NCBI RefSeq assembly: GCF_001194135.2
Contig: NC_068993.1
Location: forward strand, 27,977,908-28,041,907
Reading direction: 5' to 3'
DNA: 64,000 bases
Source: Octopus bimaculoides
Lineage: Eukaryota
Position 1 is the stretch's first letter. Each line of letters starts with the position of its first letter. This document shows positions 1 to 64,000 of this stretch, in pieces. The notes under the pieces were generated by a model. It had not been told where the DNA came from. It did not search any database and saw only the letters and a list, made by a program, of their open reading frames with translations. The position numbers and the translations under genes were made by a program.

Positions 1-275
1 TCTTATTCTCTATATTTTTATGTTGAGCGCGTGTGTAAGAATGGCGTTCCAGGTAGAAGGGATGAAATATAAAAGTTGCTAGAAACAACAGCCAAATCTC
101 CCTTAAATCACACAAAGTAAACGGAATTTAAAAAATCTAATTACTGCACTGGAAAGTTCACATCGAGAAAATTCCATTGATGTAAAAATTTTTACGAAAA
201 AGTGGAAAATGTGGATTTCTATAAACTTTCAAAAAGACTTCACACAGACACACAACTTCAGATATATATATTAAG

Positions 276-309
<34 letters not shown>

Positions 310-559
310 GTATGTATGTGTGTGTGTGTGTGTTTAATAATTTTTTTAATTCTAAAAATTAATAATACAAGTTGATGGTTTATACTATTATTTGTATTAT
401 TTTTATAACATGCATTGTTTTGGTTTTTAAAAATTAATCAAGAACACACATATATATATAAGGCAATGCTTCATGAAAGCTATTCTGTCCTAATGCACAC
501 ACACTGTGTGTTTACATCTCATGTCTATGGAAGTTGCAGCATATGGGGAGTGTTACTAT

Positions 560-790
560 TGCCAGTTCTCCTTTAAACAAATTGTGGCAATTTGCTGTAC
601 TTGAGAAGACACACCAAGCTAAGTAAAATCATTGTCCTCTTATAAAGGGTTGTCCTTTATAGGTGCCACACAAAATGCACTCGTGCCAGTGCTGCAGAGA
701 TACAGCCAGATCAGTAGCACATTAAAAGCACCCAGCACACTGTAAAGTGGTTGGTGTTAGGAAGGGCATCCAGTTATGATGTAGTGTGTT
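560..790 (+). mobile_element. RTE LINE 3' end fragment
   Basis: gctgtacttgagaagacaca..agctaagt and agtggttggtgttaggaagggcatccag match the 3' ends of the longer RTE copies at 13270-14025 and 54851-56172. Confidence 0.6.
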
Positions 791-1254
791 CATAGAGCTT
801 TGTAGGAATATGGTTTACTAATACTAATTTTAATGTTTTCCTCTAGTCCAGACATTATTTCATGGAAACAAGCATTACCTCCTATATGCTAGAAATTGTA
901 ATGTTGTATACAACATTAGGGCACATCTATGTTTTAGTTCACAGTTGTGGTAGTCTAAACATCTCTTGAATGATGTAGTATTAGATTTTAAGATGGAATC
1001 CTTGAAAGATACTGTCATTGTGTAGTTTTAAATTTATTATATCATAATAGTTAACTTCATGTTAATGTTTGTTTTCTTTGTATTTCAGAAAATGCTTCCA
1101 TCTTGAATATGTAAATGCTAAGTTGGACTCTTAACTAAAGAAAGGCATTCTTTGAGAGTTTAACAAAATATTGAACTTACAATGTCCAATTTATATTTTC
1201 GAAAGCTACAACCAAATTATTATTATTAAAAGTTGTGTGTGAAAACATACCAAC

Positions 1255-2817
1255 ATGATGGGAGACAATACAGTTAATGCAGTAAAGACAAATTACCATT
1301 GTAAAATTTGTGGTAAAAAATTTTTTAACATTTCTCGTTATAATTTGCATAAACATTCTGGAGAAAAACCATATCACTGCAATGTATGTGGTAAAGCGTT
1401 CTTGTATAATAGTTACTTAAAGGCACATAAGCTTGCTCATACAGCAAACAAACCGTACAAATGTGATGTTTGTGGTAAATCTTTCAAAAGAGAGTGTGAA
1501 GTAAAGATGCATAAAATGATACACACAGGAGAGAAACCATTCTGCTGTGAGATTTGTGATAAAACTTACTCACGATGTGGTGCTTTGAAATACCATCTAC
1601 TAGTTCATTCAGGAGAGAGACCCTACCGCTGTGAAATTTGTGGTAAATCTTTCTCAAGTAAGGCTGTGTTAAAGCAACACAGGGTACTTCATACTGGAGA
1701 AAAATTACACAAATGTGATTTTTGTGACAAATCATTCTCAAGAAGAAATGACTTAACAAAGCATAAAATGATTCACACTGGACAGAAACCATTTCATTGT
1801 GAAATTTGTGGTAAAATGTTCTTCAATGATTGTTACTTAAAGAAACACAAAATGATTCACACTGGAGAAAGTCCATATCATTGTAACATCTGTGGTAAAA
1901 TATTTGCTTACAAAAGTATCTTAAAGGACCATCAACTTGTTCATACAGCAGAGAAACCATATACATGTGATGTGTGCAGCAAAGCTTTTAACAGACGTTC
2001 TACTCTAAAGAGGCATATAATGATTCACACAGGAGAGAAACCATTCTACTGTGAAATTTGTGGTAAAACTTACCCAATTAACAGTATATTAAAGCAACAT
2101 ATGTTGATTCACACTGGAGATAAAGTATATAAATGTGAAATTTGTAATACATCATTCCCTAGAAAAAGTGACTTAACTAAGCATAAAATGGTTCACACAG
2201 GAGTGAAACCTTACTACTGTAACTTTTGTGGTAAAAGCTTCTGGAATAATACTGACTTAATAAAGCATAAGTTGATTCACATTGCAGAATCTTGTGCTTC
2301 TAATCCACACCAGTGTAATATTTGTGATAAAGTATTTGCAAGAAGTCAAAATTTAAAGCGGCATAAAGCTGTTCATACTGGAGAGAAACCTTACATCTGT
2401 GAAACTTGTGGTAAATCTTTCTCATGCAATGATTACTTGAAGAACCATAAAGTGGTTCATAGTGGAGAGAAACCATTTAGCTGTGACATTTGTGGTAAAG
2501 CATTTTCATTAAAATCTAACAGAGATAGACATAAAAAGGTCCACACTGGAGAGAAACCATACCACTGTGAAGTTTGTAATAAAATTTTTGCAGAAAGTTC
2601 TACCTTGAAAAAACATAAGTTACTTCATTCAGGAGAGAGGCCCTATCAGTGTGAACTTTGTCCTAAAGCCTATTTATGTATTAGAGACTTAAAGAAACAT
2701 TATGCAATTCATACAAATAACGAAACACACAAATGTGAAATCTGTGATAAGACTTTTATGCATAAATGTAACTTAAATAAGCACTACATAATTCATGCAG
2801 GAAAGAAACCATCATAA
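1255..2817 (+). CDS. Poly-C2H2 zinc-finger protein ZNF-A (18 fingers, first one degenerate H-x-H)
   Basis: 520-aa ORF of tandem C-x2-C-x12-H-x3-H units with TGEKP-type linkers. Strong 3' splice acceptor (...gttttctttgtatttcag) ends at 1088. No effector domain visible. Confidence 0.95.
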   Translation: MMGDNTVNAVKTNYHCKICGKKFFNISRYNLHKHSGEKPYHCNVCGKAFLYNSYLKAHKLAHTANKPYKCDVCGKSFKRECEVKMHKMIHTGEKPFCCEICDKTYSRCGALKYHLLVHSGERPYRCEICGKSFSSKAVLKQHRVLHTGEKLHKCDFCDKSFSRRNDLTKHKMIHTGQKPFHCEICGKMFFNDCYLKKHKMIHTGESPYHCNICGKIFAYKSILKDHQLVHTAEKPYTCDVCSKAFNRRSTLKRHIMIHTGEKPFYCEICGKTYPINSILKQHMLIHTGDKVYKCEICNTSFPRKSDLTKHKMVHTGVKPYYCNFCGKSFWNNTDLIKHKLIHIAESCASNPHQCNICDKVFARSQNLKRHKAVHTGEKPYICETCGKSFSCNDYLKNHKVVHSGEKPFSCDICGKAFSLKSNRDRHKKVHTGEKPYHCEVCNKIFAESSTLKKHKLLHSGERPYQCELCPKAYLCIRDLKKHYAIHTNNETHKCEICDKTFMHKCNLNKHYIIHAGKKPS

Positions 2818-2989
2818 TCAGCCCTATTTTAACCTTTGTTTCCTATGCTGACTTGAGTGTTGTACAACATATTGACAATCATCTTATCTGTGAGACATAT
2901 ATGATGTTACCACTTCTTCCTATTTCTCCTCTATCAAACACATGGAATTTTCCATCCATTTCTCTTGTTTGTTTATGATTAAATGCCCA

Positions 2990-3510
2990 GACCAGTGCAT
3001 TGGCACATGGCACACATTGGCTGCTATCAAGTTTCTCTATTAGTTCAATTTGTGTTCAGTATTTCATGCCAGTTCACATACATCTAACATACCTCATTTC
3101 TATTCTGCAACTTTTATTCAGTATCTGTATTACACAACCAAACAGCATCATACTCTGTGCAATTATTTCATATAGTTTACCTTTTATATCCATGGCAAAA
3201 CCCCTTGTCATTAAAAAGGTCAATACCTCTTTGAACATATCCTACCTCTTTCATGTTCTAGCTAACCTGCTTTCTCTACACCTTTCCCCAATACTAATTA
3301 GACCACTTAGGTGGTATACACTATCATGCACATCTAATGAACCATTTAAGTGATTCATCATATCCTCACATACCTGTACAACTAACTATTCCAGTATGTC
3401 TAGCATTTTCCAGGTTATGGTTCTCTGCTAACCCACCTGAGGTTCCACTGCATCTTTTATGTACCTGCTATTTTTACACAGAGTACACAGTATTTCACGT
3501 ATATTTGGGT
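2990..3510 (-). mobile_element. Ancient RTE-like LINE relic downstream of ZNF-A, with a homologous copy at about 11950-12435 downstream of ZNF-B
   Basis: Collinear similarity between the two flanks (e.g. ctaattagacc, catcta..g.accattt, ctgcatcttttatgta). Weak resemblance to the antisense strand of the RTE copy at 18800-19050. Confidence 0.45.
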
Positions 3511-4269
3511 ATATAAGATACACTTTCGCACAAGACACACCTCTATTTTAGAAGAATCTTTTGTGGGTAAAGAACCAATTTAATATGTTCTGTCATGAAG
3601 GTAGAAAACGTGCCTCAACAAATTCTGTCTGAACCATGCAAGCATGGTGAAGTGGACATTAAATGATGATGATGACGACACACTAATTGAAAGATATTTT
3701 AAAGTAGTTTTGTAAGAGAAAATTTATGATTCTGTGCATGTAAATATGTGACAGTATACTGGAATAAAGTCTGAAACCATAAATTTATAAGAATATAAAT
3801 GCATTTAAGATAAATTGTACTATGGAAATACTCTATTTATATTGTATCTTCTTTCAGGTGAACTGTACAAGACATTCAGGCTAAATTTGGCAACTTTTTG
3901 TCTCCTTTCCTCAGGAACAGCTCGATGTATTGGTGAATAGTCAACAACATTGGAAAGTATAAAGATTAAAGCTGTTAAGAAAAAGCTGACACAGTGGATT
4001 GGAAGCCATTTTTATACTGGTAAAGAGTTACCTGTATCTTGATGATTTGCACCAGGTATCAAAATGCTCATATCATGACTGCTGCTCAATGATCTGTGAA
4101 CACCGAAGCATCTAAGACATGATGAGACAGTTGCAACAGAGACTACAAAGCTGCGGCCAGCAGAAGGGTCACAGCAGGCCTTCTGACTGTGTTCACATGC
4201 CAGAATTCATCCCCACATCTTTGAATAGGGCCTTAAGCTCAATTCAGGCAGCTACATGAAGCTGCTGGA

Positions 4270-4620
4270 GACTATGATCGATCCATGGTTTGAGAGGGTT
4301 GCTGCTGGAAAGCCATGTGTGGCAGCAGGATTCAGTTCTTTGCCATGCCTCTGAAAACAGTCAGAAGTGGTTGGAGAATTCTACAACTTCTTCAGCCCCA
4401 ATTTCCCCGATTGTAATCCCATGGATTACTTTGTGGGGGGATGCAGTTAAGAAAGACACCAACTGCTCTACCTGCAACACCAAGCCAAGATCAAGAAAGT
4501 GTTTGAAAATCTTCTCTAGGACACTGAGGAACACATGGACCAGGTTCTGGAGCTGTCTTGAGGCTGTGGTGGAAGCTGAGAGCAGCTACTTTGAGTAAAC
4601 TGTTATCTCCCCGCTGAAGA
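4270..4620 (+). mobile_element. Tc1/mariner-superfamily (maT-like) transposase remnant
   Basis: Frameshifted translation VWQQDSVLCHAS...SQKWL-ENFYNFFSPNF-PDCNPMDYFVG..AVKKDTN..CNTK resembles the second and third catalytic-Asp motifs (QQD-APxH and SPDxNPxDYxVWG). Confidence 0.7.
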
Positions 4621-5639
4621 GAGCACAACACTATATTAGAGGAAGGACATATCCTGGATATATTTGAAAGGCATAATGTAACTGAAACAAGTAACAATGA
4701 CCTGTGTTGGGGAGATGCTAGAGCTGTGAAATTTGTTATAAGGTGTTAGAAATAGAGGTAAACTGAATTATAAAGAATTATTTCACTGATGGGGGAGGGC
4801 TACGCCAGACTCCAGTCTGATTTAGTATGTTTCTACAGCTGGATGCCCTTCCTAACACCAACCATTTTACAGAGTGTGTTGGGTGTATACAAACACTGTT
4901 CCATAATCATTTCTAACAATTTATATCAAATATGTTTTATTATGCCAAAGAAAAAGTGATGAAGACAAGATCAACAAGGCTATTAGAGCTTTCAAATAGG
5001 AGTACAAGATCAATGATAGAGTAATAGAGTGCAGAATACACTGGGATAAGGTGAGAATGAATTTGTTGAGCACTTGGCATGTGATAGCAGAATAACAACA
5101 GTTAAAATGGATTAGCAACTATTTATAGGATCACAAAGCTGTTTTGTAGACAAAACAATAAACATTGTAAATGAATTGAAGAGGAAAGGGGCAACATGTA
5201 AGAGACTGATGATTCAGTTGAGACACTTCTACTGGATGAGTTAGAACTAGACTGCCTGTGATGCACTGGGTCACTGACAGTTCACGTTATAAAACATTGA
5301 AGCTGATTTCAACATTGCATTGAAATGAAAGTTAATTTCATGATGATTCAGTTAAATATTTCAATTCATTCAAGTCATTATAGGTCTGGTTTACAAGTTC
5401 ATGTTTAAGGTTTTATTGATTATTTACAGCATCTAATAGAAATAGAACTTCCAGGATAAATTTGAATTTCAGTAACAGCATTTATTTATGGTGTATGTGC
5501 ACACTTCTACAAAAATGCTTCTGTAAAAATGCAAACTCTCAGGAATCCGTGTTCCAATTTACGCAAAACTTGTTTTATTCCATTTGTATTCACTTTTCAG
5601 CTGTACCTTACTTTCAGAGTATTCTCCCATTATGCACCA

Positions 5640-5900
5640 GTTTGGCGATATTAAATTACAGACAACCACGCACACAAACAAAACTGGCCTAAGTACAGAT
5701 GTTAAAAATATTTCAGTTAGATTGTCTAAACTATCCGCCAATGTTGACACTTTTAATGAGAAGGCAGAATGCTTTAGTTAATGCAGGGTATAAAGATAAA
5801 GTTACCTACATTGATTCTGTTCAATCTTATTCTTCATCTACTATTCGAAACAAGAAATCTAGTTGTAATAAGAAGAGTGATTTTAATTCTAATATGGACA
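5640..5900 (+). mobile_element. Penelope-like retroelement remnant (RT C-terminal region)
   Basis: Broken translation KNISVRLSKLSANVDTFNEKAE...NALVNAGYKDKVTY resembles the Penelope-like segment ISxRLSxLSSNxxxF...ALxxxGY. Recognised from memory only. Confidence 0.5.
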
Positions 5901-8900
5901 ACACAAAACATGATAAACAACTGAAGCAAATTCAAAACAACTGTATTTTACAAATGAAACTTAACCTAATTAACCCATTATTTTGTTGTTTTTAGATTCA
6001 TTGCCCCCTTTTGGCTACCTCATTATCATCATCCCAATTTTCTTCAATGTACTCCCCCTGGATCTTTTTAACATCCACTTTGGGAACCACTGATTATGCT
6101 GGTCATTTGCTTGACACCCCAACTTGATTGACTATGAGTGGCTAATATGTCCTACTTCACTAGATACTTTCAGTGTCTTAGCAACTATCCTTAATTGTCC
6201 AGCTGCTTTCTGTGAATTCATATCCCAAACTGTGCTACCAATTGTAAATCTATTAACAGCTGGTGCCTATTTAATGCATTCTTGCCATTTAGCAACCTCT
6301 TGTAATATTTCCTTGCATCTTTCCGTTTTTGTGTAATTAAAGGCAAATGCACCATTATCTTCTTGATTTGTAATAGTAATACGATACAGGTGAAAAGTAT
6401 GACTAAAAGATTATATCATTCGGACCTTTTGAATTCTCAAGCTTGGCTGCAACTTGGAATGTTTCTAGAGCTTGGTGACTAAGAATGTGAATCTCTTCAG
6501 AAGACATCATGAGGTAAGCTCCGATTCTTAGTGACTGAATTTTATAAAACAGTAGCTCTATCATTTTGCTGGAAACAGTTAAATATCGTTGTTACTGATA
6601 CGAATGGAAAGGATTCTATACCCAAAGCAACGGAGCAATCTTGGTGAATATTGAAGTTTAATGGCATGTACTAGTGAATGAAATGTTTGTGATCATAATT
6701 TTGGGCTATTTTACGAAATAATTTCTCTGTAACTTCGACCGAAAGATAAACCTGAACATTTTTCTTATTTTATCACATAAAGTAATATAAAACATAAATG
6801 AAAAGTGGTGCCCGTCAATTCAGAAAGATCCGAAAAGAAAAATTGATGATCAGTTCCAAAGTAAATTTGCTACTGATTAATCACCGCTAACTCTTCAGTT
6901 GCCAGTGACCTCATTTTTCTGTCGATTAATCTCCGGTCTTCGCAAAAAAAAAAATGGTATTTTAAAAGATTTTCTCGAATCTTAATGGGAGAAAAATGCT
7001 TATTTAACAATCTATGTTATTCTACCTCTTAATTAAAAAAAAAAATTCAAAGTTAACAACAAAACTCGACCGCACAAAAGAAGCCGGCCTATGTTTACCA
7101 TAAAAGAACAAGAAACAAAAAACAGCATCGCTACCAGAGGAAAAAAAAATGATCTGCTGGCTAACAAATTAACAAACAAATAATCCCTGGACTTCATCAT
7201 TTAATATATCCCTCTTTGAAAGAGAAAAGGGTGTTATTTGAAGGAAATATGACGACTGTTTCTTGTAAGTCGAACGGTTATCTGCCACCAGGTTCAGGTG
7301 AAAGGTCAGATATTATTCCTTCTTGAATCCGTTGTTGACAGGAATCGTTATTACTTAGTTTAGCCATGTGCTGGCAATGATCGCTTACTTTTGTCTTCGT
7401 TACCGGTCAGCCAGGCCATGTAACACCTTCTCGTTTGAATCCAGTCGTTTATGTGTAAATAGTGAATGTATTGTTCTTATTGTTGTTTAGCTATTTTCAT
7501 CCTTGATCAAACAACATTCCAGCCCTGACTTTCTCATATTTTTTCTCAGGTATAGATTATCTAGCTATTTCGGGAAATACACGCTACCATCTTATTGCAA
7601 TTGCTATCTCTATTTCTAAGACAATAGGGGTAGATTTGGCTGTTATTTCTTGCACGTAGAAGTTCCCTCGATACTTAAATGATGTGTTGTTTAAAAAGAG
7701 AAAGAAATCGAGACCCGAAGAAGCAGTGTTGATGTAAGATATTTTTTGTCTTATTTATTTAGCATAGATAGTTGTTGTGTTTGTAGTTTACAGTTGTATT
7801 TTATTGTTATCTATGTTTCGGTAATGCGTTTTGTGAAGAGACATTTTAAACGTTATATGTGTTTACTAAAACAGTATTAAAGGATTGCCGTAAATGGTAA
7901 TCAAGAAATGTAAACACTCTTGAAATTATACTACAATACTGGAGGACCGGAGGTCTAGTTCGAATGCTTATAACTCCGCTAAAACACTCAAGAACTACTA
8001 ACAATATGTTCTCATGTTTGTGCTCCCTCAATATAATGGACTGATTCGTAAGACTTAATTCATGGGTGTGAGGTACATCTATCTAAATGGATGTGTACAG
8101 CACTCGTGAAATAGAGAATGAATTATTCACCCACCAACTTATCAACAAATACTGTGTGGCCTATTATAAAGTCAGCTCGATTCTTGAAAGATGTCTGATG
8201 GCCAGAGGTTGACTATGATAAAAAAAAAATCTGTCCCTGGGAAAGAGTTATTGTATTAGTTTCTTTGCTCCATGCTACTGATGTTGCCCAAGGAAAAGGC
8301 AAGGATCGATTCAGTTTACATCAGTAGTGTCGCAGGCGAACTTAGAACGTAAATAACTAATCTAGATAGCTGTGTCTATGGACACAAATCAGAAATTTGG
8401 AGGCATTAGTCGATTAAGTCGACACCAGTTCTTGACTAGTAGTTTATTTCATCGGCGAATAAAGGATAAAAAGTAAAGTTGACGGTAGCTGGAAATAAAG
8501 AACCTGTACAAATAACGCAAGGCATATTTTGTCCAACTTGCAAATTCACCGCCTGAACGGGCACTTTATTTAGGTTAAAATCTAAGTAGACATCAGACAA
8601 AAACTGTTAACACCATGAAGATGTACATATAAACATGTTAAATAAATACGTTTGTGTCTGGAACTGGTGGAAAAAAAGTACTCAATATATTCCGTAAAGT
8701 TTATGCTTATAATCAAACAATAATTCGGTAACTGCATGACTTTACAACTTCACTCACTTGTAAAGTACATTTATGATCTTTTAAATGCATTTCATTAACT
8801 ATTTTAATTATAAAAATTAACTAGCAGAAAGTCTCCAACGTCATTTAATGCAAAGGGTCACAATGCATTTCTGCCAGTTTTGTCTATTTTGTTACTGTTT

Positions 8901-9980
8901 CAGCTTTTGCCCATTTTTAATGTCCAATCTGCATTGTCTTCAGTCAAGTGAGCCTAAGTTTTTCTCTCATTCTGGTCCTTTGACAGTCCGTTCTGCTACT
9001 TGGCATATTACTCAACCTTCAGATACATCATTTACTTCTCATTTCTTCATCTGTGTATGTCACTTTCGTTGTTTTGACCCACTTTATTTCCTACAAAATC
9101 ATACCATTTGATCTCCAAGATTCTTTGTAATGCCTTATTCTAAAAAAACTCTATTAGCAATAGTTTGATTGTTATGTCATGATTCCTTTCATATATTAAA
9201 ACTCTTCTTGCTTGTGACTTTCACAGTTAAATTTTCGTATGACTCACTACTGTTAGTTTTGCCTTCTTAAATTACTTAACATTATAGTATGTTAAACTTA
9301 AAATAAGATAATACCATAAATTATTAAGCTACTTATCTCTAACTTTGGAATTCTTGATGCCTAATATGACTATCAAGCTTGGATTCATCCTGCATCCACA
9401 AAATCTGTATCTTTACAATTTTCATACAATTAACACCATTAATTTTTAGTTTCATTTATCTGTGATAAATAACAGTTCAACTTCAAAGCTACTTGTCACT
9501 AGCTCTGAAATTCCCTGTGCCCATACAAACTTGCTTGTTTGTCTTCACATCTTCCTCAAGATTTGTATTTTTGCAGCTCTTACACATTTCCTTGTTTTAT
9601 CAGATAATGTTTTAGAATTTACATTGACTTTGAATTTCAAAGAAAAGCCAATGAATTTGTACTTAATCTTACACATGTTAAGAACTATTTTTTTTTTTGG
9701 CTGTACCATTAGCTTTTTAAACTATTATCCTGCTATAGATATTTAGTTTTATATTTCTGAAGTTATTATAGTTAACTCCATGTTAATGTCAGTCTTCTTA
9801 TATTTCAGGAATTGTTTGTATCATGAAAACTATTCCTAAATGAAGATGGACTCATTGAACTGTATTAACTAAAATATACACTGCAGAATTTATAGAAAAC
9901 TGAAAACTTACATTGTCTGTTGAAAGTACAGTCATATTGTAAGTATTAAAAGTTGCATTGTGTGAAAGCATCACAGTATA

Positions 9981-11537
9981 ATGGAAGACACTGTGGTTGA
10001 TGCAGAAGAGACAAAATACTACTGTGAGATTTGTAATGAAAAGTTCTCATACATTTCACATTTTGATTTACATAAGCAGTCTCATACTGAAGAGAAACTA
10101 TATCACTGCGATATATGTAGTAAAACATTTATATCTAATAATTATTTAAAGTCACATAAACTTGTTCATACTGTAGAGAAACCATACAAATGTGATGTTT
10201 GTGGTAAAACTTTCAAAAGAAGTCCTAACTTAAAGAAACATAAAGTTATCCACACAGGAGAGAAACCATTCCACTGTGAGATTTGTGATAAAACCTTCTC
10301 TCGAAATGGTGCTTTGAAATACCATCTACTAGTTCATTCAGGAGAGAGGCCCTTCCGCTGTGACATTTGTGGTAAATGCTTCTCAAGTAAAGGTGTATTA
10401 AAACAACATATAGTGCTTCATACAGGGGAAAAATTATACAAATGTGACTTTTGTGACAAAGCCTTCTCCAGAAGAAATGACTTAACAAAGCATAAAATGA
10501 TTCACACTGGACAGAAACCATTTCATTGTGAAATTTGTGGTAAAATGTTCTTCAATAATTGTTACTTGAAGAAGCACAAAATGATTCACACTGGAGAAAG
10601 TCCATATCATTGTAACATCTGTGGTAAAATATTTTCTTACAAAAGTATCTTAATGGACCATCAGCTTGTTCATACAACAGAGAAACCATATACATGTGAT
10701 GTGTGTAACAAAGCTTTTAACAGACGTTCTACTCTAAAGAGGCATATAATGATTCACACAGGAGAGAAACCATTCCACTGTGAAATTTGTGGTAAAACTT
10801 TTCCAATTAACAGTGGATTAAAGCAACATATGTTGGTTCATACTGGAGATAAAATATATGAATGTGAAATTTGTGATACATCATTCCCTAGAAAAAGCGA
10901 TTTAACTAAGCATAAAATGGCTCACACAGGAGTGAAGCCTTATTACTGTAACTTTTGTGGTAATACTTTCTGGGATAACACTGACTTAATAAAGCATAAG
11001 ATGCTCCATACACAAAAGTGTGATATTTGTGGTAAAGTATTTGCAAAAAGTCATAATTTAAAGAGGCATAAAGCCCTTCATACCGGAGAGAAACCTTACA
11101 TCTGTGAAACTTGTGGTAAATCTTTCTCATGCAGTGATTACTTGAAGAACCATAAAGTGGTTCATAGTGGAGAGAAACCATTTAGCTGTGACATTTGTGG
11201 TAAAGCATTTTCATTAAAATCTAACAAAGATAGACATAAAAAGGTCCACACTGGAGAGAAACAATACTACTGTGAAGTTTGTGATAAAACTTTTTCAGAA
11301 AGTTCTACCTTGAAAAAACATAAGTTACTTCATTCAGGAGAGAGGCCCTATCAATGTGAACTTTGTCCTAAATCCTATTTGTGTATTAAAGACTTAAAGA
11401 AACATTATATAATTCATACAAATGACAAAACACACAAATGTGAAGTCTGTGGTAAAGCTTTCTGGTATAAAGGTGACTTAAATAAGCATTTCATAATTCA
11501 TACAGGAAAGAAATCTTCATCAACCACACCATGTTAA
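9981..11537 (+). CDS. Poly-C2H2 zinc-finger protein ZNF-B (18 fingers), paralogue of ZNF-A
   Basis: 518-aa ORF whose fingers align one-to-one with ZNF-A (e.g. RRNDLTK, RRSTLKR, ESSTLKK). Acceptor ...gtcttcttatatttcag ends at 9808. Confidence 0.95.
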   Translation: MEDTVVDAEETKYYCEICNEKFSYISHFDLHKQSHTEEKLYHCDICSKTFISNNYLKSHKLVHTVEKPYKCDVCGKTFKRSPNLKKHKVIHTGEKPFHCEICDKTFSRNGALKYHLLVHSGERPFRCDICGKCFSSKGVLKQHIVLHTGEKLYKCDFCDKAFSRRNDLTKHKMIHTGQKPFHCEICGKMFFNNCYLKKHKMIHTGESPYHCNICGKIFSYKSILMDHQLVHTTEKPYTCDVCNKAFNRRSTLKRHIMIHTGEKPFHCEICGKTFPINSGLKQHMLVHTGDKIYECEICDTSFPRKSDLTKHKMAHTGVKPYYCNFCGNTFWDNTDLIKHKMLHTQKCDICGKVFAKSHNLKRHKALHTGEKPYICETCGKSFSCSDYLKNHKVVHSGEKPFSCDICGKAFSLKSNKDRHKKVHTGEKQYYCEVCDKTFSESSTLKKHKLLHSGERPYQCELCPKSYLCIKDLKKHYIIHTNDKTHKCEVCGKAFWYKGDLNKHFIIHTGKKSSSTTPC

Positions 11538-11632
11538 TTTTTGTCAATCTCATTGACATGGTTTTCTTACTGTACATTGACATTTCTGTTGATTCATTGC
11601 TATCTGGTCTGTGGGACCCACATTCTGATATT

Positions 11633-11842
11633 GGTTTCAAATTTTGGCACAAGGTCAGCAGTGTTAGGGAGAGGGCAAGCTGATTGCATCAACCCCAGCC
11701 CTCAAATGGTATTTGTTTTATCAACCCTGAAAGGATGAAAGGCAAAGTCAGCCTCAGTGGAATTTGAACTCCGAACATAAAAACAGACTGAAAGCCATTA
11801 AGTTTTTTGCCCCGCATGCTAACAATTCTGCCAGCTCACCAT
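11633..11842 (-). mobile_element. tRNA-derived SINE, family 3, in the ZNF-B 3' UTR with a 16-bp TSD
   Basis: Direct repeat cccacattctgatatt at 11617-11632 and 11843-11858. Body matches the 41286-41498 copy. Absent from the homologous ZNF-A 3' region. Confidence 0.85.
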
Positions 11843-12442
11843 CCCACATTCTGATATTACCACTTCTTTCTATTCTCCACTTTCAGCTCATGGAATTTTC
11901 TCATCCAGTATATCCTTTTTAAATAACATCACTTACCCACACCTGTGTAGTTGTACATTGACTGATTCCCAGCATCTCTATTTATTCAGCTTTTACTCAG
12001 TCTTTCATTAGAGCTAACATTACACATCCAACACACCCTTGCTGCAGATCTTCTGAATTTAATACCTATGTTTTACTTGCACTGCATTCTCTGAAAATTT
12101 TCATATAGTCTTATTTGCATCCAGACAAAAATTCATTGTCACTAACGGTCAACAGTTCTTGAACTTAGCTAACTCCTTTCTACTGTTTTTGCTACATTCC
12201 CCAGTTCTAATTAGACCGCACAGATAACATGTATTGACATACACATCTAGTGGACCATTTGAGTAATTCATGATTTCATCTTATGTGTACCCATACAAGT
12301 AACTATCCTGTACATCTTAGCATTTTTCAATTCTGGTTCTTTACTAATCTACTTAAGATTCCTCTGCATCTTTTATGTAACTGTTATTTGTGCAATGTAC
12401 ACAGTATTGAGTTTTTATCTTTCCTATATATCTATAATGTGT

Positions 12443-12815
12443 GGAGGCGCAATGGCCCAGTGGTTAGGGCAGCGGACTCGCGGTTTCGATTCCCAGACCG
12501 GGCATTGTGAGTGTTTATTGAGCGAAAACACCTAAAGCTCCACGAGGCTCTGGCAGGGGATGGTGGCGAACCCTGCTGTACTCTTCCACCACAACTTTCT
12601 CTCACTCTTTCTTCCTATTTCTGTTGTGCCTGTAATTCAAAAGGTCAGCCTTGTTACACTGTGTCACGCTGAATATCCCCGAGAACTACGTTAAGGGTAC
12701 ATGTGTCTGTGGAGTGCTCAGCCACTTGCACGTTAATTTCACGAGCAGGCTGTTCCGTTGATCGGATCAACTGGAACCCTCGACGTCGTAAGCGACAGAG
12801 TGCCAACAACAACAA
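12443..12815 (+). mobile_element. tRNA-derived SINE, family 1
   Basis: Head ggaggcgcaatggcccagtggttagggc with A-box TGGCCCAGTGG and B-box GGTTTCGATTCC, and a (CAA)n tail. Near-identical copies at 15400, 45955(-) and 54451. Confidence 0.9.
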
Positions 12816-12919
12816 TCTATAATGTAAGGCCACCTTAAGATGGCACTAGGTTCTTGCACCTTGTCGCTGCCTAACACATTGGTTTTTATTCTGTTGACAT
12901 TCAGACATAGAAATATTGA

Positions 12920-13110
12920 TTTCAGATTTTGGCACAAGGTCAGCAACATTGGGTGGTGGGGTGTAAGTAGATTACATTGACCACAATGTTCAACCGATAC
13001 TTATTTTATTGCCCCAAAAGGATGAAAGGCAATATCAACCTCATCAGAATTGGAAGCTCAGAATGTAAAGTCAGCATTTTGCTTGGCATGCTAATGATTC
13101 TACCAGCTTG
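12920..13110 (-). mobile_element. Degenerate SINE, family 3
   Basis: aaattttggcacaagg...aaaggatgaaaggcaa...tgccagct pattern shared with 11633-11842 and 41286-41498. Confidence 0.65.
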
Positions 13111-13269
13111 CCATCTTTGTTACTGAAGAAATATTGGCTGTTGTTATTACTACTGCCTTACATACTCACTTGAAGGCAGCCAATCTGTAATTTGGTTACT
13201 TTGAACAAACCTATGTTAATGTAAAGTGAAATTTCCTAGGATATGTGTAGGTGAGGTGATAGTGGCCTA

Positions 13270-14025
13270 TCTTAAAACAATTACTTCAAAAATACAACTG
13301 ACAGACTTGAGGCTGCATAAAGAAGTACTGATTTCTAATTGTGGAGGGAACCTGTGGAAGGGGTAGACCCAGGCGAGATGAGAGGTGAAGTGGTGAGAAA
13401 TGGTCTTCAGATGCTGAGCCTCGCAGAGATGACAAGTGTCTGAGACTTCTAACAATTTGCTGTACTTGAGAAGACACATCAAGCTAAGTGAAAACATGGC
13501 CATCTACACATGCATGCATGTCCTTTACGGACATTTTCCACCTGCCTTACACACACATATACATTATCTGACCTCTGTCAAAACTCTCCCATCTTCCCAA
13601 CACCTGCTGCAGACCCCACCCCTCCCCTCCCCGCTCTCATGTGCTACATGCACTCTCTTCATGCCCTCACATATCAATCTCTCCAAATTCCCTCACTAGC
13701 ACTTGCTACAGTCATGTCTTCCCCATCTCTAAATATATCTCCTCACAGAACATCCTTCTCTACTACTTATACCCCCTCCACTGTTCACTATGGGTAGGCC
13801 CTAATACATCTTCAATACCATCTATTTCTCTCTAACATAAAAAGCACCAATGCTGGTGCCATGTAAAAAGCATCCAGTACACTCTGTATAGTGGTTGGCA
13901 TCAGGAAGGGCATCCAGCCACAAAAATCATGCTAAAACTGATAAGTGGAGCCTGGTGCAACTCTCCATCTTGCCAGCTTCTGTCGAACTGTTCAGCCCAT
14001 GCCAGTATGGAAAGTGGATGTTAAC
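13270..14025 (+). mobile_element. RTE LINE 3' fragment (end of ORF plus 3' UTR)
   Basis: gtggagggaacctgtggaaggggtagacccagg encodes VEGTCGRGRPR. It is followed by a pyrimidine-rich UTR and the family end ccatgccagtatggaaagtggatgttaa. Confidence 0.75.
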
Positions 14026-14029
14026 TTTC

Positions 14030-15300
14030 AATCTTGGCATGGTTTCTACATGCCTTGATGTCTTTTCTAATGCCAACCACTTTACTGAATGTACTGGGTA
14101 CTTTTTATGTGGCATCAGCACTGATGTAGTCACCAAGTACCTTGCATGACAAAAAGGCAAAAGAAGACAAAAGACAGAGACCCCCTCTCAACTGGGAGTG
14201 GAGATGACTTGAGAGATTAAAGGTATAGAGGGACAGAGATATGTATCTTGCTGTAGATACATAGATTACCCAGTTGGAAGAGAAAGGAGAGTGAGATAGA
14301 GAGTAAAATAAGATAAGGAGAGCAATAGTGAGAGAAATGATGAAAATGTGTTGGAACATGCTCTCGAAAGACTTTGGGAGTGGTGAGAATAAGTGAAGTG
14401 ATAAAGAGATTTGGACTGGGTAATTGGATAGCATTGAGGTGACCAAAGCAAATGATAAAGAGAAACCTAGGAGAGGCTTGGGGATGGGGTTGCAGTAGAT
14501 ATGTGAGGACATTGTGGGTGATAGCAGATAAGTGAGGTGTTAATGATGGAGAAGAACACAGTGGGGGGGAAGAGAAGGTGCAGAAAGATGATTGTTAGAG
14601 ACAGTAGGTTGAGTAAGATAACGAGAAATGAAAGTGGTTTGCGTTGGGGAAGAAAGGTAATTGAGAAAGCTGGAGGGATGTAGCATGTGCCTATTCTGCC
14701 CTTATGATAGAGAAGTGATAAGTGTTAGGGTATAAAATGTGGGGGAGGGAAAAGGTGACAGGGTAGAGCCCCACATGGACAAGCGTTACCAAGCTGGATT
14801 AAGGATATCAGTTCTGTTGTGGTCAGCGGGTCTTCTTGAGTACAACAAGGCACCTGATATCTTAGTCCTTTGTCATCTTTGTAAGGCTGTGTTTTGAGAT
14901 CAGCCTTCAATACTTCATCCCATGTCTTCCTAGGTCTACCTCTTCCACAAGTTCCATCCATTCTAAATGATCAGCACTTCTTTATGCAACTGTCCTCATC
15001 CATATGCATCACATGATCAAACCAGCACAGTCTGCTCTTTTGCGCTCTACATCTAATTCCTCTTATGCTTAACTTTTCTCTTGATATACTTGCACTCTGT
15101 CACGCATGTACATTGACATTGCACATCTAGTGGAGCATACTAACTTCATTCCTCTCTAGCTTGCTCATGTTCTCTGTATTCAGGGCTCACATCTCTCTAC
15201 CTCATAGTATTGCTGTTCTTATACAACCTTCCTTTCACTTGCAGACAAAAAACCTTTGGTTGCCCACAGACTAAAGCTCTCTCAACTTTCTCCATCCTGT
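14030..15300 (-). mobile_element. RTE LINE 3' fragment (opposite orientation)
   Basis: Minus-strand ORF 14725-14961 begins MDGTCGRGRPRKTWDEVLKADL. Upstream antisense text matches the RTE C-terminus, and the purine-rich plus strand is the mirror of the UTR. Confidence 0.75.
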
Positions 15301-15399
15301 TCTTATTCTAACGTGTGTGTGTTGTACTATCAGTAGGAGTAATTTTACCAATAAAATCACACGCTAATTTTTTTTTTTTGTTATTATTATTAATTAACT

Positions 15400-15780
15400 G
15401 GAGGCGCAATGGCCCAGTGGTTAGGGCAGTGGACTCGCGGTCATAGGATCGCGGTTTCGATTCCCAGACCAGGCGTTGTGAGTGTTTATTGAGCGAAAAC
15501 ACCTAAAGCGCCATGAGGCTCCGGCAGGGGATGGTGGCGAACCCTGCTGTACTCTTTCACCACAACTTTCTCTCACTCTTACTTCCTGTTTCTGTTGTGC
15601 TTGTAATTCAAAGGGTCAGCCTTGTCACACTGTGTCATGCTGAATATCCCCAAGAACTACGTCAAGGGTACACGTGTCTGTGGAGTGCTCAGCCACTTGC
15701 ACATTAATTTCACGAGCAGGCTGTTCTGTTGATCGGATCAACTGGAACCCTCGACGTCATAAGCGACAGAGTGCCAACAA
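15400..15780 (+). mobile_element. tRNA-derived SINE, family 1, with a 12-bp TSD
   Basis: Full-length copy. Direct repeat tattaattaact at 15388-15399 and 15781-15792. Confidence 0.92.
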
Positions 15781-17006
15781 TATTAATTAACTAATTAAAC
15801 AGTTGTCTAGGCAATTCTTTATCCAATCATTTAATTAGTTAGTTTGCTTGAGCTTTTTCCTTATCTACTTCAGGTCTGTTACAGCCACAAACTAGATACA
15901 TTGTTTTTTCTTCAGTACTTTTGAATTTTGTGTGTTTATAGGTGTTCATTTGGATTTAAGTGGTTTTTTTAATCATTAATTTTGCCGTGGAGATTATTTG
16001 TGAAAGTGAGGTAGAGTTCTACACTGGATATCAATTAAAACTGGATCTTTTCCTAAAACAGTGTCAATGCTATGAGATAAAGACATTTTACCTCACCAGA
16101 TTTGATCAAGGCAGACTACCTACCATAACCTCAACAGTAAAAAAAAAAAAAAGAACCCCACTGAACAATGGTAATATAAACTGACTCAGAGAGTTTGGAA
16201 CGATTTACAGTACAAACATTTTCGATCTTCTTTTTGATCAATCTCGTTGATATTCAAAGTTTTCTTTGCTTTCTGCAAGAGCTTAATTTTCAAGGAATTG
16301 GACTGATGCAAGAAGACATGCAGAAAATAACCTCATCTACCATAAGGCCATGCACAAAGCGAGAAAAATTTTGAAAGTAACTCTTTTACAATATTTTAAA
16401 ATCAATAAAAGCATTTCATTTTTGTGCATAGGTTGATTCATGACAATAAACCCATCCAAACTCCAGAAAACTAATCGGTCGAGCAAGGTGATCATACATT
16501 GAAAGATGATAGATTTAGATTCAACTACAAATTATACATGAAAAATGGGGCAGTCATCAGTGTCAGTATTGCTAGAGATGTGATTAGTCTCTTTGTGGTT
16601 TGTTGGAATAGAAGACTTAGGCAATGTTTAGAAGAGAATCCCTTAACTATGATTAAATGGATCTGAAATATAGACTATATAAATCTTCTAGTTAAGGCTT
16701 CACAAAACAATAGCAATGAACTTGGAAAGCTTCCTGCTTATAGTGAGCTCCGTTCATCTGAGTTACAATAGACTACCCATGCAAACATACAAATGATTGA
16801 TTGCCTGTCCTTGATGCTAAACTGGCTTGAAATAATAAATGACTAAATACAGCACTTCCATTCACATCAATGGAACCCCATTTCTTTTAAATATTTAGTT
16901 TATAAAAACTCTGTTGTATCTAAAAACATAAAAATATATTAAAGGCAAACTTATTAAAAATGATGAAAATTATATCCTTCTGTTTGCTAAACTTGTAAAA
17001 TGAATA

Positions 17007-17415
17007 CCGTAAATCCTAGAGTATAATACGCAGGGGATATTTAGGGGGCTGTACCTCTGAAAAACCTAAACCTTGTGTATAATACGCACCCCTTCTCTAA
17101 CTTGAGTCAAGGAGGTCTATATAATGTTCTTGGTTTGTAAACATATATATGGTAACGTCCTTATTATTGTATATATAACACAATGCAAATGTGTAGCTTT
17201 TTTGTGCACTTTGCAGAAAATAAAGAAATAACAGTAATAACGTCAGTGAAAAATAAATATAGCTTAAGGTATTTTCACGCCCGACTTCACAAAATGCGTC
17301 TGAATAAACATTGCCAGACAGCAAATAGAGACTTAGACATTGCTTAGAAAATATTTTTCATTTTTGACCTTTAAATTTTGGGGGAAAAATGCGGATTATA
17401 CTTGAGGATTTACGG
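17007..17415. mobile_element. Pogo/Tigger-like MITE
   Basis: TIRs ccgtaaatcctagagtataat / attatacttgaggatttacgg, flanked by TA on both sides. Confidence 0.8.
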
Positions 17416-17509
17416 TATACACAAGATTTCATTTACTGTATGAAGTTTTCCAAATGATACAAAAAGGACAGAATCAGTGGGGACAAGAAAATGTTAGAAA
17501 ATAGTGATT

Positions 17510-17745
17510 ATACAAAGACATGTGGAGACACACATGCACACATAACAGGTGCACATACATACTCACACAAGCTCATACACATAGACACACTCAAACATGC
17601 ACATGCAAGGAAGCAGAGGTACACACACATACATACACAAAGGCATGCACACACACACACAAACACATGAATATACAAGATACATGCATATACACATATA
17701 CATACCCAAGCACCCTGGTGTGCACACACACTCACGCAACAATAT
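17510..17745. repeat. Degenerate (CA)n-rich low-complexity tract
   Basis: Alternating cacacatacaca-type sequence. It is the source of spurious His/Thr/Val/Cys-rich ORFs. Confidence 0.9.
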
Positions 17746-17974
17746 CTCACAAAAAAAAACAAAGGAACACAGCTTCAATAATGGACAGTCAGAGTCAAAA
17801 TTCATTGATTCGGTTGCAAATGCAGCAACAAAAAAGCTTTCTGAAATAAATAAATGAGTGGAAAGTGAATATGTTATATTAAGGCACTATGATTCTCCCC
17901 AGATACAACAAAATTTGTTTCAACACACAAATTCACATAAAGAATCTTGCAAACCAGATACAAAAATGAAGTAT

Positions 17975-19335
17975 ATCATCATCGATTAATGTCCGTTTTC
18001 CATGCTGGCATGGGTTGGACTGTTTGAGGTCTGAAGTGCCAGCAGCTGGACGTTCATCCTAACGCCAACCACTCCGATAGTGTACTGAGTGCTTTTACAT
18101 GCCACCGGCACAGGAGTCAGTATGGCGGGCCTGGCAGCAATCACATTCGGATGGTGCTTTTGATGTGTCACTGGCACAGGAACCAGTACAGGGGTACTGA
18201 CATCGGTCACGATTGATTGGTGCTTTTTACATGCCACCGGCACCAGAGCCAGTATGGCAGGCTTGGCAACAAACGTTCAGATGGTGCTTTTTAAGTGCCA
18301 CCGGCACAAGAGTCACTCAGCAGAGTCCTGGCATCAATCACAATCAGTTGGTGTTTTTTACATGCCACTAGCACAGTAGCCAGTCATGCGGACCTGTGTT
18401 CGACTACGTTCGGATGGTGCCTTTGATGTGCCATCAGCATGGAAGCCAGCCTGAGGGCACTGGCCCCAGCTATGATATTGGTTTTACTTGACTTCTCAAG
18501 TATATCGTATTGCCCAATGAATCAAGAGTATTTTTAACAGGGCTGGATGTGTGTGGCTGCCATCTCACTTTAGTTGCCGGGTCTTCTCAATCACAGCATA
18601 TCTCCAAAGGTCTCAGTTTCCTAGCATTGCCTCTGTGAGGCCCAATGTTTGAAGGTCATACTTCACCATCTCATCCCATGTCTTCCTGGGTCTACCTCTT
18701 CTACAGTTAGGGAGTGGCACTTACATAACACATGGCCATACCAGCGTAGTCGTCTCTCTTGCACATCACATTGATGCTTCTTATGCCCAACTTTTCTCTC
18801 AGGGCGCTTACACTCTGTCATGTATGCATACTGACATTACACATCCAGCAGATCATACTAGCTTCATTTCTTTCAAGTCTACGCATGTCCTCAGCATTCA
18901 TGGCCCATGTTTCACTGCTGTATAGCATGGCAGTTCGTACACATGCATCATACAGTCTACCTTTCACCGTGAGCGAGAGGCCTTTAGTTGCCAGCAGAGG
19001 TAGGAGCTTCCTGAACTTTGCCCAGACTATTCTTACTCTAGTCGTTACACTCTCAGAGCAACCATCCCCACTACAGACTTGGTTGCCTAAGTGGCAGAAG
19101 CTATTAACTACTTCTAGTTTCCTTCCCTGGCATGTGATGGAATCTGTTTTCTGTACATCTTCAGTGTTTATTGCCCCAGTGCATCTGCCACACACAAAAA
19201 CTATCTTCCCGGTTAACCTTCCTTTGATATTGCTGCACCTTTTACGTGTCCATAGCTTACACCAAGTACATTGTATGGAGTTTCTCCCATGCCTTTTCTA
19301 CAGATCAAGCAGGGCCATCTCCGTGAAGGGGGTTG
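17975..19335 (-). mobile_element. 5'-truncated RTE LINE (RT C-terminus, VNTR-containing 3' UTR, (GAT)n tail)
   Basis: ORF 18818-19195 contains VCSGDGCSESVTTRVRIVWAKFRKLLPLLATKGLSLTVKGRLYDACVRTAMLYSSETWA, a typical RTE C-terminus. Collinear with 54851-56172. Confidence 0.9.
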
Positions 19336-21139
19336 TGATTTGACAGAGCTTTGCAATATTTTTTCTGTGTGCTCTGAGTTCAAATTCTACTAAGATCAAT
19401 TTGCTTGCCACACCTTCAGGTTGATAAATAGAGTACCAGTCCAGAGTAGTGGATTGGTGGAATTAGAGTGTTGGACTAGATGTTTTGCAGTGTTTGTGCT
19501 TGTTCTGAGTTCAAATCCTTCTACTCTCACAAAAAAGTATTTAAAAAAAAAATTAAAAAATAATAAAAAAACAGAAAGAAAAAAAATATGTTATAGGTTG
19601 CAGCCTAGAAAAACAGTTTCCTTCGGTTGATTAGAGAATCAGCTATCATACTTCTTTGAACCACACAGAATCCTCCCAAAATATACATAGTATATTTTGG
19701 GAGGATTTTATATGTGTGTATATAAGCATTTATATTTGTGTGTACATGTATTTGGCCATGCATGTATGTATGACAGATTACTCAGTTATTTTGTAATATT
19801 GTACTGTAGGTTATGTTGCATTAAATTGTGTTGAACACTCCTATCTTTTCTTTCATGACCAGCCCATCATTTCTGCCTCAAAAATTCAGCAGAGCGACAT
19901 TACTGATCCTAGGTGTCAATGATATTGTTAGGATGGAGTCTGACTAGGATCTGAATGTTTGGTATTGTAATGATGCACTTTTGTGGACCAATAAAATAAA
20001 GCCCATGCTATAACAAAGTTGATGAAGGACTTGGACACACAGGTCAAGTTAACAGTTCTAAACATATACAACAGGTACTTAATTACCCATTTTTCACATC
20101 ACAGTGGAACTATTCAACAAATTCTTCATCATCACACCTTCCTCATTTCTGATCTTACTTTTGAGCCTACTTTCTTTGTAAGATATTAAACCTTAAACAA
20201 TTACTTAAAAACATTGATGTAATTAAGCCGCTTCAAGGCTTTTTATTATTCTTGAGAATTAATTGTCAATCTATAAATTACTATACATTTTGAGATATAT
20301 TGTCCCTCATTTAGATTCTTATCATCCCTGCAGATTTTTGATAATTAAATTTATAAGAGTTTTCAAAGTTTGGTCAATATCAAATTTGCTTTGAAAATAT
20401 ATGAATAGGCTACATTACACAAATGATTCACAGGCCTGAGTTTGCATAATTGATCTTCTTTATCCCTTCCCTGTTTCTTTTCTTCCATTTGTGTTTACTC
20501 CACTTTGGTGCTAACATCCTCTGTTTTTCAACATGGACTTGCTCCAATGAGGAGATGGTTGAGACTCTACAACTGTGGAAGGGGGTTGTTTCATTCCAGA
20601 GAATGATAAATTGACTTTAAAAATTTGAGACAATTTACAGTTGAAACATTTTCGACTCTCTATGAGTGTTCAATTGAGGTAAGAAGACAAATTGAAAATG
20701 CCTCGGCTGCCATAAGGTCATGCACAGAGAAAAAAAAAAACATACAATATTTTAAAATCAACAAAAATACTTAATTTTCATGCATATGTTGATGCATAAC
20801 AATAAATTTGTAAAACATTAAACTGCATCCAATTTATTTATAAGTTTTCACATGCTTTTTATTTTATAAAAATTTAAAATTTTTCAGTGATTTTATATGT
20901 GTGTGTGTATCAATGTATCAAGCACATTGTCAGATGTTATACATTGCTAGTCACAATGTATTTCCAGTTCTTTCTTGTACCATCCTTTTCCATCTCAACA
21001 ACACGGCCATGCATGCATCTCTTATGTGAGCGTTGGATGAAAATATGCTACTGTTGTCAGTGGAGTGAATGCCTCATCTATAGCAAAATGTGGTGAGTCA
21101 GTTTTGAGAAATAAGAATCCTTATTAAAAAGAAGTTTAA

Positions 21140-21404
21140 ATAGGCACAGGCACAGCCATGTTGTAAGAAGCTTGCTACCCAACCACGTGGTTCTGGGTTT
21201 AGTCCCACTGCAAAGCACCTGGGGCAAGTATCTCCTGCTGTAGCTTCAGGCTGACCAAAGCCTTGTGAGTGGATTTGATAGATGGAAACTGAAAGAAGCC
21301 CATTGTATATAAAATGTGTCTTTGTGTTTGCTCCACCACCACCATTTGACAACCAGTGTAGGCTTGATTGGCAAAAAGATATTGACAAAATAAGTACCAG
21401 ACTT
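21140..21404 (+). mobile_element. tRNA-derived SINE, family 2 (CORE-like), cut by the gap
   Basis: ataggcacagg...cccactgc...cacctggggcaagt...ggaaactgaaagaagccc matches the other family-2 copies. Confidence 0.8.
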
Positions 21405-21677
21405 NNNNNNNNNNNNNNNNNNNNNNNNNNNNNNNNNNNNNNNNNNNNNNNNNNNNNNNNNNNNNNNNNNNNNNNNNNNNNNNNNNNNNNNNNNNNNNNN
21501 NNNNNNNNNNNNNNNNNCCATCCTTTTCCATCTCAACAACACGGCCATGCATGCATCTCTTATGTGAGCGTTGGATGAAAATATGCTACTGTTGTCAGTG
21601 GAGTGAATGCCTCATCTATAGCAAAATGTGGTGAGTCAGTTTTGAGAAATAAGAATCCTTATTAAAAAGAAGTTTAA

Positions 21678-22050
21678 ATAGGCACAGGCACAGCCATGTT
21701 GTAAGAAGCTTGCTACCCAACCACGTGGTTCTGGGTTTAGTCCCACTGCAAAGCACCTGGGGCAAGTATCTCCTGCTGTAGCTTCAGGCTGACCAAAGCC
21801 TTGTGAGTGGATTTAGTAGACGGAAACTGAAAGAAGCCCGTCGTATATATGTGTGTGTGTTTGTCCTCCCACCAACGCTTGACAACCGATGGTGGTGTGT
21901 TTACGTCCCCGTAACTTAGCGGTTCGGCAAAAGAGACCGATAGAATAAGTACTAGGCTTCCAAAGAATAAGTCCTGGGGTCGATTTGCTCGACTAAAAGG
22001 CAGTGCTCCAGCATGGCCGCAGTCAAATGACTGAAACAAGTAAAAGAGTA
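21678..22050 (+). mobile_element. tRNA-derived SINE, family 2, full length
   Basis: Head as above, central (TA)/(TG) microsatellite, and tail ggcagtgctccagcatggccgcagtcaaatgactgaaacaagtaaaagagta. Confidence 0.88.
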
Positions 22051-22502
22051 ATGTATAAAAATTTACATTAAAACTGTATATACATGTATAAGGAAACCAG
22101 TTGGTAGTCATTCGAGCATCAAATTGATTGCTTTGCAATAATCCTTCTAGCATTGGGTCTTGAGTTCAAATTCTGTCAACATCAATTTTGCCTTTCATCC
22201 TACCGAGGTTGATAAATAAAATGCGAGTCCTATACTGGGGTTGCTTCCCTTAGTTTCACTCTTTCTGCATTACAATAGTGGTAGTTAATGTTTTGTCACT
22301 TCAAATTATTTTGTTATCCATGCAAGACTCACAGAAAATTATTCATCTAAAAAATTTTTTTACATCCAATAAACATATGTTTTAATACTCTCTCATATAT
22401 GCTTCACCAGAAATGTCACAGTTATGATTTTATTCTTGTGAATAAGCTTGAGTAAGAAAACTGGTAAATTATGTAAAAAATGCTTTCCTTCAAAACACAG
22501 TG

Positions 22503-23786
22503 CTAAGGTTTGTTTCCATTATCAATAGCACATTTATGAGTATATTTATAATCACTACGAGCAAACGATTTCCCGCAAGTAGCACAGTTGTATGGTTTTT
22601 CCCCAGTGTGAGTGCGTTTATGTCTTATTAAAGTACCAATTTGAGAAAATCTTTTGCCACAGATTTCACAGTGGTGAGGTTTTTCCCCAGTATGAATACG
22701 TGTATGTCCTATTAGGCTACCCTTTTCTGAAAATTCTTTGCCACAAACGTCACAGTGATATGGTTTCTCACCAGTATGAGTACGTCTGTGTACTGTTAAA
22801 AAAGTCTTTTGAGAAAATGCTTTCCCACAAATCTCACAGTGATGTGGTTTTTCTCCAGTGTGAATACGTTTATGTTTTCTTAATATGGTATTATTTGAAA
22901 AATATTTTCCACATATTTCACAGTGATATGGTTTTTCTCCAGTGTGAATGCGGTTGTGTCTTACTAAAGAACCATTTTGAGCAAATGCTTTGCCACAGAT
23001 TTCACAGTTGTGTGGCTTTTCTCCAGTGTGAACACGTTTATGTCCTCTTAAGCTGCTCTGATCAGCAAATTTTCTTCCACAAACTTCACAGTGATATGGT
23101 TTCTCTCCCGTATGGGTGCGTTTGTGTATTGTTACAACATATTTTTCAGGAAATGCTTTCCCACATATGTCACAGTGGTGCTGTTTCTCTCCAGTGTGAA
23201 CACGTTTATGCTTTCTTAATACAGGTTTGTCTGAAAATTCTTTCCCACATGTTTCACACTGATATGGTTTCTCTCCAGTATGAGAACGTTTGTGTACTAT
23301 CAAGGAAGATTTAACAGCAAATGTTTTCTCACATATTTCACAGTGGTATGGCTTTGAGTGCACACTTTTGTGTCTTTGAAAGTCACTCACATTAGAAAAA
23401 GCTTTCCCGCAATCATCACACTTGAATGGTTTTTCTCCAGTATGAATACGTTTATGTCTTGTTAAGTTACCAAATTGAGTAAAAGGTCTCCCACATATTT
23501 CACAGTGGTATTGCCTTTCTCTAGTGTGAGTAAGTGTGTGTGCTGTTAGATTGCCTTTTGTAGAAAATGCTCTCCCACATATTTCACAGTGGTGTGGCTT
23601 CTCTCCTGTGTGAGTATGTAAGTGAGCTTTTAAATGACCTGTTTTAGAGAATGCTTTTCCACATATTTTACACTTGTATGGCTTTTCCCCTGTGTGAGTG
23701 CACTTGTGAATAGATAATTTACATTTTGTAGTAAGTGTTTTCCCACAAATATTACATTTGTAACGTTTTCCAGCTTTCTGAAACAT
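22503..23786 (-). CDS. Poly-C2H2 zinc-finger protein ZNF-C (14 C2H2 plus a terminal C2HC finger)
   Basis: 427-aa ORF of tandem fingers with HTGEKP linkers. Minus-strand acceptor ttattttattttatttcag, with the exon starting at 23866. Confidence 0.95.
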   Translation of the reverse strand: MFQKAGKRYKCNICGKTLTTKCKLSIHKCTHTGEKPYKCKICGKAFSKTGHLKAHLHTHTGEKPHHCEICGRAFSTKGNLTAHTLTHTRERQYHCEICGRPFTQFGNLTRHKRIHTGEKPFKCDDCGKAFSNVSDFQRHKSVHSKPYHCEICEKTFAVKSSLIVHKRSHTGEKPYQCETCGKEFSDKPVLRKHKRVHTGEKQHHCDICGKAFPEKYVVTIHKRTHTGEKPYHCEVCGRKFADQSSLRGHKRVHTGEKPHNCEICGKAFAQNGSLVRHNRIHTGEKPYHCEICGKYFSNNTILRKHKRIHTGEKPHHCEICGKAFSQKTFLTVHRRTHTGEKPYHCDVCGKEFSEKGSLIGHTRIHTGEKPHHCEICGKRFSQIGTLIRHKRTHTGEKPYNCATCGKSFARSDYKYTHKCAIDNGNKP

Positions 23787-23992
23787 TCTTTGAACATAGA
23801 AACTTCAAACTTAAAATTCTGATCTTATTTTTCCCTTCTGCTAAGACATTTGCAAGTAAATATATCCTGAAATAAAATAAAATAAATATTAGATACATTT
23901 ACCAATAAATTGTAGAATGTATGAATAACTAATCGCATCAGTATCATATAGTTTTCATAAACACAGACAGTAGATCAGTATTTCAAAGGAGA

Positions 23993-24220
23993 TTAGCCCT
24001 TTAGTATTCACATTATTCCATCAAATGCAATGTATGTTTGTTTATATTGTATTGAATTAGTCATGCAATATCTTGTAGTTTAGAGATTTTGAGAATGTGA
24101 TTATTTAGTTTTAGAATGACATTGTAGGGTCACGGTCAGAGGTTGGATCTGGCCAGTTTCAACATGAAACAAGTTGTATATTTTGGCCAGGTATGGCCAG
24201 TTTGAATGCTTAAGAGTTAA
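23993..24220. mobile_element. piggyBac-like MITE
   Basis: Ends ttag-ccctttagtattc and gaatgcttaagag-ttaa, i.e. degenerate TTAA target sites and CCCTT-type TIRs. Confidence 0.6.
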
Positions 24221-24873
24221 GACTTCACATGAAAATAGCACATTCATAATGAAATATTAAAACATATGAATGCTTGCCAATTTTGCAATAAAGTGTTATA
24301 CACTGGCCAATTTATTAACAGACTTAAAGCAGGTATACTTAGTTAAACAGAAGAGTTGATTTAATACAAGTAATAGAACTGTATGCAACTTACTTCTAAC
24401 ACAGCAGTGATACACATATGGTCATCCTACAACACATCAGAAAAAGATGACCAGAATGATTAGCATGAAGTCACTAATGTACTTTATTCCTTAGTGCCTT
24501 TTTACTGAAACTTCAGTGGCCTGCTTTTCAAGAACAAAAGCTGCACCACAGCCATGAAGACCATAGGCATAACTTTTCCTCCAGATCAAACCATGAAAAG
24601 CAAAAACCTTTCAATACTACTGTAGTTTTGAGAAATGAAGAACATTGATATGATTCAGTATAGTGTTCCTTCCTCAAATCTTGAAAAGAAACCAAAAGGA
24701 GAAAACCAATACAGGCTCAAATTATTGTTGTAGATAATGCTAGATACTTGAAAAACTGATTAACAACTTTTCTTGATGTTTATTGGTGAAATAAAATTAT
24801 AAAGGAAGTTCTGGTGGAAATATCATGCCTGTATGATAATTTTAACTCAGTACTGAATGTGGTTAATATATAG

Positions 24874-26750
24874 TTTAACTCCTGGTCACCAAAACAAACA
24901 AAAAAAAACAGTCTAATAGGTGTAAATAAATGTGTAGAAAACGAATATTAAAAATTTGTGGGAGGACTTTCGGAAAATTCACAAGATGCAATTTTCCCCC
25001 ACATAACTTTCGGGAAAATGGATATATATTAGTGAAATTTTATAGAAATATTATTTAAATGGCATAGACTACGATTTTAAAGAAATTTGTGGGGAAAATG
25101 TTTCCCCAAGGGGTGGGGAGAGGATTTCGGAAAATTCACACAATCTAATTTTTGCCCTCATAACTTTCAGGAAAATGGATATCTTTTAATGAAATTTTAC
25201 AGAAACACCTTTCAAACAGCATAAATTATGATTATAAAGAAATTTGAGGGGAAAATGATTTCCGAAGGGGTGGAGAGACGACTGTCGGAAAATGAACCGT
25301 TTTTTCCCTTATAACTTTCAGGATCTAGTTTAGCACCCGGTCACCAAAACAAAAACAAAAAAAAGTCTAATAGGTGTAAAAAATGTGTAGATATACACAT
25401 ATACATACCTTTGTCTTGGTTGATAATTATTTGATGGCAACAATTCGAGAGAGGAAGGTATAACTTGGCTGCCTCTATGAAGAACTTTCTTCATGTTGAG
25501 AAGTCATAAATAAATATCTTGCAAAATATTGTTGCAGATATTTTGATATCGAATTCCTGGCTTTTGGATTGATTCTTTTATGTCTCTCTACAGTCTTTCA
25601 ATGTTTTGTGTGTGTATGTTTCTATGTGTGCTATTTTCAAAATTGTTAGAGTGAGGCATTTTCCCATCATTATTTCAATGTTGGCATATCACTGTTTCGT
25701 AATACTCCGTGTGAACGAAGGATCTCAACTGACTTTTGATCATTACAACGAAAAGTGCTGATGCATTCATAGTAATCAAAATTACAATTTTCACAGATAT
25801 TGAAATTCTCCATTCTCGAGTACTAGTTTTCAAATGTGACAATATTGAAAATAAAATGAGGGATAGATTTCAAGTAAACCTCTCCAAAGCCTTTCAAATG
25901 GCATAGATTATGATGATAAAGAAATTTGTGGAATATTGGTGGAATATAAACAATAATAATAAAAAGAAGCTGTGTGTGTAAGAAAATATATTTTCTATAA
26001 GAAAAGTATGCTAAACAGATCGTGTGAATTTTCCGACAGTCCTTTCAGAAAACATTTTCCCTTCAAATTTTTTTTATAATCGTAATCTATGCCATTTGAA
26101 AGGTGTTTCTGTAAAATTTCACTAAAAGATATCCATTTTCCTGAAAGTTATGAGGGAAAAAATTGGATCAGGTGAATTTTCCGAAAGTCCTCTCCCCATC
26201 CACCGTCCGTTCGTTTGCGCAAATTTTTGTTTTCATTTTCGTTTCCTGCACATTTAAAAAAAAAATTTTTTTACACCTAGTAGACTGGGTTTCTTTTCTT
26301 TTGTTTTGGTGACCGGGTGCTAAACTAGATCCTGAAAGCTATGAGGGAAAAAAAAAAGGGATCGTGTGAATTTTCCGACAGTCCTTTCAGAAAACATTTT
26401 CCCTTCAAATTTTTTTTATAATCGTAATCTATGCCATTTGAAAGGTGTTTCTGTAAAATTNNNNNNNNNNNNNNNNNNNNNNNNNNNNNNNNNNNNNNNN
26501 NNNNNNNNNNNNNNNNNNNNNNNNNNNNNNNNNNNNNNNNNNNNNNNNATTTGAAAGGTGTTTCTGTAAAATTTCACTAAAAGATATCCATTTTCCTGAA
26601 AGTTATGAGGGAAAAAATTGGATCAGGTGAATTTTCCGAAAGTCCTCTCCCCATCCACCGTCCGTTCGTTTGCGCAAATTTTTGTTTTCCTATTCGTTTT
26701 CTACACATTTATTTACACCTGTTTTTTTTTTTTTGTAACCGGGAGTTAAA
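24874..26750. mobile_element. Foldback-type DNA element with nested terminal motifs and about 130-150-bp subterminal tandem repeats
   Basis: Outer TIR tttaactcctggtcacc / gtaaccgggagttaaa. Perfect inner 25-bp IR at 25321-25345 / 26308-26332. Forward repeats at 24960-25320 and inverted repeats at 26020-26650. Contains a gap. Confidence 0.8.
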
Positions 26751-27899
26751 TTATATATTAACTCTGAATGCTCAATATTAATTTCTTAATTATACAGTTT
26801 CGAATATTAGGTTCACTCTCTCTAAGAAGAGTATATTGTTCTTTAGTAACAGAATAATCACCATGTTCTTTTGTAGTCACCTTGTAATGCACGTTACTTT
26901 GCGAATGTGCACCGGCTCTTCCTCCTCGCCCTCTACTAATCTTTCTAATACCCTCCAACAACAACAATAAATCAGTTCCTCCCATCATACTGTAACTTCT
27001 TCCAACAATACATCCATTCCGCCCAGCATACGACAACTTTTTCCAACACCTCACCTAAAGTTTATAAATCACTCCATTCTCTTTTTCACTCTGTAAGCTA
27101 GTGTTAATGTCACGACAAAATGCACAAATAGTCTATAAAGTGGTTTGTGTTAGGAAGGCCATCCAGCCATAGAAACCAAGCAAAATAACAGAGAAACTGG
27201 AGCAAGACAAGGTCCTTCAATCCATCTAATCATGTCACACTGTCCAAGCCATATCAGCATGGAAAGTGGATGTAAGATGATGATGACAATTGCATTTGAA
27301 AGCGGTATTGTTTCACTTCAAGAAATTTTCAATACTGTTATTTCATTTTCAATTTATTACATATGAAAATGGAATTACAAATGGAAAATCCCTGATGTTC
27401 AGAACATTAAAATCTGAGGACCATTTTTTGTAATAAAAAATGGAATACGTAATATAAAAATCAGTGTTGTTTTTTTTTTTTTAAGAATCTACACCGAAAC
27501 GTATTGGCATCGGTCCGCCCATCCAAGAACGTTATCCAAACCAAATCAATGATGGGAGCATAAGAAGAGATAGCCAATGCCTTGGCGTCATTCACACAAC
27601 AGAATTATAAAATGTATCAAGGCACGTTGAAAACAACTATCGATATTATATAAATAATATACAGGTGGAGTTTCGTCTGCCAATGTACATAAATAAATGT
27701 TATCTCACCTCAATGTATTCTTTTCCTAACATCGATAAATAGCAGGATATAGACGACACACAGCAGATCATTAAATTCATTTACAGTTTTCCTGCAGTAA
27801 ATTAGTAATCATTTCTGTATTCTATATATATTTCTACGTTTTATAAAGGTTTTTTTTATATTCAGGTAAATAAATCTTTAGACAAACTTCGATGTGAAC

Positions 27900-27960
27900 T
27901 TCCCGCTAGGGCTTAATGAGCATGCGCAGGTCAAATAAATCACTTCCGGAGCCGCTATAA
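27900..27960 (-). promoter_or_regulatory. Candidate ZNF-C promoter (ETS motif plus NRF1-like motif)
   Basis: cacttccgg at 27941-27949 and gcatgcgcag at 27920-27929 lie in a local CpG-rich patch. Candidate minus-strand donor AG|GTGAGA at 27709/27708. Confidence 0.45.
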
Positions 27961-28059
27961 CGTTTCTTGTTATAGGTCAAATTCTATCTTGATTTAAGTG
28001 TATTTTCTTTGCGAGCTGTTAGAATCATTAAGTATGCTAGGCAAAATCTCTTGCGGCAT

Positions 28060-28200
28060 TTCATCCGTCCCTACGTTCAAATTCCACCGAGGTCGACTTT
28101 GCCTTTCATCTATTCAGGGTCGATAAATCAAGTACCAGTGAAATTAAGTCCCCTTCCCTCAAATTACAGATCTTGTGCGTATAGTAGAAAGGATTATTAA
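28060..28200 (+). mobile_element. SINE, family 3 (3' part)
   Basis: gttcaaattccaccgaggtcgactttgcctttcatc...gtcgataaatcaagtaccagt. Confidence 0.75.
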
Positions 28201-28672
28201 CTAGCGGGACTCGTCAATATTTCACGGGATTAATAGTAAACTTATTGGGTTATTTCAGAAAACTTTATCCAAAAAACCTGAAAGCGTAGCGTGTGTTGTG
28301 CCAATATCAAAAGTCGCTCATCTCCTAAGCATAGAAAAGTGAAAGAAATTCGAATACGATGATTACTTAATGCGTTTTATATATACACTTTATGTATTTT
28401 ATGCCCAATTTTATTGCTTTAATATACAACACTCTCACTCTTTGTCTCACCCTCTTTCTCTCTCTCCTTTTTCTTTCGCTTTTCGCCTTTCCATTCAACT
28501 AATCACGTGAAAGTGTTACAGACGGACTGAGTAATGGAGAAAAAATATCTAGTTCAAAAACAAATTACAAATTTCACTCACCACCACCTCTCCCTCCCCC
28601 TCTTCCTCTGATCACATGCTAGCGTATACTGATGGGCTAAGTAACGGAGAAAAAAGCAGAATTATAATAAGA
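28201..28672 (-). mobile_element. Non-autonomous Helitron (472 bp)
   Basis: The minus strand starts TC (28672) and ends with the hairpin cccgtgaaatattgacgag followed by CTAG (28201). Inserted between A and T with no TSD. Confidence 0.8.
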
Positions 28673-28999
28673 TTATTGGTATCTCACGTACAATTATGAT
28701 CCATAAGTTTTGCTGCTTTTCACTTGTTTGCATAACATTCAGAGTTAAAATGTTTGTTACAAATTGTAAGTAGGGTGCCGTACATTGTCCACTGAAAAGG
28801 CAACCCCATAATATTTGTGCCTTCAACCCAAATATTACAATTTTATTTTCAAATTACGCCCATAAAATATCCTAGAAAGAAAAGGAAAGATGCGATCATC
28901 CCCTCTTGGTGGTTGGATTGCTGCAATGCACAGCAATATCTGCTCTGTGGTTAGTGAATGGTAACTTTTGGAACTAGTTAATGTCATGTGTTTGGTCTG

Positions 29000-30390
29000 C
29001 CAAAGATGTCCCTTCTCATAGCTTTTCTATGTGTTGATTCTTGAGCCAATACTACACAAATTAGAGGTGTCATGGGGCATTCCATGCAAACTAGGATGTG
29101 GGAGATCCATATCAGCATATTTCTACATCATCATAGTGGTGTCAAGCACCAAACACATTGAGATGATTGGCACTGCTCTCAAGAGGTACAAGGCAGTAAA
29201 GAAGCAAAAATTAGCCAAGAAAATTAGCCAGGAAGAGTTTGCAGCTCAGTACCTGAAGAGGCAGGTCGATGCCATCTAACAGCATCATCAGGTGCTAGAC
29301 AGACAGGTTGACTGGTTAAATTGCTTAGGGTTTGGTTTGGTCTGGACCTCCAGATGACAAAAACTAGGATGAGGTAACAAACAAGGCAGCCTCTCTCACT
29401 CAGAAATGGGCTGAGAGGAAGCTATCCTTGAAAGGTCAAGCAAAGGTGGCAAATGCATACATTGCATCCACAATCTATTACTGCCTGACTGTCGCGCCTT
29501 GTCTTGGTTAACATCTGGCTGCACTGGAGCACCTAGTCTTTTGCTTTTTATGGAAGGGACAAGTTCCACTGGTCAGGCAGTCCATTTGCTGTCAACACCC
29601 ACTGTGTGGAGGACTGGGCATGCCATGGCTGATGATGCACTGAGGCTACATCTCCAACTCTTCCTTGACAGTGAACAAGTGTGGTCACTATTTGCTAAAT
29701 ACATTTCCCCAGCTCATCTCTTTAATGGAGCTGCACTTCTGGATCAAGTGAAGGCTAAGAGGAAGCAACTGGAGATTGGAATGTCTTCAAGTGCTTAAGC
29801 CCTGAACAAGTCTGGCAATACAATCAGTGGAAACTCTACTTTGGCATTCTATAGAGGGTTAGTGGAAGGTAAAAGTCATGTCATTCTTGGGAAGATTCTG
29901 GGTATCTATAATAATCAACTAACCAATCTTTCCAGAGAACTTTCAATCCAGAGCCCATGGACAACTTCCCAAAATCCCTGGCCTGACAGTTCTACCAGAG
30001 AGCATTGCCAGTTCAAGATAAACTGTACAGGCATGGAAGTGTAGTCAGCTGGGCCTGTCCAAGATGTGCACGGGGTGACAAAACCATCCTGCATGCACTC
30101 ATAGTGTCCAAGCATTTGCTGATTTGTGGGTTTATGTAAAATACCTGCTGTCATGTGTAGGATGGATCCAACTACTGGCTGAGTCCATTGTGAAGGTTAC
30201 TTGCCACTTTCCTTTAACCGGGAAAGGCAAGCAGTTTTTATTTGCCTGGTGGCTATGGTGAAAGAAGTCATTTGGGGAACATGTCTGAAAAGGATGAAGA
30301 CTGGTACTTTATTTTTCAATGAAGTCTTGATTAACTTTTCTCAGGTTTCACTTGAAAAGAAAAATCAGAGTAGTGGATAACAGCTAGCCT
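29000..30390 (+). mobile_element. Tx1/L1-clade LINE ORF2 remnant
   Basis: Broken translation LILEPILHKLE...GRSISAY(degenerate YADD)IIIVVSSTKHIEMIGTALKRY...LSLRKGQAKVANAYIASTIYYCL...FHLKRKIRV, typical of the Tx1 RT and C-terminus. Confidence 0.75.
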
Positions 30391-30410
30391 TCGGTCGCAC
30401 TTTTGGACCC

Positions 30411-31375
30411 TGTTGTGTCCACCACTCTGATTGGTTGTTATTGGCGCTCAATTTGTCTCTTGCTCTATTTTGCGCCAAGATGCAACCCAACCAATCGCAA
30501 CCTTCAGATAAGGTCACGTGAGACAATATCATAAAAGCCAGCTTTTACCATCCTGTTTGTCAGTCCGGCTCCAGACCTTCTGAGGTTTAGCCACTGGCCA
30601 CAGAGCACACAACCAGTTCCAGCGACGACACAACAGCAACCTCATGGAGAACACCAACACTTCGTTCAACTGCTTACGACACATCATCTTCATCGCCTCC
30701 AGCTTCTTATCATCTACACAAACTTCTCTGCGTACACACCACCAACAGCACCCACACAGGTTCTATCACCACACCGTTTGTGAATTACTTCACCATGGTT
30801 AACAGCGAATACAGCCTGCGAGATCTCCTGTACCAAGTAACCGGCAGCAGCATTGAAGCCTTAACTTCTCACGACATGTGCCTCATCCCGGTTCTGCGTT
30901 GCCGCCCCAACTTCTTGTTACAGCACCTCAACCACTCTGTAGCTTGGATACGAACTGGTATTTACCATTCTTGTGTCTGGACTTTCTTCTAACGTCCTCA
31001 TAGACTCTTTTCTACGCTCTGTATTTCTCGCACACGCATACACACGTTTGTATACACATACACTTTGTTTGCATGACGGCTTGTCTATTATTGTGTTTAT
31101 ATGTCGCACTCACACACACAGACACACAAGTTGACATATCAATAAAATCTTCTCTTAAACATTCTACCATTTGTGTCTCTCTTTTCCTTTCGGCACTTAC
31201 ACTCATTTATCCTCTTTTCATATTTTTATTTGTATCGACCGTGCGATGTGCCAAAGGAGCCATTCCTCGTCACCTCTCCCAATCGCACGGTCCTTACATA
31301 TCCATTTGGGCAGGTATATGACACACCAATAAACTAAACCTTACAAATTAAATCATTCTATCGAGGGAGCACAAC
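30411..31375 (+). mobile_element. Possible solo LTR or long TE terminal region
   Basis: Begins tgttg. Contains ATTGG/CCAAT boxes (30430-30495), CACGTG, a cataaaag TATA-like site (about 30530) and AATAAA (about 31328). GC-richer than the flanks. Right end and TSD not resolved. Confidence 0.3.
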
Positions 31376-31829
31376 CATGAGAACATATCTGTGTTAAGTC
31401 TAACAACTTGTTCAGTTCAATGCAACAAACCACTTCATCCTTGAGTGCTTTTTAGCTTTTAACGGATGGAATTCACTACCTTACAAGTATTCCACGTTTT
31501 TACATCGAGACATTCAACGTAGGCCACATCTCACAGGTATGAGCATCAGTTTCATCAGTTAAGGAACGAGAGCTTCCCAGACTCTCATCAAACAGCTACA
31601 GTGTTGTACTGAGTTCCAAGAACGTTTACATTACTGTATAAGCAATCAATGTCTGACAAATTACTGCAATAAACTGACACTGCAACTGTTTATGTTAAAT
31701 ACATCAGACTAAAGAAATTAACCACAACATTGCTTCTTTTCTTTTGTACTTTAACAACACATTTTTTTTTTAAGTAAATTGATAATTTTTTTTCAATATT
31801 TATTTTGCAAAACGATGGCCTGAAATTAT

Positions 31830-32343
31830 CTGAGGGTTTTTAAAATAATTTTCTAATTAGACAATTCCAGCTGACTTAAAGCTATCTTCTATGAAGATAA
31901 TGTAAATCATACTGGATTGGATCAGCAAACACTCAATATCTATCGTCACATTGTGGATATAGGTTCAAAGTCTTGCTATCAAACAAATGCAGAATTTAAC
32001 AACAAAATCAAATGCCTCACTGCATTACCATTTCTTCCAGTGTATGATGTTATTGATGGTTTTCTTGAACTAATTGATGATGATGATTTGCCCCAAGAAT
32101 TTGTATCATATTTTGAAACTCACTATATAGGTAGGAGGAGAACGAGGTGAAGGCAAGTGAAGATGAAGAATGCAGCCAAGCTTTTCCTACTGAATTGTGG
32201 AATGTTTTTGAAAGAACTCAGAATATGATGAGGACAAACAACAGCATAGAAGGCTTCCACAATGCAATGCAAAGCTCCACTACTAACATGCACTCAAATT
32301 TGCAGAAACCTATTAAGTATTTGAAAAAGGAAGAGACATTAGC
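31830..32343 (+). mobile_element. MULE (Mutator-like) transposase C-terminal remnant
   Basis: KIKCLTALPFLPVYDVIDGF...FVSYFETHYIG-RR...FPTELWNVFERT...RTNNSIEGFHN matches the MULE ALxFLP and WNV...RTNNxxEGFH motifs. Runs into a gap. Confidence 0.8.
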
Positions 32344-32792
32344 NNNNNNNNNNNNNNNNNNNNNNNNNNNNNNNNNNNNNNNNNNNNNNNNNNNNNNNNN
32401 NNNNNNNNNNNNNNNNNNNNNNNNNNNNNNNNNNNNNNNNNNNNNNNNNNNNNNNNNNNNNNNNNNNNNNNNNNNNNNNNNNNNNNNNNNNNNNNNNNNN
32501 NNNNNNNNNNNNNNNNNNNNNNNNNNNNNNNNNNNNNNNNNNNNNNNNNNNNNNNNNNNNNNNNNNNNNNNNNNNNNNNNNNNNNNNNNNNNNNNNNNNN
32601 NNNNNNNNNNNNNNNNNNNNNNNNNNNNNNNNNNNNNNNNNNNNNNNNNNNNNNNNNNNNNNNNNNNNNNNNNNNNNNNNNNNNNNNNNNNNNNNNNNNN
32701 NNNNNNNNNNNNNNNNNNNNNNNNNNNNNNNNNNNNNNNNNNNNNNNNNNNNNNNNNNNNNNNNNNNNNNNNNNNNNNNNNNNNNNNATATA

Positions 32793-32821
<29 letters not shown>

Positions 32822-32826
<5 letters not shown>

Positions 32827-33195
32827 CTCTTTTACTTGTTTCAGTCATTTGACTGCAGCATGCTGGAGCACCGCCTTTAGTCGAGAAAATCGACCCCAGG
32901 ACTTATTCTTTGGAAGCCTAGTACTTATTCTTTCGGTCTCTTTTTGCCGAACCGCTAGGTTACGGAGACGTAAACACACCAGCATCAGTTGCCAAGCGAT
33001 GGTGGGGGGCAAACACAGACACACAAACACATATATATGACGGGCTTCTTTCAGTTTCCGTCTACCAAATCCACTCACAAGGCTTTGGTCGGCCCGAAGC
33101 TATAGTAGAAGACACTTGCCCAAGGTGCCAAGCAGTGGGACTGAACCTGGAACCATGTGGTTGGTAAGCAAGCTACTTACCACACAGCCACTCCT
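32822..33195 (-). mobile_element. SINE, family 2, full length
   Basis: Reverse complement of the 21678-22050 pattern. Confidence 0.88.
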
Positions 33196-33406
33196 ATATA
33201 TATGATCTATATTTGTGATTGTGTATGTATGCATGTGTGTGTGAGTGCATATGTACATGCCCATGTGCATCTATTGTTTATATTGTTTCATTCCATCCTG
33301 CAACTGGGTGGTTTGTTAAATAAACATCAATAATATAATTAGTACCAGATTCAAATAAGTGCTAGACTTGATTTGATCACCGAGAATCCATATATATATT
33401 ATATAT

Positions 33407-34003
33407 ATACAATTATAATTAAGGGCATAGAAAACAATTCTTGCCTGTATACTGAAAGGAGACGCCAAACTGTCCATCTACAGTATCACCACTATTACTA
33501 TTAAACACATGTCGAAAAGCAAGGGAGCAAACCAACCGAAATTCGTAAAATTGGGTTATCTCTGAATTGGTCCAATTTCTGGATAAACCCAAAGGTTTTT
33601 CCTTCATCAACAGAGAACACCAAGGAAATAAATTAAATACTTATACATAAAAGCAACTCAATGTCATGAATGCACATAAGTACCCCAAATATATCCATAT
33701 CTATATATTTGGGGTACTTATGTGCATTCATGACATGCATCTGCTTTTCTACAGGTATGTATAAGCATTTCATTTATTTCCTTGGTGTTCTCTGCTGATG
33801 AAGAAAAAAACATTTGGGTTAATCCAGAAATTGGTCAGATCCAAAGATAATTCAATTTTATGAATTTCCATTAGCTTGTTCCCTCGCTTTTTGACATGTG
33901 TGCAATAATAATAGTGATGATATTTAATATGGTTCGACGATTTAGTGTCTCTTTTCAGCATATAGACAAGAATTTTTTTCTTTGCCCTTAATTATAATTG
34001 TAT
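33407..34003. repeat. About 600-bp foldback (inverted repeat) with a perfect 34-bp core stem
   Basis: 33661-33694 pairs perfectly with 33703-33736 around an 8-nt loop. Imperfect arms extend to atacaattataattaagggca / tgcccttaattataattgtat. Confidence 0.92.
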
Positions 34004-34086
34004 TTATGATTTCATCTTAATAGGTTTGTTTTTATATATGCTGGCCACTGATAAAATGTTTAACATTTTTATCCTTTTATATTATA

Positions 34087-34092
<6 letters not shown>

Positions 34093-34132
<40 letters not shown>
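34093..34132. repeat. (TA)n microsatellite
   Basis: Direct reading. Similar tracts lie at about 265-300, 52523-52556, 54818-54850 and 57231-57305. Confidence 0.95.
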
Positions 34133-34135
<3 letters not shown>

Positions 34136-35479
34136 TTATCCATCCATCTATCCATATATCATATCCAGAAAGTTTGCTGCAAGCATTTTTGCTACACAAA
34201 AAAATATTGTCGAATGAATGAAGAAATCTTAAATGAGTTAAGAAATTACTTTACTCCTTCTTATTGGTTGAAACAATTATATACCAAGTGGAGCAATTCA
34301 TCTTTTGTCTTGCAGCAAACCTTCTTATGGCCAAAAATCCTGAGGTGAATTTTCCTACAGGAAACTTTCCTAGAACTGCCTGAGTAGTGGAGGCTAATCA
34401 GCACCAAGAAACAGAGACCATTTCTGTAGCAACAGAAAAGATAGAGAGAAGGACCAGAGGTCAGAATGTACCTAGTAGTGTAACTATTTGAATGGCCTTT
34501 TTTAGGATGTAATCCAGGATATTTGTGTGCATAACAGCAGTAGTCCAATGTGGGCTTCACTTCAGCCTGTAGAGTATCAGTGGCTACCAAGGGCTGAAAT
34601 ATTTCCTAACCTTGAAAAGAAAGGTTAGTTTTGGAGAGATAGTCCTAGCTGTATCCACTGTATATAAGTTTACCATTTACCAAAGCTTTGTAATGACAAC
34701 AAAGTAATATTAAGGATGAAAGTTAGAAATAAACACCAGTTTCACAAAGTATTTTATAAATTTATTAAATTCATTTATCTTTTAAAAATCAAAAATCTCA
34801 CTTTATCATTTTGATAAATTGGAGAAAAATATCACAAGAGATTGTCGCACTTATGTAACATTTCTAGCATATTTTTGTGTAAAATTACCTCCAGGACATC
34901 AGAAGATGGTACAGTATTGTCTCTATAGTAGATTAACAATTTTCCCTTAAAATATATTCTCTGTTCAGTTCTCATGTTGTTGTTGCTGATAAGCTCAAGA
35001 GCAGCCCTAACCAAACACCTAGCATTCCAGCCAAGACCATCCCATCTTTTTGTATATCTTAGACTACATTGTTCATTATGGTAGAGTTTGATTTAAGGAG
35101 GATTTAGTTGTTATTTCTAGTACAACAAGTGACTACACAGAGGCTCCCTTGCTAGTTCATTAGAGCAAAAATATCCCTTCCAGAACATAAAAGTAGTTTA
35201 ATTCTATGTGGTTGTTCAACCTGCTAGAAATAGCAGGTAAATCTCCTTCAAACCATATCCTACTATCTTAAAAAATGGATACATAGAATCATGTAGTCCA
35301 GGGTACACAATATCAGGGGTAAAATGAGAGAGTCATGTTAGAAATGCCTGTGATTATCATTTGTTGGATCAATGCTGATTTAAGACCAAACAAAAATATA
35401 ACTCAATTTGATGTGACTACTTTCATTCCCTCCAACAATCATACACAAAAGCACCCTTCAAATGTCGGGTAATATGCTG

Positions 35480-35705
35480 TACTTGTGAAGAACCAAGTGA
35501 AATCGTAGTCATGGCCGATGCCAGTGTCACCTAAAAAGCACCTTTTATGCTCTCAGAGTAGTTGGTGTTAGGAAGGGCATCCAGCTGTAGAAACCTTGCC
35601 AAATCAGATTGGAGCCTGGTGCAGCCTCCCAGCTTGCCAGTCGTCAGTCAAACCATCCAACCCATGCCAGCAGTGAAAGCGGATGTTCAACGACGATGAT
35701 GATGA
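35480..35705 (+). mobile_element. RTE LINE 3' UTR fragment with a (GAT)n tail
   Basis: agtagttggtgttaggaagggcatccagc...ccaacccatgccagcagtgaaagcggatgttcaacgacgatgatgatgat. Confidence 0.75.
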
Positions 35706-36388
35706 TTTTCCCATCAAAATGATTTATTATTATTTTGTTCAATAATTATATATTTATGACATGTTTGCTACATATTTCACAATCACTTCAGTGTGATCCA
35801 TTTTTGAAATTACGCACCACAAATTTCTCAATGGGAGTCTTTTTCTCCAGCATGTTTAGAACTATGTTTGCTCCAAAGAGAACATTTCAAGAGAATGTTT
35901 TTTACAAACTTAACCATGCTATGGATTTTCTATTTCATGTTGGTCCATTGCTGATAAAATATCAAATATCCTATGTTTCACTTCTACACACATTTCAAGA
36001 TATACTTTTCAGTACAAACTAGTTGAATTAGAATTCCAAACTTTACTATAGATCTATGGCTGTACACATGTATCAACTGTTAGAGCCTCCACCTGGTTGC
36101 ACAACTGCTTGAAATTGCAGCCAAATTTCCCTCAAATTAAACTCCACCATCATAAATATAGGACACATTATATATAATGTAGTCCAAGATAACTCTAAAA
36201 AGATGAGGTGGGTATGATTGGAATATTTTTGATAATACATTTACTAAATCAAAGGTTGATTAGGAACTAAAGAACACCATTAAGTCTACTAGATAACCCC
36301 AAACCTTATCATGTCATATTTTCTCTAACGTATGAATGATTTAAGAAACCCTTCTATCACTACTGTGTGACAATGTTCAAACATAGGT

Positions 36389-37696
36389 TCATAACAAGGA
36401 TTTCTGTTTAGTATGAATCAGTTTGTGTTTTGTCACCAGACCTTTATTTGAAAATGCTTTCCCACAGATATCACAGTCGAATGGTTTCTCCCCTGTGTGA
36501 ACAACTTTATGGATCCTTACAGTGTTCTTCCGAGCAAAGGCTTTCCCACAAATATCACACTGGAAAGGTCTCTCTCCACTGTGAGTGACTTTATGACTAA
36601 TTACTTCACTCTTTCTAGCAAATGTCTTATCACAGATATCACAGTCAAATGGTTTCTCTCCGGTATGAATCACTTTATGCAAACGTAAATAACCACTCTG
36701 TGAGAATGATTTACCACAAATCGCACAGTGGTATGGTTTCTCTCCTGTGTGAACCACTTTATGTTTCGTTAGATGACCATTACTCGCAAATGTTTTACCA
36801 CAAATATCACAGTGGTATGGTTTCTCTCCTGTGTGAACCATTTGGTGTTTTCTTAAATTACCTTTACATGAGAATGTTTTACCACATGTTTCACAGTGAT
36901 ATGGCTTTTCTCCAGTGTGAACCATTTCATGTCTAGTGACATCATTTTTTCTAGAGAATGTTTTACCACAAACATCACAGTGAAATTGACTCTCTTCTGT
37001 ATGAATTATTTTATGGATGGCTAAACTACTATTGGATGAAAACCTCTTATTACAAATAATACATTGGTAAGGTTTGTCTCCTGTGTGAACCACTTTATGC
37101 CGGGTTATTTGACCCCTTCTGGGGAATGCTTTACCACAGATTTCACAGTTGAACGGACGTTCCCCTGTATGGACCATTCTATGAATACGTAAGTTACTAT
37201 TAGATATAAATGCTTTTCCACAAACTTCACAAGTGAATGGCTTTTCCCCAGTATGAATCATTTTATGTTTCTTTAAGTTGGTATTAGACATAAATGTATT
37301 ATCACAAATTTCACAACGGTATGGTTTCTGTCTCATATGTGCAACTTTATGTGCATTCAATTGCCAATTACGTAAGAATTTTTTACTACAAATCTCACAC
37401 TGGAATGGTCTTTCTCCTGTGTGAACAACTTTATGCCTGGATACATCACCTTTGTTTGTGAATACTTTACCACATATTTCACAGCTGAATGGCTTTTCTC
37501 CAGTATGAATCATTTTATGCTTTCGCAAGTTGCAATTAAATGTGAATGACTTGCCACACACTCCACAGTGGTGTGGTTTTGCATCAGTGTGGGATTGCTT
37601 GTGCTTATTCAAGTGCCAAGAGCTTAGAAAGTTTTTACTACAAATTTCACAGTGGTGGATTGGTTCTTCTGTAAGAATCATTTTGCCTTCCATCAA
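36389..37696 (-). CDS. Poly-C2H2 zinc-finger protein ZNF-D (15 fingers)
   Basis: 435-aa ORF of tandem fingers. Minus-strand acceptor ggtttctatttgtatttcag, with the exon starting at 37895. Confidence 0.95.
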   Translation of the reverse strand: MMEGKMILTEEPIHHCEICSKNFLSSWHLNKHKQSHTDAKPHHCGVCGKSFTFNCNLRKHKMIHTGEKPFSCEICGKVFTNKGDVSRHKVVHTGERPFQCEICSKKFLRNWQLNAHKVAHMRQKPYRCEICDNTFMSNTNLKKHKMIHTGEKPFTCEVCGKAFISNSNLRIHRMVHTGERPFNCEICGKAFPRRGQITRHKVVHTGDKPYQCIICNKRFSSNSSLAIHKIIHTEESQFHCDVCGKTFSRKNDVTRHEMVHTGEKPYHCETCGKTFSCKGNLRKHQMVHTGEKPYHCDICGKTFASNGHLTKHKVVHTGEKPYHCAICGKSFSQSGYLRLHKVIHTGEKPFDCDICDKTFARKSEVISHKVTHSGERPFQCDICGKAFARKNTVRIHKVVHTGEKPFDCDICGKAFSNKGLVTKHKLIHTKQKSLL

Positions 37697-38764
37697 GCTA
37701 CTATTTTCCCACTTTGAAGACCTAAATTAAGTAGGATAATTATTGTTGGTGAATATATCTTCCAGAAAGAAAAAGAATCTCTTTCACAGCTCCCTTGAAG
37801 GATTTTTTAGAATTCTCAAGGGAGCTCTTTTTAGTTTTAAATCAGGAAATGACATCTTTGCATAGAAATCCTCTTTTCATGATGCAAACATTTTTCTGAA
37901 ATACAAATAGAAACCAACCTTAATATAGGGTTTATGATAAGTAAAATAACATTAAAAATTAATAGCAAGGATATCATTTTAAATCTTGACTCTTTGCAAC
38001 ATATATGAAACATAAAGACAAACAAACTTCAGTGGATTATCACACTTTAAAATGACAATGATGATAATGTTCTCAACTTCTGATCAGATCATCAGCCATT
38101 ATATTTTGACAGTAAACAAAGTTAAGCTATGAATATATAAACACCAATATTATACCCAGTACATAGGGTGGTAAGTGGACAGAATTATAAGCATGCTGGG
38201 CTTAGTGACGTTTTGCCTGTCTTTATGTTCCGAGTTCAAATCCTGCCAAGGTTGATTTGCCTTCCATCCCTTCAGAGTTGATAAAATACCAGTTGAGTGC
38301 TGGGGTTGGTGTAAATGACTTACCCCAAACTTGCTGGCTTTGTGCTAAAATTTGAAACCAATGCCCAGTACAAATTCCTAAAAACAGTCTCCTGATCCAA
38401 GTATAGAACAATGGATGTCAATCAATGTGTATGTATACATATATTTTGTTAGTTTTTTTTACCATTGTTCCTCCATGCTAGTATGAGTTACAGAAGCATT
38501 ATTTTAGTCTTCCTGTCACTAACTCTCTACACATCCCACCACCATGTAGTACTGCTGTTTGTATACAAGCATTGTACAATTTAACACACACATTTAAAGA
38601 TACAAACAAGAGGAAAGGGTACCCAATATGTACAATAAGAGTCAAGAAAATGACAGCATGAATTAATTAAAGAAATTTCGGAAATACAACAACAAACCCT
38701 CCACTAAAAGTAGTGATAGCCAGCAGTCTGAAGTTGGCAAAAATATAATTTTTTGCTTTCTTCT

Positions 38765-38950
38765 AAGCAAAGCCTTACATTTTGGTGGGAGAGTGCTAGT
38801 CAATTACACTGACCCCAGTGCTCAACTGGTACTTGTTTTATCGACTGAAAAGGCGAAGTGAAACTGGGCAGAATTTGGACCAGAGCGTAAAGACAGACGA
38901 AACGAGGCTAAACATTTTGTCTGATGAGCTAACAATTCTGCCAGCTCGCT
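38765..38950 (-). mobile_element. SINE, family 3, inside the predicted ZNF-D intron
   Basis: gaccccagtgctcaactggtacttgttttatcgac...gagcgtaaagacagacgaaa...aacaattctgccagctcg. Confidence 0.75.
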
Positions 38951-40061
38951 TAAGACAACAGCTTGATGAGACTTGCTTTTAAGGAAAGTTATTAGCACAC
39001 TGGACGAAGAAATGTTTAAACTTGTATACAGTACTAGTGATGCAGCATCTGTAACATGCAGAGAGTTAGTTGGTGACCTGATATTAAAATGGTACCAATA
39101 CAAAGTGAAATAATAGAAAATGTACAATAGACCTCAAAACTTTTCCCAATACTCAGAGAACTCACATATGAGAAACCTAAGAAGCTGTCTTTACTCAACG
39201 TTTTATTCATTTATTTGTTTTTAAGATGATGAATGGACCCTACGACAAAGAAGTTAGTGAAGATATATTTGTGAATAGGGAAGAAACGACACTGAGTGGC
39301 TATGGTAAAATTTACAAGCAACAAGTGCGACTGAACATAGAAAACAAATCGTGATGAGTATTCGAAACAGCCTTCAGGAAGGTGCGGTAAATCAATGGAA
39401 GAAGATTGGAGCATATCTAGAAAAACAAAGCAAAAATTTAACCAGAAGACAGATACAGTCAAATAAACCACCAACAAATGTAGATCTTGTGTCGTTAGCG
39501 TAAAGCAAGTCTACAACCGAAATCGCCGATGAAGTACTCTCGATTGGAGCTGACCTGGGACTAAATAACAATATCCTACATTTGTCAGTTATTGGTAGGA
39601 ACATTTAATTTGTATCGTTTCTAACCATTCATTTTCATATTACCATATTTTAAACAAGTTCTTTATTGAGATTTCGTTTTACTTTTAATCTTATAATTAA
39701 TCAACAGAGTTTGAGGGAGATTTGGCTGATATTTCTCGCAGTTCGAGTGAACACAGAGAAACTAGCTCGATAGTTACGTATATAATTATAACACTAAAAT
39801 ATATATATATTTACGACCACTTATTATTGATGACAATAATGAGCCTTAAATATATTTATATTTATATATATAGTTACGTATATAATTATAACACTAAAAT
39901 ATATATACGTATATAACACAAAAATCTTTAAAAAAACACACCTTCAATAAACCTTGGCTACTGTAAAAAAACACCTTTACATAAATCATGAAACAGATGT
40001 CAACAATAAAACACTTGTTAAACCACAGCAACAGATTACAAGACACTCGAAGTTAACTTAC

Positions 40062-40265
40062 CTCAACAAACCGCTCTTCTCTGTCTTATCTTCTTCCTTT
40101 CTCTTCTCCTTAAACACTCTACATAGTTAAACAACAACATATCCTTTGTGCTCCAACTTCATGAATCGTCACTGCCGACGCTACACAGTATTTACATGTG
40201 TACACTGGATGCACCACACGAAATCAACAGAAATTTGAACGGCATGTTATGGCTGACCGGAAGTA
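40062..40265 (-). promoter_or_regulatory. Candidate ZNF-D promoter and non-coding first exon
   Basis: ccggaagt at 40257-40264. Perfect minus-strand donor GAG|GTAAGT at 40062/40061, in a CpG-enriched patch. Confidence 0.55.
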
Positions 40266-40865
40266 TAGAATATACTAATCGATATTAACGCTTTCAGCAA
40301 GTGGCACTGTGTAAGTCTCTTGATCTGCAGGAAATAACAACCAAATTTCCCTAAGAACAATAATAATAAATGGAAAGGTGGAAAGACATACAGAAAAAAT
40401 GAGATCGTCATTGTTATAATGTCCGCGTTAGTAGATTTTCTCAATCGGGAGACACGTTCACCCTCACACACACGCTCTCTCTCTCTCTCACACACACATA
40501 CCACTTTCAGTTTCACGAACTGTAAGTTTGTACGTTATTCATTTACTATCGGTTTGTTTCTCTGTCGTGTGTTCTGTTCCTTCCATTTATCTTATTTTTA
40601 TTTTTATTGATTTTATTCATTTTTATCTTAACACTTCTCCAGTTCTTCATCTCCCCCGCTTCCTCTTATATAAGCCAGGGTTGACAGGACTTTAGTCAGT
40701 TTTTAAATACAGTGGATTACCTAAAACTACCCATAATATGGTGGGTAAGAGGTCGTTCATTGACGAGAATGACCATACAATTACATATGCGCTTCCGTAC
40801 ATTTTCTATATTAAACAGTTAACGGCAAGAGAATATGGAAGTTTATATTAACATGTACAAAATGT

Positions 40866-41235
40866 ATTTATTCTTTTATACGTTTCAGCCCTAAGGCTGT
40901 GGCCATGCTGGAGCACCGCCAGTGTAATCACCTTTTCAATGGCCAATTTTATATGATTGGCTTTTGGTGAAGGAGGTAGTTTGACACTGCTGCCCTTTTT
41001 TGAGTTTCCTGCCTTCATCTGAGGCTTTGGATAGTAGGAGGTCGAATTGTTTCATGAAAACATTTACTCCTACCCCATGAAGATCCCTCAGATGTTTTGG
41101 CGAGGCGTAAATAGCTGTTGGCCCTTGGTCCTCACTCTAGACGGGGTAGTTGGGACCTTTGAAACAGTGTCGTGACGTCCTGTTCGAGGGCTGGTATAGC
41201 TCTCGATACCAAATTTATATTATGCCATAGAACAT
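40866..41235 (-). mobile_element. CR1/L2-like LINE 3' fragment
   Basis: Approximate minus-strand translation NFGIESYTSPRTGRHDTVSKVPTTPSRVRT..QLF..PKHLRDLHGVGVNVFMKQFDLLLSKASDEG resembles the CR1-type C-terminus (LFNxLP..LR...FKxxLD). Tail ggcggtgctccagcatggccacagccttagggctgaaacgtataaaagaa. Confidence 0.75.
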
Positions 41236-41285
41236 TTCTGTTAGGTTATATGTAGTTCTTAAAGGTTTACAATATAGAAGATATT

Positions 41286-41498
41286 CCTTTCTACTCTATG
41301 CACAAGGCCCGAAATTTTGGGGGAGGGGGACAGTCGATTAGATCGATCCCCAATACGCAACTGGTACTTAATTTATCGACCCCGAAAGGACGAAAGGCAA
41401 AGTCGACCTCGGCGGAATTTGAACTCAGAACGTAAAGACAGACGAAATACCGCTAAGCATTTCGTCCGACGTGTTAACGCTTCTGCCAGCTCGCCGCC
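41286..41498 (-). mobile_element. Young SINE, family 3, with a 19-bp TSD
   Basis: Direct repeat ttacaatatagaagatatt at 41267-41285 and 41499-41517. CpGs are intact and the tRNA-like head is ggcggcgagctggcagaa. Confidence 0.92.
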
Positions 41499-42079
41499 TT
41501 ACAATATAGAAGATATTGAATATGTTCTAGTTAAATTGGTTATGTGTATGTATCTAGTGATCTGGAAATAAAAGCAAGTAGATCAAACAATTAGATGGAT
41601 GGATAAACGTATGTTGACATATAAACACGAACATATATTTATGGAGCATATTATGTAAGGACAAGTAAAAGGAGACAAGGGCACATCTCTTGGAACAAGG
41701 TGACAAACGTCAGTATGGAATTTAGGTTGGCTCAGGTTCGGAGTTCAAATCGTCGATTCTTATAATCTTGGGTAAGATTTTCAAGAAACTTTGAATTACA
41801 ATTTAGCGAGAAGCTTTGATAATCCTACTTTGATGTTAATCGTTGTAAGTTGTTTCACGCCAATTGATGCTGATTGGCTAGTAAACATTTACGTGGCTGA
41901 CTGTTACATTCTCTCAAGAAACCGGCCATGCCTTTCATTGCAATATGGTTAGGCTGTGACTCCTAGCTGGAAATCCATGCGAGGTGATACGAATTGATGC
42001 GGAGATCAGCTACAGGTTGATATTAAGCTGATGTCTCCACATCTAGCTTTATTGAACTCATAGAGCATTACTTAGTGTC

Positions 42080-42330
42080 ACCTGCACCAGCACAACAGTT
42101 CGGTACGTCAACACCACTTGAAAAACACCGCTGCCTTTTCAAAGCACATTAGAGATTGAGAGGCAAAGGAGATACTATTAGCGTTCATCGTAAGTTTTAG
42201 ATAACTTTAAAGTCCTACGACTTTTACCTCACAGAAAAGCTAAACAATATCCGCACTCCTACAAAATCTTCAATGAAAAACACGATTTAACTTCAAAACT
42301 TCTAACCAGCAAAATACTTCCTTGAGAATT
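42080..42330 (+). mobile_element. Penelope-like GIY-YIG endonuclease C-terminal remnant
   Basis: Broken translation KNTAAFSKHIRD....FYLTEKL resembles the T-x-LSKHIW...CxLCLTEK segment of Penelope-like elements. Confidence 0.4.
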
Positions 42331-42867
42331 TCAAAGAAAGCCTTCCTTTGATGAATTGCAAACTACAATCAATAGTCTTTGCGATTCGGAGTCATCTTTT
42401 TCTTTCCAACAGAATGTAGATACTAAACAAGTGTATGAGACCATATACGTTTATAATATATATATACACAGACAAATGCCCATTATGTATGTATGTATGT
42501 ATGTATGTATGTAGTACGTATGTATTATGTGCGCATGCATGCATGAGGGTGTGTTCACATATACGACGGTCAAAATATGTGTATGTTTGCACAGACCGGT
42601 CATACATTGCCATCTATTTGTCGTTACCATTTCAAACGAAGTTAGGTATACTCGTACTTATCCATCTTTTTTACAATGCAGTCTCTACGTTATTCTTAAA
42701 GTGTACTTGGGTGCTCTATCTGAACATGAGATGCAATAATCATAGATGGGACACTTTGGTCATATTTTACCTAGGCTTACACAATAACAATTACTCTTAT
42801 GCAAGTGTGTGTGTGTAAGAGGGAGAGAGATTTTGTCGGCATCGTTTGTGAATTAGTTATTTGGGAT

Positions 42868-43028
42868 CTATTTTAAAACGGGGGCACCAGTATTTTCTTA
42901 ACGAAACACTTTGAAACTTGGGACACTGGTAGAATGTGTCATATAAAACATCTTTTACTTAGTCTTCTTAACAAAAAAATGTACATGAAACGTAAATGAA
43001 AACTGGTGCCCCCGTTCTAAAATAGATC
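42868..43028. mobile_element. Short MITE (Tc1/mariner-like)
   Basis: TIR ggatctattttaaaacgggggcaccagt / actggtgcccccgttctaaaatagatcc (one mismatch). Confidence 0.8.
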
Positions 43029-43699
43029 CGTTATGTGCATTGATTGTAGGGTTCGGGGTGCTCTCCTTGTATTTGCATAAGACTCTTTCAATGTCTTCTC
43101 GTAACCTCCACTGCTGATAAATATCTTCGTTTTTTTTTTGTTTTTTTTTTTACAAGGTTAAACTTTATGTATTTTTTTTCTGTTTCTGTTTTCAAGTTTT
43201 GAACTGTTCTAATTCTTTGACAGACTCTGCTAAGAAAATTAGGTAGTTGTGAATTTTCCTTGAGCAACTGAATAGTTCTGAATTTCTACGGAACTAGCAG
43301 AATTCCTGGCACTGTCCAGGCCAATTTCTTGAACGAAAGAACCATGACAATTCTATATAAATGTATTATTTGAAACACAGCGATTCTTTTTTCTTTTTTG
43401 TAAAAAAATTATTTCTGATAAAACATTATAGAGTGAAGGACTTCTTAGTTTTTAGTTTTCAAAATGAAACATAACAAACAGTAAAATGGAAAATAGTGTT
43501 TATTTTTGTATACTTCCACATTATTCATATTTGAAAAATTTTCTACTTTATTTTAATTGCAAAGTCTGATCAAATCCTCAAAATTAATCTTATGTAACAC
43601 ATCCACTTCTATACTTAGCAAAGATAAGGCATCCCGAATATCATTTTAGGAAGTTTAAAGAGATTTCTTTTGTGTCGTAAACTATTTACCATTTTTGTG

Positions 43700-43906
43700 G
43701 TGCATCCCAATTCCCTTGATGCCATAAGCATGTGCTTATTTTGCTAATGGTTAATCCAGCGCTGCTATTTACACATTGTTGCCTAAGTTTCTTCTGGACG
43801 CGCATCACGAAGTTTTGGTATTTCACAGTCGTCACTTCCGGTTTCTGTTGCAATATACTTTCATTTTTAAAGACAATTTACTTTCATTATTTTACAACGG
43901 TAAATT
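43700..43906 (+). promoter_or_regulatory. Candidate ZNF-E promoter and first exon
   Basis: cacttccgg at 43833-43841 and ZNF143/SBS-like caattcccttgatgcc at about 43708-43723. Donor-like ACG|GTAAAT at 43900/43901. A second acttccgg lies at 44490-44497. Confidence 0.4.
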
Positions 43907-43921
43907 TCATGTAAACTCTAG

Positions 43922-44268
43922 TATGCACCCCATCCGACTTTGTTTCCTGATAACTTTTCGAAAAATAGGTATTTTTTAATGAAATTTTCTTCAAATAGCC
44001 TTCAGATGGTGTACATTACGATTATATCGGAATTTAATGTGAGAGAAAAAAAAAACGTGGGTGCGCATACATTCATACTCACACACATCACAATTTTTTT
44101 CATTTTGTTGGGATATATGTAATGTATTTGCGCCCACCACATTTCTTTTTCACATTAGATTCCAATATGATCAGAATTTACACCATCTGAAAGGTATTTT
44201 TAGAGAATTTCATTTAAAAAATCCATTTTTCTGAAAGATATGAGGAAACAAAATCAGTGGGGCACACT
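43922..44268. mobile_element. About 350-bp MITE with about 145-bp inverted arms
   Basis: 43925-44070 is inverted relative to 44125-44265. The arm contains the ataacttt..gaaaa..atgaaattt..ccttcagatgg module of the 24874-26750 element. Confidence 0.7.
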
Positions 44269-44715
44269 TGTGTAGGTATGCCAACTATACAGTACCCCAT
44301 TGTTTTTTAAAGACGATAAATTCTATTGAAGAAACTTTGGTTGCTATGTCTAGCATTATGAGAGACGACGTCGAGGCTCCTTCGTTAGCTAAGATGATTT
44401 TTTTCAGTTTTAGCACGAGTTTGACAGTTAAAAATAAACATGTGTCTTAATGGGTGTGTCCTGTCTTACATGTGGTTAGTTTAGCCTGTACTTCCGGTGA
44501 ACAGCAACATGCTGTATTTCAGATTGCCTCTGATTTGGTTAGTTTGAGCCCAAGACTTGCGTCAACAGATTGAGGACATATAAGGAGGGATATGAAAAGG
44601 ATATGTTGTTGTTGTTGTTGTTTAATGAGACAAGAAATACAGAAGTTAAGACAGAGAAGATCGGTATGTAGAAGATAGCTTCTATGCAGTACGATTGAGT
44701 TAGATAGTTGCTGAA

Positions 44716-45455
44716 AGTTGCTGTTTAGCCCCAGGTCAGTGTTTTCCTGCAGACCTATGATCAATAACTGTGACAGTTATATCTTTTATATTGAGGGCCA
44801 CAGTATCTGGCAGAATTTTTGGAAAAGCTGTCACTGCCACATAGGAGAGGAAAAAAAAGCAAAGAATTGGGAGGGGTAGGAAATGTTTAAAATTTTCGAA
44901 ATAAAAAAATCTTTCAGAAACGTAATTCCTGTTACACAAAACAAAAATCCACCGACCTCCCTACCCTTTTTCTTCCCTTTGGTGTAGTGATAGCTATTCC
45001 AAAACTCCACCGTTATCGACTGCGCTTGTCCTCTGGGGTGCTAAAAGAGAGAGATACGGTTGATATTTCTAGCAGGTCCACGTAGAGGCTCCTTCGTTGA
45101 TCCTTGTTAAGCTCCAGGTTAACCGTGATTAAAAGTTTTCCAGTTATGACCGTAGCCTTCCTTTTTAAATATTGAAGTGTGTGATTTGGAGGAGATTTGG
45201 CTGGTATTTTTAACAAATATTTGTAATTACAGACGTATTTAATTGACACTTCGGTTACATTTTTAACGAGAGCTTCAACACTGCAAAACTTTTCTAAATC
45301 ACATTCTATGATACTATCTTTAAAAAAAAATGGACACATTGAAGCATTTGGCCTTAGATTATGTCTGAATAAAAGACGAGATGTGGTGACGGCTAGAATG
45401 ATTTTGATTATTTTGGTTTGCTCAATCCAGACTGACCTAGGGCTAAACAACAGCG
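44716..45455. mobile_element. About 740-bp non-autonomous DNA element
   Basis: TIR gttgctgtttagccccaggtcagt / gactgacctagggctaaacaacagc. Confidence 0.65.
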
Positions 45456-45609
45456 GTCATATGTTTTAGTAGTGTGTTATGTGTAGAAAGACATTGTTTG
45501 GTGTTTAGTTAATTTACTGAGACATTGTTTATTATTAGTTGTTACCTGAAATAGAACAACAATGCAAATTAACAATTTTGTATGAGAGACTGTCTGGATG
45601 TACAGTTCT

Positions 45610-45955
45610 ATTTCTTACGACGTCGAGGGTTTCAGTTGATCCGATCAACGGAACAGCCTGCTCGTGAAATTAACGTGCAAGTGGCTGAGCACTCCACAGA
45701 CACGTAGTTCTAGGGGATATTCAGTGTGACAAGGCTGACCCTTTTGCATTACAGGCACAACAGAAACAGGAAGAAAGATTGAGAGAAAGTTGTGGTGAAA
45801 GAGTACAGCAGGGTTCGCCACCATCCCCTGCCGGAGCCTCGTGGAGCTTTAGGTGTTTTCGCTCAATAAATACTCACAATGCCCGGTCTGGGAATCGAAA
45901 CCGCGATCCTATGACCGCGAGTCCGCTGCCCTAACCACTGGGCCATTGCGCCTCC
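45610..45955 (-). mobile_element. SINE, family 1
   Basis: Reverse complement of the 15400-15780 copy. Confidence 0.9.
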
Positions 45956-46484
45956 ACCGTTTTGGAACTACAGCTCTCATATATTACAGAGTTACAGCCA
46001 TCATAGACAGAGACACAACAATCATGTATTTAAATTAAAACCTTATATTGGTTCTATTATACAAAATTTCTTATTTAAAAATACCTTTATTTTTAATTAA
46101 ACCTTTTATAATAATTCTATGTAAGAAATTTTTGTTATGTTCCCAAACATAAGCTTAATAATGAAAACAATTTTCCTAAATTCCTCGAAACTCTTGATTA
46201 TTTTCAAAATTAACTGAAGCACAAAAACTATGTTATAAATCAGAAGTTTTGTGTTTTCAGACAACAATACCTTATTTAATTTGAAAGTTTGAATGCTAAC
46301 CACTGGTCAATGTTTGTTTTCTTCTTGTATTTCAGGTCATCTTACTGTGTTGATGAAATATATCTTGTGCTTCTGAAATACTCTCTCATAATGAGTGTTT
46401 TTAAATGCGGAACCTGTGGTTCATATTGAACACCTGAAATTGTGGTATATCCCTTTACAAACATCCTTGTTAAGCATAAACCAC

Positions 46485-46538
46485 ACACACACACACGCAC
46501 ACACACACACACGCACGCACACGCACACACACACACAC
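46485..46538. repeat. (CA)n/(CACG)n microsatellite in the ZNF-E 5' leader
   Basis: Direct reading. It lies between the acceptor at 46336 and the ATG at 46662. Confidence 0.9.
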
Positions 46539-46661
46539 TAGGTTATTCTATATTATTATGAGGAGAAATGTTCCTACTTATAAAACAAGCTTGGCAACAG
46601 GAATAGCACCTGGCTGTAAAAATCCTGTTTTAAATACTTCCTCTATCTAAGTCATGCTAGC

Positions 46662-47882
46662 ATGGAAAAACAGTTATTAAGTGAACAAACAAATGATTAT
46701 GAAGAGAAATTATTTATTGTAAATAGCAGCTTAATTAATAGCAAAATGGTTAAATCAATAGCAAGACCTTATCAATGTGACATTTGTGGCAAAGCATTTA
46801 CCAAAAATAGTCATTTGACAGATCATAGACGTACCCACACAGGTGATAAACCATTCCATTGTGAATTTTGTGCCAAGTCTTTCCCTGTGCAAAGCAGTTT
46901 AATTAAGCATATATTGGTTCATACTGGAGAGAAGCAATACCATTGTGAAATTTGTGGCAAAGCATTCTCACAAAACAGTAACTTAAATAAGCATAAACTT
47001 ATTCATACTGGTGAAAAACCCTATCAATGTGGAGTTTGTGGCAAATCATTTGCTGTTGAAAATTACTTAATTCAACACAAATTTATTCATACAAAAGAGA
47101 AACCATATCACTGTGGAATTTGTGGGAAATTATTTTCTCGTAAGAATTATTTATTAGTTCACAAGCTTGTTCACAAAGTTGTAAAACCTTTCCAGTGTCA
47201 AACTTGTGGAGAGAGCTTTTCTAAAGAAAAAGGTTTAATTCAACATGGAGTGATACACACTGGTGAGAAACCATTTCTGTGTGACATTTGTGGAAAGGCA
47301 TTTTCTCAAAACAACTACCTATTAATTCATAAACGAATTCACCAGCCAGGGAAACCTTACTGTTGTGAATTTTGTGGAAAAGCCTTCACTGTCAATAAAA
47401 ATCTAATCCAGCATAAAGTTGTTCATAGTGGAAATAAACCTTACCACTGTGAAATTTGTGGAAAAATATTTTCCCGAAAGAATGAGTTAACTGTTCACAA
47501 ACGAGTTCATACTGGGGAAAAACCATACCATTGTGAAATTTGTGGAGAAGCTTTTGCTGAGATTGGTACTTTAATAAGACATAAACTGGTTCACACTGGA
47601 GAGAAATCATACTGCTGTGTCATTTGTGGTAAAGCATTTTCACTAAGAACTAACTTAAATAAACATAAACTGGTTCATACAGGAGAGAAACCTTTTCATT
47701 GTGAATTTTGTGGGAAATTATTTACTCAAAACAGTAACTTAATTATACATAAACGTATTCATACAGGTGAGAAGCCCTACCACTGTGATTTTTGTAGGAA
47801 AACCTTCTCTTCAAATGGAAACTTAAAAAGACACAAACTTGTTCACATGGAGAAAGATACAATAGCAAAGAATCTTAGCTAA
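46662..47882 (+). CDS. Poly-C2H2 zinc-finger protein ZNF-E (13 fingers plus an N-terminal relic finger)
   Basis: 406-aa ORF of tandem fingers. Acceptor caatgtttgttttcttcttgtatttcag ends at 46336. Confidence 0.95.
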   Translation: MEKQLLSEQTNDYEEKLFIVNSSLINSKMVKSIARPYQCDICGKAFTKNSHLTDHRRTHTGDKPFHCEFCAKSFPVQSSLIKHILVHTGEKQYHCEICGKAFSQNSNLNKHKLIHTGEKPYQCGVCGKSFAVENYLIQHKFIHTKEKPYHCGICGKLFSRKNYLLVHKLVHKVVKPFQCQTCGESFSKEKGLIQHGVIHTGEKPFLCDICGKAFSQNNYLLIHKRIHQPGKPYCCEFCGKAFTVNKNLIQHKVVHSGNKPYHCEICGKIFSRKNELTVHKRVHTGEKPYHCEICGEAFAEIGTLIRHKLVHTGEKSYCCVICGKAFSLRTNLNKHKLVHTGEKPFHCEFCGKLFTQNSNLIIHKRIHTGEKPYHCDFCRKTFSSNGNLKRHKLVHMEKDTIAKNLS

Positions 47883-48451
47883 GTCGCTTTTTGGATAGTT
47901 TCTTCATTAGATTGGTTCCTTAATCATTGAGAAATATTTTTGAAGTTTTACTTAATACATAACCAACTAAACAGAATTAGTGAATATTCTTAATGTTGCC
48001 TGTATTAATTGGCCATCCACATTCTGTAGCCTTTGAGTAAATAGAATCAATAATTCAGGGTATTGTTAAACTCTCTCGTTGACTGACAATGCTCTGAGAT
48101 CAAATCTCACCAAGGTCATATCCCTTCAGTATTGATAAAAGATACCAATCTGGAGCAGTTGATTGGTGAAACCATAAGAACTTTAGTATTTGGTCCAGCT
48201 CTTTGCATTCTAAGTTCAAATTCAGCTATAGTATACTTGGGTGGTTGACTTAATCCATCACCCAGTTTAACACCAACACTTGGCATTTTGGGTGCTTTTT
48301 CACAGAATCTTTTCTGCTGCAAGCATTCAGACTGGGTCTTTTATTTGAGCATACAACGAATTGAAGGAATTCATTGCTATCTTTAGTCACTCTTTCTGGG
48401 TTGATAAAATAAAGCATCAGTAAGGTACTGGGTCGATGTAATGGACTAACC

Positions 48452-48860
48452 CAGTGGTTCTCAACCATTTATTTGCTTATGGACCCTCTTTGGTTCCTAT
48501 TTTACTCCAGTGGACCCCCTCCGTAGCCATTCGATGTTTGAATAAAATATTATTATATTTTATAACTGAATATTAGGAGAGTCAAGACTATGGAAAAGGT
48601 CGCAAGACGCAACGAACATTTTAGGAAAATAAAAATAAGAAATAAGTGGAAATTTTACCGGTGAGTGTGTTAAATTATAAGGCACAAAAAGAAAATGACT
48701 CTCCCCAGACTCGACTGAATATTAGGAATTGTGTAAAAAAAGTTGTTGAAATATTTTGTGTATTATGGAAGTATAACCAATTTCATTTCACATGAATTTT
48801 AACAACAAAATCTTATATGGACCCCAATATGATCATACGAACTCCAGTTGAGAACCACTG
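48452..48860. mobile_element. hAT-type MITE inserted into a family-3 SINE (about 48330-48915)
   Basis: TIR cagtggttctcaac / gttgagaaccactg. 8-bp TSD gactaacc (48444-48451) / gacgaacc (48861-48868). Confidence 0.85.
48579..48713. mobile_element. 135-bp insertion with a 14-bp TSD inside the hAT MITE
   Basis: actgaatattagga at 48565-48578 and 48714-48727. The body matches the palindrome arm at 52704-52770. Confidence 0.8.
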
Positions 48861-49549
48861 GACGAACCCCTCCCCTAAATTTGCTGGCTTTGTGCCTAAA
48901 TTTTGAAATATGGTCTAAGGGAAATAACTCTGAATTAGAAAGGACCATGAAACTATGTTAACAGTAGTTTTATTCGTGATATAAGCAGTTGTGGGTTTAT
49001 ATTTCTAAATGCATTTATAACAGTTGTTTCTAACAGGCACGAGGCCTGAAATTTGGGAGAAAGAATTATTCACTATCATAAAATATAAAGTTGAACTCAG
49101 AACGTAAAGGATTGAAAGAATATCACAAGCCATTTCTTCTGATACTAATGGTTCTGCCAATTTTCTTCTCATAAATGTATTTATAACACTGATCTTTGAG
49201 ATGGACACAAAGCGTCATAATTTGTATGGAGGAAACACTCAATTATATTGTCACCAATACTTGACTGGTACTTACTTTATCAACCGTGGAAGAATGAAAA
49301 ACAAAGTTACCACCAGAAGAATCCAACCTCAGAATATAACCAGCTACCACAAGTCTGTTACCTTGCCAATTCTGCCAATCCACTGCTCTTAAATTCAGTT
49401 CTCATAAGGTTTGCTAATACCAGCTCACACATTTTGGGAAAGGGTTTAGTTGATTTAACTGACATCAATACTTTACTGGTATTTATTTTACTGTCCTTAA
49501 ATGAAATTTTTATAATAAACAAGAAGCAATTTATTACGCATGGATTTTT

Positions 49550-49985
49550 TTTTTATACTCTTTACTTATTTCAGTCATTTGACTGCGGCCATGCTGGAGC
49601 ACCGCCTTTAGTCGAGCAAATCGACCCCTGGACTTATTTTTTGTAAGCCTAGTACTTATTCTATTGGTCTCTTTTGCCGAACTGCTAAGTGACGGGGACA
49701 TGAACACACCAGCATCGGTTATCATGCAATGCTAGAGGGACAAACACAGACACACACATATATATATGTATATATATCTATATATATATATAGATTTATA
49801 TACATATACACACATACATACGATGGGCTTCTTTCAGTTTCCATCTACCAAATCCACTCACAAGGCTTTGGTTGGCCTGAGGCTATAGTAGAAGACACTT
49901 GCCCAAGATGCCACGCAGTAGGACTGAACCCAGAACCGTGTGGTTGGTAAGCAAGCTACTTACCGCACAGCCACTCCTGCGCCTA
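49550..49985 (-). mobile_element. SINE, family 2, full length
   Basis: Reverse complement of the family-2 pattern, with an expanded central (TA) tract. Confidence 0.88.
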
Positions 49986-50556
49986 TATGCGTCATCTATG
50001 AAAAAACATTTTTTCCTGGTGTGTATTTAGCATCATAAAACCAAATTTGAACTCTATATATAGTTATAATGAACTGTTCGTGAGCTTGAAGACTTTCTTT
50101 TCATATGTAAATTGAAATATTTTTACATGCTTTGGAGAAAATGTTGCTATAACCCTTTTACTGTGGAAAACTCAAGAAGACGTTGACAATACAAATATTT
50201 CTTTTAAATATTTAAACCTTTTTGTATATGAAAATAAATGGCAAAGTTTTCATTGGTTAGCTTGATCTATACTACTAGTCAGCTGTAATGTTTCACTCAG
50301 GTTTTTGTAAATTTGTTGGGGACTAAATGTTTAACTAGATGCCTACAGACACACACACACACATTCGATATTTCAGCGACCGTATCCCCGCGATCTACTG
50401 TTCAAAGATGAGAAACACGAAACTGAGTAACAGTTAATGTTTTCAGTAAATATGATAAAAATTTATATCTCGTATTGGATACTTTCTTTTCTTCTCATTC
50501 GACTTTTTTTTCTTTTACTGAGATGGGATGCGCAAAATTTAAACACATACACAAAC

Positions 50557-50880
50557 ATAGGCACAGGCGTGGCTACATAATAAAAAGCTTGCTTCCCAAA
50601 TATGTGTTTTTAGGTACAATCTCAATGCCTGGGGCCAACCAAACTTTGTAACAAGATTTGACAGACAGAAACTAAAAGAAGTCCGTCATATGTATGTGTT
50701 TGTGTTTCTCCCACATCACCGCTTGACAACCGGTGTTTGTTTGTTTACGTCCCCATAAATTAGCAGTTCTGCAAAAACAGTACCACGTTTAAAATAAATA
50801 CCGGGATCGATTTGTTTGACTAAACCATTCAACGTAGTGCTCCAGAATGGCTGGAGTCCAATGATAAAAACAAATAAAGA
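50557..50880 (+). mobile_element. Older SINE, family 2
   Basis: cataggcacaggcgtggct...agaaactaaaagaagtccgtc...tgctccagaatggc...aaacaaataaaga. Confidence 0.75.
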
Positions 50881-50900
50881 TATCATCATATATATATATG

Positions 50901-51186
50901 TAAGCCTAGTACTTATTCTATCGGTCTTTTTTGCCGAACCGCTAGGTTACGGGGATGTAAACACACTAGCATCGGTTGTCAAGCGATGTTGGGGGGACAA
51001 ACACAAACATACATATATATATACCTATATACGACGAGTTTCTTTCAGTTTCCGTCTACCAAATCCACTCACAAGGCTTTGGTCGGCCTGAGGCTATAGT
51101 AGAAGACACTTGCCCAAGGTGCCACGCAGTGGGACTGGACCCGGAACCATGTGGTTGGTAAGCAAGCTACTTACCACACAGCCACA
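50901..51186 (-). mobile_element. SINE, family 2 (3'-truncated), inverted relative to its neighbour
   Basis: gtaagcctagtacttattc...ccggaaccatgtggttggtaagcaagctacttaccacacagccac. Confidence 0.85.
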
Positions 51187-51242
51187 TTGATAGAAAAGAC
51201 AAGAAAAGAAAGAGACCTCGATATTATGTAAATAGAGGAATT

Positions 51243-52520
51243 TATCTGTAAATAATATGTGACAATTATTCGGTAGCCATGATAAAACTCTGGATTTCGG
51301 ATGTCGGGGTGGAAACCCACATTGCCATCTCTTTAGTTATCAGGCTATGAAAATGACTGTTAAACAAAGGGAAATTACTGTGTGATTGACCATTATTACG
51401 ACAAAAGAGCCATTAGATTGACTGCTAAGTGAGGAGAGAGAGTAAAGATAAAGGAGTAAAAACGTCCATAGTATTCACGTAAGCGCACAAGTCCATACAT
51501 ACACATGCGTGCCCGCACACCCACATTCATGTGCCTATATGTATATATTCATCCACCCTCACTTGAAACACACACATACTCACCTACACATTCGCCAAAT
51601 AATATATACACACCCGCATACACGCTCGCACACAAAAAAGGTTCATACACATGTCTATATATGCACATGCACAAGAAAAAACGGCTAAAGGCAAAATTCA
51701 GAAAAAAGTGTAAAAAAGCAATAAGAGTAAAATATGTCTATATATGCACACACTCGCATGCACGCACACACACACGTCTATATACGCACATACCCGCACA
51801 CATCCACAAGCACGCACAAAAGGTTCCATATACCTGTCTATATACGTACAGGAAAAAATGCAGGGTGGAAGGTAGAATACAGAAAAAATATGTGTAAAGA
51901 ATATATGAGCAATAAACCTATAAAACAATATCTCTATAAATATGTAAAAAAATATAAAAAATATATAAGAAATATAAGTAAAAAGTATAGAGAGATAAAA
52001 AGCTTGTACGTGGACACAATATAGAAAGCAAGTCCTATCTGTAATCTCGGGGGGACCAAAAATGTAACAAATATTTAGTCACAGTGGACATGGTCCAAAA
52101 AGTTCAGTTCTTGAATTTAGACATGTGGCAGGGTCTAAGCTGTGTGTGCGAGTGTGTATGCAGGTATGTATATATTTTTTGGTGAATTTGTGGGCGAGTA
52201 TGTGTGTTTCAAGTGAGGGTGGATGAGGATATACATATAGGCGCATGTACGTGGGTGTGCGGGCACGCATGTGTATGTATGGACTGGTGCACTTACACGA
52301 ATACTATGGACATTTTTACTCCCTCCCCTCACTTAGCGGTCATTCTAATAGCTCTTTTGTCTTAATAACGGTCAATCACACAGTTATTTCCCTTTTTTAA
52401 CGGTCATTTTCATAGCATTTTTCCGATGGCCAGATAACTGAAAAGATGGCGGCATGGGTTTCCGCCCGGACATCCGAAACTTGGATCATGGCTACCGAAT
52501 AATTGTCACATATTATTTAC

Positions 52521-52525
<5 letters not shown>
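51243..52525. mobile_element. About 1.28-kb foldback DNA element with about 390-bp TIRs
   Basis: The terminal 40 bp (tatctgtaaataatatgtgacaattattcggtagccatga) are perfectly inverted at 52486-52525. Imperfect arms span 51243-51630 and 52140-52525. TA flanks. Confidence 0.88.
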
Positions 52526-52558
<33 letters not shown>

Positions 52559-52610
52559 CGTTTTTGGATTTGGTTTGCAAGATTTTTTATGTGATTTCAT
52601 GTGTTGAAGC

Positions 52611-52780
52611 ATATTCTGTTGTGTCTGGGGAGAGACATTTTCTTTTCGTGCCTTAAAATTTAACACACTCACTGTTAAAATTTCCACTTATTTTATAAAA
52701 ATTATAAGTGGAAATTTTAACGGTGTGTTAAATTTTAAGGCACGAAAAGAAAATGACTCTCCCCAGACACAACAGTATAT
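52611..52780. repeat. About 170-bp near-perfect palindrome between (TA)n tracts
   Basis: ctgttgtgtctggggagagacattttcttttcgtgccttaaaatttaacacac...ccacttat / ataagtgg...gtgtgttaaattttaaggcacgaaaagaaaatgactctccccagacacaacag. Confidence 0.9.
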
Positions 52781-54450
52781 ATATATATATATATTCTGTT
52801 TTGTATTTGGTTTGTAAGGCACTAAAATAGAATGACTCTCCCCTGACGCAATGCATACATACATATATATATGTACTAGCAAACACCTCCTCCCCCGTCC
52901 ATTGCACTGTTTGTATAGGTGAAGAGAGTTTACTTGGACGGTGTTAAGTTGTGGAGATGTTTGGTAATTGTATGGAGTTGTTACTTTTGGTTAGGGCATT
53001 AAAGATTCCTGAGACATTAAAATTGTTTCTTCTAAATAAGGAAAATTTGATTGATAGTGAATCTTAACAGTGAACCTTTTCAAAATTATCATAAGGCCAA
53101 TAAAATGAAGGACAGCTGTTCAGCCCACAATATATACAACTTCCAGTGGAATTGGACATCATAATTAACCTTAAACTTTTACACTCAAACACTTTCACAT
53201 TATGATAAGCACAATGTACTCTTCCATAGTACATACCTCATGTTGACACCTATACGTCAGACAGAATGCTGTTTTATCTTCAAAGTGAATATTCCAAGTG
53301 ATATTTAAGCTTTTGCATTTGACGACTGTTGCTTTACATATTTTATTTCAATTTTTACTGGTGTAAGAACTACAGGATAAGTAACATTAGTTTCAAATAA
53401 CAATATAAATGGATGTTTTAATCACCTGATGGACAGGCGAACAGAAACTGCTACTTAATAAAGGAGCAAAAGTGCTTAGGGAAGTCTCTCTTCTCTCAAA
53501 AACTGACACAAAAAGAGTTGAAACTCGGGGGTGAAATAACACAATGTGCAATAAAATAACATTAGGCATGTTCTTTGAAAATCAATTTTATCTCAAAAAT
53601 TGAACAATACTGCTTATTTTTTTAAGAAGGTTTTAGATGTAACCCCAGCCATTTTTTTCATTTTTTTATAAGCAATCAATTAGTCCTTTCTACGTTCAAT
53701 TGAATTTTGTTGAGAATATCTTCAGAAAATTGAGTAATCACCAGTTATTTAATTGCTTTATTTTCACTTTTTTGCTCACTTAAAGTAACTGCCATTTCCT
53801 AGTAGTTTTCCATGTCAGCTGGTTTATTGCAAGGAAAACAGCGGCACAAGTACCAGTAAGGTGATGCTGGTAACGATCATGCTCAGATGGTGTTATTTAT
53901 GTGCCACTGGCATGGAAGCCAGACAGCTGCTCTGGCAATGATCACGCTCAGACGGTGCTCTTAGCACTCCACTGGCACAGGTCCCAGTCATCGAATTTGG
54001 TTCAATCATGATTTTGATTTCACTTGCTCCAACAGGTCTTTGAAAGCCAAGTTTAATGTCCAATATATATATATCTGTATATATATGTATATAAATATGC
54101 ATATAGTGGTGGCGCAATGGCCCAGTGATTAGGGCAGCGGACTCGCAGTTGTAGGATCGCGGTTTCGATTTCCTGACCAGGCGTTGTGAGTGTTTATTGA
54201 GCGAAAACACTTAAAGTTCCATGAGGCTCCGGCAGANNNNNNNNNNNNNNNNNNNNNNNNNNNNNNNNNNNNNNNNNNNNNNNNNNNNNNNNNNNNNNNN
54301 NNNNNNNNNNNNNNNNNNNNNNNNNNNNNNNNNNNNNNNNNNNNNNNNNNNNNNNNNNNNNNNNNNNNNNNNNNNNNNNNTATATGCATATGTGTATATA
54401 TGCATATCTATATATATATATATATATATGTATATAAATATGCATATAGT

Positions 54451-54809
54451 GGTGGCGCAATGGCCCAGTGATTAGGGCAGCGGACTCGCAGTTGTAGGAT
54501 CGCGGTTTCGATTTCCTGACCAGGCGTTGTGAGTGTTTATTGAGCGAAAACACTTAAAGTTCCATGAGGCTCCGGCAGAAAATGGTAGCAAACCCTGCTG
54601 TACTCTTTCACCACAATGTTCTTCCTGTTTCTGTTGTACCTCTATTTCAAAGGGCTAGCTTGCCACACTCTGTGTCACGATGAAAACTATGTTATGGGTA
54701 CATGTGTCTGTGGGGTGCTCAGCCACTTGCACATCAATTTTACGAGCAGGCTGTTCCGTTGATCGGATCAACTGGAACCCTCGTCGTCGTAACCAATGGA
54801 GTGCCAACA
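54451..54809 (+). mobile_element. SINE, family 1 (a partial duplicate at 54108-54236 precedes the gap)
   Basis: ggtggcgcaatggcccagtgattagggc...gttgatcggatcaactggaaccc...gtgccaaca. Confidence 0.88.
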
Positions 54810-54813
54810 TATT

Positions 54814-54850
<37 letters not shown>

Positions 54851-54853
<3 letters not shown>

Positions 54854-56172
54854 GCAAAGACCAAAGTTCTAGTAAGTAGGAAGGTGAACACATCACACAC
54901 CTCCTCGGGTAGGTGGCCTTGCTCTATGTGTAAAAAGGGTGTAAGTAGAAACTCCATAAGATGTACCCAGTGTAAACTATGGACACGTAAGAGGTGCAGC
55001 AACATCAAAGGAAGATTAACCGAGAAGATAGCTTTTGTGTGTGGCAGATGCACAGGGGCAATAGACACCACAGATGCTCAGAAAACAAATTCCATCACAC
55101 TCCAAGTGGAGAGACTAGAAGTAGTTGATAGCTTCCGCTACCTAGGTGTCCAAGTTAGTAGTGGGGGTGGATGCTCAGAGAGTGTTACCACTAGAATAAG
55201 AATAGCCTGGGCAAAGTTTAGAAAGCTTCTACCCCTACTGGTGATAAAGGGCCTCTCGCTCAGAGTGAAAGGTAGACTGTACGATGCATGTGTGCGAACT
55301 GCCATGCTTCAGGGCAGTGAAACATGGGCTGTGACTACGGAGGACATGTGTAGGCTCAAAAGAAATGAAGCTAGCATGATCTGCTGGATGTGTAATGTCA
55401 GTGTGCACATAAACAGAGTGTAAGCACCCTGAGAGAAATGTTGGACATAAGAAGCATAGGATGTGGCATGCAAGTACTACGGATGGATGAGGAGAGATGT
55501 GTGAAGAAGTGCCACTCCCAAACAGTTGAAGGAATCCAGGGTAGAGGTAGACCCAGGAAGACATGGAATGAGGTGGTCAAGTTAAGCATGACCTTCAAAT
55601 GTTGGGCCTCACAGAAGCAATGACAAAAAACTGAGACCTCTGGAAATATGCTGTGACTGCAAAGACCCGGCAAATAAAGTGAGTTCACAGTTGTATCCTA
55701 CACCAGTTTCACATAACCAGCCCCAGCCCCAGCCCATTCAAAAGTACCTTGGATCGTAGGGCAACTGGCTGTGCTTGAGGAGACCTATTGAGTCAAGTAC
55801 ATCAACATCAAAATGAAAATCAAATGGAAATTGTAGTCATGATACCTGTGCTGGTGGCACATAAAAAGCACCATCCGAACATGGCCGATGTCAGCGCCGC
55901 CTTGACTGGCTTCTGTGCCGGTGGTACGTAAAAAGCACCAACCGATCGTGGCCGTTGCCAGCCTCCTCTGGCCCCTGTGCTGGTGGCACGTAAAAAGCAC
56001 CCACTACACTCACGGAGTGGTTGGCATTAGGAAGAGCATCCAGCTGAAGAAACACTGCCAGAATAGACTGGGGCCTGGTGCAGCCTCCTGGCTTCCCAGA
56101 CCCCGGTTGAACTGTCCAACCCATGCTAGCATGGAAAATGGACGTTAAACAATGATGAAGCTGATGATGATA
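54851..56172 (+). mobile_element. 5'-truncated RTE LINE inserted at the (TA)n tail of a SINE
   Basis: KTKVLVS...[Cys-rich]...LEVVDSFRYLG...RIAWAKFRKLLPLL...KGRLYDACVRTAML..SETWA...GRGRPRKTWNEVV. 3' UTR repeats and a ggacgttaaacaatgatga tail. Confidence 0.92.
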
Positions 56173-57226
56173 TTTTCACACACACACATCAAAACAGTTT
56201 GATTCACATCTCTCGGTACTCTGAGTTTCAAGTGTGTGGTTAGTCTTTGGCCATTGGGATCTGAATAAGAGTTTGACTGAAGAGAGTCAATGTTTACTAC
56301 TGGTTGTTAGCCTGTGATTGGTCAAAAAAGGTCACAACACAGTATAGCAGTCTGATGTTGGTACCCCAGCAACAACAATTACTTGGAAAATACCACATGG
56401 TAAACTGGAAATCGATTGCATGGTGAACTAGAAATTGACCGTATGGTGGACAGGAAATCAGTCTTGTGGTTGGGGGGAAGTAGGAATAGGCAGTAGATGT
56501 TGGGGGTATATATGTATTTATGTACATGTATATGCCCATATATCTGTATGCATGCATCTGTACTTATACAAGTGTGTATGTGTGCTTAGATATACATTTA
56601 CACATCCATGCATGAGTACAGTTACACACAGGAAGGCACACACGCACATACACACATCAAAGCACATGCGCACATACATACACACATGCATGCACAGCTT
56701 TATCTCCATGTACATATGTGAAAGGACGGCTGGATTGTAAAAATTACAATCCAACCGTCCTTTCACACGTAATTTTGTCTATTTCTAAACCATAATACTA
56801 AAGTGACTTTACATATAAAAGAACTGTTATTATGTATATCAGTATATATATATATAAGTGTTGGCCTTTTATGGTTCTAGTAATTGTTCATGTTATATAA
56901 TATTATGTTATGTTACATTATATTCATGGTATTTCATGTAGTATTGTAATATAAATAAATTATTGGATTGTCAATAGTATATCTCTATATGTAATTTATC
57001 TTTATATATATAAATTGAAAGGTATAGTGAATAAGCGAGCTTTATAACATTCCCATATGATAGTATGGGAATGTTATAAAGTTGTTCTGACCAATTAGAG
57101 CATTTATTCATTATACCTTTCAATTTATTTTCCCTTTCATTTCAGTGTTACCTGAGCACTTTCATCTGCAGTCCTATTTTTATTCTTTGGTTTAACGAAA
57201 TTAATTTTCAGTTTAATGAAATTATC

Positions 57227-57263
<37 letters not shown>

Positions 57264-57273
57264 NNNNNNNNNN

Positions 57274-57311
<38 letters not shown>

Positions 57312-57516
57312 TTATGTATATGTACTGTATATATATTTGTATATATGTATATACAAAAGATGAAGACAAGTGTATAAACAATTTATGGTTTAGTCATTGT
57401 GATTGCTATATTTAGCATGCCGGTACTGCTTGTTAGTACCCTTAATTATTAATTGATAACTTTTTACTGTCATGGGTTTTTTACACATATTAAGCCACTG
57501 ATATTATCATAAACAA

Positions 57517-57545
57517 CTAGCTGGACCCGTGAAAAATTCATGGAA
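57517..57545 (-). mobile_element. Helitron 3' terminus
   Basis: The minus strand reads ccatgaatttttcacgggtccagCTAG|t, a hairpin plus CTAG matching the end of the 28201-28672 element. Confidence 0.7.
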
Positions 57546-57589
57546 AATATAAAAAAATGTAAACATCTGTAAACAGTGTACTGGTGTGA

Positions 57590-57755
57590 TGAGAAATGTT
57601 TACATATTATGACCGTCTGTCTTTACATTTTGAGTTCAAATTCTGCTGAGGTCGACTTTATCTTTCGTCCTTTCAGGGTCGATAAATTAAGTACCAGTTG
57701 TGTATTGGGGTCAATCTAATCAACTGTATCCCCCCAACAAAAATTTCAGGCCTAG
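57590..57755 (+). mobile_element. SINE, family 3
   Basis: ttttgagttcaaattctgctgaggtcgacttt...gggtcgataaattaagtaccagttg. Confidence 0.8.
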
Positions 57756-57924
57756 AAAAGTATATTGTGACAGTTACAGAATATAGAAAGTAATGTAACA
57801 CCAATGACTATATAATCCAACCAAAATAACTCAGTTACACAAACACAAATACTATTTAACCTTAAAATACATTGTACATATTCAAAGAACCTTCTCGGTT
57901 TGGAGGTATGGAACGTTTTTCTGG

Positions 57925-58146
57925 TATTCTTTTATTCTTTTACTTGTTTCAGTCATTTGAGGGTGGCCATGCTGTAGCACCACCCTTTAGTTGAAGATAT
58001 TGACCCCTGGACTTATTCCCTGTAAGCTTGGTGCTTATTCTATCAGTCTCTTCTGCTGAACAGCTAAATTACAGAAATGCAAACGCACCATCATCAGTGG
58101 TCAAGCAATGGTGGTGGTGGTGGGACAAACAAATACAGGCACACAC

Positions 58147-58177
<31 letters not shown>

Positions 58178-58215
58178 CATAGATATATACATACATAGAT
58201 ATATATATATATATG
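57925..58215 (-). mobile_element. SINE, family 2 (3' part)
   Basis: ttcttttacttgtttcagtcatttga..ggccatgctg...gggacaaac...gatgggctt. Confidence 0.75.
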
Positions 58216-58439
58216 ATGGGCTTGGAGGTAGTGGTGATGATGGCTGGTGCGATTTTGTGGTTTGCTGGTATACTGAGAGAGATCCAGTGGGCCTCTAACT
58301 GGTTCCCCGATCTTAAAGGTATAATGTGGATGTGTAATGATGGAGCAGCTGGTGTGGTGGTCTTCCTCACAGAACTTCATGGTAGATTATATTTTGTGTG
58401 TATGTCACACCATGCTTTTGGCTTTGTCTGTTATTCCAA

Positions 58440-59060
58440 TTGAGTGTCATAACTCTTATTTTGATATTGTTCATAGCTCTTGAAAATGCAACATAATTGG
58501 CCATGAGAAAATACCAGTTAAGGTAAATGTATTCCAACTTTTTCAAATGTTTGCCCTAGAGCCTTCTTAATTGTCATTGAATATGAAAGTCGAAGTGGAA
58601 ACTGAAGTCTGTTTAGTGTGAATGGAATTTTTGCATTACTTGGGCTAAGTTTAATTCTGGGAATTAGAACTGTATGACCTCTGTTGGAGCTTGTTACCAA
58701 TGATGCTTCTACACAATGTTCATGAAGTTTTTGCACTTTCATGCAAGTTCCATTACATAATCCTTGACTGATTGAAAGATTTCTTAGCAGCATTACAATA
58801 GCCCCTACTTTTAAATTGAAGCGATGAGGAGGCATACCGGATGGAGTGAGTAAATTTATGAATTCAAATGGATAGTTCTGAACCTCCTTTTCATTATTGC
58901 AGGACACTGAATCTGTGCTTAAGTATGTTTTAAATGCCTTTGGTATAATATCAAGAAGTTTTTCATTTATTGCAAGACAGTCAGAATTTTTAGGAGATAA
59001 AATTACTCGTTTTTCTATTTCTTCTGGCATGCAGTTGTTGAAAATTTCTGGGTACAAATG
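58440..59060 (-). mobile_element. Helitron PIF1-like helicase C-terminal remnant
   Basis: ORF 58518-59057 reads ILSPKN...PSGMPPHRFNLKVGAIVMLLRNL...GLCNGT...LIPRIKL...RLQFPLRLSYSMTIKKALGQTFEKVGIHLP. It continues after a frameshift as VFSHGQL. Confidence 0.92.
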
Positions 59061-59881
59061 TATAAATTGAAATGCAAAAGAATAAAATAATAAATGGATT
59101 TATGAATGAAAGTTTAGTAACTGCATTATTGCAAACATATTTTAACTAACCTATACTATACACACACAAAAATACATTCATATATATATATGTCTCGAGT
59201 TGTAGCTGTAATTCAAAGGGGCCAGCCTTGTCGTATTCTGTGTGAGGCTGAATCTCCCTGAGAACTACATTAATGCTATGCATGTCTGTGGAGTACTCAG
59301 CCATTTGTGAGTTAATTTTATCCTCATGTGGTAATGAAAAGTGAAATTGACAGCCAATATTTGCTGTGTCTATGTATCTATGAACATTCCTTTGGATTTA
59401 TCTATCCACTGTCCCTCTCACTTCCTTTGTGTCACTCTTCTCTCCCGCTTTTGATTTAGCAATGTGTATATGTATCTATATATCTACTTCTCTTGTGATG
59501 TGATAAACATTTAAAAACACAAAACGAATGCTGTGACCACTCACTGTCTCTTTCACTCTTTCTCTTACGTCCTCTCTGAAATATAAAAAAATTCAAAATG
59601 AACGCCATCACCACCCACTGTCACTTTCACTCTCTCTCTCTCACTTTCTCTTACTTTCTCTGTCCTCCTCTCCCTTGCTTTGCCACTTCAAAGAAGTGTG
59701 ACTCACACAACAGGTATGTACAAAAACAAATCGTGCATTAATATTATAGATAATAACCTCAAATATATTTAAATAATTTTTATTCACTTCGATCACCTTT
59801 TTAAATTTGCTCCAGTGCCATGCAGTAGGACAGAACCCGGAACCATGTGGTTGAGAAAAATGCTTCTTATCATACAGTCAC

Positions 59882-60200
59882 AGTAATAATAATAATCCAT
59901 GGATAGAATTTATAAATATTTTAATGCACCACTATGCGTGTTTCCACAAATCACATATTGCTTATGACCATAGTCCATATTCCTGGGATGATTACAGTAC
60001 AGTCCAATAGAAAGAACAAATGTTAATACAATCATTGCTTCAACATTAATGCTATATTGCCTGAGGAAATGAATACATGAATTATGATCATCCCAGGAAT
60101 ACGGACTATGAGCATAAGAAATATGTGATTTGTGGACACACAAGTAGCAATGCATTAAAATATTTATAAATTCCATCCATGGATTATTATTGTTATTACT
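59882..60200. mobile_element. About 320-bp MITE/hairpin with about 110-bp arms
   Basis: aataatccatggat.gaatttataaatattttaatgca...tattcctgggatgat is inverted at 60087-60200. Confidence 0.85.
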
Positions 60201-61420
60201 ATATTTATCCTACATTATATTGGCACATCTCAGTACAACCCCATAAAACTGCTATTGCAAGTTGGTTTCATTAGCCGGCGTAATAAATTAGGAGCTTTTA
60301 TATATATGTATGCTCAAAAACATTTTCCATAAATGAATTTAAAGGATATATATATACATACACATATGCATATATACTTATACATACATGTATCAACTGG
60401 GTTAATTTAATCATCGCTCTCACTTCTTGCAAAACTGGCCTTAGATTAAGTAAAAAGAAATATTTAACTCTTTGAATTTCATAAAAAAGAGAAAAAATAT
60501 AGAGGGGAAACTCATCCATTGAAGAAAAATTTATACAGCTGCTGCACCTAGTAAAATAGTTAATACTGACACATTTGACAACCAGTCCATTATTAATAAA
60601 TGTCAGAGTTCCTACTGAAACATTTAAGTAGAAAAAAAAAAAGGAAATAAGTAAAAGCAGAAAAATTAATAGATTTATTAATGTATTTTCTAAAGTTCTT
60701 TTCATATGCTATTTATTTAACATCTGGTCATATTTAATTTGATTAACATATGGTTATAGTTATAACTAGGTTTGAGAAAAATGTATGTGTCTGTTTATTT
60801 TCATTCAGCACAGAAAAAGCTGAGGAAGGAGGCAATGATGATGGTGGTGGTGATAGTGATGATGTGAGGATAATAACGATGAAGATGGTAGTGGTGACAG
60901 AATTACTGCTCTTGTCCATCACTCGATCAACTGGGCTATGACAAAAACTAGCATATCTCAATAACTATGAAATAATGATGCAAGGTGGTGGTCAGAAAAG
61001 TAGTGGTGATGCTGATGGAGTATAATAAAAGTGATGTTGATAGTAGTGATGATATTAGTGGCAGTAGAGGTGATGGTGGTTGTGGTAATGATGATCACCA
61101 TAGTATGCACACATGTGTATGTGTGTGTGTTTAGTATGTCCTTATTTTTGCAGCACACATTTCAATTAAACAGAAATGTAGACAGCTATTTCTAGATGGT
61201 GTGGGGGACATTTCTGTCCCAGCAACCAGTAAGTGGCTAGTTCTGTGTTCTGTCATACCAACAACAACAACACTCAGGTGCACCCACTAATTAAGTAACT
61301 AATGACCATTTTAATTAATGTTAAATAACTTGGAATGGCATGGCTGCTTAATGGCACAGTAATTTCTCAAAATACTAGTTAATAGGATTTATTTCACAGA
61401 TTATTATGACACTACATATA

Positions 61421-61422
<2 letters not shown>

Positions 61423-61452
<30 letters not shown>
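61423..61452. repeat. (GT)n microsatellite
   Basis: Direct reading. Confidence 0.95.
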
Positions 61453-61456
<4 letters not shown>

Positions 61457-63000
61457 GGGTGTGTGTATATTATATATATACTATACTAAACACACACATC
61501 ACTAATTCCATAAATATGAAGTTTATGCCTTACTGATGAGATTATAATAAGACCCAAACATGACTGAAATAGCCTCCCATATGTGCTGAAAGTATTTAAA
61601 ATAATAATACAAGTTAATGAACTAATATTGTCTTTCTTCAACATAAAATGTGGTTGGATTTCTGTGTTGTCTTCCAAGAAAGTAGTAACTCTACATAAGA
61701 ATTTAGACTGTCAGAATCTGTCCAACACATGACAGCATAGAAAGCAGTTGTAAAATAACAATGAGTATGATGATGTAATAGTTTATAGCTCATAGCTACT
61801 CTCTCTTTTTCTCTCATCTGTTTATCTATAAATCATTATTACCATCATCATTATCTTAATATCCACTTTTTCGTGTGTTGGACAGAATTTGTTGAGGTGG
61901 ATTTTCTACAGTCAGCTGCCCTTCCTGTTACCTGTTTTCAAGTAAGATTACATTCCTCCATGCCAAAACAAGTTTTCATGAATTATTAGAAATTATTACA
62001 ACTACTGCACAAAGTCAAAGCAAGGAGACAATAACATATATGCATTCACAACACAAAGCATGCCTACAAGCATGTGCACATGCACACACATAAACACATA
62101 CATGTGCACACATACAAACACATGTGCATGCACACACACATGCATACATATGCATGCACTTATGACTTCAGTTAATAGCAATGATTGCTAAGTAACAACA
62201 GTCACTTCTGTACAGGTACTAACCTCTCCATGGTCATTCGACTTGAAAGAAATAGCAGGTAAATGTTTATTAAATCACAAATTACAGCTTAAAAAAATAG
62301 GAATTGACCTAGGGCCAAACAACAACAGCAGTATATACAGTTGAGGATACATTCAAAGGAAATCATATTGTCTCTTGTTACTTACCTGGAGGACATTTAT
62401 AAGTTGGTCCAAAGAAAGATTCTCCACTTCTTCGACAACATGAATTTTTTCCAAACTTATTACACCTTTCTTGGTACCCCTTTTCTGTATGTAGAAAGAA
62501 AGGAAAATGAATATGAATAAATGACGATTACACTGATCTAATTTATAGACAGTACCTACTGTAGAAACATTAGATAAACATGCTCTAGAACATGTTCATT
62601 AATCAATTTTTTGATTTGCTTCAGTTATTTGACTTTGGTCATGCTGGTATACTGCCTTCTATGAAAACATTTGGGGATTCCATAAGATAGGGTGTCTTTA
62701 AATCAAATATAAAAAATTTTCTCTCTAAAACAGTTGCTGGTGCACTTGATGTCTGATTAAAATAAGGGCAGTGACGTTTGTCTGTAAAATATAGGTAAGA
62801 GTAGTGGAATATAAGGAAACTATAATAAATTCCACACCAAAATAATTAGGGGAACAGCTTTTCTTAACCATCATAGATTACATTGATTCATTTATTCATT
62901 CTATGGGTTGATACTAATTTTACCAGCAACACAAGTGTAAAAAGGCAATGGGGATTACCCATGAGTTGAAATCACAATGTAAAGAGATATATAATCAATA

Positions 63001-64000
63001 TACGAGGTGTATTTATTAAAGATTTCCCCTGACCCACTTCTCAAAAATAAACAAAACTTAGCATAATTATTAGTCCTTCTCATCATAGCCACCACCAGTG
63101 GTGATACAGTTCTCCCATTGCTTTATGCAGGTATGAAGATCTTGTCTGTAAAAGTAGGTAGGTTGCATCTGATGAACTTATTTACCTCGGAAATAAGTTC
63201 ATCATCATCTGAAAAGTGCTTCCTCTTAAAAAAAGACTTCAGGGTTGGAAAGAGGTGGAAGTCAGACGGTGTGAGGTTGGGAGAGTTAGGAGGATGAGGA
63301 AGGATTTCATAGCTGCAGGAGTGTGATTTCATTTGGGCAACATGCACATTGTGAATGGGGTGTTGTCTTGGAGGAGTCGGACACCTTTGGACAGTATGCT
63401 ATGCCTCTCTGCTTTGATGGTGTTCTGCAATTTCTGCAGCAGAAAAGCATAATATTCCCCATTAATTGTGGTGCCCTTTGCCAGGAAATCAACCATCACT
63501 ACTCCGTGCTGGTACCAACTGTGAGCATCACCATTCCTCCTGAGGGTTGGACATGAACCTTCTTTGGAGGTGGTGAGTTATCATACTTCTATTGCTTCAA
63601 CTGGACTTTAGTTTCAGGATCATAGTGATGGACCCACATTTCATCCTGTGTGACAAGTCTACCCAAAAAAGTCCCCCTTGTTTTCTTGGCACATTGCCAA
63701 AAGAGCCTGGGAGAAACTGACTTGTTCCTGCTTCTGAAAAGGTATGAGCATCTGGGGAATCCATTGTTCAGACAACTTCTGCATGTGCAAATGGTCGTGA
63801 ATGGACCCTACATTTATCTTCACTTTTTGGGCTAGTTGCCAAATAGTTATGCAGTGATCCTCCAAAATTACAGTTTCCACTTTATCAATGGCAGAATGTG
63901 GTCATCCAAGAATAGGAGTAATTTCCACCGATGTCCGACCACATTTGAACTGGCAATGCCAGTGCCTGACTACATCGTATGATGGTGCATCATCACCATA
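63001..64000 (-). mobile_element. Mariner (DD34D-type) transposon remnant running off the window end
   Basis: Minus-strand pieces HPPNSPNLTPSDFHLFPTLK...F...E, EDHCITIWQLAQKV and LSEQWIPQML (WVPHEL-like). TIR-like ta-cgaggtgt at 63001. Confidence 0.9.

Follow-up and report, generated by a model that had tools for sequence, protein, structure and literature searches.

A probable 5′UTR intron with conserved acceptor and candidate promoter islands in paralogous C2H2 zinc-finger genes of Octopus bimaculoides

Four of five clustered C2H2 zinc-finger (ZNF) genes of Octopus bimaculoides, here called A, B, D, and E, share a homologous block that ends at or just after an AG in front of the exon holding their open reading frame (ORF). 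This block very probably represents the branch point, polypyrimidine tract, and AG of a 5′UTR intron that was present in the ancestor of the ZNF subfamily and that selection on splicing has kept, together with an island farther upstream that would hold the promoter and first exon. We regard the finding as ordinary gene-family architecture with a modest conserved non-coding footprint.

The window, by which we mean the whole 64,000-nucleotide stretch of DNA that was analysed, lies at ∼27.98 Mb on chromosome CM046613.1 of assembly GCA_001194135.2, as given by a contig look-up that matched the ORF at 1255-2817. It is AT-rich (G+C 32-43%) and contains five long C2H2 zinc-finger ORFs, each whole within one exon, with numerous interspersed repeats between the genes:

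Gene A, coding sequence (CDS), 1255-2817, plus strand
Gene B, CDS, 9981-11537, plus strand
Gene C, CDS, 22503-23786, minus strand
Gene D, CDS, 36389-37693, minus strand
Gene E, CDS, 46662-47882, plus strand

Each gene encodes 13-18 fingers, and Pfam identifies zinc-finger domains only in all five. As clustered multi-finger C2H2 genes on CM046613.1, they belong to the octopus C2H2 ZNF expansion. Octopus genomes hold ∼1,800 C2H2 ZNF genes, and Albertin et al. reportedly described their expansion and clustering in the octopus in 2015. The sample comprises five genes in one window, four of them homologous and hence not independent. Contig look-ups with ORFs A, C, and E matched only the genome assembly, with no RNA-derived contigs among the matches, and an exact look-up of the five ZNF proteins in a protein collection found none of them (0/5). 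A homologue search with the full-length protein A returned long vertebrate and other poly-ZNF proteins with no cephalopod matches, a search with the N-terminal 63 aa of D yielded no candidate, and an Rfam scan of the window gave no match. Cephalopod C2H2 expansions and clusters are well described (PMC9068888); the literature that we searched contained no description of 5′UTR introns, acceptors, or uORFs of octopus ZNF genes.

A preliminary description of this DNA had quoted one acceptor string for each gene. All of these strings are found in the sequence within 1 nt of the positions given, which mark the G of the AG in A and B and the first exon base in C, D, and E. The sites are as follows, with distances counted from the AG:

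Gene A, 986..1110, plus strand: conserved acceptor block and predicted exon-2 start (about −103..+22), with a T-rich tract at 1062-1085, the AG at 1087-1088 (G at 1088), and candidate branch points TTAAC (A at −34) and TTAAT (−23)
Gene B, 9716..9830, plus strand: conserved acceptor block, with the AG at 9807-9808 (G at 9808), candidate branch points TTAAC (−33) and TTAAT (−22), and an extra AG at −16
Gene C, 23867..23892, minus strand: acceptor-like site, with a CTAAT branch-point candidate (−22), a T-rich tract, and TATTTCAG (G of the AG at 23867)
Gene D, 37874..37983, minus strand: conserved acceptor block, with the G of the AG at 37896, predicted exon 2 from 37895, imperfect branch-point motifs only (TTAAG), an AG at −23, and an exon start, AAAAATGTTTGCATCATGAAAA, that carries both small upstream ATGs (uATGs)
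Gene E, 46306..46335, plus strand: conserved acceptor block, with the AG at 46334-46335 (G at 46335) and a branch-point candidate, CTAAC (A at −36), just upstream of the block

At their 3′ ends the five sites resemble U2-type 3′ splice sites: all end in TATTTCAG and have 13-15 pyrimidines in the 18 positions from −20 to −3. Matches to yUnAy are found 22-36 nt before the AG in four genes (A, B, C, and E), and in A, C, and E the interval is free of AGs. When scored with an ad hoc generic matrix that is not trained on octopus, they rank 4th (E), 5th (A), 6th (C), 57th (D), and 89th (B) among 7228 AGs. The string TATTTCAG occurs 17 times in the window, and five of these occurrences precede the five ATGs on the sense strand by 80-330 nt. 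Counting both strands, the window contains four copies of TGTATTTCAG, of which three are at the acceptor sites of A, D, and E; the fourth copy, at 44513, we dismissed as coincidental, being inside the candidate exon 1 of E and not conserved in D. The A-E sites look like real, strong acceptors, and their use in splicing is likely.

The preliminary description held that all five genes share one homologous acceptor, and our alignments and controls bear this out for A, B, D, and E and not for C. With upstream sequence only, blastn aligned A with D (85 nt, 75%, E=4e-8), B with D (118 nt, 70%, E=3e-7), A with E (30 nt, 90%, E=6e-6), and D with E (22 nt, 86%), and the alignments ending at the CAG were the best or near-best match of each pair. 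We then scored local alignments of defined segments against dinucleotide shuffles. For the segment −120..0, the scores within the A/B/D/E group lie above all shuffles (z 3.4 to 12), with z values of 12 for A-B, 7.8 for B-D, 6.4 for A-E, 5.9 for A-D, and 3.4 for both B-E and D-E. In the segment +1..+25, A-D and B-D reach significance (z=8-9), A-B is weakly similar, and E shows no similarity; beyond +25 the leader can be aligned for A and B only, and the segment −700..−121 shows no similarity in any pair, A-B included. In A, B, and D the block spans about −105..+22; its extent is about −30..0 in E, where 28 of 30 nt are identical to A with a 2-nt indel and AATGTTTGTTTTCTT is identical between A and E at 15/15 nt. 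A gapless motif search allowing 3 mismatches recovered the block only in A, because the copies differ by small indels.

It had been proposed that the cassette claim would fall if such acceptors were equally common at random AT-rich acceptors, a comparison that we approximated within the window with 182 control sites (the top 100 acceptor-like AGs and the 82 remaining TTTCAG sites). The scores of A, D, and E to the other members of the A/B/D/E group are all higher than those of the 182 controls, and for B a single control site ties or beats the scores to D and E. The C acceptor scores above the controls only against A and falls inside the control range against B, D, and E, so that the phrase "all five" is overstated. 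We rejected C as a homologue, its acceptor being similar only to that of A and its exon-1 candidate resembling the others only in the donor consensus. Gene C thus appears to carry function-like features, namely a generic T-rich tract plus TATTTCAG, with no demonstrable homology.

Between A/B, D, and E, identity at 4-fold degenerate sites is 0.41-0.55 vs 0.36 expected from composition, which is close to saturation. Against this background, and with the adjacent leader and intron unalignable, the block stands out, and the A/B/D/E acceptors appear to be more conserved than nearby non-coding sequence. The surrounding introns and UTRs had been called otherwise unalignable. That is correct as regards the distant part of the intron and, when A/B, D, and E are compared, the remaining leader, and it misses both the full extent of the block (−105..+22) and a second island upstream.

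This second island precedes each acceptor by 1.7-4 kb on the sense strand. Among A, B, D, and E it is homologous and contains an ETS-like CTTCCGG motif, in degenerate form in B. These four homologous blocks are collinear and in the same orientation, and their 3′ edge coincides exactly with a GTAAG or GTATG donor. A same-strand candidate 5′ splice site is present upstream of the acceptor in all five genes. The candidate exons are listed below, with the donor divided at the exon end by a slash and with each predicted junction given as the last base of exon 1 and the first base of exon 2 on CM046613.1, whose coordinates equal those of the window plus 27,977,907; L001 is a fetched flank outside the window.

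Gene A, L001 5411-5870: candidate exon 1 with promoter; donor TTGAG/GTAAGA; predicted junction 27,975,031 and 27,978,996; predicted intron 3964 nt
Gene B, 7347..7733, plus strand: candidate non-coding exon 1 with promoter, homologous to A exon 1; degenerate ETS-like motif TTACCGGT; donor TTGAT/GTAAGA, with the predicted intron from 7734; predicted junction 27,985,640 and 27,987,716; predicted intron 2075 nt
Gene C, 27709..27949, minus strand: candidate exon 1 with CCGGAAGTG (ETS-type motif) in CpG-rich surroundings; donor ATTGAG/GTGAGA ∼240 nt after CCGGAAGTG; predicted junction 28,005,616 and 28,001,773 (minus strand); predicted intron 3842 nt
Gene D, 40062..40278, minus strand: candidate exon 1 with promoter; TACTTCCGGT at 40265-40256; consensus donor TTGAG/GTAAGT, last exon base 40062; predicted junction 28,017,969 and 28,015,802 (minus strand); predicted intron 2166 nt
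Gene E, 44476..44663, plus strand: candidate exon 1 with promoter; TACTTCCGGT at 44489-44498; donor GATCG/GTATGT; predicted junction 28,022,570 and 28,024,243; predicted intron 1672 nt

The intron length of A is uncertain because an assembly gap (L001 7120-8746), which ends at window position 1, lies inside the predicted intron. Pairwise z values for the exon-1 island are 26 for A-B, 20 for D-E, 6.6 for A-D, 3.8 for A-E, 3.6 for B-E, and 2.5 for B-D, and the D and E exons are collinear over 85 nt (76%, E=3e-12) plus a 64-nt segment. Exon 1 of gene C follows the layout of the others without sequence homology. In gene E the aligned donor position is destroyed, so the GTATG 8 nt upstream has to be assumed as the donor. 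The window contains four GAGGTRAG strings, and the two on the minus strand are exactly the donors of D and C; of its four CTTCCGG strings, three fall inside candidate exon-1 islands. The CpG observed/expected ratio around the motif is 0.87-1.12 in A-D vs 0.42 for the whole window, and the promoter region of E has no CpG excess. With its terminal donors, the upstream island makes it most likely that the genes would consist of a non-coding first exon, a single intron, and a second exon that contains the leader and the ORF.

Several further elements were observed in the window and its left flank. A second CACTTCCGGT lies at 43833-43842, 650 nt upstream of the candidate promoter of E and beyond a MITE-like element, and may represent a piece of promoter that is displaced or used alternatively. 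MITE-like palindromes, each matching its own sequence on the other strand, lie at 13845-14126, 33403-34007, 43928-44262, 52611-52780, and 59884-60195, with multiple copies in 24862-26762; one of the elements is directly upstream of the E candidate promoter, and a related cluster fills the predicted intron of C. A motif of ∼23-35 nt, (CTGC)AGAAAYANCAGCCAAATCTCCCT(CAAA), is present in seven copies in the window vs 0 expected, with little flanking homology: 81-103, 35226-35248, 36110-36132, and 40330-40352 on the plus strand and 7628-7650, 39714-39736, and 45189-45211 on the minus strand. It is also found at ∼L001 5755-5777. Copies fall within the candidate first exons of A and B, immediately 5′ of the ETS motif of D, and in the introns of A, D, and E; the motif may be either the end of a transposon or a cis-element common to these genes. 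A transposon-derived ORF at 58518-59057 (minus strand) encodes a Helitron-like fragment of the Pif1 helicase 2B domain (Pfam E=1e-17), the left flank carries a reverse-transcriptase fragment at L001 4159-4629 (RVT_1, E=5e-16), and a ∼1.1-kb repeat pair in opposite orientation comprises 18283-19342 and a copy that overlaps an ORF at 54680-55423 (plus strand) with no Pfam match. Isolated zinc-finger remnants of 1-3 fingers and without an intact ORF, at ∼35764-35931 (minus strand), 34975-35040 (plus strand), and L001 2471-2751 (plus strand), sit downstream of D and upstream of A exon 1 and are probably decayed ZNF copies. Besides the gap in L001, assembly gaps (N runs) lie at 21405-21517, 26461-26548, 32344-32787, 54237-54380, and 57264-57273.

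We also compared A and B across the gene. Their 4-fold sites are 88% identical and their amino-acid identity is 81%, below the identity at synonymous sites; in the UTRs and the 3′ flank identity reaches only 72-78%, and the inside of the intron is unalignable. This pattern suggests gene conversion that would be limited to the CDS, combined with fast protein evolution.

In all five genes an in-frame stop lies 15-45 nt before the ATG and 3′ of the AG, and the exon start is therefore non-coding. The leaders that this defines are:

Gene A, 1089..1254, plus strand: non-coding leader, 166 nt, 4 uATGs, in-frame stop 15 nt before the ATG
Gene B, 9809..9980, plus strand: non-coding leader, 172 nt, 3 uATGs
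Gene C, 23787-23866, minus strand: leader, 79-80 nt, 2 uATGs
Gene D, 37694..37895, minus strand: non-coding leader, ∼201 nt, 4 uATGs
Gene E, 46336..46661, plus strand: non-coding leader, ∼325 nt, 6 uATGs, with a (CA)n microsatellite

The leader of E is the longest (325 nt) because of its microsatellite. This imperfect (CA)n tract, at 46489-46545, may vary in length between individuals.

The 4-codon upstream ORFs (uORFs) reported earlier are present, MLPS followed by a stop in A and MFAS followed by a stop in D, both at +4, as is the ATGA at +15 in B and D. The proposal built on them was that a selected cassette of acceptor and exon-start uORFs regulates splicing and translation across the cluster, and we consider it quite improbable. 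The evidence for it is that the first ∼22 nt of exon 2 are conserved in A-D and B-D (z 8 and 9), that A, B, and D each keep at least one of the two uATGs in this stretch, and that an ATG lies within 32 nt of the AG in 5/5 leaders (P=0.03 if independent). However, A, B, and D are homologues, so the coincidence across five leaders is not independent, and the five leaders together contain 19 uATGs in 943 nt, where length-matched random segments of non-genic sequence give 20.9±5.6. The density is neither enriched nor depleted; uATG depletion is usual in efficiently translated leaders. The first uATG is found in A and D, corresponds to TTG in B, and has no counterpart in E; the second, in the ATGA of B and D, reads TTGA in A and is likewise missing from E. 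Neither the uATGs nor their frames are conserved among the homologues, each uATG is lacking in one member of the A/B/D trio, and each is therefore dispensable in a close paralogue. Random uORFs at the composition of the window have a median of 12 codons, and 24% have ≤4 codons, so that short uORFs are expected here; the 4-codon peptides of A and D lie inside a block that is conserved at the nucleotide level and not at the codon level. Candidate exon 1 would place 4-8 further ATGs ahead of those in the leader, and a consensus RNA structure across the predicted spliced exon 1-exon 2 junction contains no predicted pairs. The uORF half of the cassette idea is thus unsupported: the small uORFs are most likely by-products of an AT-rich leader and a conserved exon-start sequence and not a selected feature. 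We note that the predicted mature 5′UTR has 7-12 uATGs, with which efficient translation of the main ORF is hard to picture, so the true start site or the splicing may differ from our prediction.

If the genes were intronless, the block could instead be their core promoter and start site, with the T-rich tract and CAG being coincidental or an initiator-like TCAG. The size of the block, about −105..+22, would suit a proximal promoter plus start site, and the A-B homology ends ∼65-105 nt upstream of the AG. A shared TATA box at −30 is missing, however, as that position reads TTAATG, TTAAGG, or TCAATG, and the best-conserved part of the block is a textbook polypyrimidine tract plus CAG that falls in the top 0.1-1% of AGs. 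The non-homologous gene C also has a top-ranked acceptor-like site in the same place, and the homologous island upstream, with its ETS motif, higher CpG, and consensus donor, would supply both the promoter and the 5′ splice site. The island with its donor, the site in C, and the acceptor ranks together favour an acceptor over a promoter, the island being the most important piece of evidence, and they leave the promoter reading very improbable. Still less credible, to the point of being nearly negligible, is the reading of the block as a fragment of an interspersed repeat or as the outron acceptor of spliced-leader trans-splicing. In its favour, transposon copies abound in the window, and the sequence 5′ of the block is non-homologous between genes. 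Against it, neither the block nor the exon-1 island turns up again in the window or the L001 flank on self-comparison and motif search, and candidate cis donors are present. Molluscs are not known to use spliced-leader trans-splicing.

The acceptor may also be real and yet owe its similarity to gene conversion or to uneven divergence among paralogues, without purifying selection specific to the block. We judge this unlikely. In its favour, the A-B coding sequences are 92-94% identical in their distal two thirds, compared with the lower UTR identity and the unalignable intron, which suggests conversion in the cluster, and the E acceptor is closest to A while E exon 1 is closest to D, as would be compatible with patchy exchange. 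On the other hand, the conserved patches are short (30-120 nt), they coincide exactly in four genes with the intron end and exon-2 start and with the promoter and exon-1 end, and the adjoining sequence is unalignable on both sides, which fits constraint better than random conversion tracts.

Returning to the conserved 5′UTR intron as the preferred explanation, we propose that a TATA-less promoter with an ETS-type motif would drive a short non-coding exon 1, followed by an intron of 1.7-4 kb filled with transposon debris. Exon 2 would open at the reported AG and contain the 80-325 nt non-coding leader, the entire zinc-finger ORF, and the 3′UTR. In A, B, D, and E, this layout would be inherited from a common ancestor, the intron interior and most of the leader having since diverged beyond recognition. 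What remains alignable is the island with the putative promoter and exon 1, the final ∼30-105 nt of the intron, and, in A, B, and D, ∼22 nt at the start of exon 2. The sequence itself shows the homology, the quality of the acceptors and donors, the closed frames, and a uATG density at chance level; from it we infer the use of these junctions, the position of the transcription start site, and the cause of conservation. The likeliest reason for the retained islands is purifying selection on the transcription and splicing signals, perhaps with some gene conversion. One observation goes against a simple acceptor: the block is longer (−105..+22 in A, B, and D) and more exact (15/15 nt of AATGTTTGTTTTCTT in A and E) than degenerate splicing signals strictly require, and something more specific, or gene conversion, may be involved in the excess conservation. 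Conceivably, although we would give it little weight, the block and the 3′ end of exon 1 could form a subfamily-specific module, either a platform bound by a splicing regulator that decides whether the 5′UTR intron is retained or removed, or a junction-spanning 5′UTR element that tunes the translation of many octopus ZNF mRNAs jointly. If true, such a regulatory module would bring cluster-wide post-transcriptional control to the expanded octopus ZNF repertoire.

These results come without a new mechanism, and the uORF idea is unsupported. They provide a testable gene model for one ZNF subfamily, in which a promoter with an ETS motif would drive a non-coding first exon that one intron separates from the only exon bearing the ORF, and they illustrate that promoter and splice-site islands can outlast an otherwise saturated divergence of paralogues. 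The model can be used for the annotation of UTR exons and subfamilies in cephalopod ZNF clusters.

As in U2-type 3′ splice sites, the putative octopus sites have a CAG after a T-rich tract (13-15/18 pyrimidines) and same-strand candidate GTAAG/GTATG donors 1.7-4 kb upstream, and A, B, C, and E have yUnAy motifs 22-36 nt upstream, with intervening AGs absent in A, C, and E; they differ in that conservation among these old paralogues is longer (−105..+22) and more exact than such degenerate signals call for. With regulatory uORFs of the GCN4/ATF4 type or the conserved-peptide type, the octopus genes have in common short uORFs ahead of the main ORF, including the 4-codon uORF that A and D share at the same position, whereas the octopus uATGs are not kept across the closest paralogues, occur at background density, and show no codon-level conservation. 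TATA-less promoters of the ETS/GABP type carry CCGGAAGT near the start site. The islands of A, C, D, and E likewise carry CTTCCGG or CCGGAAGT, and A-D show a local rise in the CpG observed/expected ratio. In B, in contrast to such promoters, the motif is degenerate. We assign the octopus islands provisionally to the ETS type, by analogy with what is known from vertebrates and from metazoans in general. Compared with vertebrate KRAB-ZNF and zebrafish FiNZ-ZNF genes, the octopus genes have an upstream exon that is apparently non-coding, and Pfam detects no KRAB- or FiNZ-like effector exon. The resemblance lies in the tandem clusters of rapidly evolving poly-ZNF genes, in the exon-intron layout common to paralogues, and in the finger array confined to a single last exon after an intron, just as zebrafish FiNZ-ZNF genes occur in tandem clusters and carry their finger array in one terminal exon (PMC10547256).
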